Origin: Gemmatimonadales bacterium
Lineage (GTDB): Bacteria > Gemmatimonadota > Gemmatimonadetes > Gemmatimonadales > GWC2-71-9
Assembly: GCA_039794085.1 (NCBI GenBank)
Contig: JBDIWC010000006.1
Location: forward strand, 1 to 64,000
DNA: 64,000 bases
Reading direction: 5' to 3'
Shown here: piece by piece, positions 1-64,000 of the stretch
How positions within the stretch are numbered: the first letter of the stretch is position 1
Layout of the letters: each line of letters starts with the position of its first letter
The notes under the pieces: model-generated
The model's database searches: none
Seen by the model: only the letters and a program-made list of their open reading frames with translations
Told to the model about the DNA's origin: nothing
Program-made: the position numbers and the translations under genes

Positions 1-40
1 TCCTGTCCGTAAGGGACTAAACTGGAGAAGAAGCGAAAGA

Positions 41-162
41 GTGAACACCCGCATCCAGGCGATCACGCGCAAAGCGGACGGATTCCACCATCCGGACTAC
101 TTCGCCCCCAGGGTCAAGCAGGCGTTCGCGGGCCGATCCTGCACCTAAATTGGAGAAGAACC
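41..162 (+). mobile_element. ISL3-family remnant (transposase C-terminus plus right end)
   Basis: 41-148 reads VNTRIQAITRKADGFHHPDYFAPRVKQAF, resembling the ISL3 transposase C-terminal N-x-K-I-K-x-I-K-R-x-A-Y-G-F pattern; it ends in TTGGAGAAGAACC, the reverse complement of a GGTTCTTC-type ISL3 terminus. Confidence 0.55.
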
Positions 163-163
163 C

Positions 164-201
164 AAACTTCAAACTTCCGCCAACTTCCGCCTTCAAACTT
201 C
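164..201. repeat. Heptamer-type tandem repeat (AAACTTC/CGCCTTC)
   Basis: aaacttc aaacttc cgccaacttc cgccttc aaacttc; same unit family at 12190-12259. Confidence 0.6.
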
Positions 202-206
202 CCATC

Positions 207-252
207 TGGCCGTTCTCCCCCGGTCGGGCTACCTTGTGACAGTCCTCTGACA
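207..252 (+). promoter_or_regulatory. Conserved kinase-gene promoter with TGACA-N6-TGACA direct repeat (copy 1)
   Basis: TGGCCG(207)-17 bp-TACCTT(230), then TGACA(237) and TGACA(248); same layout at 6943 and 22537. Confidence 0.7.
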
Positions 253-281
253 TCCTTGCGTCCTGCCCATCCCGGAATCCC

Positions 282-2915
282 GTGAACCCACCGGAACGCC
301 TGAGCGCCGCCCTCGCCGACCGCTATCGCCTCGATCGCGAGCTCGGCGCCGGTGGCATGGCCACCGTCTACCTGGCCGACGACCTCCGCCACGAGCGCAA
401 GGTGGCCCTCAAGGTGCTGCGGCCCGAACTCGCCGCGGTCATCGGCGCCGAGCGGTTCCTCAAGGAGATCAAGGTCACCGCCAACCTGCAGCACCCCCAC
501 ATCCTCGGCCTGATCGACTCCGGCGAGGTGGACGGGCTCCTCTGGTATGCGATGCCGTTCGTCGAGGGGGAATCGCTGCGAGATCGCCTGCACCGCGAGA
601 AGCAGCTGCCGATTCCCGAGGCGGTGCGGATCACCACCGAAGTGGCCGGGGCGCTCGACTATGCCCACCGCCACGGGGTGATCCACCGCGACATCAAGCC
701 CGAGAACATCCTGCTGCACGACGGCAGCGCCCTGGTGGCCGACTTCGGCATCGCGCTGGCGGCCAGCACCGCCGGCACCCGGATGACCGAGACCGGCATG
801 TCGCTTGGCACCCCGCACTACATGAGCCCCGAGCAGGCGATGGGCGAGCGGGAGATCACCGCCCGCAGTGATGTCTATGCCCTGGGCTGCATCACCTACG
901 AAATGTTGACCGGGGATCCGCCATTCACCGGCTCCACGGCACAGGCGATCGTGGCCAAGGTGGTGACCGAACGACCCCACTCGCTCACTTCGCAGCGCCA
1001 CACCATCCCGCCCCACGTCGAGGCGGCCGTGCTCACCGCCCTGGAAAAACTTCCAGCCGACCGTTTTGCCACTGCCGCCGAGTTTGCGGCGGCTCTCGGC
1101 GATCACGCCTACACCACCAAGACGATGGCGGCCGCGTCGGCCAGCTCGCCGGATGGCCGGTGGTGGCGGATGGTGGCTGCCGGGTTGGGCCTCGCGCTGG
1201 CGGTGGCCACGGTCGCGGCGGTGGTCGGGTGGATGCGTCAGACCCCGCCCGGGATGGTGCGCCGGTTCGAGGTGTCGTTGACCGGGGCCTTCCACGACTT
1301 CGCCAACCCGATCGTCTCACCCGATGGCGCCCGGATCATCTACTCCAATACGGAGGGGTCGATCCTGCTCCGGCGCGCCGATGCGCTCGACGCCCGCCCC
1401 ATCCCGGGATCGGAACTGGCCTGGGCCACGGTGTTCTCGCCGGACAGCCGGGAAATCGCCCTCAACACGGGCTTCCCGGGGGCACTCAAGATCATTCCGA
1501 TCGACGGCGGCGCCGTGCGCACGCTGGTGGCGGATTCGACCTATGGCACAGGTCTCGACTGGAGCCCGGACGGCTGGATCTACTATCTGCACGGAGAGCA
1601 CTACGGGCGCGACCTGATGCGCATCCGTGCCTCCGGCGGCGCGCCCGAGTTCGTGGCCCGCCCCGACTCGGCGTCCGACGCGCTGATGTTCCTTTATCCT
1701 CAGGTCCTGCCCGGAGGACGCATTCTGTTGACCATCCAGCCGAAGGTCGGGGATCCGAGGATCGGCATCCTGGACCCGGCCCGTGGTGCCGTGACCATCC
1801 TGGCGGACGGGCTTTTCAGCCGATATGCCCCGACCGGACACCTCATCGTGGCTGGTGTCGACGGCATGCTGCGGGCGGCCCGGCTCGACGCTCGGGCGGG
1901 AACGCTGAAGGGTGCGTTCACCACTGTCGCCGAGGGACTTACGGTTTCTTCCTTCACTGGAGTCAAGTTCTTCACCCTCTCGGACGAAGGTACCCTGGGC
2001 TACCAGAAGGCCGCGGATCCTCACCAGGTGGTGCGCGTGCCTCGAAGCGGCGGGCAGGAGGGGGCCCTCGACCCGGGATGGGAGGGGGTATTCGCCTCGA
2101 CGTCGCTCGCGCCGGATGGTTCCCGAGTGGCGGTCGCCGTCGGGCGGGCGGGGCGTACCGAGTTGTGGGTCCGGTCGCTCGAGAGCGGTGCCATGACCCG
2201 GTTGTCCTCGGGTGGGACGATGAACTACCGGCCGAGCTGGTCGCCCGATGGGAACGAGGTGATCTTTACCTCCGACCAGCGGGGCAAGATCACCACCTAC
2301 CGCGTTCGCGCCGATGGCAGCACCCCGCCCGAGCCGCTGCTGGCGGTGGCCCCCAGCGTGGACGAGGCGGTCTTCTCGCGCGACGGCGCGTGGCTCCTCT
2401 ATCGAGCGGGGTCGGGTGGCAGCCGGGATATCTTTGCCCGGCGGACTGTTGGTGACACGACCGTCCTCACGCTGGTGAATTCCCGGGCGGAGGAGTTCTC
2501 ACCGACCCTCTCGCCCGATGGGCGGTGGCTGGCCTATGCCTCGGATGAAACGGGACAGACCGAGGTCTACGTCCGCCCCTTTCCCGATGCCGGGGCGGCC
2601 AAGTTCACCGTGTCGCGCAACGGGGGCAGCGAGCCGCTGTGGAGTCCCGCAGGCGGTGAGCTGTTCTTCCGCGACGGGAATGAGAACCTCGTGGCGGTCG
2701 GCGTGGCCCCGGGCCACGAGTTCCGGGTCACCTCGACCCGGGTGCTGTTCTCCACCCGCGGGTACGTGGCCGACAACCGTCATCGCAACTACAGCGTTTC
2801 CGCGGATGGTCGCTCGTTCCTGTTCGTCAAGTCCCCTGGCCTGCTTGACGTCTCCACCCACTTGGTAGTCACGCTGAACTGGTTCGAGGAATTGAGGCGG
2901 AAGGTGGGGCAGTGA
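282..2915 (+). CDS. Membrane Ser/Thr protein kinase with TolB/PD40 beta-propeller
   Basis: GAGGMATV, VALK, HRDIKPEN, DFG and SPE motifs; one hydrophobic helix near aa 295-317; many SPDG repeats; C-terminal LNWFEEL. Confidence 0.93.
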   Translation: MNPPERLSAALADRYRLDRELGAGGMATVYLADDLRHERKVALKVLRPELAAVIGAERFLKEIKVTANLQHPHILGLIDSGEVDGLLWYAMPFVEGESLRDRLHREKQLPIPEAVRITTEVAGALDYAHRHGVIHRDIKPENILLHDGSALVADFGIALAASTAGTRMTETGMSLGTPHYMSPEQAMGEREITARSDVYALGCITYEMLTGDPPFTGSTAQAIVAKVVTERPHSLTSQRHTIPPHVEAAVLTALEKLPADRFATAAEFAAALGDHAYTTKTMAAASASSPDGRWWRMVAAGLGLALAVATVAAVVGWMRQTPPGMVRRFEVSLTGAFHDFANPIVSPDGARIIYSNTEGSILLRRADALDARPIPGSELAWATVFSPDSREIALNTGFPGALKIIPIDGGAVRTLVADSTYGTGLDWSPDGWIYYLHGEHYGRDLMRIRASGGAPEFVARPDSASDALMFLYPQVLPGGRILLTIQPKVGDPRIGILDPARGAVTILADGLFSRYAPTGHLIVAGVDGMLRAARLDARAGTLKGAFTTVAEGLTVSSFTGVKFFTLSDEGTLGYQKAADPHQVVRVPRSGGQEGALDPGWEGVFASTSLAPDGSRVAVAVGRAGRTELWVRSLESGAMTRLSSGGTMNYRPSWSPDGNEVIFTSDQRGKITTYRVRADGSTPPEPLLAVAPSVDEAVFSRDGAWLLYRAGSGGSRDIFARRTVGDTTVLTLVNSRAEEFSPTLSPDGRWLAYASDETGQTEVYVRPFPDAGAAKFTVSRNGGSEPLWSPAGGELFFRDGNENLVAVGVAPGHEFRVTSTRVLFSTRGYVADNRHRNYSVSADGRSFLFVKSPGLLDVSTHLVVTLNWFEELRRKVGQ

Positions 2916-2994
2916 GCGACACCATGCACTTCGCCGAAGCGTATGGCGTAACTCGCAAGCGTGACTTTGGATTTGCGACAATCGGGGCGAGATA

Positions 2995-3183
2995 GTGGAG
3001 ATGGTGATCGAGATCAAGCGGTCGACGGCGCCGACCGTCTCGAAGGGGTTCCACATCGCCCGTGCCGATCTCACACCGCGCGAGGCCTTCGTCGTGCATG
3101 GCGGCGCGGAAACCTGGCCGATGGGAGGCGGGGTGACCGCCATTTCTGTGGCTGACCTGGCCACGAGGCTGGCCGCATCGTGA
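2995..3183 (+). pseudogene. C-terminal remnant of an AAA ATPase (DUF4143-type)
   Basis: IEIKRSTAPTVSKGFHIARADL...FVVHGG..WP resembles the C-terminal nuclease-like tail of AAA_14/DUF4143 proteins; the ATPase part is absent. Confidence 0.6.
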
Positions 3184-3243
3184 CGCTGCCGACGGGATTG
3201 CTTTCCAGGTGGAAGTGGATAACTTCCATATATGGAGGTGTAT

Positions 3244-3495
3244 ATGGAACTGACCAAGAAAACCACCATTCTCTTCTCCCCTGAGCTCCACCGCCGGTTG
3301 ACCGATCTCGCTGCTCGCCGGGGCCGAAGCCTCGGCGATCTGGTGCGGGAAGCATGCGAAGTCCACTATGGAGTCGTGGGTGGACGCGATCAGGTGGCCG
3401 CAGTGACCGCCCTGGCCCGGTTGAACCTGCCGGTGGGCACCCCGGAGGCGATGAAGCGGGAATCGGTGGCCGATCCGGATGCGCTGCTGCCATGA
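3244..3495 (+). CDS. Ribbon-helix-helix antitoxin (VapB-like)
   Basis: KKTTILFSPELHRRLTDLAARRGRSLGDLVREA RHH pattern; ATGA overlap with PIN gene; TCCATATATGGA palindrome at 3225-3236. Confidence 0.85.
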   Translation: MELTKKTTILFSPELHRRLTDLAARRGRSLGDLVREACEVHYGVVGGRDQVAAVTALARLNLPVGTPEAMKRESVADPDALLP

Positions 3496-3896
3496 TCCTG
3501 ATCGACACGAACGTGATCATGTACGCGGCTGGTTCTGCCCATCCCCACAAGGCGCCGAGCGTGGGATTGCTCGAACGGGTCGCCACGGGAGAGGTGCAGG
3601 CCACGATCGACGCCGAGGTACTGCAGGAGATCCTGCACCGCTACCGGGCCATCCACCGCTGGGAGGAGGGGAAGCAGGTCTACGACCTGACTCGCCAGCT
3701 GTTCCCGATGGTCGTCCCGGTGACGGCGGAGATCCTGGATCGCACCCGAATGCTTCTGGATACCGAAACGCACGTCATGGCGCGAGATGCGCTGCATGCG
3801 GCGGTCGTGATCGAGGAACAACTCACGGGAGTGTGCAGCTATGATCGAGATTTCGACCGGATCGCAGGGCTGGTCCGCACGGAGCCGGGCGCATGA
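3492..3896 (+). CDS. vapC: VapC PIN-domain toxin
   Basis: MILIDTN...LQEIL...RDALHAA...SYDRDF acidic PIN residues. Confidence 0.9.
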
Positions 3897-5064
3897 GCCC
3901 GCCTAACCGCCTGGCCGCGGCCCTCGCCGACCGCTACACCATCCTCCGCGAGATCGGACAGGGCGGCATGGCCACCGCGTACCTCGCCCATGACCTCAGG
4001 CACGACCGCAAGGTGGCCATCAAGGTCTTGAAGATCCTGCTGCACGACGGGCGGCCGATGGTGATGGACTTCGGAATTGCCCTGGCGGTGAGCGCGGCGG
4101 CGGGCGCATGACCGAGACGGGCCTGACTCTCGGCACACCGGACTAGATGAGCCCCCAGCAGGCCACCGCCGAGAAGGAGATCACCGCCCGGAGCGACATC
4201 TACTCGCTGGGCAGCGTGCTTTACGAGATGCTGACGGGGGAGCCACCCCACAAGGGCACCTCGGCGCAGGCGACGGGCGCCGCGCCGCGATGGGACTCCG
4301 GGAGGAGGGCCAGGATGGCATCTGGATCCATCATCTCGAGGAAGGGACCCTCTCCCGGCTCACCTTCGACGGCACCTCGGTATGGCGGCCGGTGTGGAGT
4401 GGTGACGGGTTGCGGGTCGGGTTCGTCTCCGATCGTCTGAGTACGGATCTCACTCGATCACTCTGGACCGTGCCCGCGGATCGAAGCCGCGAACCGGAGT
4501 TGTTGGCCTCGGACGATCGTCACGCCCAGGAACTTACCTGGTCGGCGGACGGCCGGGCCGCGGCGTATCGCGTGGGCTTCACCGACGGCGCGACCCGGCG
4601 CGACATCTTCGTGCTGCGCTCCCCCCAGGACTCCGTGCCCCGACCCTTCATCGCCACACCCGCCGACGAGCAGCACCCGAAGCTCTCTGACCCGACGGGC
4701 GATGGCTGGCGTACGTCTCCGACGAATCAGGGAAGCGCGAGGTGCATGTCCGGCCCTTCCCCGAGGGTCCGGGTCTCTGGCAGGCGTCGGCGGAGGAAAC
4801 GAACCGCTCTGGCGGCGCGACGGCCTGGAGCTCTTCTACCGCGACGCCATGCGAAACCTGGTTGCGGTCCCCGTGACCGCCGGGGAAGGATTCGCGACCG
4901 GAGCCCCCCGGACCCTGTTCTCCGCCCTGCCCCACTACTCCGACGGCAACAGCACATCCTACGACGTGCCCGTCGACGGCACCCGCTTCCTGATGATCTC
5001 GCAACCGATTGATCAGACCCTGGTGGTCGTGCTCAACTGGATCGAGGAGTTGCGCGAGCGGTGA
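3893..5064 (+). pseudogene. Decayed Ser/Thr kinase-TolB propeller gene
   Basis: VAIKVLK joined directly to ILLHDG (HRD loop deleted); TAG at 4144 inside GTP.*MSP; several frameshifts; ends VVLNWIEEL like the paralogues. Confidence 0.88.
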
Positions 5065-5095
5065 GGAAAGGGCTCAAACCCGGCGGCCCTTGAGA

Positions 5096-5124
5096 TTGCC
5101 CGGTAGTCCGTGATGTTGTATGTT
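5096..5124 (+). promoter_or_regulatory. sigma70-type leaderless promoter
   Basis: TTGCCC-17-TATGTT with ATG 7 nt downstream and no Shine-Dalgarno. Confidence 0.55.
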
Positions 5125-5131
5125 TTTCCAT

Positions 5132-5356
5132 ATGAAGACTACGCTTATTCTTCCCGACCACCTGGTTCGGCAGTTGAAGCATCGCGCTGCGGAGCAGGGT
5201 ACCACCCTGTCGGCAGTGGTGGCCGAGGCGCTCCGCCGCGGTCTGGAGCCCAACCCGGCAATCGAGCTACCTCCCCTGCCGTCCTACCACATGGGTCCAC
5301 CCCTCGTGGATGTCGCCGATCGCGATGCCCTCTACCGCGCGATGGAAGAGTCCTGA
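5132..5356 (+). CDS. VapB-like antitoxin
   Basis: MKTTLILPDHLVRQLKHRAAEQGTTLSAVVAEALRRG RHH-like sequence; directly upstream of a PIN gene. Confidence 0.85.
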   Translation: MKTTLILPDHLVRQLKHRAAEQGTTLSAVVAEALRRGLEPNPAIELPPLPSYHMGPPLVDVADRDALYRAMEES

Positions 5357-5358
5357 CC

Positions 5359-5790
5359 ATGTTCGTGGTGGACACCAACCTGCTGCTCTATGCGGTCAAT
5401 CCCGACGCGGAGGACCACCCCAAGGCCGCCGTACTCCTCGAGGAGTGGCGGTCGGGAGACCGATCGTGGTTTCTGACCTGGGGGATCGTTTACGAGTTTC
5501 TGCGAGTCAGCACCCATAGCCGGGTGTTCGCTCGACCGCTCACCTTGCGGCAAGCCACCGAGTGGATGGGGCTCCTTTTGACCGCGCCCCGGGCCGGCGT
5601 GCTGGTGCCCTCGGAGCGGCACCCCGCCGTCCTCGCGACCCTGGCCGGGGAGTATCCGCGACTTCGCGGCAACGTCCTCCATGATCTGCACACTGCGGCC
5701 CTGATGAGGGAGCATGGCATCACCGAGATCCGAACCGCGGACACCGATTTCCACCAGTTCGGGTTCCTCACGGTCACCAACCCGTTGTGA
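5359..5790 (+). CDS. vapC: VapC PIN-domain toxin
   Basis: MFVVDTNLL...YEFLRV.TH...GNVLHDLHTAALMREHG...TADTDF. Confidence 0.9.
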   Translation: MFVVDTNLLLYAVNPDAEDHPKAAVLLEEWRSGDRSWFLTWGIVYEFLRVSTHSRVFARPLTLRQATEWMGLLLTAPRAGVLVPSERHPAVLATLAGEYPRLRGNVLHDLHTAALMREHGITEIRTADTDFHQFGFLTVTNPL

Positions 5791-6175
5791 CGCCGGGGAT
5801 GTAGTCCGAATCCGGCACCCGGGGGACATCGGGGTTGAGCGCATCACGGCACGCCGTGCCGCCGTCCGAATGGAGCATCTCGCTCCGGGAACGACACCCG
5901 TCCCGTCACCGGCGCCGGAAGACCATCCGGTTTCCGCTCGGAAAGTGCAGCAGGAGCCGGTCTCCCTCCAGGCGAAGATCGGTGGGTTCCGTCGGAGCCC
6001 CTTCGACCGGGCGGGCGATCATGCGAAGGTCGGTGGCGGGCGATCCCGGCATCGCCGCCCCGGAGGACAGGTTGAACAGGTGAGTGAACACGACCTGTCC
6101 CTCCGAATGATCGCCAGGAGCGCATGCGACAGGTACCCTGAACGGCCAATCTCATTGGGGATTTGGAGATATGGA

Positions 6176-6204
6176 TTGACAGGCTCTTTCACGATGGTCA
6201 TTAT
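6176..6204 (+). promoter_or_regulatory. sigma70-type leaderless promoter
   Basis: TTGACA-17-CATTAT with ATG 6 nt downstream. Confidence 0.6.
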
Positions 6205-6210
6205 AGCCTG

Positions 6211-6504
6211 ATGACAACTGCTTCCGTTTCCGAGGCCAAGAACCAGCTCAGTGCCCTGCTCCGGCTCGTCCAGGCCGGACAATCCGTGCTCATCACCGAC
6301 CGGGGCATCCCGGTGGCCCGGCTCGAGCCGGTGAGGCTCGGCGTCGGTATCTCACCGGGAGTTCTCAGTCTCGCCCAACAGGGATTGGTTCAGCTCCCCG
6401 AAAGCGAGCCCACTGCCGACTGGCTCGACCTCCCTCGGCCCGCCGTGACCTCGGGGCCCTGCGGCTCCGCCCTCCTCCTGGAGGAGCGGCGCGAGGGTCG
6501 ATGA
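6211..6504 (+). CDS. Phd/YefM-family antitoxin
   Basis: SVSEAKNQLSALLRLVQAGQSVLITDRGIPVARL is the Phd signature. Confidence 0.9.
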   Translation: MTTASVSEAKNQLSALLRLVQAGQSVLITDRGIPVARLEPVRLGVGISPGVLSLAQQGLVQLPESEPTADWLDLPRPAVTSGPCGSALLLEERREGR

Positions 6505-6935
6505 GGTTCTGGGATTCCTCCGCCCTCGTCCCCCTCCTGGCGCCGGAGCCCGGGACCGAGCGCATGATGACCTTGATGCGCGAGGATCCGGCGGCGGCAG
6601 TCTGGTGGACCACCCCGGTCGAATGCGCTTCCGCGCTGGCGCGACTGACTCGCGATAAACGGATGTCGCGCGACGATGCCACCCTGGCCGCCGGGCTCCT
6701 CGCCACGGCCGCGCGGGGGTGGAGCGTGGTTCCGCCCACCGACCCCGTGCGCCACCAGGCGATGCGACTGCTCCGCCTTCATCCCCTGCGCGCCGCCGAC
6801 GCGCTCCAACTCGCCGCCGCGCTGGTTCTCGCCGAGCACGACCCGCGCACCCTCCCCTTCGTCACCCTGGACGACCGGTTGGCGCTGGCCGCGGAGCAGG
6901 AGGGGTTTGACGTGATGGGAGGAACCCCGGACTGA
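6501..6935 (+). CDS. vapC: VapC PIN-domain toxin
   Basis: FWDSSALV...VECASAL...LRAADALQLAAA...FVTLDDRL; ATGA overlap. Confidence 0.9.
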   Translation: MRFWDSSALVPLLAPEPGTERMMTLMREDPAAAVWWTTPVECASALARLTRDKRMSRDDATLAAGLLATAARGWSVVPPTDPVRHQAMRLLRLHPLRAADALQLAAALVLAEHDPRTLPFVTLDDRLALAAEQEGFDVMGGTPD

Positions 6936-6942
6936 GGGCTTC

Positions 6943-6988
6943 TGGCCGTTCTCCTCCCGGTCGGGTAACTTGTGACAGTCTCCTGACA
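6943..6988 (+). promoter_or_regulatory. Conserved kinase-gene promoter (copy 2)
   Basis: TGGCCG-17-TAACTT, then TGACA(6973) and TGACA(6984). Confidence 0.7.
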
Positions 6989-7017
6989 GTCAACCTTTCG
7001 CTCATTCCCGGAGCAGT

Positions 7018-7135
7018 GTGAACCCACTGGAACGACTGCGCGCGGCCCTCGCCGACCGCTACGTAGTCGAGCGCGAGCTCGGTCAGGACGGGATCGCCAT
7101 GGTCTTCCTCGCGGAGGACGGGAAGCGCAAACGCC
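7018..7135 (+). pseudogene. Truncated kinase 5' end
   Basis: MNPLERLRAALADRYVVERELGQDGIAMVFLAED matches the paralogue N-termini and then diverges. Confidence 0.8.
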
Positions 7136-7185
7136 GGGCGCCTGGCGTCTGGCCGAGCCTCTCCAGCGACAGTAGATTCGACACC

Positions 7186-7458
7186 ATGAATAGGGATGTG
7201 TTGCCGGGAGCCGAGTTGGTCGAGCAGGGCCTCCGCGATCTCGACGACCATGCCGAGACCGTCGAATCGCTGCTCGTCTCGCTCGGCGCTCCCGGCCTGC
7301 GCACGCTGGGACTCCGCGTGCCCGAGCCATGGGCGGAGCCCGAACTCCGGCTCTACCGGCTGCTGGCGGAGCGGCACGGTGCCGGAGCCCATGCCCGGTA
7401 CAACGCCCTCCTGCGTCGGCTGGTGAGCTTCCAGCGTGCGAGCGCATGCGCGAAGTAG
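7186..7458 (+). CDS. Small hypothetical protein, putative partner of DUF6036 nucleotidyltransferase
   Basis: LPGAELVEQGLRDL...YNALLRRLVSF; own TGGCCG-17-TAGATT promoter 7 nt before ATG; overlaps the next gene. Confidence 0.65.
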   Translation: MNRDVLPGAELVEQGLRDLDDHAETVESLLVSLGAPGLRTLGLRVPEPWAEPELRLYRLLAERHGAGAHARYNALLRRLVSFQRASACAK

Positions 7459-7967
7459 CGGATCAGGCGCGGATCGAGGCTTTTCTCACGGCGCTGGCGC
7501 GCGAGGCGACGGCCGACCTCGACGTCTATCTCGTCGGGGGCACTTCGGCCGTTCTGGTGGGGTGGCGCCCGACCACGATCGACATCGACCTGGTGATGCG
7601 CCCGGAATCGGACGCCCTGCTTCGGACGATTCCCGTACTCAAGGAGCGGCTCCGGGTGAACGTCGAGCTCGCCTCGCCCGACCAGTTCATTCCGGTGCCT
7701 CCCGGCTGGGAGCAGCGCAGCCCGGTCATCGTCCGCATCGGGAAGGTCACCTATCATCACTATGACTTCACCGCCCAGGCGCTCGCCAAGATCGAGCGTG
7801 GGCACACCCGCGACCTGGCCGACGTCGAGGCAATGCGGGCAAGGGGACTGATCACCGGTGCGGAGGTGCGGCGCCAGTTCTCCCTGCTGGAGCCGCAGCT
7901 GTATCGCTTTCCCGCCATTGACCCTCCCTCGTTCCGCCGCGCCGTGGACGCGATCTTTCCGCCATGA
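7446..7967 (+). CDS. DUF6036-family nucleotidyltransferase
   Basis: YLVGG...RPTTIDID polymerase-beta NTase motif; KIERGHTRDLAD tail. Confidence 0.8.
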   Translation: MREVADQARIEAFLTALAREATADLDVYLVGGTSAVLVGWRPTTIDIDLVMRPESDALLRTIPVLKERLRVNVELASPDQFIPVPPGWEQRSPVIVRIGKVTYHHYDFTAQALAKIERGHTRDLADVEAMRARGLITGAEVRRQFSLLEPQLYRFPAIDPPSFRRAVDAIFPP

Positions 7968-10654
7968 TCGACCGACTTGAATCGGCCCTCGCCGACCGCT
8001 ATTCACTCGTGCGCGAGCTCGGCCAGGGGGGCATGGCCACCGTCTACCTCGCGGAAGACCTCAAACACAAGCGCAAGGTGGCGATCAAGGTCCTCAAGCC
8101 CGAACTCGCCGCCGTCCTCGGCGCCGAGCGCTTCGTGCAGGAGATCACCACCACCGCGGCGCTGCAGCATCCCCACATCCTGCCGCTGTTCGATTCCGGC
8201 ACCGCCGACGGGTTCCTGTTCTATGTCATGCCCTATATCCAGGGCGAGACGCTGCGGAGCAAGCTCGACCGAGAGACCCAGCTCGGCATCGAGGAGGCGG
8301 TCAAGATCACGGTCGAAGTGGCCGACGCCCTGGACTACGCTCACAGCCAGGGTGTGGTGCACCGCGACATCAAGCCCGAGAACATCCTGCTCCACAACGG
8401 CCGCCCGATGGTGGCGGATTTCGGCATCGCCCTGGCGCTGAGCGCCGCGGCCGGCGGCCGGATGACCGAGACCGGCCTCTCGCTTGGCACGCCGCACTAC
8501 ATGAGCCCGGAGCAGGCGACGGCCGAAAAGGAGATCACCGCCCGGAGCGACATCTACTCGTTGGGCAGCGTCCTCTACGAGATGCTCACCGGCAGTCCAC
8601 CGCATGTGGGCGCCTCGGCGCAGCAGATCATCATGAAGATCGTGACCGAGGAGGCCGCTTCCATCACTCGGCTCCGCCGGTCGGTGCCCCCCAATGTCGT
8701 GGCCGCCGTCGCCACGTCCCTGGAAAAGCTCCCCGCGGATCGATTCGAGAGCGCCAAGGCCTTTGCCGAGGCCCTGGCCCATCCCGAGTACCGCGGCACC
8801 ACGACCCTCTCCTCCGCGAGCCAGGGCAGTCGAAGGATGGCGCTCGCAGGATGGGGTGTGGCCGGCCTGCTCTTCGTCGCCCTCGCCTCAACCTGGTTCC
8901 GTCCCGCCCCGCGGGAGCCCGCCACACGCCGCCTCGCGGTTGCTCTGCCCGAGGATGCCGCATACCAGGCACTCGGTACCGCGGAACTGGCTCTCGCTCC
9001 CGACGGGAGCCGGTTCGTCTACGTGGGTGGTCCCTCACTTCGTAATTCGTCCCTGGTGGTGCAGGAGCGGGATCAGATCGGTGGCCGTGCTCTTCCCGGT
9101 ACCGCGGCCGCCATGTCACCGGCCTTCTCACCCGATGGACGCCGCATCGCATTCCGCGACGCCCGCCAGGGCTCCCTGAACGTTCTCTCGCTGGATGGAT
9201 CGTCTCCCGTGACGCTGCGGGCGGCGGAAACCGGCGGGGCCGCGTTTGGAGTGGCCTGGTCCGATGACGGGCACATCTACTACCCCTCCCGGGAGGGGAC
9301 ACGGGGCATTCTCTTTCGCGTGTCCGAAAATGGCGGAACACCGGAACCGATCACGTCGGGTGACAGCACACTGGGCACGGTCAGCCATATCATGCCCTTC
9401 GCCCTCCCCGAAGGGCGCGGGGTCCTCTACACCGATTGGCACGGCCCAACGCGGGGCAACGACAGTTGGATCGTGGCGTGGAACGCCCGGAACCGGCGCA
9501 CTGTCCGGATCATCCAGGGTCTCCAGGCCTGGTATCTGGCACCGGGGTTCCTCCTCGTCCTGCGACCCAACGGCTCCGCCGTGGCGCTGCCGTTCGACAT
9601 CCGGAATCTCGTGGTGACCGGCCCCGAGACAGTGGTGCTCGACCAGATCGCGATCAGTACCGCCGGCACCGCCAATCTCGCCGTGTCGTCCACCGGTCTG
9701 CTGATGTATCGCTCCGGCGCCGCTCAGGCGATCCAGCGGCTCGTGCGCCCTGTCCAAGTGGCCCGATCCGGGGAGGAACGGGTCCTCGATCCGCAGTGGA
9801 CCTATACCCCGGGGTACAATGGGGGCCTCAGCCTTTCGCCAGATGACACCCGCCTCGCGGTCACCATCCATGGCGACCCGGTGGGGGACATCTGGATCAA
9901 GGATGTGGTCCGCGGTCCCCTGACGCGGGTGACCTTCGGCAATTCGATCGTCTACCGGCCGGCCTGGATGCCGGATGGCGCCTCGTTGAGCTACGTGTTC
10001 GAGGAGGGAGCGGCCAGCGGGGTTCTCCGGCGCCAAGCCGATGGCGGGGGAGAGGTGGATACGATCGTCACGTCACCCCACACCATCGCGGAAGCGGTCT
10101 GGTCGGGGGATGGCTCCTGGCTGGTCTACCGGATCACGATCCCGAGCCGCGACATCCATGCCCTCCAGCCGGGAACCGACACCGCCGGCATCCCGGTGGT
10201 GGCGACCCCCGACTTCGATGAACGGGCGCCGACTCTCTCGCCCGATGGCCGGTGGCTGGCCTACCAGTCGGATGAGTCGGGGCGGGACGAGATCTACATC
10301 CGTCCCTTTCCCGAGGCCGGGGCGGGCCGCCGCCAGGTCTCCGTGGCCGGAGGCGCGGAACCCCTGTGGGCTCACAGCGGACGCGAGTTGTTCTATCGGT
10401 CTCCCGAGGGCCGGATGGTCGTGGTGCCGGTGTCCACTTCTCCCGCTCTCGCGACGGGCCGGGCGCAGCCCCTTTTCGCCGACACCGCCTATCTGCGCGC
10501 CCCCAGCTACCGCGGGTACGACGTGACGAGCGATGACCGGGCCTTCGTGATGCTGCGCATGCTCCCGGAGGACACGCGCCGGTCGTCGGGCCAGCTGATC
10601 CTGGTCGAAAACTGGTTCACCGAACTCCGGACCCGCCTGCGGGGACGACCCTGA
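7964..10654 (+). CDS. Membrane Ser/Thr protein kinase with TolB/PD40 beta-propeller
   Basis: Intact VAIK, HRDIKPEN and DFG; TM helix; SPDG repeats; ENWFTEL C-terminus; ATGA overlap with NTase stop. Confidence 0.93.
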   Translation: MIDRLESALADRYSLVRELGQGGMATVYLAEDLKHKRKVAIKVLKPELAAVLGAERFVQEITTTAALQHPHILPLFDSGTADGFLFYVMPYIQGETLRSKLDRETQLGIEEAVKITVEVADALDYAHSQGVVHRDIKPENILLHNGRPMVADFGIALALSAAAGGRMTETGLSLGTPHYMSPEQATAEKEITARSDIYSLGSVLYEMLTGSPPHVGASAQQIIMKIVTEEAASITRLRRSVPPNVVAAVATSLEKLPADRFESAKAFAEALAHPEYRGTTTLSSASQGSRRMALAGWGVAGLLFVALASTWFRPAPREPATRRLAVALPEDAAYQALGTAELALAPDGSRFVYVGGPSLRNSSLVVQERDQIGGRALPGTAAAMSPAFSPDGRRIAFRDARQGSLNVLSLDGSSPVTLRAAETGGAAFGVAWSDDGHIYYPSREGTRGILFRVSENGGTPEPITSGDSTLGTVSHIMPFALPEGRGVLYTDWHGPTRGNDSWIVAWNARNRRTVRIIQGLQAWYLAPGFLLVLRPNGSAVALPFDIRNLVVTGPETVVLDQIAISTAGTANLAVSSTGLLMYRSGAAQAIQRLVRPVQVARSGEERVLDPQWTYTPGYNGGLSLSPDDTRLAVTIHGDPVGDIWIKDVVRGPLTRVTFGNSIVYRPAWMPDGASLSYVFEEGAASGVLRRQADGGGEVDTIVTSPHTIAEAVWSGDGSWLVYRITIPSRDIHALQPGTDTAGIPVVATPDFDERAPTLSPDGRWLAYQSDESGRDEIYIRPFPEAGAGRRQVSVAGGAEPLWAHSGRELFYRSPEGRMVVVPVSTSPALATGRAQPLFADTAYLRAPSYRGYDVTSDDRAFVMLRMLPEDTRRSSGQLILVENWFTELRTRLRGRP

Positions 10655-10726
10655 GGCCCGCCCTGCGACTTGCCGTCGTGTCGAACCATCAGGAACAACT
10701 CGCGAAATTGACGGACAGCCCATGCC

Positions 10727-10828
10727 CGTCATTCCCGCGCACGCGGGAATCCATTCTCCTCCTCCAGCCCTCATGGCCATGGATCCCCGCTCCCCGATTT
10801 CGCGGGGACAAGCTTCCCGGGGGTGACG
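10727..10828. repeat. REP-like palindromic doublet (GTCATTCCCGC...GCGGGAATCCA)
   Basis: Two imperfect inverted arms; homologous arms at 35553-35578 and 35907-35952. Confidence 0.75.
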
Positions 10829-10859
10829 TTGGGCCAGAGATTCCTTGGGTTCCACTGAT

Positions 10860-11063
10860 ATGAGCCACCCACGCCACGACTGGCCGATCCGGATCTTCCC
10901 CCTGGACCAGGAGCCGAGTGGCGATCTGTCCGCCACGACCACCATCGAGGAGCGCTTGGCGCTCGTGACAATGCTCTCGGGAGCGCGGGTGGAAGCTCAC
11001 GGGGAAGCCCTTTCCAGCATATTCCCGCTCCACGATGCCGGGACGGGTCATCCGACGGCATGA
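10860..11063 (+). pseudogene. Orphan or degenerate small protein of the type found upstream of nucleotidyltransferases
   Basis: WPIRIFPLDQEPSGDLSATTTIEERLA resembles such partner proteins (from recall); no partner gene follows. Confidence 0.4.
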
Positions 11064-11070
11064 ATGACGA

Positions 11071-11105
11071 TTCATTGATCATTGTTCATTGTTCATTGGT
11101 CATTA
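11071..11105. repeat. Heptamer tandem repeat (TTCATTG)
   Basis: ttcattg atcattg ttcattg ttcattg gtcatta. Confidence 0.7.
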
Positions 11106-11115
11106 TTCTTTCCTG

Positions 11116-12165
11116 ATGCCCACGCCTCCTCCCTCCGCACCTCCCGGTCGCCTGAGCGACCTTCGTGTCCGCCGCTTCGAGCCGCTGGCCACCCCCTCCG
11201 AGGTGGTGGCCGACATTCCGATCACCGACCCTGCCGCGGCCACGGTCGTGGCCGGGCGTCAGGAGATCCGCGACGCCCTCACCGGTCGCGACCCTCGGCT
11301 CGTGGTCATCGTCGGCCCCTGCTCCATTCACGAGCCCACAAGTGCGCTGGAGTATGCTGAACGGCTGGCGCGGGCGCGGAACGCCTGCCAGGACCGGCTG
11401 ATCGTGGTGATGCGGGCCTATTTCGAGAAACCCCGGACCACCGTCGGGTGGAAGGGTCTCATCTACGATCCAGCCCGGGATGAGAGTTACGACGTGAACC
11501 GCGGGCTCCGCGAGGCTCGGCGGATCCTGCGGGAGATCAACGCCCTCGGGCTCCCCTGCGCCACCGAGTTTCTCGATCCCATCGTTCCCCAGTACACAGC
11601 GGATCTCGTGTCGTGGGCCGCGATCGGGGCACGCACCACCGAGAGCCAGACCCATCGGCAGATGGCGAGCGGCCTCTCCATGCCGGTCGGGTTCAAGAAC
11701 GCCACCGATGGAAGCCTGCGCCCTGCCCTCGACGCCATGACCGCCGCCCGCACGGCGCAGGCATTCCTGGGGATCGACCCGGAGGGACAGACCAGCATCG
11801 TCCGCACCGACGGGAACCCCGATGTTCATCTGGTCCTCCGGGGCGGCGCCTCGGGGCCGAACTACGACCGCGAGGCGGTGTCGGAGGCCCGCGCCCTGCT
11901 GGATCAGGCGTGCCCATTCCCCCGGGCCATTCTGGTGGACTGCAGCCACGACAACAGCGGGAAGGATTACCGGCGGCAACCCGCGGTCTTCGCCGAGCTT
12001 GCGGGGAGAGTGCGTGAGGGCGAGGACGGCATCCTGGGCCTGATGCTGGAGAGCCACCTGGTGGAGGGTCGCCAGGCGATCGGGCCGGACCTGGTGCACG
12101 GCCAATCGATCACCGACGGGTGCATCGGCTGGGAACAGACCGAGGATCTGCTTCGCGCTCCCTAA
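11116..12165 (+). CDS. aroF: 3-deoxy-7-phosphoheptulonate (DAHP) synthase, class I
   Basis: GPCSIH, RAYFEKPRTTVGWKGL, IGARTTESQTHR, DCSH.NS and SITDGC motifs; feedback specificity cannot be assigned. Confidence 0.93.
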   Translation: MPTPPPSAPPGRLSDLRVRRFEPLATPSEVVADIPITDPAAATVVAGRQEIRDALTGRDPRLVVIVGPCSIHEPTSALEYAERLARARNACQDRLIVVMRAYFEKPRTTVGWKGLIYDPARDESYDVNRGLREARRILREINALGLPCATEFLDPIVPQYTADLVSWAAIGARTTESQTHRQMASGLSMPVGFKNATDGSLRPALDAMTAARTAQAFLGIDPEGQTSIVRTDGNPDVHLVLRGGASGPNYDREAVSEARALLDQACPFPRAILVDCSHDNSGKDYRRQPAVFAELAGRVREGEDGILGLMLESHLVEGRQAIGPDLVHGQSITDGCIGWEQTEDLLRAP

Positions 12166-12189
12166 CCACCCTCACCCCCTGCGGGGTGT

Positions 12190-12259
12190 GAAGTTCGAAG
12201 TGTGAAGTCTGACGTGTGACTTCCTCCTTCAAGCCTCAAACTTCCTCCTTCAAACTTCC
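12190..12259. repeat. Inverted heptamer arrays (GAAGTNN x4 / AACTTCC-type x6)
   Basis: Purine-rich arm followed by a roughly complementary arm, flanked by CCCTCACCCCC and GGGAGAGGGG REP-like halves. Confidence 0.6.
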
Positions 12260-12446
12260 TTGTGGGAGAGGGGTCAGGGGGGCCTGTACGGCCTGGCCCG
12301 TGCCGCCCGGGCGTCCGGTTTCCGCGTCGTCGGTGTCTGACACGGCGGACCCCTCCCGCGACCAGTCGCCAGCTTCGGCCCAGTCATCGACACGCTCCAT
12401 TATTATCCTTCCTTCCTCGCGTCTCTCCACCCGGCCAGCCGACGAC

Positions 12447-13613
12447 ATGACCCGACTCCTTCGCACCATCCTCGTCACGCTCCTGGTTCTGGCCCCGCAG
12501 CTTCCGGCCCAGGATCGCTACTTCCCGCCCCGCGGCTCGTGGGAACACCGCGCCCCCGCCGAGCTCGGGCTCGACGCCGCGGCACTCGACTCGGCGCGCG
12601 CCTTCGCCATTCGCAGCGAGTCCCGGTCGCCCCGTGACCAGGCCGTCGGCCAGCAGCAGTCGTTCGGGCGGCGGGAACCGATGGCCGACATCATCGGCCG
12701 AATGAAGGACCGGGGGGATCCCAGCGGCCTGGTGATTTACCGCGGCAAGGTGGTGGCCGAGTGGGGCCCGGTGGACCGGGTCGACATGACCCACAGCGTC
12801 ACCAAGACCTTTCTCTCCACGGTGGTGGGCATCGCCTGGCGCGATGGGCTCCTCCGGAGCGTCACCGATTCCGTGCGTCCCTCCATGCCCGCCGGAGTCG
12901 ACCTCTTCGACGCTCCCCACAACCAGGGCATCACCTGGGACCACATGCTCCGACAATCCAGCGACTGGCAGGGCACCCTCTGGGACAAGCCCGACTGGGC
13001 CGATCGTCCCGAAGGACCCCGGGAGGAGTGGGAAAATCGGAAGCTCTCCGAGCCCGGGACCCGCTACAAGTACAACGACGTCCGGGTGAACGCGCTCGCT
13101 CTCGCCACCCTCCAGGTTCTCCGACGCCCTCTTCCCGCCGTGCTCCGGGACGAGGTCATGAACCCCATCGGGGCCTCCAGCACCTGGCGCTGGGAAGGGT
13201 ATGAGAATTCCTGGGTGGAGATCGACGGGCTCCGGGTCCAGTCGGTGTCGGGCGGAGGGCACTGGGGAGGGGGGATGTTCATCAACGCGTGGGACATGGC
13301 CCGTCTCGGCTATCTCTACCTGCGGAACGGCCGCTGGAACGACCGCCAGATCGTTCCCCTCGAATGGATCACCATGGCGAGTACCCCGGGACCGGCCAAT
13401 CCGGGGTACGGATACATGAACTGGTTCCTCAACACCGGTCAGAAGATGCTTCCTTCCGCACCAGAGCGGGCCGTCGCCTTCCTCGGCAACGGCACCAACG
13501 CGATCTACGTGGACTGGGACAATGACCTCGTCATCGTGGTGCGGTGGCTCGGAGGGGGCAATCCCGCACTCGATGGCGTGGTGAGCCGGGTGCTGGCCGC
13601 CCTGCCGAAGTAG
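12447..13613 (+). CDS. Secreted serine hydrolase (beta-lactamase class C-like)
   Basis: Signal peptide MTRLLRTILVTLLVLA; SVTK (SxxK), YND and GGHWGGG. Confidence 0.85.
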   Translation: MTRLLRTILVTLLVLAPQLPAQDRYFPPRGSWEHRAPAELGLDAAALDSARAFAIRSESRSPRDQAVGQQQSFGRREPMADIIGRMKDRGDPSGLVIYRGKVVAEWGPVDRVDMTHSVTKTFLSTVVGIAWRDGLLRSVTDSVRPSMPAGVDLFDAPHNQGITWDHMLRQSSDWQGTLWDKPDWADRPEGPREEWENRKLSEPGTRYKYNDVRVNALALATLQVLRRPLPAVLRDEVMNPIGASSTWRWEGYENSWVEIDGLRVQSVSGGGHWGGGMFINAWDMARLGYLYLRNGRWNDRQIVPLEWITMASTPGPANPGYGYMNWFLNTGQKMLPSAPERAVAFLGNGTNAIYVDWDNDLVIVVRWLGGGNPALDGVVSRVLAALPK

Positions 13614-13629
13614 GCCTGGGCAAACCTCC

Positions 13630-13657
13630 TTGACCCGGCGAGGCAATCTGTTACCAT
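13630..13657 (+). promoter_or_regulatory. Leaderless promoter with extended -10
   Basis: TTGACC-16-TACCAT preceded by TGn; ATG 6 nt downstream; CATGAC repeats overlap the start. Confidence 0.6.
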
Positions 13658-13663
13658 GACATC

Positions 13664-13984
13664 ATGAACAAGCGTCATGACAGCAACGCATCTGGTCGGC
13701 GCACCAACCGGGGCGCCGAGCCGGTGCAGGTTTACCTGGAGGCCCCCGACCGGGAGCGCCTGAACCGCTTGACCGCCGAATTGGATGCCACCAAGTCGGA
13801 CGTGCTCCGGCGGGGACTGGCGGCTCTCGAATCCCTCACCCAGCGCCATTCCGCATCCCGGGCAGCGGGGGCCTCCCCCCTTCCCCTTCCGACCTTCCGA
13901 GGGGAGGGGCTCCAACCGGGGGTTGACCTCGATGACACGGCGAGTCTCCTCGACCTCATGACTGAGGGCGATGCGCCTGGTTGA
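13664..13984 (+). CDS. RHH/CopG antitoxin
   Basis: PVQVYL...TKSDVLRRGL; C-terminal LPTFRGEGLQPGVDLDD of VapB type. Confidence 0.82.
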   Translation: MNKRHDSNASGRRTNRGAEPVQVYLEAPDRERLNRLTAELDATKSDVLRRGLAALESLTQRHSASRAAGASPLPLPTFRGEGLQPGVDLDDTASLLDLMTEGDAPG

Positions 13985-14402
13985 TGTGAACGTCCTCGTG
14001 TATGCCTTCCGCGAGGATGCCCCGGGCCACGTGGAATACCGCGCCTGGCTCGAAGGGCTGATCTCTTCGGACGAGGCGTACGCCGTCTCCGATCATGTGC
14101 TGGCGGGATTCCTTCGGATTGTGACGCATCCTCGGATCTTCCACCCTCCGGCGCCACTCGAGCTGGCGATCGCCTTCGCCACCGCCTTCCGCGACGCACC
14201 CAACGCCGTTCCGGTGTTCCCGCGGGCCCGGCATTGGGAGATCTTTTGCCGACTGCTCCGGCAGGCGGGGGCCCGGGGCAACCTGGTTCCGGATGCGTGG
14301 CTCGCCGCCCTCGCCCTCGAGCAGGGATGCGAGTTCATCACCACGGACCGGGACTTCGCGCGCTTCCCCACCCTGCGGTGGCGTCACCCGCTCACGGGGT
14401 GA
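13971..14402 (+). CDS. vapC: VapC PIN-domain toxin
   Basis: LVDVNVLVYA...FLRIVTHP...GNLVPDAWLAALA...TTDRDF. Confidence 0.92.
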   Translation: MRLVDVNVLVYAFREDAPGHVEYRAWLEGLISSDEAYAVSDHVLAGFLRIVTHPRIFHPPAPLELAIAFATAFRDAPNAVPVFPRARHWEIFCRLLRQAGARGNLVPDAWLAALALEQGCEFITTDRDFARFPTLRWRHPLTG

Positions 14403-14589
14403 GGGAGACGCCTCGGACGGGGAGCCCCTGATCAAACGGACGGAGGACCAATCCGGCCAAATTATTAATAAGAGGTGATGCCACCTTCGCGGTGATGCTT
14501 TCGGGGCTCATCCGGGTTCGTGTAGGTGAGGGTGTGTGAGCGGAACTTCAACCCGCCGTTTCCCGGGGCTCTTCGGCCTTCTTGGGGGG

Positions 14590-14892
14590 GATTCTGGACT
14601 GAGTGGGGGGGCTCCGGTGGCCAGGCGGGCGGGGGAATAGCCACAAGAGGCACAAGAGGCACAAGAAACACGAGATCGAGGAGGGTGGCTCCGCCTCCAC
14701 CACACCGACTCCACCCGGGACCGGCCTGGGCAGGATTCCATCTGAGTCATCCGTGCCATCCGCAGTCTCTTCCCAAGGAGGTGTGGCGTTCCGGTCGGCG
14801 GCTTTGTGCCTTTTGTGCTTTTGTGGTTGGCTTTCGGGGTGAGGGGAAGCGCTCGGGCTGAACACGAGCCCATGCCAAAGCCTGAAGAGCCT
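14590..14892 (+). repeat. Dispersed composite non-coding element (CACAAGAGG arms), copy A
   Basis: GCCACAAGAGGCACAAGAGGCACAAG ... CTTTGTGCCTTTTGTGCTTTTGTGG; flanks align by eye with the reverse complement of 35583-35800. Confidence 0.7.
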
Positions 14893-14982
14893 CCATTCTG
14901 AGGGCCGTGTGCGGACGGCCCTGATCGCCCGTAACGGTTTCTCCGTATACCTTTCCCCCGACCCCGCATATGGAGCCCTGCC

Positions 14983-16305
14983 ATGACCCTCTCCCGCCGC
15001 TCGTTCCTGGGAACGGCTGGCGTCGCCGGCCTTGCCCTCGCCTCGGCGCGCTGTGCCCCCGCTCCGGACGCCCGCGATTCCACCCCTCTTCCCCCGCTCG
15101 ACCGTCCCACCGGTTCACCGGAAGCCGTCGCCCGGGACGAGGCCTACTGGCGGCGCGTCGCGGCCCACTACCGGGTGTCCTCCGAGATCACCAACCTGGA
15201 GGCGGGCTATTTCGGCATGATGGCGGCGCCGGTGCTGGCGGAGTATCACCGGCAGATCGACCGGGTCAACCTCGAGAGTTCCCGGTACGCCCGCGGGGCG
15301 TGGGGAGAGGAATCCGCCGGGGCCCGCGAGCGTCTGGCCGGTTTTCTCGGAGCCGCACCGGAGGAGCTGGTGTTCACCCGCAACGCGACCGAGGCGCTCC
15401 AGCGTCTCATCGTGCAGTACAACAAGCTGGCCCCCGGGGATCAGGTGATGTGCGCCGACCTGGACTACGGGGCGATGCAGTTCGCCATGGATGCCCTCGC
15501 CGAGCTTCGGGGTGTCACGGTGGTACGGATCGAGTTTCCGGAACCGGCCACCCGGGACGCCGTCGTGGAGATGTACGCCGAGGCGCTCCGGACTCACCCC
15601 CGGGTTCGGCTGCTCCTCCTCACCCATCTCAACAACAAGACCGGCCTGATCATCCCGACCCGGGAGATCGTGGCGATGGCCCGGGAGCGGGGGGCCGACA
15701 CCATCGTCGACGCCGCCCACTCCTTCGGTCAGTGCGACCTGACGCTCCGGGACATCGGCGCCGATTTCGTGGGCCTGAACCTGCACAAGTGGCTCGGCGC
15801 CCCGATCGGTGTCGGAGCGATGTACATCAAGGCCGATCGCCTGCCGGACATCGACCGGATGCTGGGGGACGACGGACCCCTCGACCGGATCGAGAGCCGG
15901 ATGCACACCGGCACCGCCAACTTCGCCACCTATCTGACAGTTCCCGCTGCCCTGGCCTTTCATGAGTCGGTGGGGCCGGCGTACAAGGCGGCCCGGGTGC
16001 GCCACCTCCGCGACCTCTGGGTCGGGGCCGTGCGCGGAACGCCGGGCATCGACCTTCTGACTCCGGACGATGCGGATCTCGTGGCCGCCATCACCTCGTT
16101 CCGGCTTCACGGCCGGACCGGGAAGGAGGAGAACCAGGCGATCGTGAGGGAGCTGTTCGAACAGCACCGGCTCTTCACGGTGTGGCGCACGGGACTCTCC
16201 CGGGGGGATTGCGTACGGGTGACCCCGGCCCTCTACAACACCCCGGCAGATGCCGAGCGTCTCGCCGTGGCGCTCCGGGGAATGGCTGGTCGAGGGGCCG
16301 TGTAG
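14983..16305 (+). CDS. Tat-exported class V PLP aminotransferase (isopenicillin epimerase-like)
   Basis: SRRSFL twin-arginine motif; TRNATEA, DAAHS and NLHKWL (PLP lysine). Confidence 0.88.
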   Translation: MTLSRRSFLGTAGVAGLALASARCAPAPDARDSTPLPPLDRPTGSPEAVARDEAYWRRVAAHYRVSSEITNLEAGYFGMMAAPVLAEYHRQIDRVNLESSRYARGAWGEESAGARERLAGFLGAAPEELVFTRNATEALQRLIVQYNKLAPGDQVMCADLDYGAMQFAMDALAELRGVTVVRIEFPEPATRDAVVEMYAEALRTHPRVRLLLLTHLNNKTGLIIPTREIVAMARERGADTIVDAAHSFGQCDLTLRDIGADFVGLNLHKWLGAPIGVGAMYIKADRLPDIDRMLGDDGPLDRIESRMHTGTANFATYLTVPAALAFHESVGPAYKAARVRHLRDLWVGAVRGTPGIDLLTPDDADLVAAITSFRLHGRTGKEENQAIVRELFEQHRLFTVWRTGLSRGDCVRVTPALYNTPADAERLAVALRGMAGRGAV

Positions 16306-16458
16306 TCCCTCACGGACAGGATCGGACACAAGACGGCAACGATTTTTTGGGAGACGCCCGGAAACCCTCACGGGCAGTCTGTTTGCCGGCGCATGGGAAG
16401 GCATCCAACTTGAGGCATCTGGTGCATTCGCGTCGCGGAGCGCCGTGACCAGGCGATT

Positions 16459-16514
16459 GGTGTTTCCCGGGGCTGACGCCCCTTGCTCGGCCCGGGGAGG
16501 TGGCTCGCGCCACC
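16459..16514 (+). repeat. 56-bp dispersed palindromic repeat, copy 1
   Basis: 51/56 identical to 25406-25461 by manual alignment. Confidence 0.8.
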
Positions 16515-16657
16515 AAAAACAGCGACGACACCGGCCGTGTGAACGGCCTCCCGCCGCCGAGCCCGGGGCGAAAGCCCCGGGGAACCCCTGCGAAACGCCG
16601 ACGCGCCTCTCTGGTTCCGGCTCTGCCGGCTCAGGGGATCTGTAATCGATCGCCACC

Positions 16658-16697
16658 TTGTGCAGGTAATACGAATGTGTTACCGTGTGTAACACAT
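16658..16697 (+). promoter_or_regulatory. TA promoter with operator inverted repeat
   Basis: TTGTGC-17-TACCGT; ATGTGTTAC-N5-GTAACACAT perfect 9-bp inverted repeat overlapping -10 and the start codon. Confidence 0.7.
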
Positions 16698-16986
16698 GGC
16701 AGACGAACACCTGACCCTCCGGCTCCCCACCCACCTCGCCCGGGCCCTGACCCGATGGGCCGACGCGCGCGACCTCCCCAAGTCCCGGGTGGTTCGGGAA
16801 GCGATCGCCCGGTACCTCGACGCGCCCACCGGAGGAGACCGGGGACCAGCCGGCTTGACCGCCCGAACCCTGGGCCAACGGTGGGCGGCACTCCCGCGAC
16901 TCCATCCGGACGAAGCCGCCAACTTCGCCGACGATCTCTCCGCGAGCGCCGCCGAGATGCCACCACCGTCCCCGCCGTGGGAGTGA
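16696..16986 (+). CDS. RHH antitoxin
   Basis: LTLRLP...KSRVVREAIARYL; GTGA overlap with PIN gene. Confidence 0.82.
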   Translation: MADEHLTLRLPTHLARALTRWADARDLPKSRVVREAIARYLDAPTGGDRGPAGLTARTLGQRWAALPRLHPDEAANFADDLSASAAEMPPPSPPWE

Positions 16987-17393
16987 TTCTCGACACCTCG
17001 GTTCTCCTCGCGGCCGAGCGTGGTGCCCTCCGCTTTGAAGCGATGCTGGAAGAGTTGGGTGATGTCGGGGTAGGCATGGCGGCGGTCACAGCCTCCGAGC
17101 TGCTGCACGGTTGCCTCCGGGCCGCTCACCCTGGCGTTCGAGCCCGTCGGTTCGCCTTTGTGGAGGGTCTGCTCGATACCATCCCGGTCCTTCCCTTCAG
17201 TCTGGCGGACGCCCGGCAACATGCGCAGGTCTGGGCTCATCTTGCGCCAGCCGGTTCTTTGATCGGGGCTCACGATCTGTTGATTGCCGCCACCGCCCTG
17301 GCTCGGGGCCACCGGGTGGCCACCCTCAACCGGCGCGAGTTCGGCCGGGTTCCCGGTCTGCACCTGGTCCCGCTGGGGCCTTTTCTTTCCTGA
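16983..17393 (+). CDS. vapC: VapC PIN-domain toxin
   Basis: ILDTSVL...SELLHG...IGAHDLLIAATA...TLNRREF. Confidence 0.9.
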   Translation: MILDTSVLLAAERGALRFEAMLEELGDVGVGMAAVTASELLHGCLRAAHPGVRARRFAFVEGLLDTIPVLPFSLADARQHAQVWAHLAPAGSLIGAHDLLIAATALARGHRVATLNRREFGRVPGLHLVPLGPFLS

Positions 17394-17463
17394 TCCTTGC
17401 CATCGTTCGGCGATGGACGATACGTTCATTCACCTGTCCGGTTCTCCTTTTTTGGAGCCACGC

Positions 17464-19125
17464 ATGCGCCTGTCCTTCCTCACCCTCCCCCTCCTCGTTG
17501 CCGCCTGTTCCCCCCAGGGTCCTGACGAGGGAACTCGATCCGACGACGGCACCGAGAATCTCCTCGCTGCCTACACCACGGTCCGGCTCGACGCCGACCT
17601 GAGCGGGCTCACCGATTCGGCCCGTCGCATGCTTCCGCTCCTGATCGAAGCCGCGCGGGAGATGGATGAGATCTACTGGCTCGAGGTGTCCGGACCTTCG
17701 GACAGCGTGCTCTCTGCCATGCCCACGCCGACCCTGCGGCGGTTCGCCGAGATCAATTACGGCCCCTGGGACCGGCTCAACGGCAACCAGCCCTTCGTGT
17801 CCGAGGTCGGAGCCATGCCCCTCGGCGCCAACTTCTACCCCCACGACATCACCACGGCGGAATTCGATTCCGCGGCACGCGCCGCTCCCGATGGCGGGGC
17901 TGCCTTGCGCAGTCTGTACACTCTGGTCCGCCGGGACGGCCAGGGACGTCTGACCGCGGTGCCCTACCGGGTGGCGTTTCGCCCCCAGGTGGGGCGGGCG
18001 GCGGCTCGGCTGCGAGAGGCCGCGCTCCTGGCTCAGGATGCCGGCCTCCGGCGCTACCTCGAGCTCCGCGCCGAGGCGCTGCTGAGCGATGACTATCAGC
18101 CCAGTGACCTGGCGTGGATGGACATGAAGACCAACCCGATCGATGTCGTCATCGGCCCGATCGAGACCTACGACGACCAGTTGTACGGGGCCAAGGCGGC
18201 GCATGAGGCGTACGTGCTGGTCAAGGACCAGGTCTGGAGCGATCGGTTGAGCCGGTATGCCGCGCTGCTTCCGTCGCTGCAGCGCGGGCTCCCCGTGCCG
18301 GACGCCTACAAGCGGGAGACGCCGGGAACCGATTCCGATCTCAACGCCTACGACGTGCTCTACTATGCCGGCCAGGCCAACGCCGGATCGAAGACGATCG
18401 CCATCAACCTCCCCAACGACGAGGAGGTTCAGCTGGCCAAGGGAGCCCGCCGGCTCCAGCTCAAGAACGCGGTGCGCGCCAAGTTCGACCAGATCCTCCT
18501 GCCGATCGCGGATCTGCTCATCGCGCCCGACCAGCGGGAGTACCTCTCGTTCGACGCCTTCTTCGAGAACACGATGTTCCACGAGGTGGCCCACGGGCTC
18601 GGAATCAAGAACACCGTGACCGGCGGGCGCACGGTGCGGGAGGCACTGCAGGAGCAGGCCTCGTCGCTCGAGGAGGGGAAGGCCGATGTCCTGGGCCTCC
18701 ACATGATCACCGCCCTGACGGACCGGGGCGAGCTGGGGGAGAAGGACATCCGGACCAACCAGGTCACCTTTCTGGCGGGCATCTTCCGGTCGGTCCGGTT
18801 CGGTGCCGCGAGCGCGCACGGCCGGGCCAACGTGGCTCGGTTCAACTACTTCGAGGAGATGGGCGCCTTTACCCGCGATTCCACCACCGGAACCTATCGG
18901 GTGAACTTCGACCGGATGCGCCTCGCCACCGACTCGCTGTCGGCCAGGATCCTGCGATTCCAGGGAGACGGGGACCTCGACGGAGTGCGGGCGTGGATGG
19001 ACTCCGTGAGCACCATCCGGGCCACCCTCCAGGCCGATCTCGACCGGCTCGCCACGGCGGGGATCCCGGTGGACATCGTCTTCGAGCAGGGGCCCGAGGT
19101 CCTGGGGCTCCCGGCGGCCCGCTGA
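17464..19125 (+). CDS. Zn-dependent peptidase lipoprotein (dipeptidyl-peptidase III / M49-like)
   Basis: Lipobox LVAAC; HEVAHG and EEGKAD Zn-ligand motifs; AINLPND. Confidence 0.87.
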   Translation: MRLSFLTLPLLVAACSPQGPDEGTRSDDGTENLLAAYTTVRLDADLSGLTDSARRMLPLLIEAAREMDEIYWLEVSGPSDSVLSAMPTPTLRRFAEINYGPWDRLNGNQPFVSEVGAMPLGANFYPHDITTAEFDSAARAAPDGGAALRSLYTLVRRDGQGRLTAVPYRVAFRPQVGRAAARLREAALLAQDAGLRRYLELRAEALLSDDYQPSDLAWMDMKTNPIDVVIGPIETYDDQLYGAKAAHEAYVLVKDQVWSDRLSRYAALLPSLQRGLPVPDAYKRETPGTDSDLNAYDVLYYAGQANAGSKTIAINLPNDEEVQLAKGARRLQLKNAVRAKFDQILLPIADLLIAPDQREYLSFDAFFENTMFHEVAHGLGIKNTVTGGRTVREALQEQASSLEEGKADVLGLHMITALTDRGELGEKDIRTNQVTFLAGIFRSVRFGAASAHGRANVARFNYFEEMGAFTRDSTTGTYRVNFDRMRLATDSLSARILRFQGDGDLDGVRAWMDSVSTIRATLQADLDRLATAGIPVDIVFEQGPEVLGLPAAR

Positions 19126-19171
19126 ACCCGAGTCCGCATCGGCCGTCGACCTCTCCGCGCGGCCCCCGGAA

Positions 19172-19930
19172 ATGCTGACACTCGTTCTCCTGGCCTTCGT
19201 GGCCTCGATGGCGGGGAGCGCCATCAACAGCATCGCGGGGGGGGGCACGCTCGTCACCTTTCCCGCCATCGTGGCGCTCGGACTCCCTCCCCTCACCGCC
19301 AACGCCACCAGCACCGTGGGGCTCTGGCCCGGGGCGGTGGGAAGCATGTGGGGATACCGTTCTCACCTCACGCACTCCAGACCCTGGCTGGTCGGCCTGA
19401 CCCTGCCGAGCCTCCTCGGCGGGGGCATCGGAGCGGTCCTGCTCCTCAGCACCGGCGAGGATCGCTTTGCCCGGATCGTTCCGTTCCTGGTGCTCGTGGC
19501 CACGATTCTTTTCACGTTCCAGGGTCCCCTGCTCCGCTGGTTGGGACACACACCGCGGCAGGCGGGGGCTCGGCCGGGCGGCGCCTTCCTCGCCGTGCAA
19601 TTCGCGGTGGGGATCTATGGAGGGTACTTCGGCGCGGGGATCGGCATCCTGATGCTGGCCGCCCTGGAGTGGATGGGACACCGGCACATCCATGTCATGA
19701 ACGGACTCAAGAACTGGGGGGGGCTCTGCATCAATGCGGTGGCCGCGGGGCTGTTCATCGCCGGGGGGATCGTGCATTGGCCGGTGGCGATCGCGATGGC
19801 GGGGGGAGGATTGGTCGGGGGCTACGCGGGTGCCAGGGCGGCGCAGCGCGTCGAGCAGGCGACGGTACGACGGGCCGTGGTGTTGGTCGGGTTCGCGGCA
19901 TTCGTCTGGCTGCTGTTTCGGCCGCTCTGA
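19172..19930 (+). CDS. Sulfite exporter TauE/SafE family membrane protein
   Basis: INSIAGGGTL, ANATS and YGGYFGAGIG motifs; multiple TM helices. Confidence 0.88.
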   Translation: MLTLVLLAFVASMAGSAINSIAGGGTLVTFPAIVALGLPPLTANATSTVGLWPGAVGSMWGYRSHLTHSRPWLVGLTLPSLLGGGIGAVLLLSTGEDRFARIVPFLVLVATILFTFQGPLLRWLGHTPRQAGARPGGAFLAVQFAVGIYGGYFGAGIGILMLAALEWMGHRHIHVMNGLKNWGGLCINAVAAGLFIAGGIVHWPVAIAMAGGGLVGGYAGARAAQRVEQATVRRAVVLVGFAAFVWLLFRPL

Positions 19931-19973
19931 AGGCGGGAGGCGAGTGTCACTTCATTATTGGCCGGATCAAAGA

Positions 19974-20381
19974 TTACCTCCGCATCCGGTCCACCAATTG
20001 ACGAGGGAGCAGCACGGGAACCGACAGGGACCCGCGCTTCGGCTGGAAGTGTCTGGTATTTCCGGTGATGATTGCGTCCGCCATTCCGGCGACCGCCACC
20101 TCCACAAAGACACGGTCATCGGGGTCCGGGAGGGTCAGCTTCAGTGGAGGGGCCACCACCGGTTCCGCGATCCGCTCCAGTGCATCAAGAAGAATCCTCC
20201 GCTCGCGGGGGTCGAATCGAAACGCCGGGCGCGCGGTCACCTCATCGTACTCCGCGAAGATCCGGGAGTCGGCAAGGAGGGTCACGGCGCCCTGGAGCAC
20301 GAGGTGAAGGACCTGGTCCGGCGTTCCCCCTCCGGTGAGCATCGCGGACACCAGGACGTTGGTGTCGAGAACGATCCGCAC
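19974..20381 (-). CDS. PIN-family toxin (PIN_3 type)
   Basis: RIVLDTNVLVSA...LPDPDDRVF...ITGNTRHF. Confidence 0.9.
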   Translation of the reverse strand: MRIVLDTNVLVSAMLTGGGTPDQVLHLVLQGAVTLLADSRIFAEYDEVTARPAFRFDPRERRILLDALERIAEPVVAPPLKLTLPDPDDRVFVEVAVAGMADAIITGNTRHFQPKRGSLSVPVLLPRQLVDRMRR

Positions 20382-20391
20382 CGCGAGACTC

Positions 20392-20700
20392 CTACTGGTT
20401 GGTTTCGCGTGCCCGGCGGGCCCGGCGCGACGATCGGATTTCGCGGGTGATCGCCCCCTGCGTCAGCCCCGCGGTGCCTTCCCGCCGTGCCTCGGCCTGG
20501 AGCCGAGACAGCGCCAGGAGCGCCCGTCCCCTCCGCCAGGCGTCGAGCACCGTGGTGGCGTCACCCTCCTCCACCGGAATGAGCAACGCCCTGGTGGTTC
20601 CGTCGGACACCAGCGACAATGGTTCGCCCTCGGCGAGGCGCTCGAAGACGCGTCCTGGAGTGTTGCGCAGTTCGCGATAGGTAATCGGTTTGCCCGTCAT
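20392..20700 (-). CDS. Phd-like antitoxin
   Basis: ITYRELRNTPGRVFERL N-terminus; directly upstream of PIN toxin. Confidence 0.78.
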   Translation of the reverse strand: MTGKPITYRELRNTPGRVFERLAEGEPLSLVSDGTTRALLIPVEEGDATTVLDAWRRGRALLALSRLQAEARREGTAGLTQGAITREIRSSRRARRARETNQ

Positions 20701-20710
20701 GACGCGCCTC

Positions 20711-20746
20711 CCGTGTAGCGTATATGGCTACATTAACGCTACACGG
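20711..20746. promoter_or_regulatory. Operator-like inverted repeat of the TA operon
   Basis: CCGTGTAGCGT-N14-ACGCTACACGG perfect 11-bp inverted repeat 10 bp upstream of the antitoxin start. Confidence 0.7.
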
Positions 20747-20873
20747 TTGACCCATGGAGCGCAACCCCTCGCGCCGATGCCACTTGTCCGGTCGGCGTCG
20801 CGGGAGGACCCCGGGAACGGGGCTTTCGCGCTATGTATTGGCAGGTCGCTGTGTCGACCGTATGGTTCGCCGG

Positions 20874-21101
20874 ATGAGAACGACGCTGACGATCGATGAG
20901 ACGGTGATGGCCCGGCTTCGCCGCGAGGCCGCGCGAACCGGTCGAACCATGTCCACCGTGGTGGAGATGGCTCTGCGCCAGGTGCTTCAAGACAAGCCCG
21001 CTGCGGTGGCACTTCCCGAACTTCCGAGCTTTGACAGCGGAGGAGCCCTGGTGGATCTGGCCGATCGCGAGGCACTCCATCAGGCTATGGCGGGCCCGTG
21101 A
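20874..21101 (+). CDS. Orphan VapB-like antitoxin
   Basis: Paralogue of 5132-5356 (LPELPSF...LVDLADREAL); TTGGCA-17-TATGGT promoter 7 nt upstream; no toxin follows. Confidence 0.8.
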   Translation: MRTTLTIDETVMARLRREAARTGRTMSTVVEMALRQVLQDKPAAVALPELPSFDSGGALVDLADREALHQAMAGP

Positions 21102-21760
21102 CGAGGGCGGAGTGTACGCGACAAGCCGTGGACCGGGCCGAGATCAGGTGGAGAGTGATCGGTCTCCTCCTGACGCTGGGTCTGGGCGGGTGTGCCAGCA
21201 TGGGACGCGGACGGTCTCCCGATCTCCCCGCACCCGTGACGGACGGCTGGGTCGAAGAGGGAGTCGCCTCCTGGTACGGGGAACCCTTCCATGGGCGCCG
21301 CACCGCCTCCGGTGAAGTCTACGACATGCACGCACCCACCGCGGCGCACCGGACTCTCCCCTTCGGCACCCGGGTGCGGGTCGAGAATCTGTCCAACGGC
21401 CGCTCCACCACGCTGCGTATCACCGACCGAGGCCCGTTCGCAAAGAACCGGATCCTGGACGTGTCCCGGTGGGGTGCCGAGGAGCTTCGTCTCATCGGAC
21501 CCGGGGTGGCGCGGGTCAGGATCACGGTGCTCGATGCCCCGGCCTCCCCACGGTGTTGGGAGATCCAGGCGGGGGCTTTCGCCGATAGCGCGAACGCCGA
21601 CCGCCTCCGTGTCCGACTCCTCGATGATCAGTTCCCGACACGGATCGACACCGGGCCCGGCGGTCTCCATCGGGTGCGAGTGGGGCCGTTCGAAGACCGA
21701 GGTGTAGCGGAGAGTGCCGCGCGGAGGGTGGACGGTCTCCTGCTGGGGTGCGGCGCGTAG
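21098..21760 (+). CDS. rlpA: Septal ring lytic transglycosylase RlpA with SPOR domain
   Basis: GVASWYG..FHGRRTASGE, TAAHRTLPFG, DRGPF; lipobox LGGC; SPOR-like QAGAF...RVRVGPF; start uncertain. Confidence 0.9.
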   Translation: MTRAECTRQAVDRAEIRWRVIGLLLTLGLGGCASMGRGRSPDLPAPVTDGWVEEGVASWYGEPFHGRRTASGEVYDMHAPTAAHRTLPFGTRVRVENLSNGRSTTLRITDRGPFAKNRILDVSRWGAEELRLIGPGVARVRITVLDAPASPRCWEIQAGAFADSANADRLRVRLLDDQFPTRIDTGPGGLHRVRVGPFEDRGVAESAARRVDGLLLGCGA

Positions 21761-21796
21761 AACGGACCAGGTGACCGGCATGGATACCATATGACA

Positions 21797-21834
21797 TTGC
21801 GTGGTCAGACTAGTCTGACTAGTCTGACTATACT
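21797..21834 (+). promoter_or_regulatory. Promoter/operator of a decayed TA module with 9-bp duplication
   Basis: TTGCGT and TATACT separated by 26 bp; GTCAGACTAGTCTGAC palindrome; GACTAGTCT tandemly duplicated. Confidence 0.55.
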
Positions 21835-21837
21835 GCA

Positions 21838-22255
21838 ATGATGTCCGAAGAATACTCTCTTTGCGACACCAAGGCCGAAGCTCTCTGCCCTGGTTCGCCA
21901 TGTCCGGGAATGACGGGGCGTACCTGGACAGTTCCGTCGTCACCGCGATTGCCTTCGTCGAGCCGGGGGCGGGCGACCTACGGGCGCGTCTCCAACAGTA
22001 TGCGCAGCTTGATTCCGCCCCCTGCCGGAGGCGGAGGTGCGATCAGCCGCCAGGCGCGAAGGAGTGCCTCTCCCTCCGGCCGGAGATCATCCGGGTGCTG
22101 GACACGGGTTACGTGCGCGCGCAGACTGCTGGCATCTGGCGACGGCGCTGTACCTCTCGCCGGAGCCGGAGCAGTTGATGTTCCTCACCCTCGATCAGCG
22201 CCAGCGCGACGTGGCCCAGCGGCTGGGATTCGCTCTGGGCGAGTTCACCTCGTAA
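21838..22255 (+). pseudogene. Decayed Phd-antitoxin / PIN-toxin pair
   Basis: MSEEYSL.DTKA / KLSALVR fragments, AYLDSSVV, and ADCWHLATALYL...FLTLD lie in different frames. Confidence 0.78.
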
Positions 22256-22427
22256 ACGTCGCCTTCCCCGCCGGGGCGGACGACGAGCAATGAGCAGGGT
22301 TCACTGTTCCACGTGTGGTGCGCGGAGACGGTGCCGGTCGCCGCGGGGGCGCTCATTCCTCGTTGTTCATGGATCCGGGGGAGGGGTTAGCCGTAAGGGC
22401 CGTGCGACCGGACCTCCAGGCGTCGTT

Positions 22428-22478
22428 CCCCTCTCCCACCTGTGTGAGAGAGGGGTCAGGGGGGGTCAGGGGTGAGGG
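22428..22478. repeat. REP-like palindrome (CCCCTCTCCC...GAGAGGGG...GGGGTGAGGG)
   Basis: Hairpin; related halves at 12170-12281. Confidence 0.55.
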
Positions 22479-22536
22479 CAACGACGACCCGGGCCAGGAG
22501 AGAGAGTCCGGGCCAATCGGTCAAGGGTGAAGCGTC

Positions 22537-22582
22537 TGGCCGTTTTCCACCGGGAGGGCTAACTTGTGACAGATCGCTGACA
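22537..22582 (+). promoter_or_regulatory. Conserved kinase-gene promoter (copy 3)
   Basis: TGGCCG-17-TAACTT, then TGACA(22567) and TGACA(22578). Confidence 0.7.
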
Positions 22583-22614
22583 CATCATTTCCCGGTCCCC
22601 CACCAGGGAATCCC

Positions 22615-25293
22615 GTGACCACTCTGGACCGCCTGCGCGCCGCCCTGTCCGACCGCTACGCTCTCGAGCGGGAGCTCGGCGCGGGCGGCATGGCCACGGT
22701 CTATCTGGCCCGGGACCTCAAGCATGACCGCCAGGTAGCCCTCAAGGTACTGCGACCGGAACTCGCCGCGGTCATCGGTGCCGAGCGGTTCCTCAGCGAG
22801 ATCAAGACCACGGCCAACCTCCAGCACCCCCACATCCTCCCCCTGTTCGACTCCGGCACCGCCGACGGCACCGTCTTCTACGCGATGCCGTTCGTCGAGG
22901 GGGAGAGTCTCCGCGACCGGATCCAGCGGGAAAAGCAGCTCCCCGTGGCCGACGCCCTCCGGATCGCCACCGAGGTGGCGAGTGCCCTCGACTACGCGCA
23001 CCGGAAGGGGATCGTCCACCGCGACATCAAGCCCGAGAACATCCTGCTCCACGATGGTCAGGCCCTCGTGGCGGATTTCGGCATCGCGCTGGCCGCCAGC
23101 CGGTCGGAGGGGGGGAGTCGGCTCACCGAAACCGGGATGTCGCTCGGGACACCCTATTACATGAGCCCCGAGCAGGCAATGGGAGAGCGGGAGATCGACG
23201 GCCGGACCGACATCTACGCCCTGGGCTGCGTGCTGTACGAGATGCTCACGGGAGAGCCCCCGTTCACCGGTCCCACCGCCCAGGCGATCGTCGCGCGGGT
23301 GATGACCGAGTCCCCCCGCGGTATCTCGATCCAGCGCCACACCGTTCCGCCCCATGTGGAGCAGGCGATTGTGAGGGCGCTGGAAAAGCTCCCCGCCGAC
23401 CGGTTCGCCACCGCCGCCGACTTCACGACGGCCCTCACCACACCGGGGTCCGGCACGGCATCCGGGACGGGGCCGAGCGCCCTCCCCCGGGTGCGCCGTC
23501 GCCAGCGTGCCGTTCTCCTCGCGGCCGGAGCCGGATTGCTGGTGACGGGTGCACTGCTCGGAGCCCTGGTCCACCGAGGCAATGCCCCCGATCCATCCGT
23601 CACCCGGCTCACCATGCTCCTCCCCGACACCCTCGGCATCCTCCCCATCGCCACCCACCGCCTGGCGATCTCGCCGGATGGACGGCGGATAGCCTGGATC
23701 GGAGGCCCGGGCGGCCAGCCCGGCATCGTGGTGCGGGATTTCGACCAGGCCGACGCCCGCTATCTGGCGGGAACCGAGGGAGCAAACGCGCCGTTCTTTT
23801 CCCCGGATGCCGCCACGATCGGGTTCTTCACCGGGAGAGGAGGATCGGGCAGCCTGAAGACCATTCCGGCCACGGGCGGCGCGGTCCAGACCGTGGTGGC
23901 CAGGGGCGCCGAGCCGTGGGGCGGCGATTGGTCGGCAGACGGAATGATCTACTACACCGGAACCGAGTCCCGGATCTTCAAGGTACCCGCCACCGGCGGC
24001 GCGGTGACCCCGGTCACGACCATCGATTCCACCCAGCCCGGCGTGACCGAGCACGACTTCGTGGACGTCCTTCCGAACGGGAAGGGAGCGGTGATGCAGC
24101 TCTGGAAGGGCAGCGTGGGGAGCAACGAGATCGGCGTTGTCTCCTTCGAGACGGGCCGGGTCACGTCGCTCGCCACAGGCACCTACCCGAGGTATCTGGC
24201 GACGGGTCATGTCCTGTTCGGAACCTCGGACGGCCGGCTCCATCTCCTCCCCTTCGACCAGGACCGGCTCGAGGCCACCGGACAACCCACCGTGGTCCTC
24301 GAAGGTGTGCCGGTGGACGGCTTCACCGGGACACTGCAGTTCGCCATCTCCGACAATGGAACGTTTATCCATCAAACCCGCGAGGGAATGGGGCGCTTCG
24401 TGCCGTCCTGGGTCAGCCGGGATGGTTCCGCCACGGTGATTGACTCCACCTGGGAGGTGGCCGGTCTGGAGGGAATCGCGCTCTCTCCCGACGGATCCCG
24501 GGTTGCCGTCACCCAGTCTGCGACCGATGGCTCGCAGATCTGGGTCAAGACCCTCCCGCAGGGGCCATTCACACGGCTCACTTTTGCCGGCCCGGATTCG
24601 GACCGTCCGGCCTGGTCGCCGGATGGCCGGGAGGTCGGCTTTCTGAGCCGGGCCCAGTCGACGCCGCGGGAAGCCTGGGCCCAACGCGCCGATGGGAGCG
24701 GTAACGCCAGAATCGTGGCTTTTCATGCGGAAGGCATGGACGAGTTTGACTGGTCCCGAGATGGAGGCTGGTTCATCGGGAGAACTTTCGGCTCCGGGGC
24801 CGGCAGCAGGCGGATCCTGGCACGGGAGGCCGGCCCCGACACCACCATGCGGGTTCTGATCGAGGGCCCCGGCGACTTGTACGCCCCTTCGCTCTCTCCC
24901 GACAGCCGGTGGCTCGCCTACGTCTCGGATGAGTCGGGCCGGGCGGAGGTCTATGTGAGGCCCTTCCCCGATGTGGAGACCGCGCGATGGCAGGTGTCGG
25001 TGGATGGAGGGCTGGAGCCCCTCTGGAGCCGGACCGGAGATGAGTTGTTCTATCGGACAGAGCGCGGCGAGATGATGGCCGTCCGGGTGACGGCGGACGA
25101 GGCCTTCGCCAGTCAGTCCCCCGTCACGTTGTTCAACGATCCGACGGCCCTGACGAGTCCCTACCACCGCCAGTACGACGTCGCCGCGGACGGCCGGTTC
25201 CTCATGATCCGCTCGCTGGCCGGGAACTCGAGCCAGCTCAAGGTTGTCTTCAACTGGTTCACCGAGATCCGGGAGAGATTCGGAGGCCGTTGA
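22615..25293 (+). CDS. Membrane Ser/Thr protein kinase with TolB/PD40 beta-propeller
   Basis: Intact kinase motifs; TM helix; SPDG repeats; FNWFTEI C-terminus. Confidence 0.93.
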   Translation: MTTLDRLRAALSDRYALERELGAGGMATVYLARDLKHDRQVALKVLRPELAAVIGAERFLSEIKTTANLQHPHILPLFDSGTADGTVFYAMPFVEGESLRDRIQREKQLPVADALRIATEVASALDYAHRKGIVHRDIKPENILLHDGQALVADFGIALAASRSEGGSRLTETGMSLGTPYYMSPEQAMGEREIDGRTDIYALGCVLYEMLTGEPPFTGPTAQAIVARVMTESPRGISIQRHTVPPHVEQAIVRALEKLPADRFATAADFTTALTTPGSGTASGTGPSALPRVRRRQRAVLLAAGAGLLVTGALLGALVHRGNAPDPSVTRLTMLLPDTLGILPIATHRLAISPDGRRIAWIGGPGGQPGIVVRDFDQADARYLAGTEGANAPFFSPDAATIGFFTGRGGSGSLKTIPATGGAVQTVVARGAEPWGGDWSADGMIYYTGTESRIFKVPATGGAVTPVTTIDSTQPGVTEHDFVDVLPNGKGAVMQLWKGSVGSNEIGVVSFETGRVTSLATGTYPRYLATGHVLFGTSDGRLHLLPFDQDRLEATGQPTVVLEGVPVDGFTGTLQFAISDNGTFIHQTREGMGRFVPSWVSRDGSATVIDSTWEVAGLEGIALSPDGSRVAVTQSATDGSQIWVKTLPQGPFTRLTFAGPDSDRPAWSPDGREVGFLSRAQSTPREAWAQRADGSGNARIVAFHAEGMDEFDWSRDGGWFIGRTFGSGAGSRRILAREAGPDTTMRVLIEGPGDLYAPSLSPDSRWLAYVSDESGRAEVYVRPFPDVETARWQVSVDGGLEPLWSRTGDELFYRTERGEMMAVRVTADEAFASQSPVTLFNDPTALTSPYHRQYDVAADGRFLMIRSLAGNSSQLKVVFNWFTEIRERFGGR

Positions 25294-25405
25294 GCGGTCC
25301 TGAGACTGGTCGGTCCTCGCCACATGAGCATGGTGGTGCCGGAGCCCGAATGGGGTCACACAAAGGGATGTCGGAAACCCGGGATCGATGTGCTCGGTCG
25401 TGACA

Positions 25406-25461
25406 GGTGTTTCCCGGGGCTGACGCCCCTTACTCGGCCATGCGAGGTGGCTCACGCCACC
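25406..25461 (+). repeat. 56-bp dispersed palindromic repeat, copy 2
   Basis: Matches 16459-16514; lies between convergent genes. Confidence 0.8.
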
Positions 25462-25504
25462 CGGAGCAGGATGGGCTTTCAGGGGGTGATCATTGGTCAG
25501 GAGT

Positions 25505-28414
25505 TCATGACCCTCCCGGGGTGAGTAACAAGCTGGTGATCCGGGGCAGCAGCAGCTTGACCACCCGCACCGGCAGCCCACTGGTGAAGCGGAACCGTTC
25601 CGCGGCGGCCCCCTCGACATAGGCCGTGGCGACCCCATAGAACCGGTCCCCGATGTAGAACACGAAGGTCGCGGTCCGATTCCCTTCGTTCTGGCCGGTG
25701 CCGGTCTTCCCTCCGATCACCACCACCGAGCTGTCCGCCGCCCGCACCGAGCCCCGCAGCAGTGACGCGGTGCCCGATTCGACCACGTCGGCCATGGCCA
25801 TCCGGGCCACCCCCGCCACCTCCGGGGGAAGCACTCTCGTTCCGGGAAGGGTGGTGCTTCGCAGCACCACCTCGTAGGGCGTTCCCATCGCAAAGTGCAG
25901 CTCCTGTACCCTGACGACCGGATTCCGGATCCCGTCCGCCACCAGTATCCCGACCAGCTCGGCGAGCGCACCGGGCCGGTCACCCGAGCTCCCGATGGCG
26001 CTTGCGAGCGAGGGGACCATGTCCGGATAGGGATACCCGAGGCGCCGCCAGGCCGCGCGAATCGGCGCGAAGGCGTGCCGTTCCAGAATGATCCGCAGGG
26101 CGCGATCCTGCGCGCGTCGCACCGCAGTCGTGTTCCGAAACAGCCACGCGTAAGCTTCCCGCCTCGCTTGCACTCCCGCGGTCTGAATCTGATCCAGGGT
26201 GGCCTCCGGTGTGTCGCGGAGTTGCGATACCACCCAGAGTTCGAGCGGATCCACCCCGGTCACGAACGCCCGGTCCGCCAGGCCGAGCCCCTCCGGAAGG
26301 GCCCGGCGAATCCGCTGCGCCTCGGCTGTCGAGAGCGTATCGGGGCCGAATCGTCCGGCCATCTCGGCCCCCAGTCCTCCGGCAGAGGTGGCGGGCGCCA
26401 CCGCCAGAACCATGCGGGCCCAGCGCTGGGGAGTGACACGACCACCCAGCATCAGGGTGAAACTGGAATCCCCACCGATGGTCCGGTGCTTCCGGTAGTA
26501 TTGCGCCACCAGAGTCCGGCCTTCCGCCTCGGCAAACTGTTCCAGAAACACCCGGCGCGCGGGATGCCCCGGATCCTCCAGAAGGCCGGTCCCGTACTGT
26601 GGCAGCCGGTGCTCATGGTAGCGCACCAGATCCCGCATCAATCGGATGAAGACCAGGTTTATTGAGTGCCGGAGACCCTCCCGCACGGTCGGCGACTGGT
26701 GGTCAAAGACACGATCAAAATTGCCGAAGACATGGACCCCACCACCGGTGAAGAAGCGCTCCGAGGGATTCGCCGAATACCTCCTTTCCATCGCGGCCTC
26801 CAGGGTCGCGCGGAGGTCCACCCCGGGGTGGGCATCCCGGAACTCGCGGGCCCACCGACTGATCGGATCCTGTGCGGTCCGAGCCCGGGAGGTCGAGTCC
26901 AGGCCGGTTGTGTCGGAGAGTTCCGCATGCAATTCCGCAACGATTTCGAGATAGGTCACCAGGGTGCGGAGTTTTGCGGTGGACCCCAACTCGAGCCGTG
27001 CCCCGGTGTTGAGGTCGAACGGCCGATCGAGGTTGTCCACCTGCACCCGGATCGCGTTGCCGCGAGGTGTACGTTCATAGAGAACGATGCTGTAGGCCAC
27101 CTGGCTCAGATCGGAGCGACCCAGCTGGCGCTCGGTGTCCAGACCCGACGTGCGCACGAAGTCGGGATCGCCCATCTGGCGGATCAGGCCGGTGGCTGCC
27201 CTCTGAGCTGACTCATCGATGGTGATGCGGGCCGTGAGATCAAACCGATCCAATTCATACAGACTGCGGGCTCCGAGGAGGGCCCGAAGGCGGGAGCGGG
27301 TGGCGTTGATCGCCTTGCGTTCCACGAACGAGACTGGGGGCGACGGGGGTGCGGTCGCGCGGACCTCGACCGTCACACCCAGCGCCCGTCGGGTCAGGAG
27401 TTCCGGCACCGTACCGGCGGTGCCGAGCAGCCGGAGGTGAGAGTCGGTAATCGCGGCGAGAGCCCTCCGCCCCTCCGCTGTCTGGAGGTAGTAGGCCGGG
27501 CGGCGCTGGGCAATCAACAACATGACGACCGCGCGATAAGCCTCGGCGGCCTCCCCCGGGACGACGCCGGACATGGCCGCGTGCAGCCGTGCATCGGACG
27601 AATCGGCATCGAGCCCGAACCAGACGTGGAGACCATCCCGGAGTCCGATCACCTCGCCATAGCCTGGGAAAGCTCCCACGGGCAGGGCGTTCAGGTAGTC
27701 GGTGAGGATGACCCGTCGGACCTCGGTGGTCCGCGTTCCTTCCAGGTACGACCGCAGGGTGGCTGACGCCATCTGCCGCGCCTTGTCACCCGGGGTGCGG
27801 GTAATGCCACCCGGGGCATGGCGAAGCTTTTCGAGCTGCGTCGCCAGGGTGCTGGCACCGAAGCGACCACCACCACCCAGCAACTTGCCCCCGGCGAAAC
27901 TTGCCACCGCCGCGACAAACCTGTCCCACTCGATCGCGGGGTTTCGGAAGGGAGACCGGTCATCGAACAGCTCCCGGTTCTCAAGGAAAAGAAGGGTTTC
28001 GCGGACCGGTCCCGGAACTTCGTCGAAAGAGGCATAGACGTGTTCGGGAAAGTGGTTCACCGAGATCAGGGTGCCGTCTCGGCCCATCAGCCGCAGTCCC
28101 GCCTGGGTCTTCTCGCGATACGGAGGGTAGAGTCCCCAGCCGGCGATCTGGTTGAAGCGATCGGATATCCTCGCCTGGGATGCAACCACGAATCCACGGG
28201 ACTCCAGCCGGTCGACAAGCGAGGGGAGGGCCCGGTACCCCAGGCGAATGTCGAAGGGACCGTTCGGGGCACGGGCAGGGTTCGGGCTGGGTCCGGGCTC
28301 GAGGGCGTAGGAGATCCCCTGGACATACCGGGCGAGGAGCCGGGCACAGGCCCAGGCCGCCGCCTCGGAATAGACCACGACGAGCACCACGGACACCGAG
28401 ACGAGTGTCCGCAC
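25505..28414 (-). CDS. Atypical bifunctional transglycosylase / penicillin-binding protein
   Basis: GASTLATQ transglycosylase-like motif; STAK (SxxK), SIN (SxN) and KTG transpeptidase motifs; N-terminal hydrophobic anchor. Confidence 0.82.
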   Translation of the reverse strand: MRTLVSVSVVLVVVYSEAAAWACARLLARYVQGISYALEPGPSPNPARAPNGPFDIRLGYRALPSLVDRLESRGFVVASQARISDRFNQIAGWGLYPPYREKTQAGLRLMGRDGTLISVNHFPEHVYASFDEVPGPVRETLLFLENRELFDDRSPFRNPAIEWDRFVAAVASFAGGKLLGGGGRFGASTLATQLEKLRHAPGGITRTPGDKARQMASATLRSYLEGTRTTEVRRVILTDYLNALPVGAFPGYGEVIGLRDGLHVWFGLDADSSDARLHAAMSGVVPGEAAEAYRAVVMLLIAQRRPAYYLQTAEGRRALAAITDSHLRLLGTAGTVPELLTRRALGVTVEVRATAPPSPPVSFVERKAINATRSRLRALLGARSLYELDRFDLTARITIDESAQRAATGLIRQMGDPDFVRTSGLDTERQLGRSDLSQVAYSIVLYERTPRGNAIRVQVDNLDRPFDLNTGARLELGSTAKLRTLVTYLEIVAELHAELSDTTGLDSTSRARTAQDPISRWAREFRDAHPGVDLRATLEAAMERRYSANPSERFFTGGGVHVFGNFDRVFDHQSPTVREGLRHSINLVFIRLMRDLVRYHEHRLPQYGTGLLEDPGHPARRVFLEQFAEAEGRTLVAQYYRKHRTIGGDSSFTLMLGGRVTPQRWARMVLAVAPATSAGGLGAEMAGRFGPDTLSTAEAQRIRRALPEGLGLADRAFVTGVDPLELWVVSQLRDTPEATLDQIQTAGVQARREAYAWLFRNTTAVRRAQDRALRIILERHAFAPIRAAWRRLGYPYPDMVPSLASAIGSSGDRPGALAELVGILVADGIRNPVVRVQELHFAMGTPYEVVLRSTTLPGTRVLPPEVAGVARMAMADVVESGTASLLRGSVRAADSSVVVIGGKTGTGQNEGNRTATFVFYIGDRFYGVATAYVEGAAAERFRFTSGLPVRVVKLLLPRITSLLLTPGGS

Positions 28415-28808
28415 GACCCACCTCCGCCATCGAGTAAAGCGGGAGGGCGTATTGGTCCCGGGTGGGGTGGTCGGCTCCAGCGCAGCACTCTCCGTGTGAC
28501 AATCCTGAGGAGGAATCTAGTCGGAAGTCAGCCGCCCTCACCGTTCCTGTCGCCAATCTGACGAAGGCCGCTCGCGCTGATTGTGGCCGCGGGGGCGATG
28601 ACTCACGATGGATCCGCGTGACAAGCCCCCTCCCCGCGGGACCACCTCAAGCCAGAGGGATCCCCGGTACGACAGAAGAGCAAACGGTGTCCCAGCGAGG
28701 GACCGCCTCACACCAAGGGGATCCCCCCTGATCGGGTGGGAAAGGTGCGGCGCCGGGTCGCTCCTCCGGGCGCTGGCGGAACGTGCGTGGGTCTCCCGGG
28801 GCCGCACC

Positions 28809-29714
28809 TCAGGGCCGGATGAACGTCCCCTCACGAAGCTCGGAGATTGCCTGCTGGATCTCACTCCGGGTGTTCATCACGATGGGACCATGCCATGCCA
28901 CAGGTTCCTGGAGGGGCCGTCCGGACACCAGCAGAAACCGGACCCCCTCCTCTCCGGCCTCGACCACGATCTCGTCACCCTCACCAAAGACAACCAGCCA
29001 TCGGTTCCCCGCCCTTTCCCTGCGGACCGAGTCGTCATCCCCGGCGATCTGTTCCGTGAGGACGCCGAACGGGTCGGAGGCATCCCGGAAGGTGGCGCTC
29101 CCCTCGAAGATGTAGGCGAAGGCGCGGCGTCTGGTGTCCACCGGGAGCCGGCGGCGGGTCCCGGCAGGTACCCACACGTCCAGGTAACCGGGATCGGCGG
29201 CGATCCCCTCGACCGGCCCCCGCCGACCCCAGAATTCACCGCAGATGACCCGCACCCGGGTGCCATCATCCTCGGTCACCTCGGGAATGTCCCGTGAGGC
29301 CACGTCCTGGTATCGGGGAACCGTCATCTTGAGGGAGGAGGGGAGATTGGCCCAGAGTTGGAATCCGTGCATCCGCCCTGTCGGATCCCCCAGGGGCATT
29401 TCATGGTGAAGGATGCCACGACCGGCGGTCATCCACTGGACATCCCCCCCACCCAGCACACCACTGTTGCCGAGACTGTCGGCATGCTCGACCGCACCGG
29501 CCAGCACGTACGTGATGGTTTCGATGCCGCGATGCGGATGCCAGGGGAAGCCGGCGCGATAGTCGTCGGGCTGTTCGTTCCGGAAATCGTCGAAGAGGAG
29601 AAAGGGATCGGTCTCGGCGGTGTCTCCAAAGCCGAAGGCGCGCCGAAGACGTACTCCCGCCCCCTCGATGGTGGGTCGAGCCTGGGCGAGTCGTTGAACG
29701 GGACGGATGGACAT
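28809..29714 (-). CDS. Pirin family protein
   Basis: DPFLLFDDF, GFPWHPHRGIETITY, WMTAGRGILHHE and QLWANLP. Confidence 0.93.
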   Translation of the reverse strand: MSIRPVQRLAQARPTIEGAGVRLRRAFGFGDTAETDPFLLFDDFRNEQPDDYRAGFPWHPHRGIETITYVLAGAVEHADSLGNSGVLGGGDVQWMTAGRGILHHEMPLGDPTGRMHGFQLWANLPSSLKMTVPRYQDVASRDIPEVTEDDGTRVRVICGEFWGRRGPVEGIAADPGYLDVWVPAGTRRRLPVDTRRRAFAYIFEGSATFRDASDPFGVLTEQIAGDDDSVRRERAGNRWLVVFGEGDEIVVEAGEEGVRFLLVSGRPLQEPVAWHGPIVMNTRSEIQQAISELREGTFIRP

Positions 29715-29828
29715 CGGAACCTCCTCTCCCATCTACATTCACTCCTCCCCGGGAAATTGGCAAGCTGGCGGTGCGGGGCACCCTCCTCCATCTTCCTTCC
29801 ATGCGAACCCCGCCCCCGGATTGATGTG

Positions 29829-31163
29829 ATGACACGTGCCTTCTCTCGTAACCACCGTTCCCGCCTTTTCCTTCTCGGGTTCACCGCTCTGGCCGGGTGC
29901 GGCCCCGACGCGCCCCCGCCCGAAGTGCCCATCGGAGGCCCCTCGCCCTGGCCCTCCATCCGGGAAACAAGAGTGCGTGATCTCCTCCCCTCCGCGATGA
30001 AAGCCGCGGGTGTCGACGCCTGGATCGTCCTCGTGCGCGAGAACGCCAACGATCCTCTGGCACTTCATGTGGGAGGAGAGAACGCGGGTGCCCCCTCCGC
30101 CATTCTCTTTTTCCGGCAGGACAACGAGGTGCGGTCAACCGTGTTGAGCGGATTTGGAGAGGCGGTGGCCCTGCGCGATCTGGGCCTGCACGACTCGGTG
30201 GTGGTTTATGACCGAGGTCCCGATGCTCTGGAGTCGGCGGTGGCGGCACGGGTACGCGGCGCCGACCCCGCGACCATCGCCATCAACAGCGGTGGGACCG
30301 GAATTGCGGACGGCCTCTCGTGGACCCAGCGCACGGCGCTGGAGAGAGCCCTCGGTCCCCGACTCTCGGCGCGCCTCGTCCCCTCGGGGCCCCTCGTCGA
30401 TGCCTGGCTCGCGGTGAAGCTCCCCGCCGAGATCGCCATCCTGCGACGGGCGGCGGCCCTGACGGAGGGTCTCGAGCGCGAGGCCTATGCCACGGTCGTC
30501 CCCGGCACCACCACCGATGCGGACCTGGCGCGTTTTCTCAAGCGACGCATGCGGGAACTCGGCGTGGAGGACGGGTGGTCCCCGGCGCAGAACCCGAACG
30601 TCAACTCGGGGCCCGATCGCGGGCATTCCCATGCCACCGAGCGCGTCATCCAGCCCGGCGACCTCATCCAGACCGACTTCGGCATCCGGGTGCATGGCGT
30701 CTGGGTGACCGACATCCAGCGCTTCGCCTATGTGCTCCGCCCGGGGGAAACGGCCCCACCCGAGGAGGTCCAGCGGCGATGGGAAGCGGCACTGGCCGCG
30801 GGGCGCGCTGCGTTCGACGCGATGGGACCCGGGGTCACCGGGGCCCAGGTGGATTCGGCCCAGCGACTCGTGATGCAGGACACCGGCTCCCTCGCCGTTC
30901 CCTGGGGCACCGGTCACCCGGTCGGGTACTGGGCCCACGATGCGGGGCCGGGACTGAACCGGCGGGAGACCCGTCCCCTTGTGGAGGGGCAGGTGCTGGC
31001 CTTCGACAGTTTCCACGCATGGGCACTCGACGGGAGCACCACTGCGGCGTGGGGTGATGGCACCAAGAGCTTCTCATCCGAGGAGATGGCGGTCATCACG
31101 GCGACCGGTGCCGAGTACCTTGTGGCGCCCCAGCAGGAATTGATTCTGATCAGGAGCCGGTAG
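29829..31163 (+). CDS. M24-family (Xaa-Pro) metallopeptidase lipoprotein
   Basis: Lipobox LAGC; DFG, TDIQR, GHPVG..AHDAG and EE ligands. Confidence 0.85.
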   Translation: MTRAFSRNHRSRLFLLGFTALAGCGPDAPPPEVPIGGPSPWPSIRETRVRDLLPSAMKAAGVDAWIVLVRENANDPLALHVGGENAGAPSAILFFRQDNEVRSTVLSGFGEAVALRDLGLHDSVVVYDRGPDALESAVAARVRGADPATIAINSGGTGIADGLSWTQRTALERALGPRLSARLVPSGPLVDAWLAVKLPAEIAILRRAAALTEGLEREAYATVVPGTTTDADLARFLKRRMRELGVEDGWSPAQNPNVNSGPDRGHSHATERVIQPGDLIQTDFGIRVHGVWVTDIQRFAYVLRPGETAPPEEVQRRWEAALAAGRAAFDAMGPGVTGAQVDSAQRLVMQDTGSLAVPWGTGHPVGYWAHDAGPGLNRRETRPLVEGQVLAFDSFHAWALDGSTTAAWGDGTKSFSSEEMAVITATGAEYLVAPQQELILIRSR

Positions 31164-31187
31164 AGCGGTCGAATAGACAGCCGGGGG

Positions 31188-31751
31188 CTACTCGCCCCAC
31201 GCGGTGCGGAAATACGCCGAGAGATCGATGCGAAGCGGAGGCACCTCTGTTTCTGGCTGCCAGGTGAGTTCCTGATCGGCGATGTCGGGATGGTCGGCCC
31301 CGGGGGTCCAGACCTCCACCAGCCGGGCATCGAGATCCACGATCCAGTACGCCGGAACGCCGGAGCGTTGATAGAGCCGACGCTTGGTGACCCGGTCATG
31401 CCGTGCGGTGGCGGGAGACAACACCTCCGCGACCAGAAGCGGAATACCATACTCGTCCCATTCGCGCGGGGGCCGTCCCTCCACCATGCGACCCACAAAG
31501 AGATCGGGCTGGAGCAGCTGTCCGGCGTGGAAGTCGAGGTCGGCGGGAGAAATGCAGAGGCCCCCGATCCGGTGTGCACAAACATACGGGTCGATCAGGA
31601 GGAGAAGCTCCACCACGCCGCGCTGGTGGAGACCGCGAGGGCTCGGGCTCACGAGAAGCTCACCGTCCACGAGTTCGTAGCGGTTTCCGTCGTCGGGGAG
31701 GGCGAGCACCTCCTCGCGGGTCCAGTGGCGGGCGACGGCAGGCATACCCAT
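31188..31751 (-). CDS. Uma2-family endonuclease (true start may be the second Met, 31745)
   Basis: [13 protein letters not shown]...H, QPD, EVLSP...DRVTKR.LY, YWIVD. Confidence 0.92.
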   Translation of the reverse strand: MGMPAVARHWTREEVLALPDDGNRYELVDGELLVSPSPRGLHQRGVVELLLLIDPYVCAHRIGGLCISPADLDFHAGQLLQPDLFVGRMVEGRPPREWDEYGIPLLVAEVLSPATARHDRVTKRRLYQRSGVPAYWIVDLDARLVEVWTPGADHPDIADQELTWQPETEVPPLRIDLSAYFRTAWGE

Positions 31752-31849
31752 ACGTTACGCTCGGCGACTGAAAGGAGGCAAGGGGGCGGCATGTCCCCGA
31801 ACTTCGCCCTCCCTCGCGGGGACGGATAACCCCAACGACGCGGGCCGGA

Positions 31850-32425
31850 TCAATCGAACGGGGGGTCTCCCCAGATCCGCCGGAACAGCGCGGGCAGGTC
31901 AATCTCCAGCGGCGTGACTACAGGCTCCGGACGCCAGACCAGGATGCCCTCAGCGATGACGGGCCGGCCGGCCCCCGGGGTCCAGACCTCCACCAGCCGG
32001 GCATCGAGATCCACGATCCAGTATGCCGGGATCCCGGAGCGTTGAAAGAGCCGTCTTTTGGTGACACGGTCGTTCCGGGCCGGGGAGGGGGAGAGGACTT
32101 CGACCATCAGAAGGGGAATATGCACATCTGACCAGTCCCGGGGCGGAGTGCCCTCCCTTCGTGGCACCACGAAGACATCGGGCTGCACCAGGTGACCCGC
32201 GTCCAGATCCAGATCGGCGGGGGCAAACAGGACGAGCCCCAGGTGATGGGCAACGACGTGGGAATCGAGATACCGAACGAGCGCCGCCACCGCGATCTGG
32301 TGAAGCGGCCGCGGGCTCGGACTCACAAGGAGCTCGCCGTCCACGAGTTCGTAGCGGTTTCCGTCGTCGGGGAGGGCGAGCACCTCCTCCCGGGTCCAGT
32401 GGCGGGCCACAGCAGGCATACCCAT
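31850..32425 (-). CDS. Uma2-family endonuclease
   Basis: Tandem paralogue with identical N-terminal ~39 aa and the same motifs. Confidence 0.92.
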   Translation of the reverse strand: MGMPAVARHWTREEVLALPDDGNRYELVDGELLVSPSPRPLHQIAVAALVRYLDSHVVAHHLGLVLFAPADLDLDAGHLVQPDVFVVPRREGTPPRDWSDVHIPLLMVEVLSPSPARNDRVTKRRLFQRSGIPAYWIVDLDARLVEVWTPGAGRPVIAEGILVWRPEPVVTPLEIDLPALFRRIWGDPPFD

Positions 32426-32602
32426 AGGTTACGCTCGGCGACTGAGAGGAGGCAAGTCCGAAGGATGCGGGCCGGATCAATCCATCGAGGTCCTGGGACA
32501 GTCCCACCCACCGGGGAGGGTGGCGCGCTCCTCCTGTCTCCCACATTCTTCTGTCCCGGACACCCATGTCCCGCTCACCAACCAGAGAACCCGGCAGCCC
32601 GC

Positions 32603-34687
32603 ATGGTCACATCTCCACCCCACCCCGTCTACAGCGACACCGACGCCGAGGCCATGCTCTCCCGGTGGTCACCCCGATGGGGCGAGGACCTGGCTCTTCG
32701 GGTCTACACTTCACGACTCCTGGGTGGTGACCCTTCCCTGGTGCTCCATGGCGGCGGCAACACGTCCGTCAAGACCGTCGTGCGGGACCTGGCGGGGGAA
32801 CCGGTCGACGTGTTGTACGTCAAGGGCAGCGGGTCGGACCTGTCGGCCATCGGCCCCGAGGGCTTTCCGGCCTGCCGTCTCGGTCCCCTCCTCCGGTACT
32901 GCCAGCTCTCCTCCCTGACCGACGAAGAGATGGTGGCGGGACTGAGGAGCCAGATGCTCGACCCGGGAAGCCCGACCCCCAGTGTCGAGGCCCTGCTGCA
33001 CGCGCTCCTCCCCGGCCGGTTCGTGGACCACACGCACGCGGATGCGGTCCTGGCGGTGCAGGATCAACCGAACGCCCGGGACCTGGCGGAGCAGATCTGG
33101 GGGCCGTCCTTTCTCTTCATCCCCTACGTCATGCCCGGCTTCGTGCTGGCGCGGCGCGTGGCGGACCTCGCCTCATCCTTCGACGGGATCCAGGGGCTGA
33201 TTCTGGAACAGCACGGGATCTTCACGTGGGGTGACACCGCGCGCGAGAGCTACGAACGGATGATCGCGGGAGTCGTGGCCGCGGAGAAATGGCGCACTGC
33301 TTCGCGTCCCCCCACGGTCATGCCGACCACCACCGTTCCTGATCCTGCGGCACGACACGCGACCCAACGGTATCTTGCCCCCCTGGTCCGGGGAGTGCTG
33401 GCCACCCATGCCCAGGGAAGACATTTCATCACGACGTGGCGGGACGACCCCGCGATTCTCGCCCTGGCCAACCGGCCTGACGGTCCCGATCTCACCGCCC
33501 GGGGAACGGTCACTCCGGATCATGTGATCCGCACCAAGCCTCGCCCCCTCTGGCTTCCTCCCCCCGAGGGCGACGCCCCGCCTCCTCGAGCTCTCATCGA
33601 GAGTGCCGTGGCGGAGTATGCCGACTGGTATCGGGAGTACTGTGCCCGCGGCATGTCGCGGGCGGGCCGCCCTCTCACCCCGCTCGATCCCCTTCCGCGA
33701 GTGATTCTGGTGCCCGGGCTCGGCGCCCTGACCGTCGGGCGCACGGTCACCGACGCGCTGGTGGCCGGAGACATCTTCACCCGTGCCGCGGCGGTGATGC
33801 AGGAGGCCGAAGGCGTGGGACGGTATCACCCGGTGAGTGAGACCGACCTCTTCGACGTGGAGTACTGGAGTCTGGAACAGGCCAAACTGGCCCGGGGAGT
33901 GCAGGAGGGGCCGCTGGCAGGACGCATCGCTCTGGTGACCGGTACCGCCGCCGGCATCGGGCGTGCGACCGCGGAACACCTCCTCGTCCTCGGTGCCCAC
34001 GTGCTGCTGACCGACAGGGACCCGACGGCTCTGGGGGACACGGCCGACACCCTTCGGAACCGACACGGCCGCCGGGTGGCCGCCGCCCCATGCGACGTCA
34101 CCGACCGCGGGGCAGTCTCCCGTGCCGTGGAGATCGCCATCGACACGTTCGGCGGAGTGGACATTCTCGTCTCCAATGCGGGGACCGCGCCCTCCGGGTT
34201 GCTCCACACGCCACCGGGGGAGACGGCGCTCGAACACTCGCTGGACATCAATCTCCTGGGCCACCAACGAGTGGCGCATGCCGTGGCCCGTGTGCTGCTC
34301 GCCCAGGGGTGCGGAGGCTGCCTCCTCTTCAACGCGTCGAAGAGTGCCGTCAACCAGGGTCCCGAGTTCGGACCCTACGCGATTCCGAAGGCGGGAGTGC
34401 TGGCCCTCATGCGGCAGTATGCGGTTGATCTGGGCCCCCATCGAATCCGATCCAACGCCGTCAACGCCGATCGGATCCGCACCGGCCTCTTTGGAGACGG
34501 GGTGCTCGAGGCACGGGCCCGGGCTCGGGGCGTGTCCCCCGAGGACTACTTCCAGCAGAATCTCCTCCGCCGCGAGACCACCGCGCGGGATGTGGCCGAG
34601 GCGTTTGGATGGCTTGCCACGGCGGAGGCCACGACGGGGTGTTTTGTGACGGTGGACGGGGGCAACGCGGCGGCCTTTCCGCGGTGA
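32603..34687 (+). CDS. Bifunctional class II aldolase / short-chain dehydrogenase (RhaEW/YuxG-like)
   Basis: LHGGGNTSVK, PSVE..LH, DHTHAD, TPDHVIRTK, EYWSLEQAK; SDR TGxxxGIG and YxxxK. Confidence 0.9.
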   Translation: MVTSPPHPVYSDTDAEAMLSRWSPRWGEDLALRVYTSRLLGGDPSLVLHGGGNTSVKTVVRDLAGEPVDVLYVKGSGSDLSAIGPEGFPACRLGPLLRYCQLSSLTDEEMVAGLRSQMLDPGSPTPSVEALLHALLPGRFVDHTHADAVLAVQDQPNARDLAEQIWGPSFLFIPYVMPGFVLARRVADLASSFDGIQGLILEQHGIFTWGDTARESYERMIAGVVAAEKWRTASRPPTVMPTTTVPDPAARHATQRYLAPLVRGVLATHAQGRHFITTWRDDPAILALANRPDGPDLTARGTVTPDHVIRTKPRPLWLPPPEGDAPPPRALIESAVAEYADWYREYCARGMSRAGRPLTPLDPLPRVILVPGLGALTVGRTVTDALVAGDIFTRAAAVMQEAEGVGRYHPVSETDLFDVEYWSLEQAKLARGVQEGPLAGRIALVTGTAAGIGRATAEHLLVLGAHVLLTDRDPTALGDTADTLRNRHGRRVAAAPCDVTDRGAVSRAVEIAIDTFGGVDILVSNAGTAPSGLLHTPPGETALEHSLDINLLGHQRVAHAVARVLLAQGCGGCLLFNASKSAVNQGPEFGPYAIPKAGVLALMRQYAVDLGPHRIRSNAVNADRIRTGLFGDGVLEARARARGVSPEDYFQQNLLRRETTARDVAEAFGWLATAEATTGCFVTVDGGNAAAFPR

Positions 34688-35441
34688 CCTTGGCGATTCG
34701 TGTCCGGCGCGGCCTCTTTTGCCACCGGAGTCCATAGATCGTGACGCCCGGCACCAGCACCACACGGCGCTGAAAGGGAGCGAACCCCGGGCGTACCAGA
34801 AACACGCCGAGCTCCGGCGCCAGGCCTCGGTCCATGCCTCCAAGGCGAAGGCCCAGAAACGCGCCAACCGCTTGCATCGTGCGGGATTCTCGTGTTGCAC
34901 CCGAGAAGACTCGTTCCAGGCCCAGGGGTCTGTTGCCCGCGCCGCTGAGCAGAGCTCGCACCCCCCCGTAGGGGGTCACGCTCCCCCTCTCCGATCCCGA
35001 CACCGTGACCGTGGCCCCGGCATGGGGCTTCCCCTCGAACGTCACACCCACGGCCCCCTCGACCGCCGCGGCAAGGCCCTGAATCCCCTCTCCCATCACC
35101 TGCCGGCGCACCGAGACGATCAGGGCGGACGGAAGGCGCACGCCGATGTCGGTCCGGGCATCGATCGGCCAGCGCACGGCCACTTCGGGCCACGGGAAGG
35201 GGGCGGAGATGCTGTCCCTCAGGAATGCCGCGGGGGAAAGCCCGGAGATGGTGATGCTGCGTTGGACTGTCCCCTGTGGCACTGGCCGTGCCGTGAGGCC
35301 GGAGGTATAGGGCATGCACCCCGTACCCGCCAGCAGATCGAGGAACCACCAAGCCCATGTCCCTCGACCGGACAGGTGGATTGAGCGCCATCGGCTCCGG
35401 GCTCCCCGCCTCGCTCCCGGCTTCCTGGGAATGGACTCCAT
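34461..35441 (-). CDS. Hypothetical protein, possibly a lipoprotein; both ends uncertain
   Basis: Only plausible ORF over 34700-35400 (GCMPYTSGLTARPVP, DARTDIGVR); runs about 227 bp into the convergent aldolase gene. Confidence 0.5.
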   Translation of the reverse strand: MESIPRKPGARRGARSRWRSIHLSGRGTWAWWFLDLLAGTGCMPYTSGLTARPVPQGTVQRSITISGLSPAAFLRDSISAPFPWPEVAVRWPIDARTDIGVRLPSALIVSVRRQVMGEGIQGLAAAVEGAVGVTFEGKPHAGATVTVSGSERGSVTPYGGVRALLSGAGNRPLGLERVFSGATRESRTMQAVGAFLGLRLGGMDRGLAPELGVFLVRPGFAPFQRRVVLVPGVTIYGLRWQKRPRRTRIAKVTAERPPRCPRPPSQNTPSWPPPWQAIQTPRPHPARWSRGGGDSAGSSPRGTRPEPGPVPRAPRLQRGRCGSDRR

Positions 35442-35552
35442 GCCCCAAGCTGCGGGTCATCCCCTCCCCGGTCGGTGACGCACGTCACGTACCGCGAGGA
35501 GTGCCCCCACCAGTGACTCAGGAAGCTCTGATCTGACGCGGCCACCACAGAT

Positions 35553-35952
35553 CGTCATTCCCGCCACGCGGGAATCCATTTTTGACTCGTCAGGCATTGG
35601 CATGGGTTCATGGCCAGCCGGAGCACCTCTCCCTACCCCAGAGTCAACCACAAGAAGCACAAAAGACACAAAACCTTTCGTGCCCCTTGGTAGGCCTCTC
35701 CGCGCAGAGGGGCCTGCCTCTTGTGACTTCTGTGCCTCTTGTGGCCATTCCTCTCGCGCCGCGTGACCATCCGGAGCCCATGCAGAGTCCCCGGAATCCA
35801 GGGGCGTCCCCTCGCCGTGCGAACAACGCCCGATCGAGGTGTCGTTCACCCCCGCGACACCCTGAAGAGCGCCCTGTTCTCCTTATTCCTCATTCCTCGT
35901 TGGCACGGATCCCGTCTCCCACTTTCGCAGGGACAAGCTTCGCGGGAATGAC
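35553..35952. repeat. REP doublet with nested composite element (copy B)
   Basis: REP arms 35553-35578 and 35907-35952 enclose an inverted homologue of 14590-14892. Confidence 0.7.
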
Positions 35953-35975
35953 AATTGATCAGAGGATTCTCCTTA

Positions 35976-37298
35976 TTAATAGTCTTCGGTCGGGCGCCGG
36001 CGGAGACGGTAGATCACCGCACCAATCACCAGTGCGATCCCTCCCGCCACCAGGTTGGCCCCGGTGGTGCTGGACAGAAAGGTGAGGCTCACCAGGAGCG
36101 CGGCCACCGGAATGGTGGGGCCGCCGGGAAGTCGCAGGGCCCCCGGGCGGTGCCCGAAACGCTTCCGCAGGACCGGCACCGCCGCGGCGGTCCCGATATA
36201 GGTGGTGAGCCGGGCGATGATAGAGAGCATGGCGAGTTGAACGAAGGAGCCGGACAGGGCCAGCACCAGGGCGATTCCGGTCTGGGCGATGATGGCGTTG
36301 GCCGGCGTGCGATAGCGCGGATGCACGGCGGCAAAGAGCCGGGGCCCGTACCCGTCGGTGGCGAGGGCGAAGAGATACCGTGGGCCGATCAGGATGGTGT
36401 TGCTGATGTTGCCCAGAATGGAGATCACCGCCCCCACCGTGAGGAAGAGCGCGGCCCAGCTCCCGGCAAACTGGCCCGCCGACTCGGCGAGCGGCGAGGG
36501 GGAGTCCGCCAGACCCGGCAGTGTGCCGAGCGCCACCACCTGCACCAGGGTGTAGAGCACCGTGATGATGACGATCATCGTGAGCATGGCGAACGGAACG
36601 TCCCGGCGGGGATTCCGGTATTCGCCCGCCGCCGCGGGAGCATTCTCGAAGCCGGCATAGGCGAAGAGGAGGAGGAGGGCGGCCTCGCCCAGGACTCCGG
36701 GCCGGGGAGCCTCCAGAGCCGTGACCAGCGACCAATCGACGAAGAAGAGCCCCACCACGACGAAGAACACCAGGGGGACCATCTTGATGACCACCAGGGC
36801 CACCGCGGTGCGAGCCCCGGAGCGCACCCCCACCACGTTGATCCACGCCAGCAGCGCCAGCGACCCTGTGATCAGGACGACCCGGAGGATCCCCTCATCT
36901 GCGGCGGGCCAGAGGAAGGCGAGCGCCAGCGAGAACCCGTTGGCCAGGGACGCCACCGACGCGATGCGCGCCAGCCAGGTCATCCATCCGACTTCGAATC
37001 CGACGAACGCCCCGAATGCCTCGCGAGTGTAGAGGTACGCCCCACCGGGCCCGTCGAAGTGGGTGGCGACCTCGGCGAAACAGAGCACCAGAAGCGCCAC
37101 CGCGAGGCCAGCCAGGATCACCGCCCAGGTGCTCGCGGCCCCCAGAAGCAACGCGGCGGCGGCCGGCAGGAGATAGACGCCGCTTCCGATCACATCGTTG
37201 ATCGAGAGCCCCACGAGCTGCCATCGGGACACGGCCCTGATCAATTGGGGTGGCGATGCCCCCGGATCTGCATTCGTCTGGTCCATTCCCGGATTCAC
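35976..37298 (-). CDS. APC-family amino acid permease
   Basis: IGSGVYLLP, GGAYLY..EAFG, FAYAGFE, HPRYRTP; about 12 TM helices. Confidence 0.92.
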   Translation of the reverse strand: MNPGMDQTNADPGASPPQLIRAVSRWQLVGLSINDVIGSGVYLLPAAAALLLGAASTWAVILAGLAVALLVLCFAEVATHFDGPGGAYLYTREAFGAFVGFEVGWMTWLARIASVASLANGFSLALAFLWPAADEGILRVVLITGSLALLAWINVVGVRSGARTAVALVVIKMVPLVFFVVVGLFFVDWSLVTALEAPRPGVLGEAALLLLFAYAGFENAPAAAGEYRNPRRDVPFAMLTMIVIITVLYTLVQVVALGTLPGLADSPSPLAESAGQFAGSWAALFLTVGAVISILGNISNTILIGPRYLFALATDGYGPRLFAAVHPRYRTPANAIIAQTGIALVLALSGSFVQLAMLSIIARLTTYIGTAAAVPVLRKRFGHRPGALRLPGGPTIPVAALLVSLTFLSSTTGANLVAGGIALVIGAVIYRLRRRPTEDY

Positions 37299-37402
37299 GA
37301 TTCGACCTCACAGGCGCGGGGGAAGCACGGGGGGCACCCAGGGAGGGCCCCGGAAGGGAGATGAGCCACGGCGCCCCCCTGCCCAGTGGACAAGGGGTCC
37401 GG

Positions 37403-39550
<2,148 letters not shown>

Positions 39551-39640
39551 CGATTTCCTTGCTCAACGGGCTTCCGATCCCGATATTGGGGGTCACCCAC
39601 TGACACGACGAAGTCCTCTCCATTCGCCGGGGACACCGAC

Positions 39641-41623
39641 ATGGTTCGCCTTCTGGAAGCGCTCGCCAGCCTTGTCATCCTCACGGTCCTGCTCGCGCTG
39701 GGATTGCGGGTGCAGCACGATGGCACACTCCCGGTGCCTGGCATCGGAGATCTGCCATCCGTTCTGATCCTTCCGGTGCTCGTCGCGCTTGCCATCCTGA
39801 TCGTGGTGATCACGGGGCATCGCTGGAGGCGACGGGCCCCCGCCGGGGTGTACACCGTCTTGTTGGTCCTCCCGCTCGCCGTCGGAGGCGCGGTCCGCGG
39901 ATGGAAGACCTGGACCCAGGTACGCGATCGCATACGGGTCGACGATGGGTATCCCCATTTTTTCACCCGGGCGAAGACCGAGTTGGAGAATCACGAATTC
40001 GCTCTGCGTCTCCTCGCCGCCGCAATCGGCGACCACACACTCGCGACCGGGGAACCCCCTTCCGATCCTGCTCAGGTCATGGTACCGGCGGAATGGCCTC
40101 TGCCCGAGGGATTCCGATTCGGGATCGTGGCCGAGGGCGATCGAACTGTCGCTGTCTGGTCGAACCGCAACGGCACAACCTGCCAGATCGGTCTCGGACC
40201 CCATTGGCAGCACGCGAGTCCAGGTTTCGGATTCACCTGTCATCCCTTTGACTCCGCGCGACCGACGTCCTGGGGCGATGTCCAACGCGAACCGGCCTTC
40301 GAGAGGACCGACACCTTTGCGAAGTTTCCTTTCTCCCCTTGGCCGCAATACCGTCTCGACCCCCTGCGGACCGCCACAGTCACTGGCAGCTCTCCCTCCC
40401 TCCCCCCTCCTCTCTGGTATGTCACGATCGGGGGTCCGGCACGGGCGAGCCCAAGCGTGTCAGGTCCCCTCGTCCTCATCGGAACCCACGGCACCGGGGT
40501 CCTGGAGGCCCACGACCAACAGACGGGTGACCTCGTGTGGCGAGTCCGCGAGCCCAATTGGATTCACCAGGACGCGGTCTCGGATGGCCAGAGGGTTTTC
40601 GTGGGCTTCGGCGACAACGCCAAATCCTTCGAGAGCACTGCGCCATCGGGTATCGCTGCTCATGATGTGCGGACGGGCAGACGAACCTGGACCCGGTTCG
40701 TGGACAACTCGGTCATGACCTCCCCTGTGTTGACGGGGTCCCTCGTGGTCTTCGGGTCAGCGAAGGGAGATTTTTGGGGCCTCGACAAGGCCACTGGCCA
40801 ACCCCGATGGGAGGTTCACCTCCCGGGTAACCTGGTCATGGGCCCTCCTCTGCTCATGGGGGACACCGTGGTCGTCCCCCTCGATCCCCGGGGTATGTGC
40901 GCGCTTCTCGCCTCGACGGGAGAGACCCTCTGGTGCACCAAGCTCCCTCGCGTCGGCCTTCGCCTCGGACACATCTCGCCAGCGGTGGCGATGAATCGTG
41001 TCTACGGAACCTTCGGTGTTTACCCCTCCTCGGTTGGCGAAATGCTCTGGGAGTACCGCCAGAGTTCCCTTTCCATGCTGTGGTCGTTGATGACGACCGG
41101 TGTGGATCCTGTCGAGACCCATCAAGTAACCTTCGCTCTGTCTTTGCCCACCGGAGCGCTCCTGTGGCAAAGCTCCCTGGACGAGAGCCGGTGCTGTAAA
41201 GAAGCGGGCCAAGGTGGTCATATGTCCGGTACCCCCGTTCCGGTGGTCGAGGACTCCACGCTGCTTGTCGTCGATCCCATCTCGAACCGCCTCTACCGCC
41301 TCGATGCAATGACCGGGGCCCGCCTCGCCACGAGTGCACCGTTGGGGCTGTACCCGAGAGGCCCAGCGTTGGTGGTTGACACCACGGTGATCGCCGCTGA
41401 CCGAAATGGAATCCTTCACGTTCTCGACCGGGACACCTTGCGGGAGCGTTGTCCCATCCCCCTCGGCGAGCCCTTTGACCGCACCGGGCCAACCCTCGCA
41501 AACGGGGCACTCATCCTTGCCGGACGGGCTGGAGGACTCTATTCCATCCCCCTGAACGACGTCCTCCGCTGCGACCCGACCCTGCCCGACCGCATCGCCC
41601 GGTTGAGGGAGGCCGGGACCTGA
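39641..41623 (+). CDS. Membrane protein with PQQ/BamB-like beta-propeller
   Basis: Three N-terminal hydrophobic helices; WPQYR..P.RT and repeated TG..W motifs. Confidence 0.72.
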   Translation: MVRLLEALASLVILTVLLALGLRVQHDGTLPVPGIGDLPSVLILPVLVALAILIVVITGHRWRRRAPAGVYTVLLVLPLAVGGAVRGWKTWTQVRDRIRVDDGYPHFFTRAKTELENHEFALRLLAAAIGDHTLATGEPPSDPAQVMVPAEWPLPEGFRFGIVAEGDRTVAVWSNRNGTTCQIGLGPHWQHASPGFGFTCHPFDSARPTSWGDVQREPAFERTDTFAKFPFSPWPQYRLDPLRTATVTGSSPSLPPPLWYVTIGGPARASPSVSGPLVLIGTHGTGVLEAHDQQTGDLVWRVREPNWIHQDAVSDGQRVFVGFGDNAKSFESTAPSGIAAHDVRTGRRTWTRFVDNSVMTSPVLTGSLVVFGSAKGDFWGLDKATGQPRWEVHLPGNLVMGPPLLMGDTVVVPLDPRGMCALLASTGETLWCTKLPRVGLRLGHISPAVAMNRVYGTFGVYPSSVGEMLWEYRQSSLSMLWSLMTTGVDPVETHQVTFALSLPTGALLWQSSLDESRCCKEAGQGGHMSGTPVPVVEDSTLLVVDPISNRLYRLDAMTGARLATSAPLGLYPRGPALVVDTTVIAADRNGILHVLDRDTLRERCPIPLGEPFDRTGPTLANGALILAGRAGGLYSIPLNDVLRCDPTLPDRIARLREAGT

Positions 41624-41690
41624 CCCGCCTCCAAACCACTCCCCGACACCTCCGAACGGGATACCCCACACCCACACTCTTGCCGATTAC

Positions 41691-41727
41691 TGCCATTTTG
41701 GCGCCTTTCTTCGGTACAGCCGTTGCT
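41691..41727 (+). promoter_or_regulatory. sigma54-type promoter with upstream TGCCA/TGGCG palindrome
   Basis: CGGTACAGCCGTTGCT gives GG(41713)-N10-GC(41725); TGCCATTTTGGCG at 41691. Confidence 0.6.
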
Positions 41728-41814
41728 TGGAAGACACTCCAGTACGCCGCAGGTGGGCGCACATCATGGATGTTGGAGTTATAACTACTTACATTTCAAC
41801 GGATTGAGAGAGAA

Positions 41815-43737
41815 ATGGCCTCCAAAATCATCGGTATCGACCTGGGTACCACCAACTCGGTCGTCGCAGTCATGGAGGGTGGGGACCCGGTCGTCATCCC
41901 GAACGCCGAGGGAGGCCGGACCACGCCATCCGTGGTGGCGTTCACCAAGGATGGTGAGCGCCTCGTGGGCCAGGTGGCCAAGCGTCAGGCCGTCACCAAC
42001 CCGGCGCAGACGATCTTTTCCATCAAGCGGTTCATGGGTCGCATGATGGGGGAGATCACCCAGGAGGTGAGCCGGGTGCCCTACAAGGTGAGCGCGGCGA
42101 AGGGCAGTCTGGCGGCGGTGGAGATCGCCGGCAAGTCCTACACCCCCCCCGAAATCTCCGCCATGATCCTGCAGAAGATGAAGCAGACGGCGGAGGACTA
42201 TCTCGGCACGACGGTGGACAAGGCCGTCATCACCGTTCCCGCGTATTTCAACGACGCCCAGCGCCAGGCCACGAAGGATGCCGGGAAGATCGCGGGACTC
42301 GAGGTGCTCCGGATCATCAACGAGCCGACCGCCGCGGCCCTGGCCTATGGCCTGGATCGCAAGAAAGAGGAGAAGATCGCGGTGTTCGACCTCGGGGGCG
42401 GCACCTATGACATCTCGATCCTGGAACTCGCCGAGGGGGTCTTCGAGGTGAAGAGCACCAATGGAGACACCCACCTCGGGGGAGACGATTTCGACCAGCG
42501 CCTCATCGACTGGCTGGTGGCCGAATTCAAGAAGGACCAGGGGATCGATCTCTCCAAGGACGCCATGGCCCTGCAGCGACTCAAGGAGGCGGCCGAAAAG
42601 GCGAAGATGGAGCTGTCGAGCACCCAGCAGACCGACATCAACCTCCCCTTCATCACGGCCGATCAATCGGGACCGAAGCACCTGAATCTGACCCTCACCC
42701 GGGCCAAGTTCGAGCAGCTGGTCGAGGATCTGGTCCAGCGGACCATCCCGCCGATGGAGAAGGCGCTCAAGGATGCGGGGCTCAAGACCAGCGACATCGA
42801 CGAAGTGATCCTGGTCGGTGGCTCCACCCGGATTCCGAAGATCCAGGAGATCGTCAAGACCTTCTTCGGGAAGGAGCCGAACCGGTCGGTGAACCCCGAC
42901 GAAGTTGTGGCCATTGGCGCCGCCATCCAGGGGGGCGTCCTGGGTGGAGAGGTGAAGGACGTGCTGTTGCTCGACGTGACCCCGCTTTCGCTTGGCATCG
43001 AGACTCTGGGGGGGGTGACCACCGTCCTGATTCCCCGCAACACTACGATTCCGACCAAGAAGTCGGAGACGTTCTCGACCGCGGAGGACAATCAGACCAC
43101 GGTGGAGATCCACGTCCTTCAGGGTGAACGCCAGATGGCGGTGGACAACCGGACCATCGGCAAGTTCCAGCTGACCGGCATTCCACCCGCCCCGCGCGGC
43201 ATGCCGCAGGTGGAGGTGACGTTCGACCTCGATGCCAACGGCATCCTGCACGTGTCCGCCAAGGACAAGGCGACGGGCAAGGAGCAGAAGATCCGGATCG
43301 AGGCCTCCAGCGGGCTCTCCGACGCCGACATCGACAAGATGGTGAAGGCGGCGGAGGCGAACCAGGCCGAGGACAAGGAACGCCGGGACCAGATCGAGGC
43401 GCGCAACCAGCTCGATGGCTTGGTGTACCGGGTGGAGAAGGACAGCAAGGAGTGGGTGGAGCGCCTGACTCCCGAGGTGAAGGGTCGCCTCGATGCGGCA
43501 CTCGAGAGTGGCAAGAGTGCCCTTCGGACCGGGGAGACCGCGGGAATCCGGACCGCCCTGGACGAGTTGAACGCAGCCTACTCCGCGGCCGGGGCGTCGT
43601 TGTACGAAGCGTCGACGGCGACCGGGGGTGATGGGGAGGCGCCGTCGGCGGACGCGGGCCCCGCCGGGGGCGAGGCGTCCCAGGAGGATGTCGTCGAGGC
43701 GGATTACGAGATCGTGGACGAGAAGAAGCCGTCCTGA
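41815..43737 (+). CDS. dnaK: Molecular chaperone DnaK
   Basis: [30 protein letters not shown] and [11 protein letters not shown]. Confidence 0.98.
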
Positions 43738-43877
43738 CGCACCGACCGAGGCGACGCTTGCCGGTCGCCGGGCATCTGAAGGTCTGGGAACAACCTCCGG
43801 CCCGAATCCTTCCCCGGGGGTTGTTCGTCAGGGTAGTATTGTAAGGGATTGCGGTCTTCATTCAGCAGGCAGGTACT

Positions 43878-45452
43878 ATGTCCGTTCGTTCACGCAATTG
43901 GCTCAAGTTCGGTGGCCTGGTTGGGTTGGCGTTTGCCCTGGGGCTGCTCTTCGCGGGGTTGCTGGACCTCCCGAGTTCGGGAGTTGCCCAGCAGCAGGCC
44001 ACTCCGGTGCTCCCCGCGCGGGGGGACCTCCGCTCTTCCCCGATCAATGGCACGCAGCCCCTCACCACACTCAGCGATGCCTTTGCCGCCGTGGTGGAGC
44101 ATGTCCGGCCCAGCGTGGTGTACATCACCTCCATGCGGACCGGCACGACCACGGCTCGACGGCTTCCCCCCGGGTTCGAGCAGTTCTTCCAGAGACAGGA
44201 GCCCCAGGTGGAACGGGGGAGCGGATCGGGTTTCATCGTCTCCAATGATGGCTACATCCTGACCAACAACCATGTCGTGGAAAATGCCGAGCGGGTTCAG
44301 GTCCGGCTGCTCGACCGTCGCGAATTCACGGCCAAGGTGATCGGTTCCGATCCCACGACCGACGTGGCCGTCCTGAAGATCGACGCCACGGGACTGACCC
44401 CCGCGACGCTCGGCCAGAGCGGGTCGGCCCGGGTGGGCGAATGGGTTCTGGCCATCGGCAATCCGCTGGGTGAGGGGCTCACCTTCACGGTGACCAGCGG
44501 GATCGTCAGCGCCAAGGGACGGGGATCCCTCGGGCTCGGCAACAACGCGGGCCTCGGGATCCAGGATTTCATCCAGACCGACGCCGCGATCAACCCCGGC
44601 AACTCGGGAGGGCCGCTCGTCAATGTGCGCGGCGAGGTAATCGGGATCAACTCGGCAATCGCCAGCCAGACCGGCTACAACGTGGGCTACGGGTTCGCCA
44701 TCCCGATCGACCTGGCGAACAACGTCATGTCTCAATTGATCGCCACCGGCAAGGTGCAGCGGTCGGTGCTCGGAGTGAGCGTCCAGGATGTGACGGAGGA
44801 AGCGGCGGAGTATGCCGGTCTCGACCGTATCCATGGCGTGATCGTCCAAGGATTTACCGGCACCAACTCTCCGGCCGAGCGGGCCGGTCTGGAGCGGGGA
44901 GACATCATCGTGTCGGTCGACGGTCAGCCGGTGGACTACATCGCCCAGCTGCAGCAGATGGTCGGGTTCCGCAAGCCCGGCGAGGTGGTCCGGGTCGAGG
45001 TGGCGCGCCGGAATGGCGCCCGGAAAACCTACCAGATCCGGCTCACCGCCCAGGATCCCGAGGAGCTTGCCTCGGGTGCCCAACCGGCCGAGGACCGTGG
45101 GTCACCCTCCCGGGACGGGAGCGAACTGAGCCGTCTGGGGATCCGGATGGAGTCGCTCACGCCGGAATGGACCCGCAACCTGCGGCTTCCGACGTCCGTC
45201 CGGGCGGGAGTGGTGGTGACCTCGATCACGCCAGGGGGACCCGCCGAGCGGGCAGGTCTGATCCCCGCTGACAGGGGCGTGACCCCGGACATCATTACCG
45301 AGGTGGATGGATCGCCGGTTCGGAACGAGGCCGAACTGCGCGCGGCCCTGCAGAACGCGAGTGGGGTCGTCGCCCTCACCGTGTACAACCGGGGCGTCAA
45401 CCAGGGCCTGGGAGAGTCCCGGATTGTCCATATCCGCCTCGACCCGAAGTAA
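43878..45452 (+). CDS. degP: HtrA/DegP serine protease with two PDZ domains
   Basis: TNNHVV, DVAVLK and QTDAAINPGNSGG catalytic triad context. Confidence 0.93.
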   Translation: MSVRSRNWLKFGGLVGLAFALGLLFAGLLDLPSSGVAQQQATPVLPARGDLRSSPINGTQPLTTLSDAFAAVVEHVRPSVVYITSMRTGTTTARRLPPGFEQFFQRQEPQVERGSGSGFIVSNDGYILTNNHVVENAERVQVRLLDRREFTAKVIGSDPTTDVAVLKIDATGLTPATLGQSGSARVGEWVLAIGNPLGEGLTFTVTSGIVSAKGRGSLGLGNNAGLGIQDFIQTDAAINPGNSGGPLVNVRGEVIGINSAIASQTGYNVGYGFAIPIDLANNVMSQLIATGKVQRSVLGVSVQDVTEEAAEYAGLDRIHGVIVQGFTGTNSPAERAGLERGDIIVSVDGQPVDYIAQLQQMVGFRKPGEVVRVEVARRNGARKTYQIRLTAQDPEELASGAQPAEDRGSPSRDGSELSRLGIRMESLTPEWTRNLRLPTSVRAGVVVTSITPGGPAERAGLIPADRGVTPDIITEVDGSPVRNEAELRAALQNASGVVALTVYNRGVNQGLGESRIVHIRLDPK

Positions 45453-45464
45453 AGCGGCCGCGGC

Positions 45465-45833
45465 CTACTTCTTGGGAGGGACCTCGATGCCGTTGGCCGA
45501 GGCCACCGAATCCCAGGCGGACCATCCCCAGCCTGTGAGCTGGCCATCCACCACCACGAGAGGCGTCAGGGACCGTGGGGCGGACTCGGCCAGCTCCTGG
45601 GCGGATTGCCCCTCCCGGGCATACAGCAACGCTTCGATGTAGTGTCCGTTGACGAGATAGGGAAGTTCGTGGGGCTGGGCGGCTCCCATGATGGACTGGG
45701 CGCTGTCTTTGGTGATCCCGACCGTCAGCGCACCGGTGCGGGGATCGGACGAGGAGCATGCGGCGGTGAGCAGCAGGGCTGCGGCGCAGAGTGTGGAGCG
45801 TGACACGGTGGTACTCCGGGGACAAGGGGTCAT
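45465..45833 (-). CDS. Hypothetical lipoprotein
   Basis: Lipobox LTAAC; TPLVVVDGQLTGWG C-terminus. Confidence 0.7.
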   Translation of the reverse strand: MTPCPRSTTVSRSTLCAAALLLTAACSSSDPRTGALTVGITKDSAQSIMGAAQPHELPYLVNGHYIEALLYAREGQSAQELAESAPRSLTPLVVVDGQLTGWGWSAWDSVASANGIEVPPKK

Positions 45834-45930
45834 GGCACCGGGGCAACCGGCAGGCCGCCCCGAGGGAAACCTAATCGCGGGGGGAAGCAAACGGAGTCCC
45901 GGCGACCTCAACCAGGAAAGGGCGACCCGC

Positions 45931-46308
45931 ATGCCAGGCGATCCTTCCGACCGGGATAAGGTCCTCGATCCCTCCATCCTGGAAAGCTACCGTCTGCTTC
46001 AGGAAGAGGGCGAACCGGACCTGATCACCGAGTTGGTCGATGCCTTCCTGGCAGACCTCGAGGAGCGGATCCGGGTCATCCGCCAGGCGATCGCCCGGGG
46101 AGATCCTGCGGCGCTTCGGTCCGCGGCCCACGCCCTCAAGGGAAGCGCCGGGACGGTGGGGGCCACGGGGCTCGCCCTTCGCTGCGGGGAGCTGGAGGCC
46201 GCGGGGCGCGAGGGCCGCCTGGAAGGGGCCGATCGTCTCCTGAAAGAACTCACCGAGCTGATCCCGGGCGTCACCCTGGCGCTCACCGGCCTTCGGAAAA
46301 CCTCCTGA
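45931..46308 (+). CDS. Hpt phosphotransfer domain protein
   Basis: AAHALKGSAG motif; AGGA upstream. Confidence 0.9.
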   Translation: MPGDPSDRDKVLDPSILESYRLLQEEGEPDLITELVDAFLADLEERIRVIRQAIARGDPAALRSAAHALKGSAGTVGATGLALRCGELEAAGREGRLEGADRLLKELTELIPGVTLALTGLRKTS

Positions 46309-46375
46309 GGGCGGCGTCCCGCGCGGATCCCGGTCAACCTCCCGCCGGGACCGATGTAGTTTTCACTCCGCGCAG

Positions 46376-46457
46376 GCGAACGTGGCGAAACTGGCAGACG
46401 CGCAGGACTTAGGATCCTGTGGGGAAACCCATCCGGGTTCGACTCCCGGCGTTCGCA
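46376..46457 (+). tRNA. tRNA-Leu (TAG)
   Basis: GCGAACG/CGTTCGC acceptor stem, CAGGA-CTTAGGA-TCCTG anticodon arm, long variable arm, GGTTCGACTCC T-loop; CCA not encoded. Confidence 0.95.
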
Positions 46458-46910
46458 TCAGGAAGTTCGGTCGGTCCGGGAGTTCGGGGGTGGAGCAGAT
46501 CGGTGAATGGCCAGGCGCACCGAGTCGATGAGCAGTTCCAGATCATCCAGCTTGGAGTGGAGCGGAGCATCGAGCTCCTCCGCCATCTGCTGCACCACAC
46601 CCTCCTCGGCCACTCCGGTGAAGAACACGAGGCGACCCCGCAGATCCGGCCGGATCTCCAGCATGAGAGGGTGCAGGTGCTCGCCTCCCAGGGAGGTCGG
46701 CATGAGGATATCGAGAATCACGGCGTCTATCGGTCCGGGCTCCCGGGCGATGGCCAGCGCTTCGTCTCCTCCCGATGCCTCGACCACGTGGAAACCGGCG
46801 CGTTCCAGCGTGCGACGGACCACCGACCGCACTGCGGGCTCATCATCCACGAGGAGAACCGTCGGTGGAGAACCTTTCCCGCGGGTTTCGGGTGTCCGGG
46901 AGAGTGGCAT
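46458..46910 (-). CDS. Single-domain response regulator receiver
   Basis: VLLVDDE, ILDILMP, FTG and conserved Lys. Confidence 0.85.
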   Translation of the reverse strand: MPLSRTPETRGKGSPPTVLLVDDEPAVRSVVRRTLERAGFHVVEASGGDEALAIAREPGPIDAVILDILMPTSLGGEHLHPLMLEIRPDLRGRLVFFTGVAEEGVVQQMAEELDAPLHSKLDDLELLIDSVRLAIHRSAPPPNSRTDRTS

Positions 46911-46995
46911 GTGTCAGTAAAGCTACGCCAATTCGTCTCCGGGCGAAACCGGCAAATTGACCCCCTTCGTAGGAACCGGGTAGATTTGTTCCCCT

Positions 46996-48249
46996 ATGAC
47001 TGATATCCAGGTTCAGAAGACCGGTGAAGACCTCGCGTCCCGCTCGTTGCAGATCACGATCCCGGTGGACCGCGTGGCCGCCGCCGAGGCCCACGCCGTA
47101 CGGCACTACACCCGCCGGGCTCGTGTCCCGGGTTTTCGGCCGGGAAAGGCCCCCGAGGCCGTCATCCGAAAGCGGTTCAGCTCCGAGATCCGGGAATCGG
47201 CCCTGCAGGAGGTTCTGCGGGCCGGCTGGGAACGGGCCAAGGAATCCGAGTCTCTTGCTCCGATAGCCGACCCCTCAATCCGGAACCTCAAGTATGAGGA
47301 CGGTCAGCCGGTGGAGTTCGAGCTGCTGGTCGAGGTTCAGCCGAAGCTGACTCTCGGGAGAACGGGCGGCTTCACGGTCACCCGCACCCTCCCCACTGTG
47401 AGCGATGACCAGGTTGGGGAGCAGATCGAGAAGCTTCGGGAGGAGAAGGCGGCCTGGATCCCGGTGGAGGGAGAGCGCCCCGGTCCGGGGCACATGGTCC
47501 GGGTTGAGGTTGCTCCCCTCGAGGAGGGCACGGCGCACGAGGCCAAGCCCTACACGATGGTCCTTGGCTCGGGGCAGGCGATTCCCGACTTGGAGGAAAA
47601 GATCATGCACCTTCTCCCCGGGGAGCAGGTGGAGACCGAGGTCCGCTTTCCGGATGATTTTGAGGATGAAACGCGCCGGGGCCAGACCCGACGGGTACAA
47701 ATCGTGCTGCACGACGTGAAGCGGCAGGAACTTCCTCCCCTGGACGACTCGTTCGCCCGGGAACTGGGGGAGTTTGACTCCCTGGAAGCCGTGCGGGCCG
47801 CGGTCCGCGCCGACCTGGAGGCTGAGGCCTCCCGGAGTGCGGATGCCGAGGTCCGGGCCCAGTTGATCCGGCGGATTGCGGAGACGAACCGGGTCGAGGC
47901 GCCGCGAGCCATGGTGGAGCGGGTTCTGGGGGCCTTTGCCCAGGCCTACGAGGTTCCGGAGGACCGGTTCGAGACCTTTGCGCAACAGTTTGCTCCCATC
48001 GCGGCGGAGCGGGTGGTCCGCGACCTGATCATCGGAGCGGTGGCGGAGGCGGAATCCCTGAGGGCCACGGAGGAGGATATCGATGCCCGGGTGGCTCACA
48101 TCGCGGAGGGCCGGGGTGTCCCGGCGGGCCAGGTCTATGCCTCGCTCCAGAAGGCCAACCGTCTGGCCGAAATAGAAATGTCCGTGACGGAAGAGAAGGT
48201 CTTCGCCTTCCTCCTGTCCACGTCCACCGTGACCGAGGTCGCCTCGTGA
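46996..48249 (+). CDS. tig: Trigger factor
   Basis: PGFRPGKAP ribosome-binding motif; FKBP-like middle; precedes clpP. Confidence 0.95.
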
Positions 48250-48869
48250 CGACGTCCGCCCTGTATCCGCCCTACATCATCGAACGGTCGAGCCGGGGAG
48301 AGCGCACCTACGACATCTTCTCCCGGCTCCTCATGGACCGGATCGTCTTCCTGGGGGCGCCGATCAACGACGACGTGGCGAACATCATCATCGCCCAGTT
48401 GCTCTTTCTCGATGCGGACAACGCGGAGAAGGACATCTACCTCTACATCAACTCCCCCGGGGGTGTGGTGTCGAGCGGGATGGCGATCTATGACACCATG
48501 CAGCACCTGCGGGCGCCGATCAACACCATCTGCATGGGGATGGCCGCCTCGATGGGGTCCTTCCTCCTGGCGGCCGGGCGGGCGGGCAAGCGCAGCGCCT
48601 TGCCCCACGCTCGGCTCATGATCCACCAACCGTCGGGCGGCACCCAGGGAACCGCGGCGGACATCGAGATCCAGGCACGGGAAATCCTCTATCTTCGGCG
48701 CCGGATCAACGAGCTCTACGCTCACCACACGGGGCAGACGGTGGAGACGATCGAGAAGGACATGGACCGGGACCGGTTCATGAGCGCGGAGGAGGCGAAG
48801 GACTACGGCCTCATCGACACCGTGTTCACGCCCCGGGCCGCTCCGGCATCCGGAGGCAAGACACCTTGA
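48246..48869 (+). CDS. clpP: ATP-dependent Clp protease proteolytic subunit
   Basis: [25 protein letters not shown] and DRDRFM. Confidence 0.97.
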
Positions 48870-48930
48870 CGGGACGGCGGGAGTGGCGGCACCTTCCGGC
48901 ACCCCTCAGTGATTGGCGGCGGTGACCCCC

Positions 48931-50178
48931 ATGTCCACCGACAAGCATCTGCGCTGCTCCTTCTGCGGAAAGTCCAAGGACTCGGTCCGGAAGTTCATCT
49001 CGGGTCCGTCCGTATACATCTGCAACGAGTGCATCACCCTCTGCAACGAGATCCTGGCGGAGGACGAAGAGCGGGAGGTCATCGATCGGATCACCCAGGT
49101 CCCGATCCCCGCGGAGATCAAGGCCACTCTCGATGAGTATGTGGTGGGGCAGGAACGGGCCAAGCGAACGCTGGCCGTGGCGGTCTACAATCACTACAAG
49201 CGGATCAACGCGGCCGGCAACCGGGATGGCGGCGTCGAGCTCGACAAGTCCAACATCCTTCTCATCGGCCCCACCGGGGTGGGCAAGACCCTCTTGGCCC
49301 AGACCCTCGCCCGCATCCTCGACGTGCCCTTCACCATCGCCGACGCCACGACGCTGACCGAGGCCGGCTATGTGGGGGAGGACGTGGAGAACATCCTGGT
49401 CCGGTTGCTCCAGGCCGGGGAGTTCAACGTGTCCGAGTGCGAACGCGGCATCGTCTACATCGACGAGATCGACAAGATCGCGCGGAAGAGCGAGAACCCG
49501 AGCATCACGCGCGACGTGAGCGGCGAAGGGGTCCAGCAGGCGCTTCTGAAGATCCTGGAGGGCACGGTGGCCTCCGTTCCGCCGCAGGGCGGGCGCAAGC
49601 ATCCCCAGCAGGAATACATCCAGATCAACACGAAGGACATCCTGTTCATCTGTGGCGGAGCCTTCGACGGGCTGGAGAAGATCATCGAGGCCCGGCTCGG
49701 CCGGCAGCAGATCGGGTTTGCCACCGGCGCCGACACCGACGTGGTCGAGTTCGACGCGGGGACTCCGTACGCCAACGTCGAGCCGGACGATCTCCTCCAT
49801 TTCGGTCTCATCCCGGAGCTGGTGGGCCGCCTCCCGGTGCTGGTGGCGCTGGATTCGCTCGACGAGGACGCCCTGGTGCAGATCCTGCTCGAGCCGAAGA
49901 ACGCGCTCACCAAGCAATACACCAAGCTCTTCGACATGGAGAAAGTCGGGCTGACCTTCGCCCCCGAGGCGCTGCGGGCCCTGGCGCGTCTCGCGATCAA
50001 GCGACGGACCGGGGCGCGCGGCCTTCGCGCCATCCTGGAAACGGTCATGACGGACATCATGTTCGATCTCCCGTCGCGGGATGACGTGCGCGAGGTGGTC
50101 ATCACCCCGGAATCGATCACGGAGCGCACCACGCCCCTGATCATCACGGAACGGCCGCGCGCCAAGCGCGAGGCCTGA
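48931..50178 (+). CDS. clpX: Clp protease ATP-binding subunit ClpX
   Basis: CSFCGK zinc finger, [13 protein letters not shown] and IGF loop. Confidence 0.97.
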
Positions 50179-50189
50179 ACCTCGCCGAC

Positions 50190-50819
50190 GTGGCCTTTCC
50201 TCCCTCCCGGCTGACAACCCAGGCAGTCACCTTTCGGGGCAGTTTTGCCGATCCCCGGCAGGCTCTCGACCCGGTGCTGCCGGAGGTGGCCTTTGTGGGG
50301 CGGTCCAACGTGGGCAAGTCGAGCCTGCTGAATGCCCTGGTCGGCCGGAAGCAGTTGGCCCGGGTGAGCGGCACCCCGGGCAAGACCCAGTTGATGAACG
50401 TATTTCACCTCCCCGGACTGTACCTGGTCGACCTTCCGGGCTACGGCTATGCGCGCGCGTCCCGCGACGCCCGGGCCGAGTTTCGGCGACTGGTCGACGC
50501 GTACCTGAGAACGCGGGAGACTCTGGCCGGGGTCGTGTGGCTGCTCGATGTGAGGCACCCACCTTCCGCCGAGGACCGGGCCATGCAGGAGCTGCTGATC
50601 GAGTCGGAACGGCCGATCCTCGCCGCGCTCACCAAGATCGACAAGTTCGCTCCCCGGCGGCGGCGGGAGGCGATCCTGGAGCGCAGCACGGAGCTCGGCC
50701 TCCCGCCGTCGGAGGTGCTCCCGGTGAGCAGTGAGACGGGTGAGGGTCTCGCGGATCTGGGGGAGAGTCTTCTGGCGCTGATGGACCAGTCGGTGGGAGG
50801 GATCAGCGGCCCCTCGTAG
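50190..50819 (+). CDS. yihA: GTP-binding protein YihA/EngB
   Basis: GRSNVGKSS, DLPGYG and TKID; follows clpX. Confidence 0.93.
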   Translation: MAFPPSRLTTQAVTFRGSFADPRQALDPVLPEVAFVGRSNVGKSSLLNALVGRKQLARVSGTPGKTQLMNVFHLPGLYLVDLPGYGYARASRDARAEFRRLVDAYLRTRETLAGVVWLLDVRHPPSAEDRAMQELLIESERPILAALTKIDKFAPRRRREAILERSTELGLPPSEVLPVSSETGEGLADLGESLLALMDQSVGGISGPS

Positions 50820-50905
50820 GGACTCCCCGTCGTCGACATGCCGCCTTCTCACGACAGGCCCCTGCACCCGTACACGTACCCGTACCCCGTTCAATCCCGG
50901 AACGC

Positions 50906-50930
50906 AGGGCGGCCCACGGACTGCCCCTAC
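50906..50930. repeat. GTAG-family REP-like palindrome
   Basis: AGGGCGGCCCACGGACTGCCCCTAC (reverse complement starts GTAGGGGC). Confidence 0.5.
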
Positions 50931-50935
50931 TGAAC

Positions 50936-51185
50936 AGTGAATGACCACCGCCAGAGGCGGTGGCTTCAGGGGGACATCTGGAAGAGGCTACAGGTGCGCC
51001 GATCCTGCTCCTGTGCCGCTCTTCCTCCCCCGATAGCGGACATAGTGCCGGATCACTGCCTCATCGACACCGACCGTGCTCTCAAAGTACCCCGGGGCGA
51101 AAATGATTCCCCCAAGACCAGGTCCTGGCGTAGCCGACGGTACATAACCACCGCCAAAGGCGGTGGGTTCTCCGGGGGGACTGAA
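50936..51185 (-). mobile_element. Internally deleted IS200/IS605-family element
   Basis: Subterminal hairpins CCACCGCC-NNN-GGCGGTGG at about 50945 and 51148; tnpA C-terminal remnant FAPGYFESTVGVDEAVIRHYV between them. Confidence 0.8.
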
Positions 51186-51261
51186 AACTGAACTGAAAAC
51201 CGCTTGCACTCGCCGCCGGGTGGGATAGGTTTCCGTCATCCTTCACCGGCGCCGTGCCCCC

Positions 51262-52098
51262 ATGCCCCTTAGCCCGCTTCGCACTCTCGCCCTCCCCGCC
51301 CCGGTCCAGGCCGTTCACGATCAGTGGATCGGCGATCTGGAGAGTGCCCTCTCCGCACCGGATGCCGACTGGAACCTCATTGTGCGTGACACACTGCGCG
51401 CCCTCTGGTACCCTGGCCTGTCCGATATCGAGGGGGTGATGGACGATCCCGCGACCCCGGCTCCCACCCGGGCGTCCCTCCTGGCGCTCGACCCCCGCCA
51501 CGTCACCCTGGAGCCGGAATACTACGCGGATGTGGACCTCGACAGATTCCGGCGGGTCAAGCCGCTGCTCTGGCTCTGGTACAGCTTCGATCGCAGTCCC
51601 CTCGGCGGGCAGAACGTCGATCTCGGAGTCCGGCTCCGGCGCACCCTGGCCCCCCGGATTTTCAAGCGCTGCGGACGGAACTTCAAGTGTTTTCAGCATA
51701 CGGAGTTCTCGTACGGGTACAATCTGGAAGTGGGGGACGACGTGGTGGTACACCGCCACGTCCTGCTCGACGACCGGGGCGGCATCGTCCTGGGCGACCG
51801 GGTGAGCATCGCGGATTATGCCAACATCTACAGCCACACCCACAGCATCGTGGACCAGAAGGATGTCACGACACTCCCCACCGTCCTTGAGGCGGATGTC
51901 CGGATCACCTACCATGCCACCGTGCTGGCCGGAGTGCGGGTCGGGGAGAACGGGATGGTGGGCGCGGGAGCGATGGCGACGAAGAGCGTGCGGGCCTACC
52001 ATGTGAACGTCGGGGTCCCCGCCAAGTCGGTCATGATCAAGCCCAATGCCCCCCCCTCGGCCCGCACCACGGAGCGTGTCCCTCCCCGGGATGCCTGA
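51262..52098 (+). CDS. Hexapeptide-repeat acyltransferase
   Basis: Left-handed beta-helix repeats; VLAGVRVGENGMVGAGA...GVPAK. Confidence 0.85.
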   Translation: MPLSPLRTLALPAPVQAVHDQWIGDLESALSAPDADWNLIVRDTLRALWYPGLSDIEGVMDDPATPAPTRASLLALDPRHVTLEPEYYADVDLDRFRRVKPLLWLWYSFDRSPLGGQNVDLGVRLRRTLAPRIFKRCGRNFKCFQHTEFSYGYNLEVGDDVVVHRHVLLDDRGGIVLGDRVSIADYANIYSHTHSIVDQKDVTTLPTVLEADVRITYHATVLAGVRVGENGMVGAGAMATKSVRAYHVNVGVPAKSVMIKPNAPPSARTTERVPPRDA

Positions 52099-52246
52099 GA
52101 GCCGAGGCGGGAAGCGGTTCACCCGTACGTGACACAGTCGTTGCACAGGCGTTGACACTTCGACACGGAGTCCGGGGATCTTTGCGGTCTCCGGTCGCCC
52201 CCTGTGACCGGGAGAACAACATTCCCCGATCACTCGAGGGCTCCCC

Positions 52247-55036
52247 ATGTCCGCAAACGTTCGCCTGCTCCTCCTCACCCTGTGCGCCTCGATCGTCGTC
52301 GCGCTTCCGTCACACGCCCAGAGCACCGGCCGCCTGGCCGGTCGGGTGGTCGATGCGGCTCGGGGCACCCCGCTCGCCGGGGCGCTTGTCGAGGTCGTGG
52401 GGCCAAGCCCCGAGGTCAACCGTGCTCTCACGGGAGTGGATGGCCGGTACGTGCTCCTGCACCTCTCCCCGGGAGCCGTCTCCCTCCACATTCGGATGCT
52501 GGGATATCGCCCGAAGGTCGTGACCGACGTGGCGGTGCGGGAAGGGGGCGTTACTACCCAGGACATTACGCTGGACGCGGAGTCGGTCCAGCTGGAGGAC
52601 ATCACGGTTTCCGCCGCCACCGAGCGGGGAAGCGTGGCGAGCGCCTTGAACGAACAGCGGGTCTCGGTCAATGTGGTGAATGCCGTCACGGCGGAGGAGA
52701 TCGCGCGGAGTCCCGACGGGGATGCGGCCACCGCGATGCAACGGGTGAGCGGGGTGTCGGTGCAGGACGGGAGATATGTCTCCGTGCGCGGGATGGGACA
52801 GCGCTACACGGTGGCGTCCTTGAACGGGACTCGCCTCCCCTCGATGGAGCCGGAGCGAAAGGTCGTGCCGCTGGATCTGTACCCCGCGAGCATGATCGAG
52901 GGGATCACCACGGCCAAGACCTTCACCCCCGACCGGTCGGGCGATTTCAGTGGCGGGGAAGTCAACATCGTGACCCGGAGCTTCCCGGCGGAGCGGCGGT
53001 TTTCCGTGAGTGCCGGCAGTGGGGTCAACAGCCGCGCCACGGGCCAGCTGCTCCCGCGAGCCCGTCGAACCGGCCGGGAATGGCTGGCCTTCGGATCGGA
53101 CCAGCGCTCCCTGCCCTCGATCGTGCGCGATGCGGGAAGCTTCAGCACCCAGCCCTCCCAGGAGGCGATCAACCAGATGGTGGGTTCCTTCCGGAACTCC
53201 TGGTCTCCCCGGCGCGATCGGGGGGAGCCGGCCTCCTCCTTCGGTGTGTCCCTGGGGGGCAAGGATCCGGTGTTCGGCCAGGATGTCGGGTACCTCGCCT
53301 CCTTTTCCTACAACCGCACGCATGATATCGACGACGGGCAGATTCGCGCCAACGCCATCGTGGGAGACACGCCGGGCACCCAGCGCGAGGTCGACATGTT
53401 CGAGGGTACCACCGGGCGGGAGAGTGTCCTCTGGGGAGGCATGGTGGCCCTCAGCACGGACGTGGCCCCCGGCTCCCGCCTCTCCCTCAACACGACCTAC
53501 AACCGGTCGGCGGATAGCGAGGGCCGACGGGAAATCGGGGAAAGCGAGAACCTCGGAGGGCGCTTCGAGGTGCTGCGCCAGCGGTATGTCGAGCGCTCGA
53601 CGCTGTCCGGCCAGCTGGGTGGCGAGCACCGATTCGGCCTGCGCCATCAACTCGACTGGAAGGTCACCGCCTCCCGGGTGACCCGGGACGAGCCCGACCG
53701 CAGCGAATTCGTGTTTCAGCTCGACACCGATCCCTTCGGCGGCCCGCTTCCCCCGGCCTGGTTCAGCATCTCCAACGAGGGGGCGGTGCGGACCTTCGCG
53801 GAATTGGCCGAGGAGAGCGTTCAGGCCGCCGTGGACTACCGGGTGGTTTTCGGCCCCCTCGATCGCCCCCATGCGTTCAAGGTGGGCGGTCTCGTTCGCC
53901 GGACCACCCGGGATGCCGACAACCGGGTCTTCAGTCTGTCCGCTTCCCTGGACCGCGCCAGTCGCGAGCTCTCGCCCGAGGAGATCTTCGACGGACGGTT
54001 TTCCCAGCCGGGAAGCTCCGTGTTCCGTATCACTCCGCTGAGTCAGGGTGGATCCTACTCCGCCGAGGATGATCTCTTCGCCGGTTATGCCATGGTTCAG
54101 CTCTTCCCCTCCGAACGGGTGGAGATCGTGGGCGGGGCTCGTTTCGAGCGTTCCGAAGTGTCCGTGACGACACAGCCGACGGTCGGCGAAAATGTCACGA
54201 CCCGTCCCACCTTCACGGACGTGCTCCCCGGGGTTGCCGTGAACATCAGTCTCAACGACCGCCAGGTGCTGCGCCTCGCGGGATCACAGACCCTTTCCCG
54301 CCCCGAATACCGGGAATTGGCACCGGTTCAATTCCGGGAGGTTCTGGGAGGGGACAACATCCTGGGCAACCCCGATCTCGTCCGGACCCTGATCCGGAAT
54401 GCCGATATCCGGTGGGAGTTCTATCCCCGGCCGACGGAGGTGATCAGCATCGCGGCCTTCGGCAAGTGGTTCGACGACCCCATCGAGCAGGTCTTCCTCG
54501 GCACGTCCGGGACCCGGCTCATCAGCTTCCTGAATGCGGAATCGGGCCGGAACTTCGGGGTGGAGCTCGAACTGAGGAAGAATCTCGATCTCCTGGGTGA
54601 GTCCTTCCGCCCCTGGTCGTTCTTCGGCAACGCGACGTTCATGAACAGCCGGGTGACGGTGGCGGGGAACCAGGGTCTGGCCGCGTTGCTCAACGACGAC
54701 CGGGCGATGGTGGGTCAGGCCCCCTACGTGGTCAATGCCGGCCTGACGTGGACATCCCCCTCGTCGCAGTGGGCGGGATCGGTTCTGTACAACGTCGTGG
54801 GTCGCCGCATCTTCAGTGTCGGAGAGAGCCCCCTTCCCAACGTGTTCGAGGAAGCCCGCAACGTGGTGGATGTGTCCCTTCGCTTCCCGATGCCGGGGGC
54901 CCTGAGCGGCCGGATCGACGCGAAGAACCTGCTCGATGCCTCGGCCCAGCTCACCCAGGGGTCCGTAACCAAGCAGTTCAGCCGGAGCGGGCGCCAGTTC
55001 TCGGTGGGGTTCAGCTGGGTTCCCTCCGGCTCGTGA
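52247..55036 (+). CDS. TonB-dependent receptor with N-terminal carboxypeptidase-regulatory-like domain
   Basis: Signal peptide; plug motifs RVSGVSV, VRGMGQRY and VPLDL; GNPDL; barrel C-terminus. Confidence 0.92.
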   Translation: MSANVRLLLLTLCASIVVALPSHAQSTGRLAGRVVDAARGTPLAGALVEVVGPSPEVNRALTGVDGRYVLLHLSPGAVSLHIRMLGYRPKVVTDVAVREGGVTTQDITLDAESVQLEDITVSAATERGSVASALNEQRVSVNVVNAVTAEEIARSPDGDAATAMQRVSGVSVQDGRYVSVRGMGQRYTVASLNGTRLPSMEPERKVVPLDLYPASMIEGITTAKTFTPDRSGDFSGGEVNIVTRSFPAERRFSVSAGSGVNSRATGQLLPRARRTGREWLAFGSDQRSLPSIVRDAGSFSTQPSQEAINQMVGSFRNSWSPRRDRGEPASSFGVSLGGKDPVFGQDVGYLASFSYNRTHDIDDGQIRANAIVGDTPGTQREVDMFEGTTGRESVLWGGMVALSTDVAPGSRLSLNTTYNRSADSEGRREIGESENLGGRFEVLRQRYVERSTLSGQLGGEHRFGLRHQLDWKVTASRVTRDEPDRSEFVFQLDTDPFGGPLPPAWFSISNEGAVRTFAELAEESVQAAVDYRVVFGPLDRPHAFKVGGLVRRTTRDADNRVFSLSASLDRASRELSPEEIFDGRFSQPGSSVFRITPLSQGGSYSAEDDLFAGYAMVQLFPSERVEIVGGARFERSEVSVTTQPTVGENVTTRPTFTDVLPGVAVNISLNDRQVLRLAGSQTLSRPEYRELAPVQFREVLGGDNILGNPDLVRTLIRNADIRWEFYPRPTEVISIAAFGKWFDDPIEQVFLGTSGTRLISFLNAESGRNFGVELELRKNLDLLGESFRPWSFFGNATFMNSRVTVAGNQGLAALLNDDRAMVGQAPYVVNAGLTWTSPSSQWAGSVLYNVVGRRIFSVGESPLPNVFEEARNVVDVSLRFPMPGALSGRIDAKNLLDASAQLTQGSVTKQFSRSGRQFSVGFSWVPSGS

Positions 55037-55171
55037 CCGAGCTGTGACAGGAGCGACGCCGGGGTGTCGCCCGGGGTGCCGAGGTTTCGGGTGCCTCGGG
55101 CGACGTGTCCTGAGGCCGGGAAGCCCGCGACGCACCCGTTCACCGACTTCAGCTCAAAGGACCCTGGGACA

Positions 55172-56887
55172 ATGTTGCAGACCCTCTTCCGCACGACCCG
55201 CTGGATCCCCGCCGGCCTGGTGGTCCTGGTGGCCGCCTGCAGTGACGATGACGGACCGGGGACCAACCCGACACCTCCCCCCCCCGCGATTCCTCTCGTG
55301 GCCCCCGCCGGAGTGAACGCCACCGCGGCGTCGGCCACCGCGATCACCGTCTCGTTCACTCCCTCAGCGGGCGCCACGACCCACCGGGTTGAGCGGGCCC
55401 AGGGCGCAGGTGGCACCTTTTCGCAGGCGGGCACGACCACAGCCAGCCCCTTCAACGACACGGGGCTGACTCCCTCCACCCTGTATCGCTACCGGGTTGT
55501 GGCTGTGCGGGGCACCGAAGAGGCCGCGTCCGGTGAGGTGCAGGCCACCACCCAGGCACTGCAGCCGGGCTCGAGCGTCGTGGAGGTCTCGTCCGACATC
55601 ACCACCAACACGACGTGGACGGCCAACAACACCTACCTCTTGAAGGGGTTCATTCACGTGGCCAACGGCGCCACCCTCACGATTGAGCCGGGCACGGTCA
55701 TTCAGGGCGACTTCAACACCCTGGGATCCTCGTTGTTTGTCTTGCGCGGATCGAAGATCATCGCCAACGGCACGGCGGCTCAGCCCATCGTCTTCACGAG
55801 CTCGCAGCCGGTGGGGCAGCGGCAGGCCGGAGACTGGGGGGGATTGATCCTTGTGGGGAACGGGATCATCAATCGCGCCGCCCCGGTCATTCTCGAAGGG
55901 ACGGGAACCAATGCCAGCAACTTTGCGATCGACTATGCGGGAGGGACTGACAACACGGACAACAGCGGAAGCCTCCGCTTCGTGCGGGTGGAATTCGCCG
56001 GATTCGGACCCGCGCCGGACGCCGAGCTCAACACCTTCACCTTCGCCGCGGTCGGATCAGGTACGGTACTGGAGAATCTTCAGTCTCTGAACGGTCTGGA
56101 TGATTCATTTGAGTGGTTCGGTGGCGCGGTCGACGGGAAGAACCTGGTGAGTTACAACTCCGGTGATGACCACTTCGACATGTCCGAGGGGTACGTGGGC
56201 CGTCTCCAGTTCCTGATCGCGTATCAGAGCCGCACGGTAGTGCCCCGGCCCACGGCGGGGAACATCTCCGGCGATCCCCAAGGATTTGAGAACGACGGGT
56301 GCGCCGGGGCGAACTGCACCAATGGCCAGAACTCACTCCCACTGAACGCTCCCCTGGTGGCGAACTTCACCCTGGTCGGTCCTCCGAGCACGGTCACCAG
56401 TTCCTCGGGCGGGATCGGCATGATGCTCCGCCGCGGGACGGCAGGAGTCTACATCAACGGGGTCACCGCCCGCTGGAGCCGGGCCGGGATCAGTCTCCGG
56501 GATCAGAGCACACTGGATCGCATCACCTCGGGCGAGCTTCGGGTGTCGAACGTGGCCGTGGCCGAATCCCCGGTTATCTTCCAGCCCCAGACGGGTACGA
56601 CGGTGCAGGGCACGGTGAACACCGGCACCAACAGCATTCAGGACCTTCTGGCGACCCCGGCGGGAACGCTGTTCACCGCCTTGCCCGGCTCGGAACCGGC
56701 GGGACCGGCCGACCTCGACTGGAGTCCGTCCGCGGGGAGCCCCCTCACGACCGGCGGTCTCTCCATCTTCACGGGTCCCCTCGCCACCAAGGCCGGGACG
56801 TTCGTTCAGCCGACGGCCTACCGGGGCGCCGCGGGTCCGGGCCTGCCGAAGTGGTGGTCGGGATGGACCAACTTCGCGGTCAATTGA
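55172..56887 (+). CDS. Lipoprotein with FN3 domain and parallel beta-helix-like repeats
   Basis: Lipobox LVAAC; DTGLTPSTLYRYRV (FN3); GDWGGL, DDSFEWFGG and DDHFD. Confidence 0.82.
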   Translation: MLQTLFRTTRWIPAGLVVLVAACSDDDGPGTNPTPPPPAIPLVAPAGVNATAASATAITVSFTPSAGATTHRVERAQGAGGTFSQAGTTTASPFNDTGLTPSTLYRYRVVAVRGTEEAASGEVQATTQALQPGSSVVEVSSDITTNTTWTANNTYLLKGFIHVANGATLTIEPGTVIQGDFNTLGSSLFVLRGSKIIANGTAAQPIVFTSSQPVGQRQAGDWGGLILVGNGIINRAAPVILEGTGTNASNFAIDYAGGTDNTDNSGSLRFVRVEFAGFGPAPDAELNTFTFAAVGSGTVLENLQSLNGLDDSFEWFGGAVDGKNLVSYNSGDDHFDMSEGYVGRLQFLIAYQSRTVVPRPTAGNISGDPQGFENDGCAGANCTNGQNSLPLNAPLVANFTLVGPPSTVTSSSGGIGMMLRRGTAGVYINGVTARWSRAGISLRDQSTLDRITSGELRVSNVAVAESPVIFQPQTGTTVQGTVNTGTNSIQDLLATPAGTLFTALPGSEPAGPADLDWSPSAGSPLTTGGLSIFTGPLATKAGTFVQPTAYRGAAGPGLPKWWSGWTNFAVN

Positions 56888-56907
56888 GACTTTCCGTTCC
56901 CTCATCC

Positions 56908-56945
56908 GTGCTGCCGGTGTCTCCCTCGGGGGGCACCGGCAGTAC
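56908..56945 (+). terminator. GC-rich hairpin after the lipoprotein gene
   Basis: GTGCTGCCGGTGTCTCC/GGGGGCACCGGCAGTAC stem with G-U pairs; no U-tract. Confidence 0.45.
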
Positions 56946-57579
56946 CGTCGGGGTCCCGGACCTGCGGCATGCACGAGCTGCCCTGTGGGCCCTGTTTCTG
57001 ATGGCGGGCTGCCACTCGGCTCCGCAGGCGAGGCTGGAGGAGGAGGCACTGGCAGCCGAAGCCACCCCCACGACCACTCGGATCGTGGACAGCATCCTTC
57101 CTCTCGAGGAGGAGATTCGGCGGTTCACCAACACCTCGCCCCCTCTTCTTCACTTGTCCAATGGAGCCCCCAGCCGAGAGGAGCTCGTGGAGCAGTGGGT
57201 GGCCGCCATTGAAACGCGGGACTCGGCGGCCCTGGGCCGGCTGCACGTCACTCCGGGCGAATTCATCGGTCTCTATTATCCGAACTCCGTCTACACCTCA
57301 CCCCCCTATCGGCAGAGTCCCTCTCTGGTCTGGTTCCGCATGGTCAACTCGTCGAGTCGGGGTTCCACGAGAGTGATGCAGCGCCATGGGGGTCACCCCT
57401 TCCCTCTCCGCGGACTCCGGTGCGAGGAAGCCCCGATGCCCCGCGGCCCCATCCGGGTCTGGTCCCCCTGCCTGGTTCAACGAGAAGGGGATTCCACGGC
57501 GCCGGACCAGCGCCTCTTTGGTCCGATCCTCGAGCACGAGGGCCGATTCAAGTTCCTGACCTACGACTCGGAGTACTGA
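56908..57579 (+). CDS. Hypothetical lipoprotein (start uncertain)
   Basis: LMAGC lipobox; coherent ORF ending RLFGPILEHEGRFKFLTY. Confidence 0.65.
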   Translation: MLPVSPSGGTGSTVGVPDLRHARAALWALFLMAGCHSAPQARLEEEALAAEATPTTTRIVDSILPLEEEIRRFTNTSPPLLHLSNGAPSREELVEQWVAAIETRDSAALGRLHVTPGEFIGLYYPNSVYTSPPYRQSPSLVWFRMVNSSSRGSTRVMQRHGGHPFPLRGLRCEEAPMPRGPIRVWSPCLVQREGDSTAPDQRLFGPILEHEGRFKFLTYDSEY

Positions 57580-58271
57580 GCAGGAACGGAGGACGCCCTC
57601 CCCTCGGAACCCTCCTTGCGCACGACCCAAGTGGTCATGCTCCGCAGCTGGTCGACGAGAGTGGTCTTGAGGGGGTCGAGGAGACACCCCCCGAGAGCGG
57701 CAGTCGTGTCGTGCAGGAAGGGTGCGTCGACCAGAAAGCGAGTGGATCCATCCGGGAGGCGAAACCAGCGACCTCCCAGCGGATCGAGCTGGTCCTGCAT
57801 CCCGATCGTCGAAGCCAGTCGGCAGAACAGCATCCCTCCCGGCCGCAGGACCCGCCAGAGCTCCCGGACCGCGCGGTGGAAGGCGTCCTCGTCCGGGGAG
57901 AAGTGCAGGAGCGCGTTCGCGATCACGACGTCGAACCTGTCAGCTGGAAACGGGATTGCCTCGATGGAGGCGAGTTGGAAGTTGTCGGGGGACAGGGATG
58001 GCGCGTGCCTTGCCGCCAGGGCCCGAACCACCCGCACGGATTCCTCCGATGTGTCCACGCCCCAGGCGACGTATCCCGCTCTCAGGAAGTATTCCAGGTT
58101 GCGCCCCGTGCCCATCCCCGCGTCGAGCAGGCTCATGCCCGGCGTGATCCGCCCCCGCAGCAGCTGGTCGAGGAGGTAGATGTCGACGCCCCCCAGGGTG
58201 GAGAGCCATCCCCCTGGATCGGGATGGACCGGATTTCCCCCCGACGCGGGGGCGCTATCCCTTCCTGGCAT
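57561..58271 (-). CDS. Class I SAM-dependent methyltransferase
   Basis: LLDAGMGTGRN, FDVVIANALLHF and RVLRPGG. Confidence 0.9.
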   Translation of the reverse strand: MPGRDSAPASGGNPVHPDPGGWLSTLGGVDIYLLDQLLRGRITPGMSLLDAGMGTGRNLEYFLRAGYVAWGVDTSEESVRVVRALAARHAPSLSPDNFQLASIEAIPFPADRFDVVIANALLHFSPDEDAFHRAVRELWRVLRPGGMLFCRLASTIGMQDQLDPLGGRWFRLPDGSTRFLVDAPFLHDTTAALGGCLLDPLKTTLVDQLRSMTTWVVRKEGSEGRASSVPAQYSES

Positions 58272-59172
58272 GCGAGTCCGCCTGATGTCCGGTGACCGGA
58301 GGAACCCCGACGAGTTCGACCGTCGTGGACCCGAGCTGCACCCGACCCGCCGTGTTATCGATCGCGTTCAGCACGGCCTCGTACAACTGATCCTTAGTCC
58401 CGCGGCGACTGCGGTAGTCGACGGGGTACCGGATCGTGTAGGACAACCAATTGTCGGTGGCCACCAGAGTCACGAAGGGGATCAGCCGCGCCGGTTCAAT
58501 CCGATACCGCATGACCAACTCGGCCCAGGCGCCCGCAGCCGACTCAGCATAGGCCCCCGTCACCGCACTCGCCGTCTCCTCCAGGATACTCCTGGCAAGC
58601 ACACGATCCGAACGATAGCTGATGGGCAGAACAATCTCGTCCCAGAGAAAGGGAAAATCCGCGCTGTAGTTGAAGACAGGCTCCTTGAACACGAAGCTGT
58701 TGGCGACCCGCACGATCCGCCCGTTGTACAGATCGCCATCGACCCAATCCCCGCACTCCATGAGCGTGGTGCGAAGGATTCCAATGTCGATGACGTCCCC
58801 CCGGATGCCCCCGAGCCGGACGCGATCCCCCACGCGGAAGAAACCACCCGCCAGCACGGCCACCCACCCCGCCACACTCGCAATCACCTCTTGCAGGGCA
58901 AAGGCCACACCAGCCCCGGCCACCCCAAATGCGACGGTCAGTCCTCCCAATCGATCACTGAGCCCCTCGGCGATGTAGATGGCTGCCACCGTATACCCAA
59001 GAAGGATCACGAGCTTTCTGGTTCGATATCGTCCGTCCACGTCCTGGATTCGCGGGGTCAGGCGGCGAGTGACCACCCACACGGCGGCGTAGATGACAAC
59101 CAGGCCGATCAGGATGCGCAGCAGTCGCAGGCTCAGCGGATTGGTCAGCCAGGGGGGCAACCCATCAAGCAT
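58255..59172 (-). CDS. mscS: Small-conductance mechanosensitive channel
   Basis: GVAGAGVAFALQ pore helix; FRVGDRV; GDVIDIG.LRT. Confidence 0.92.
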   Translation of the reverse strand: MLDGLPPWLTNPLSLRLLRILIGLVVIYAAVWVVTRRLTPRIQDVDGRYRTRKLVILLGYTVAAIYIAEGLSDRLGGLTVAFGVAGAGVAFALQEVIASVAGWVAVLAGGFFRVGDRVRLGGIRGDVIDIGILRTTLMECGDWVDGDLYNGRIVRVANSFVFKEPVFNYSADFPFLWDEIVLPISYRSDRVLARSILEETASAVTGAYAESAAGAWAELVMRYRIEPARLIPFVTLVATDNWLSYTIRYPVDYRSRRGTKDQLYEAVLNAIDNTAGRVQLGSTTVELVGVPPVTGHQADSHARKG

Positions 59173-59181
59173 CAGGAAACC

Positions 59182-62100
59182 TCATGCCATTCCCCGCGGC
59201 AGGAGGTTTGCCGCCTGAATCCGATCCAGAACGACGTGACGCATCACGGAGCGAACCCGATAGGCCACTCCCGGGACCACGCGGACCCCGGCCTCGGCAC
59301 GGAGAGTGTCGGTTGCATCCTCGGCCAGGTGGGGCTCCAGCAGGCGCAAGGCCAGAAGATGTTCCAGTGCCTGCCGGGCTCGCTCCTCGCTGAGGCGGAA
59401 GATGGCCGCGTGCTCGGCCACCGTCAGCGTCGCGTGCATGAGCAGCGCCCGGAGGGTCATCGTACTCACCAGGGGGAGGGAGTCGAGAAAGCGATAGTCG
59501 AGCCGGTCGATCGGCCGGAGCGTCACTCGGCCCCCCGGCTGCCCCTCTCCGCCTCCTTCCTCAAACCTGGCGGAGCGGAGCCAATACAGAAGGGCCTGCC
59601 CGATGTCCCCTTCGGTGGCCCGGGCCATCCGATCGATGTAGAGCGAGCGCAGAAGACGATCACGGGCCTCCGCCGTTCGCACCCGGGCCAGTCTCTGCCG
59701 CAGAAGGAACCCCGGGAGGTCGGGAGGAAGCACCTGAAGCGCGAGTCCGCTCCATTCATGGCGTGTCAGGAGGGCTTGTTCCAATTCTCTCCGGCCCAGG
59801 GGATCGAGGTGAATGTGGCGAAACGCACGCAACGCCTCGGCGAGTTCGGCACGCACCACCGGCCCCGCCACACCATTGATCGACAGGATCCAGTGCACCC
59901 TGCTGTCGGAACGGGTACAGAACCCCAGGAACGCCTCCATCAGCCATGCCCCCTCCGGCACGTGGAGAAAAAGGTACTCGATATCGTCCACGATCACGAC
60001 GCCACCACTTCGCGGTTCGTCCGAGAGAAGAGCCCTTTCAAGATCCGCGAGCGTGGAGGCACCCGAGTGACCGAGGACCGCGCCGAGAGCTTCCGCGAGG
60101 ACCGCCTCCGAGGACATCCGCGTGGACAGGGTCATCCACCGGACGGGGACACTCTCGATCTCCTCGGACACAACCGAGAGGAAGCTGGTTCGTCCCCCGC
60201 CGGGAAGCGCCTCGACGAGGACAGATCCGGCGGGGTGACCCCGGCCCCACCGGCTGATGTGATCTCCGACCAGTTCCAGCGGCGCATCCCTCCCGGCGAG
60301 AAGTTGCCGTCGTTCGAGGGGGCCCTCCCCGAAGAGGCGGCGGTACACCATGGGGAAGGTGGCCCGGTGTGCGGCCACCTCCTCCAGCGAATCGACGGTG
60401 GACAGCCATTGCGCCTCGGTGGGCCGGGCCACACCGACCGCCGCCTGTCCCCGCGAGAGCAACTGGCGGACTCGGGCGACGACCGCCACCATCCGTGGCT
60501 GCAGATCGTCCCATGCATGCCGAGCGGCATGCCGCCCGAGGTACCATCGACGCTGAATGGCCCGCACGGCTGACGCCCCGAGGCCCTGCCAGGATCGTTG
60601 GTTGGCCGCGGCCCGGTTCACGCGTCGCTGGAAGTCGGTCCAATCCTCATGGAGGGCCTCCCAGACAGACCGGGCGAGATCCCCCCAAGCCGGCTGCAGA
60701 CCCTCCACCGCGCGGGTCATGGTGTCGGTGGCTCGGGCCAGGCCGTCGCAGGCCACCGTGAGGGCACGGGTCGAGGGGCCTTCCTCTCCTTCACCGGGGG
60801 AGTCGTCGGGACCCTCCCGGAGAGCCTCCCGAGCCGCATCCAGCGCATACTCGACGATGTGAGGCACCTGGTGGACCATCGCCCAGGCCTTGATGACCCG
60901 CTCCCGGTACCGGGGAACGGCACGACCCAATACCACCGGGAGGGGGGGCTGGAAGGCTTCGCGGGCGGCATCCCGGGGGCTCCAGGGCACCGGCAGCGCC
61001 GCGGGATCGATGTCCCCGGATCCCGCCGCGAGGGTCGTGGGAAGGACTTCGTCAGGGAGCTGGGCGATCAGCGCCTCGATCTGCCGAGCTTCGCGAGACC
61101 CCAGATGATCGAGGGCCTTTTCCGCCCGGCTGACACCGGCCAGATCAATCAGCCGTTCGGTTTCCTCCGCCTGAGCCGCTGCCTGCGCGAGTGCCTGTTT
61201 CAGTACTCCCTCCGCCTCCGGGTCTGGTTCGGACAATCGGCTCCGCACGTTCCGGAGTTCGTCTGCCAGCCGATCCACCACCTCCGCCAGGGGTTGGAGG
61301 GTCTGGCCCCGCAGCCGGGTGAGCAACTGGTTCTCGAGTTCAGTGATTTCACGCCGAAAGCGCACTCGGGCCATCAGGGCCCGGAGTTCCCTCTCCCCGC
61401 GGGTGGCCCACTGATCCCATTCCCGACCCCGGATCTCCAGGCGGTCGCCCCAGACAGGGGGCCGGTCACCGGGACGCCAGGCGCGAGGAAGGAGGGGTGT
61501 ACCGGCCAGGAGCAGCGACCGACGGAAGATCTCCGCGGCGTCCGTGGTGGACAGGGCCGGCGGGGGCGCCACGGCAGCCAGATCTTGCAGGGTCCGATGG
61601 AACTGCGCGATCGCCTCCCGTGTCTCCGCCGACTCCATGTCGGGAATCACCCGGTCCTCCTCCGCCCCGGGAGTGCCCTCGGGAAGATGGAGGCCAGGCG
61701 TGTCGTGGGCCTGGTCGAGGAGGAGAACCGCCTCCATCAGGGTGGTGGCCGCACGCACCATCTGAACCCAGGGCCGTCCCCACAGCACCTGCATCTCTTC
61801 GTGACGCAAAAAGTGCCGGGCGCCGAGCCGCTCGTCGACATGCGCGTGCCAGTAGCCTCGGATGTCGACATCCCGCTGGCACTCACCCTCCGGCGTCCGC
61901 CCCCACAGGCCTCGCAGGGCGTTGGCCATGGTGCCCAGCCGACGGCGGATCCGGACTCCCCGCTTGAGCCACCGTACTCTCGGGGGGTCATCGGGGAGCG
62001 GGTCGTAAAACTCCGGGGGATCACAGGCCGCCAGAACCGCGGAGTGCACGGAGGCCGCTTCCCGGAGCGACCGACGGAGGTCCCGCAGGGAGGTCCGGAT

Positions 62101-62403
62101 CCGGTCGGCCGGCCGAGTGTGCTCCATGACCTCACGCAGCGGGTCCAGGGTCCCGTCGATCACCGCGTCACGATAGGCCACGACGCCACGCCAGGTCATC
62201 GGGCCGGACTCGAGGAGGATCCGGCTCGCCGTCTCATGAGCCATGGTGGCCGATCGTGCGGCCGTGGCCAGGGCCTGAATGACCCGGGTCTCCAGCATCG
62301 CCTCCCACTCCGCCGTTTCCCGGTCGGCCCGGTCGAGGAGGGCATCTCCGAGTGCGCCGACCTCGTCGTCCGACAGGAGCGTGGTCTCGGAGTCCGTTGT
62401 CAT
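59182..62403 (-). CDS. Large helical protein with C-terminal STAND/AAA-like P-loop domain
   Basis: LAGRDAPL pre-Walker motif, ALPGGGRTS degenerate Walker A, VVIVDD Walker B, winged-helix-like tail. Confidence 0.7.
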   Translation of the reverse strand: MTTDSETTLLSDDEVGALGDALLDRADRETAEWEAMLETRVIQALATAARSATMAHETASRILLESGPMTWRGVVAYRDAVIDGTLDPLREVMEHTRPADRIRTSLRDLRRSLREAASVHSAVLAACDPPEFYDPLPDDPPRVRWLKRGVRIRRRLGTMANALRGLWGRTPEGECQRDVDIRGYWHAHVDERLGARHFLRHEEMQVLWGRPWVQMVRAATTLMEAVLLLDQAHDTPGLHLPEGTPGAEEDRVIPDMESAETREAIAQFHRTLQDLAAVAPPPALSTTDAAEIFRRSLLLAGTPLLPRAWRPGDRPPVWGDRLEIRGREWDQWATRGERELRALMARVRFRREITELENQLLTRLRGQTLQPLAEVVDRLADELRNVRSRLSEPDPEAEGVLKQALAQAAAQAEETERLIDLAGVSRAEKALDHLGSREARQIEALIAQLPDEVLPTTLAAGSGDIDPAALPVPWSPRDAAREAFQPPLPVVLGRAVPRYRERVIKAWAMVHQVPHIVEYALDAAREALREGPDDSPGEGEEGPSTRALTVACDGLARATDTMTRAVEGLQPAWGDLARSVWEALHEDWTDFQRRVNRAAANQRSWQGLGASAVRAIQRRWYLGRHAARHAWDDLQPRMVAVVARVRQLLSRGQAAVGVARPTEAQWLSTVDSLEEVAAHRATFPMVYRRLFGEGPLERRQLLAGRDAPLELVGDHISRWGRGHPAGSVLVEALPGGGRTSFLSVVSEEIESVPVRWMTLSTRMSSEAVLAEALGAVLGHSGASTLADLERALLSDEPRSGGVVIVDDIEYLFLHVPEGAWLMEAFLGFCTRSDSRVHWILSINGVAGPVVRAELAEALRAFRHIHLDPLGRRELEQALLTRHEWSGLALQVLPPDLPGFLLRQRLARVRTAEARDRLLRSLYIDRMARATEGDIGQALLYWLRSARFEEGGGEGQPGGRVTLRPIDRLDYRFLDSLPLVSTMTLRALLMHATLTVAEHAAIFRLSEERARQALEHLLALRLLEPHLAEDATDTLRAEAGVRVVPGVAYRVRSVMRHVVLDRIQAANLLPRGMA

Positions 62404-63605
62404 GGGCTCACCGGAGGGTTCGCCGGGGATGGTGTCACCAGGCGGACAGGAAATCCCACGGGAATCATCCCGCGGCGCAGGTATTCCATCTTGGCGGTTT
62501 CGGTGACGTCGCTGGCGAAGACGAACTCATGCCGGGTGTCGATCACGTAGGCCTTGACGCGAATCACCGTGAGGAACACCTCCCGAAACTCATCCTTGAC
62601 CAGCACCACGATGGGCTTGTCGAGGTGAGTGTACTTCGACATGGCGGCCGCACTGTGGGCGATCTCGCGCGCCTCCCGGGGATCGACCCACCCCGGCAGG
62701 TACAGGTCCACCACCACCTGACAGTCGAGCGCCCCGGTGTTGGCATTGGCCACATGTGCCTCGACCACGGCGCCATTCGGCACGGAGACCAGGCTGTCAT
62801 CCGGGGTCTGGAGCCGGGTGGCCCGCAGACCGATGCTCATCACCTCACCGTAGGTTTCTCCGACACGGACCTTGTCCCCGACCTGGAACGGCTGGTCAAA
62901 GATGATGATGAGCCCCCCCAGGAAATCCTTCAGTACCCCCTGGGAGGCGAAACCGACACCCACTCCCACGGCGGCCCCCACCGCCAGGAGTCCGCTCTGA
63001 TCCAGGTCGTACACCACGGCCACGATCAGCCAGGTGGCGAAGGTGTAGATCACGAGCCGGGCCACCGGCAGGAACCGCATGTAGTACAGGCGGCGCTTGG
63101 CGCTCCGTTCCGCGAGCCCGGTCAGCAACCAGCTGAGGAGACGGATCAGGATCCAGGCCAGCCCGAGGACCACCACGGCCCAGATGGTTCTCATCCCGTA
63201 ACGGCGTACCCCGGCAATCGCTTCGGATGCACTGGGCGCCCCGGTGCCGGTGTCCGCCGCAACTTCGGCGAGTGCCTGCTGTGCACGGGCCGCGACAGAC
63301 TCGGACAACAGCACGACCGTCGTCCCCAGGCGACTGATCTCCTGACGGAGACTGTCCAGGGTGCTGCGAGGTACCACCACCGTGTCGGATGACGCGGTCA
63401 GAGTGTCGGGGGGCGTGGACGTGGTGTCGGAAGGCGGGCGTTGCGTGGACGAATCCTGCTCACCGAGCCCGGACCCCGCCCCCGGGTCGGGAGAGGTGAC
63501 GGCGACGGTGTCCCCCCCGAGAGCGGGAGGGGTGCTCTCGGAGCCGCGGCAGGCGGGTGTCCCCACCACGAACAGACAGACCGACACCAACCGGATCAGG
63601 GACAT
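62400..63605 (-). CDS. mscS: MscS-family channel with exported N-terminal extension
   Basis: AAVGVGVGFA, PFQVGDKV, IGLRAT...VPN; N-terminal signal-like segment with PAC and a Ser/Thr-rich linker. Confidence 0.9.
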   Translation of the reverse strand: MSLIRLVSVCLFVVGTPACRGSESTPPALGGDTVAVTSPDPGAGSGLGEQDSSTQRPPSDTTSTPPDTLTASSDTVVVPRSTLDSLRQEISRLGTTVVLLSESVAARAQQALAEVAADTGTGAPSASEAIAGVRRYGMRTIWAVVVLGLAWILIRLLSWLLTGLAERSAKRRLYYMRFLPVARLVIYTFATWLIVAVVYDLDQSGLLAVGAAVGVGVGFASQGVLKDFLGGLIIIFDQPFQVGDKVRVGETYGEVMSIGLRATRLQTPDDSLVSVPNGAVVEAHVANANTGALDCQVVVDLYLPGWVDPREAREIAHSAAAMSKYTHLDKPIVVLVKDEFREVFLTVIRVKAYVIDTRHEFVFASDVTETAKMEYLRRGMIPVGFPVRLVTPSPANPPVSP

Positions 63606-63679
63606 GGCCAGGATAACTCCCCGGAGAGTGGGAATGGGGCTTCGGAGAATATACTCCGACCCTGGATGGGCGCTCTCGC

Positions 63680-64000
63680 TCAGGGTCGAACCGGGAATCC
63701 CCTCTCGCGGAGGTGCGCACGGGCCTCGGGCAGGGAGCTACCCTGGTCGTGGAAGATGGTCGCCGCCAGAACGGCGTGGGCCCCGGCCGTCAACGCTTCG
63801 GCGAGATGCTCGAGGGTTCCCGCCCCTCCGGACGCCACCACCGGGATGCGCACCGTCTGAGCGGCACGCGCGAGCAGTTCGAGATCATACCCCCGCCCCG
63901 TTCCGTCCCGGTCCATCGACGTCAACAGGATCTCGCCAGCGCCCCGGGCCTCGGCCTCCCGAATCCAGTCGAGGCCGTCGCGGTGGGTCGGCTCCTTCCC
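63680..64000 (-). CDS. hisF: Imidazole glycerol phosphate synthase cyclase subunit (partial, 3' end)
   Basis: GAGEILLTSMDRDGT..GYD, PVVASGGAG and LAATIFH. Confidence 0.95.
   Translation of the reverse strand, partial: GKEPTHRDGLDWIREAEARGAGEILLTSMDRDGTGRGYDLELLARAAQTVRIPVVASGGAGTLEHLAEALTAGAHAVLAATIFHDQGSSLPEARAHLRERGFPVRP

Follow-up and report, generated by a model that had tools for sequence, protein, structure and literature searches.

Toxin-antitoxin modules as likely recombination-tethered passengers of decaying receptor-kinase arrays in Gemmatimonadota

The stretch of DNA analysed here (64,000 nucleotides, hereafter the window) comes from an uncultured Gemmatimonadota-type bacterium and carries a series of receptor-type kinase genes interleaved with toxin-antitoxin (TA) modules. 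We consider it probable, at roughly 0.65, that this is a decaying receptor-kinase array whose heads have been recombined, and that its TA modules are selfish passengers held before kinase starts by recombination. The link between TAs and kinases is real beyond this genome (G000), but it involves no fixed partnership.

The first-pass annotation described a single-strand order of kinase, ATPase remnant, TA, broken kinase, two further TAs, kinase stub, nucleotidyltransferase (NTase) pair and kinase, followed by a fifth kinase with a decayed TA ahead of it. Both the order and the common strand are confirmed (Table 1), and the module ahead of the fifth kinase, K5, is indeed the remnant of a Phd-PIN pair whose orthologue is intact in a congener (G001). 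The reading of the small open reading frame as an ATPase remnant is not borne out by any Pfam match, and the one pointer in that direction, to DUF4143, is weak (score 0.86, 27% of cluster members). Three further PIN pairs and a lone antitoxin, flanked by non-kinase genes, lie at 13664-21101, and a second array of the same build is present outside the window on contig C5. Both arrays, on C5 and C6, touch contig ends. We rejected the idea that the two contigs form one array, as they do not overlap and both ends are genome-wide repeats. Assembly error was likewise rejected as the origin of the broken genes: two runs (X1 and X2) from one sample, possibly the window's source, agree, with 0-1 differences in the broken stretch. 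The layout seen in the congener is also present in a run from another study (X5). One run labelled RNA (X14) yielded long contigs of flat depth.

Table 1. Features of the kinase-TA array and of the neighbouring part of the window.
Feature	Position	Strand	Evidence or remark
Leader copy 1, TGACA-N6-TGACA repeat	205..252	+	likely promoter/operator of kinase genes
K1, Hanks kinase, predicted TM helix (1170-1226), double beta-propeller	282..2915	+	Pkinase E 7e-49, PD40
62-aa ORF, possible tail of a DUF4143-type ATPase gene	2995..3183	+	weak Atlas lead
TA1 antitoxin, ribbon-helix-helix (RHH)	3244..3495	+	Antitox_RHH E 1.6e-4, below curated cut-off
TA1 toxin, PIN/VapC	3492..3896	+	PIN E 9e-16; stop overlaps K2 start (ATGA)
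K2, kinase-propeller remnant with internal deletions, frameshifts and stops	3893..5064	+	three-frame translation
TA2, RHH-like antitoxin (5120-5356) and VapC toxin (5359-5790)	5120..5790	+	TIGR00028 87 bits, cut-off 73.6; PIN
TA3, Phd antitoxin (6211-6504) and PIN toxin (6501-6935)	6211..6935	+	PhdYeFM E 2e-9, PIN E 3e-7
Leader copy 2 and kinase stub (~40 codons)	6941..7140	+	chimera of two G001 stubs
NTase pair, 89-aa partner (7189-7458) and DUF6036 protein (7446-7967)	7189..7967	+	DUF6036 E 4e-6, over cut-off
K4, kinase, predicted TM helix (8837-8893), double propeller	7964..10654	+	profile and hydropathy
RHH-PIN pair	13664..14402	+	ordinary genes either side; G028 orthologue between two kinases
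RHH-PIN pair	16696..17393	+	ordinary genes either side; G068 orthologue between two kinases
Phd-like and PIN_3 pair	19974..20700	- (opposite strand)	PIN_3 E 1e-22
Decayed Phd-PIN pair ahead of K5	21838..22277	+	81-87% DNA identity to intact G001 pair, with deletions
K5, kinase, predicted TM helix (23515-23571), double propeller	22615..25293	+	leader copy 3 ahead, unit 22535..25293

In intact genes of the family, a Hanks kinase is followed by a hydrophobic helix and then by a variable domain at the C terminus, either a double propeller or TPR. Array kinases match Pkinase at E 1e-48 to 1e-49, and family members retain the catalytic motifs VAxK and HRDxKPEN (85/87) and DFG (87/87). A 19-residue hydropathy of at least 1.6 is reached in 76 of 87 kinase-propeller linkers versus 5 of 87 propellers, with values of 1.8-2.4 in K1, K4 and K5 (2.39 for the K1 helix), and the TM helix was called from this hydropathy rather than by a topology predictor. 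With intact motifs and a single predicted TM helix after the kinase, these proteins can be classed from sequence as receptor-type Hanks Ser/Thr kinases. A structure model of K1 (pLDDT 91.9) predicts a double propeller as the sensor, the second propeller being closest to TolB (Z 28.3, rmsd 2.6 over 259 residues); the fold search returned generic propellers only, with no clue to a ligand. We infer that the sensor lies in the periplasm and that phosphatases in some arrays reverse the signal. Of 71 genomes of the order, 62 carry the family, whose arrays reach 22 members.

The first-pass annotation was right that the kinases are close paralogues (65-78% identity among K1, K4 and K5) and that their propellers diverge (34-39%). 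It erred in treating a C-terminal NW motif as the only conserved part of the propeller, since a second stretch of 97 nt is 84% identical between K1 and K4. The disparity between the two ends of the gene recurs in other comparisons: K4 and a paralogue at C5:7347 share 90% identity in the kinase and 24% in the propeller, K1 and its G028 orthologue 96% and 67%, and K5 and its G001 orthologue 98% and 92%. In the extreme case, two adjacent kinase genes of G015 are 97-100% identical over ~700 nt of kinase DNA, and their propeller proteins are 23% identical. Trees of 83 proteins are incongruent, with only 5-7 of 80 splits common to kinase and propeller and 27 of 39 well-supported propeller splits contradicted. 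As a control, the two propeller halves share 34 of 80 splits and correlate well (Spearman 0.70), in contrast to 0.20-0.25 for the kinase against either half. This conflict indicates that kinase heads are exchanged while the sensors differ.

A crossover of this kind can be traced in the kinase stub. In the congener, kinase stubs alternate with intact TA pairs, and its positions 3010-3979 correspond to window positions 6150-7119, while 4793-8794 correspond to 7052-11070. The identity switches after ~43 nt of the window's stub, and the RHH-ParE pair that separates the two stubs of the congener is missing here; the window has lost one TA pair by crossover between two stubs. From 7018 the stub continues in frame into the 89-aa NTase partner, forming a fusion, and the head of K4 carries a short tract matching a stub of the congener. 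Together, the tree conflict and the chimeric stub bear out the earlier proposal of birth-and-death turnover by recombination through kinase DNA. K2 is reduced to pieces that correspond to codons ~6-46, 137-228, 646-667 and 703-881 of a G028 paralogue that is itself intact.

No repeats other than kinase DNA and its leader are shared between modules. The full leader motif precedes four kinase starts in this genome (K1, the stub, K5 and C5:9974); K2, K4 and two C5 kinases have no leader and have a TA upstream. Among the loci scanned, the motif was found nowhere outside G000 and G001, and it has no Rfam match; read in reverse it presumably resembles a PhoB-type box. A sigma-70 scan gave a single site, which lies at the TA3 promoter; chance alone would give 1.2.

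TA1, TA2 and TA3 are assigned, as candidates from sequence, to VapBC type II because a PIN toxin gene follows that of a small DNA-binding antitoxin. The PIN matches of all three and the Phd match exceed Pfam cut-offs, and the RHH matches fall below them. The acidic PIN residues of the array toxins appear intact. The TA1 antitoxin is conserved in 19 homologous loci, and the junction of its toxin with the kinase is the same in G028. The NTase pair may likewise act as a TA, of the AbiEii/MenT-like kind; the 89-aa partner has no family match and is kept upstream in most homologous loci, and the stop of the DUF6036 gene overlaps the K4 start. The slot before kinase starts is occupied at different loci by VapBC modules with several antitoxin types, ParE, Doc and NTase pairs. 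The ParE on C5 is dead and its antitoxin intact.

Within G000, a kinase head is the next gene for 3 of 43 PIN genes, and a TA-like module, whether intact or decayed, lies immediately ahead of 5 of the 8 intact family kinases; because PIN pairs also precede two ordinary genes in the 26-kb island, this genome alone cannot separate a preference for kinases from a local hotspot. Counted over all loci, homologues precede a kinase at 9/21 (TA1), 7/29 (NTase), 6/29 (TA3) and 2/23 (TA2); with G000 and G001 left out and the distance to the kinase head limited to 250 nt, the counts are 8/20, 6/28, 5/28 and 2/22. Taken together, relatives of the four array modules thus lie directly before a kinase start at 21 of 98 loci, compared with 1 of 58 for two control PIN lineages found in other parts of G000 (P 0.0003 for the pooled counts; TA2 by itself is not significantly linked, P 0.18). 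Among ten genomes, a PIN gene is directly upstream of 6 of 121 kinases and of none of 171 serine-hydrolase and amidohydrolase genes (P 0.005), or of 4/110 and 0/157 when G015 is removed (P 0.028); as the genomes are related, such P values overstate the case. Against a uniform null, 6 cases were observed where 0.10 was expected, but that null is overly lenient and G015 had been noticed before the test; our claim rests on the control comparisons. TA adjacency exceeds both controls. Neither of the outcomes that the first-pass annotation named as contradicting its proposal (adjacency no greater than genome-wide TA density predicts, or congruent trees with a conserved locus order) was observed. Across 21 genomes the directly upstream count is 6 of 196 kinases, in four genomes, an undercount given that the TA1 orthologue of G028 was missed. 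Where PIN genes lie within 2 kb of a kinase, 6 of 9 are directly upstream on the same strand.

Across three families of the order, some TA lineages are located ahead of kinase starts. For TA1 homologues, a kinase follows at 7 of 44 Gemmatimonadota loci and at none of 36 loci of other groups, and the kinases concerned include TPR kinases as well as propeller kinases 45-79% identical to those of the window; the sensor behind a given TA changes among loci. On the TA1 tree, the linked/unlinked label changes five times against a shuffled mean of 7.6 (24 of 500 shuffles are as low), a result compatible with one origin of linkage or with several.

We propose that such arrays could arise as follows. 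Kinase genes overlap start to stop (4 nt at 25 of 54 kinase-kinase junctions), which would leave few harmless insertion points, and a TA operon may land before a kinase start. A crossover in kinase DNA would then swap the sensor, the TA staying before some head, and unequal crossover or imported DNA could move a unit of sensor, TA and next head without an integrase. Once sensors are no longer useful, kinase genes would be gutted by internal deletions, and TA pairs would outlast them, probably because TA loss is toxic, to give a stub-TA-stub-TA pattern. Leaderless kinases that overlap a toxin stop would be transcribed from the TA promoter, an incidental consequence and not a demonstrated role. 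Addictive TAs are reported in PMC13617665 to cluster in high-turnover spots with unconserved neighbours. Addiction here is not absolute, given that one TA has been lost and two have decayed in G000. The earlier suggestion that TAs stabilise the array fares poorly, because both G000 and G001 have gutted kinases alongside intact TAs, and one of the TAs has itself been deleted. Two observations sit uneasily with selfish passengers. TA1 is also found ahead of kinases from a distant clade (45-50% identity; L084, L093), whose weak DNA homology makes simple homologous recombination a less satisfactory explanation there, and the overlap between TA1 and the kinase is kept between genera at ~78% protein identity, which is long for a mere passenger.

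The most serious competitor, which we nonetheless think unlikely, is functional coupling, wherein antitoxins or toxins are substrates of the receptor kinases, or kinase expression is induced from the TA promoter upon antitoxin degradation, so that a swappable sensor leads to growth arrest or abortive defence. Several features would suit it: among the 13 toxin-kinase junctions listed, four overlap by 4 nt and two more by 8 and 13; K2, K4 and two C5 kinases are leaderless behind a TA; and TA1 antitoxins retain Thr/Ser residues in the DNA-binding strand, although Thr in an RHH strand is common. Precedents exist in two reports, in which VapB phosphomimetics weaken VapC binding (PMC11160731) and PfkA/B phosphorylate PfiA (PMC13048266). 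Against coupling, a directly upstream PIN gene is a rarity among the 196 kinases, large arrays in four genomes (G062, G076, G010 and G014) have no TA between kinases in the stretches read, TAs persist next to dead stubs, and TA1 occurs without kinases in other phyla. PADLOC matches span the kinase domain only: known kinase defence systems (PD-T4-6, MADS, BREX PglW, Mokosh) match essentially that domain, with NCBIfam scores far below cut-offs, and a PADLOC scan of 14 small or neighbouring proteins gave no match. The earlier proposal of TAs as effectors of sensing or defence is thus left unsupported, as there is no fixed kinase-TA or sensor-TA pairing and most arrays have no PIN genes. A more ambitious version, which we regard as still less likely, is a modular sense-and-arrest device in which head recombination connects dozens of outer sensors to one shared kinase, whose substrates are co-transcribed antitoxins. 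If true, the cell could rewire which cue (phage attack, predator contact, envelope damage) frees the toxin, and the array would be an integrase-free combinatorial immune-receptor locus in Gemmatimonadota.

We are more doubtful that the arrays are simply dispensable, high-turnover DNA that collects any small mobile gene with no tether. It is true that 40 of the 43 PIN genes in G000 are not followed by a kinase head, that three PIN pairs of the window lie between ordinary genes, and that 7 of the 9 PIN genes in G068 crowd into 30 kb on a contig without a family kinase match. (Several gene breaks in G068 may be sequencing errors.) However, the linkage is lineage-specific and oriented, as the control PIN lineages and the same-strand upstream positions indicate, the other multi-copy accessory genes show none of it, and for two of the window's 'ordinary' pairs the orthologue elsewhere is flanked by kinases (Table 1). 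An integron-like or transposon-driven system that inserts TA cassettes at kinase starts by its own recombinase seems very improbable. The alternation on one strand is cassette-like, and TA cassettes are known in chromosomal integrons (PMC13108822), but none of the genome's ten tyrosine-recombinase (PF00589) matches is on C5 or C6, where the arrays abut contig ends beyond which one may lie, a simple attC-like pattern had no match in 1-26000, and the inter-module repeats are of kinase origin.

Tethered selfish passengers therefore remain our preferred reading, under which TAs could become anchored to a signalling gene family and move along with it in the absence of any recombinase, the conserved head of the paralogues acting as recombination site. 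The arrays would also offer a natural test of whether TAs protect their neighbours or only themselves; here the neighbours decay. A literature search, which reached few subscription papers, found no published description of such arrays with TAs or of TA tethering.

The nearest relatives in architecture are the WD40 or TPR kinases of Planctomycetota and myxobacteria, which, according to PMC11032199, share the cytoplasmic Pkinase, single TM helix and predicted periplasmic propeller or TPR, and whose lineage-specific expansion is ascribed to duplication and recombination; the word toxin is absent from its main text. The present kinases differ from those described there by a PD40/TolB-like double propeller, tandem chromosomal arrays, exchanged heads and interleaved TAs. 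M. tuberculosis PknD (kinase, TM, extracellular six-bladed propeller; PDB 1rwi) has the same domain order, and the N-terminal propeller of our model superimposes on it (Z 19.6, rmsd 2.9 over 236 residues). Membership of the PknD family was nevertheless rejected, since the 560-residue all-beta model is matched in two halves by single propellers and belongs to Pfam PD40, not NHL. PknD has one NHL-type propeller and is single-copy, in contrast to array kinases with two propellers and up to 35 copies. Sedentary chromosomal integrons (PMC13108822) resemble the arrays in having TAs interspersed in a shuffled, co-oriented array and removed by excision; here, the array contigs have no integrase match, positions 1-26000 have no attC-like match, and the recombining repeat is a coding kinase head. 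The selfish TA clusters of Photorhabdus are alike in clustering, patchy distribution, toxin-first decay and unconserved neighbours, but PMC13617665 ties them to transposases and integrases, whereas in the present arrays certain TA lineages keep to the start of genes of a signalling family. Finally, phosphorylated VapB of M. tuberculosis (PMC11160731) and PfkA/B-PfiAT (PMC13048266) combine Ser/Thr kinases with type II TAs of the same broad families. Those systems are biochemically shown and act in trans, unlike the gene adjacency seen here, and TA1 and the NTase pair are concrete candidates for receptor-kinase control of TA toxins outside mycobacteria and Pf phages.

The window opens contig C6 of a 4.16-Mb genome in 115 contigs (G000), and the closest named relatives of the toxin of its first toxin-antitoxin (TA) pair (TA1, RHH plus PIN) are Gemmatimonadales, which points to that order for the genome. 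Gene and domain annotation bears out the gene order that the first-pass annotation had read from the array. In each of the kinase-propeller genes K1, K4 and K5, a Pkinase domain is accompanied by a hydrophobic helix and a PD40 region. When the C-terminal part of K1 was modelled from 83 sequences (pLDDT 91.9), a fold search matched single propellers to its two halves separately, with NHL propellers, including PknD (Z 19.6), closest to the first half and TolB (Z 28.3, rmsd 2.6, 259 residues) closest to the second. This domain layout, together with the accessible part of PMC11032199, suggests a periplasmic sensor role. On contig C5, a second array alternates propeller and TPR kinases with TA pairs (one RHH-PIN, one AbiEii-like), and at its head stands an RHH antitoxin whose ParE partner is dead.

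Coordinates of arrays and accompanying features
Feature	Location	Remarks
Second kinase array of G000	C5:254-13109	
Kinase-specific leader copies	window 205-252, 6941-6988, 22535-22582; L001:10004	TGACA direct repeat, copies one helical turn apart; among loci scanned, seen in G000 and its congener G001 only
72-aa ORF	window 10845-11063	among repeats downstream of K4
126-aa NTase-like gene	L033:8784-9164 (G001)	follows 72-aa ORF; absent from window
Short, partly palindromic repeats, several families	window 10706-10851, 14805-14891, 16300-16640, 25336-25470, both contig ends	dozens of copies across G000, many at contig ends
Gene like IS200/REP-associated transposase	C3:130901	by eye
Three near-paralogous 185-aa genes	window 31188-32410, 37403-37963	Uma2-type endonuclease look (by eye); similar gene before a kinase at locus L043
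RHH-fused protein and DUF6036-like NTase pair	L001:14507-15531; L036:2878-3900; L315:6936-7970	adjoins kinase arrays in three genomes, strand opposite to kinases
Probable restriction-modification cluster (PD-(D/E)XK nuclease, methylase-like gene)	L036:8621-12610	directly upstream of G013 kinase array
PIN cluster	G068:C4:447150-477217	7 of 9 G068 PIN genes within 30 kb; no family kinase match on that contig

Family kinases (E 1e-100 or better) occur in at least 62 of 71 genomes of the order, with a maximum of at least 35 per genome; these counts, which take in the unpublished genome G074, are lower bounds. One relative, G028, has 22 within 90 kb. PP2C phosphatases lie inside or adjoin the arrays of G010, G014 (two genes in tandem), G050 and G076 (loci L037, L041, L069 and L071), consistent with ordinary signalling; the four PP2C matches of G000 are all on contigs other than those of its arrays.

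The conserved kinase parts, or heads, have been exchanged among these genes. From 87 kinase-propeller proteins of 14 genomes, four G068 near-duplicates were left out. Kinase and propeller trees of the rest have 7 of 80 splits in common, the incongruence that the first-pass annotation had anticipated, and of the 39 propeller splits supported at 0.95 or above, 27 conflict with kinase splits of equal support. As a control, two 266-column propeller parts have 34 of 80 splits in common and 3 in conflict; the kinase tree shares 5 or 7 with either part. Two neighbouring G015 kinases are 97-100% identical in DNA across ~700 nt of kinase and unrelated past that, and K4 and a paralogue (C5:7347) are 90% identical in the kinase and 24% in the propeller.

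The array of G001 runs kinase, TA, stub (a gutted kinase head), Phd-PIN, stub, RHH-ParE, stub, NTase pair, K4. Over 131 nt, its first stub corresponds at 93% to the K1 leader, the conserved stretch before kinase starts, and the first ten K1 codons, which means that K1, TA1, the broken K2 and TA2 (RHH-like plus PIN) are absent at that site; its TA1 (83%) sits on a separate contig, there too overlapping a kinase start. The window lacks the RHH-ParE pair, and its stub is a hybrid, with a 5' portion corresponding to one G001 stub and a 3' portion corresponding to the following one, recording one crossover between stubs. Contig C5 retains an antitoxin 86% identical to that of the G001 RHH-ParE pair, which could have rendered loss, the presumed direction, harmless. 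A short tract of the window's K4 resembles a G001 stub rather than G001 K4.

In G000 a kinase head is the next gene for 3 of 43 PIN genes, and a TA-like module is upstream of 5 of 8 intact family kinases; PIN pairs in the window island also stand before two ordinary genes. Across 21 further well-assembled genomes, which together have 196 family kinases, a kinase comes directly after 6 of 137 PIN genes, in 4 genomes, and in ten of the 21 a PIN gene is directly upstream of 6 of 121 kinases versus 0 of 171 control genes, counts that are too low because the search overlooked at least the G028 TA1 orthologue. Counting same-strand kinase heads no more than 250 nt downstream, we found them at 9 of 21 TA1 and 2 of 23 TA2 loci (all matches taken), 7 of 29 loci of the NTase pair (DUF6036 protein and 89-aa partner; 30 of 40 matches listed) and 6 of 29 loci of TA3 (Phd plus PIN; 30 of 64 listed). 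The suspected enrichment of adjacency holds: pooled without G001, these lineages give 21 of 98 loci, versus 1 of 58 for two control PIN lineages taken from other parts of G000 (30 of 54 and 30 of 34 matches listed), although P values overstate the linkage since loci from kin are not independent. In a wider, partly overlapping set assigned by record title, a kinase follows TA1 at 7 of 44 Gemmatimonadota loci and at 0 of 36 from other groups. The position before kinases is lineage-specific. The G068 PIN cluster is a second kind of TA hotspot. That TAs simply gather in kinase arrays, with no tether, we consider improbable.

The evidence says that the partnership is not a fixed one. TA1 is found before TPR kinases and differing propeller kinases; between G000 and G028 its overlap with the kinase is retained while upstream context and sensor differ. 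Unrelated TA classes occupy the slot, intact TAs adjoin dead stubs, and no TA was found in the inspected stretches of the G062, G076, G010 and G014 arrays. Counting against this reading, a distant kinase clade is also preceded by TA1, and the TA1-kinase junction is old; the TA1 tree is compatible with one origin of the linkage or several. Functional coupling of receptor kinases and TAs, for which the accessible parts of PMC11160731 and PMC13048266 offer precedents of kinase-regulated TAs, seems to us unlikely. We favor (probability about 0.65) tethering of TAs to heads by head recombination, with the TAs outlasting kinases through addiction. A TA that had once reached a kinase start would stay ahead of some head after each later crossover and could spread along with it, and addiction would let it outlive kinases, in accord with the selfish-TA picture in the accessible part of PMC13617665. 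For kinases that have no leader and overlap the toxin stop, expression would be driven by the TA promoter. Insertions appear to be rare, given the 4-nt overlaps at 25 of 54 kinase-kinase junctions. Placement of TAs at kinase starts by recombinase-driven cassettes, for which the chromosomal integrons in the accessible part of PMC13108822 are the comparison case, is highly improbable.

We found no published description of these kinase arrays with TAs, though one may exist in supplements or subscription papers. Both components are already known as kinds: receptor kinases that carry repeat sensors, and clusters of TAs in DNA of high turnover.
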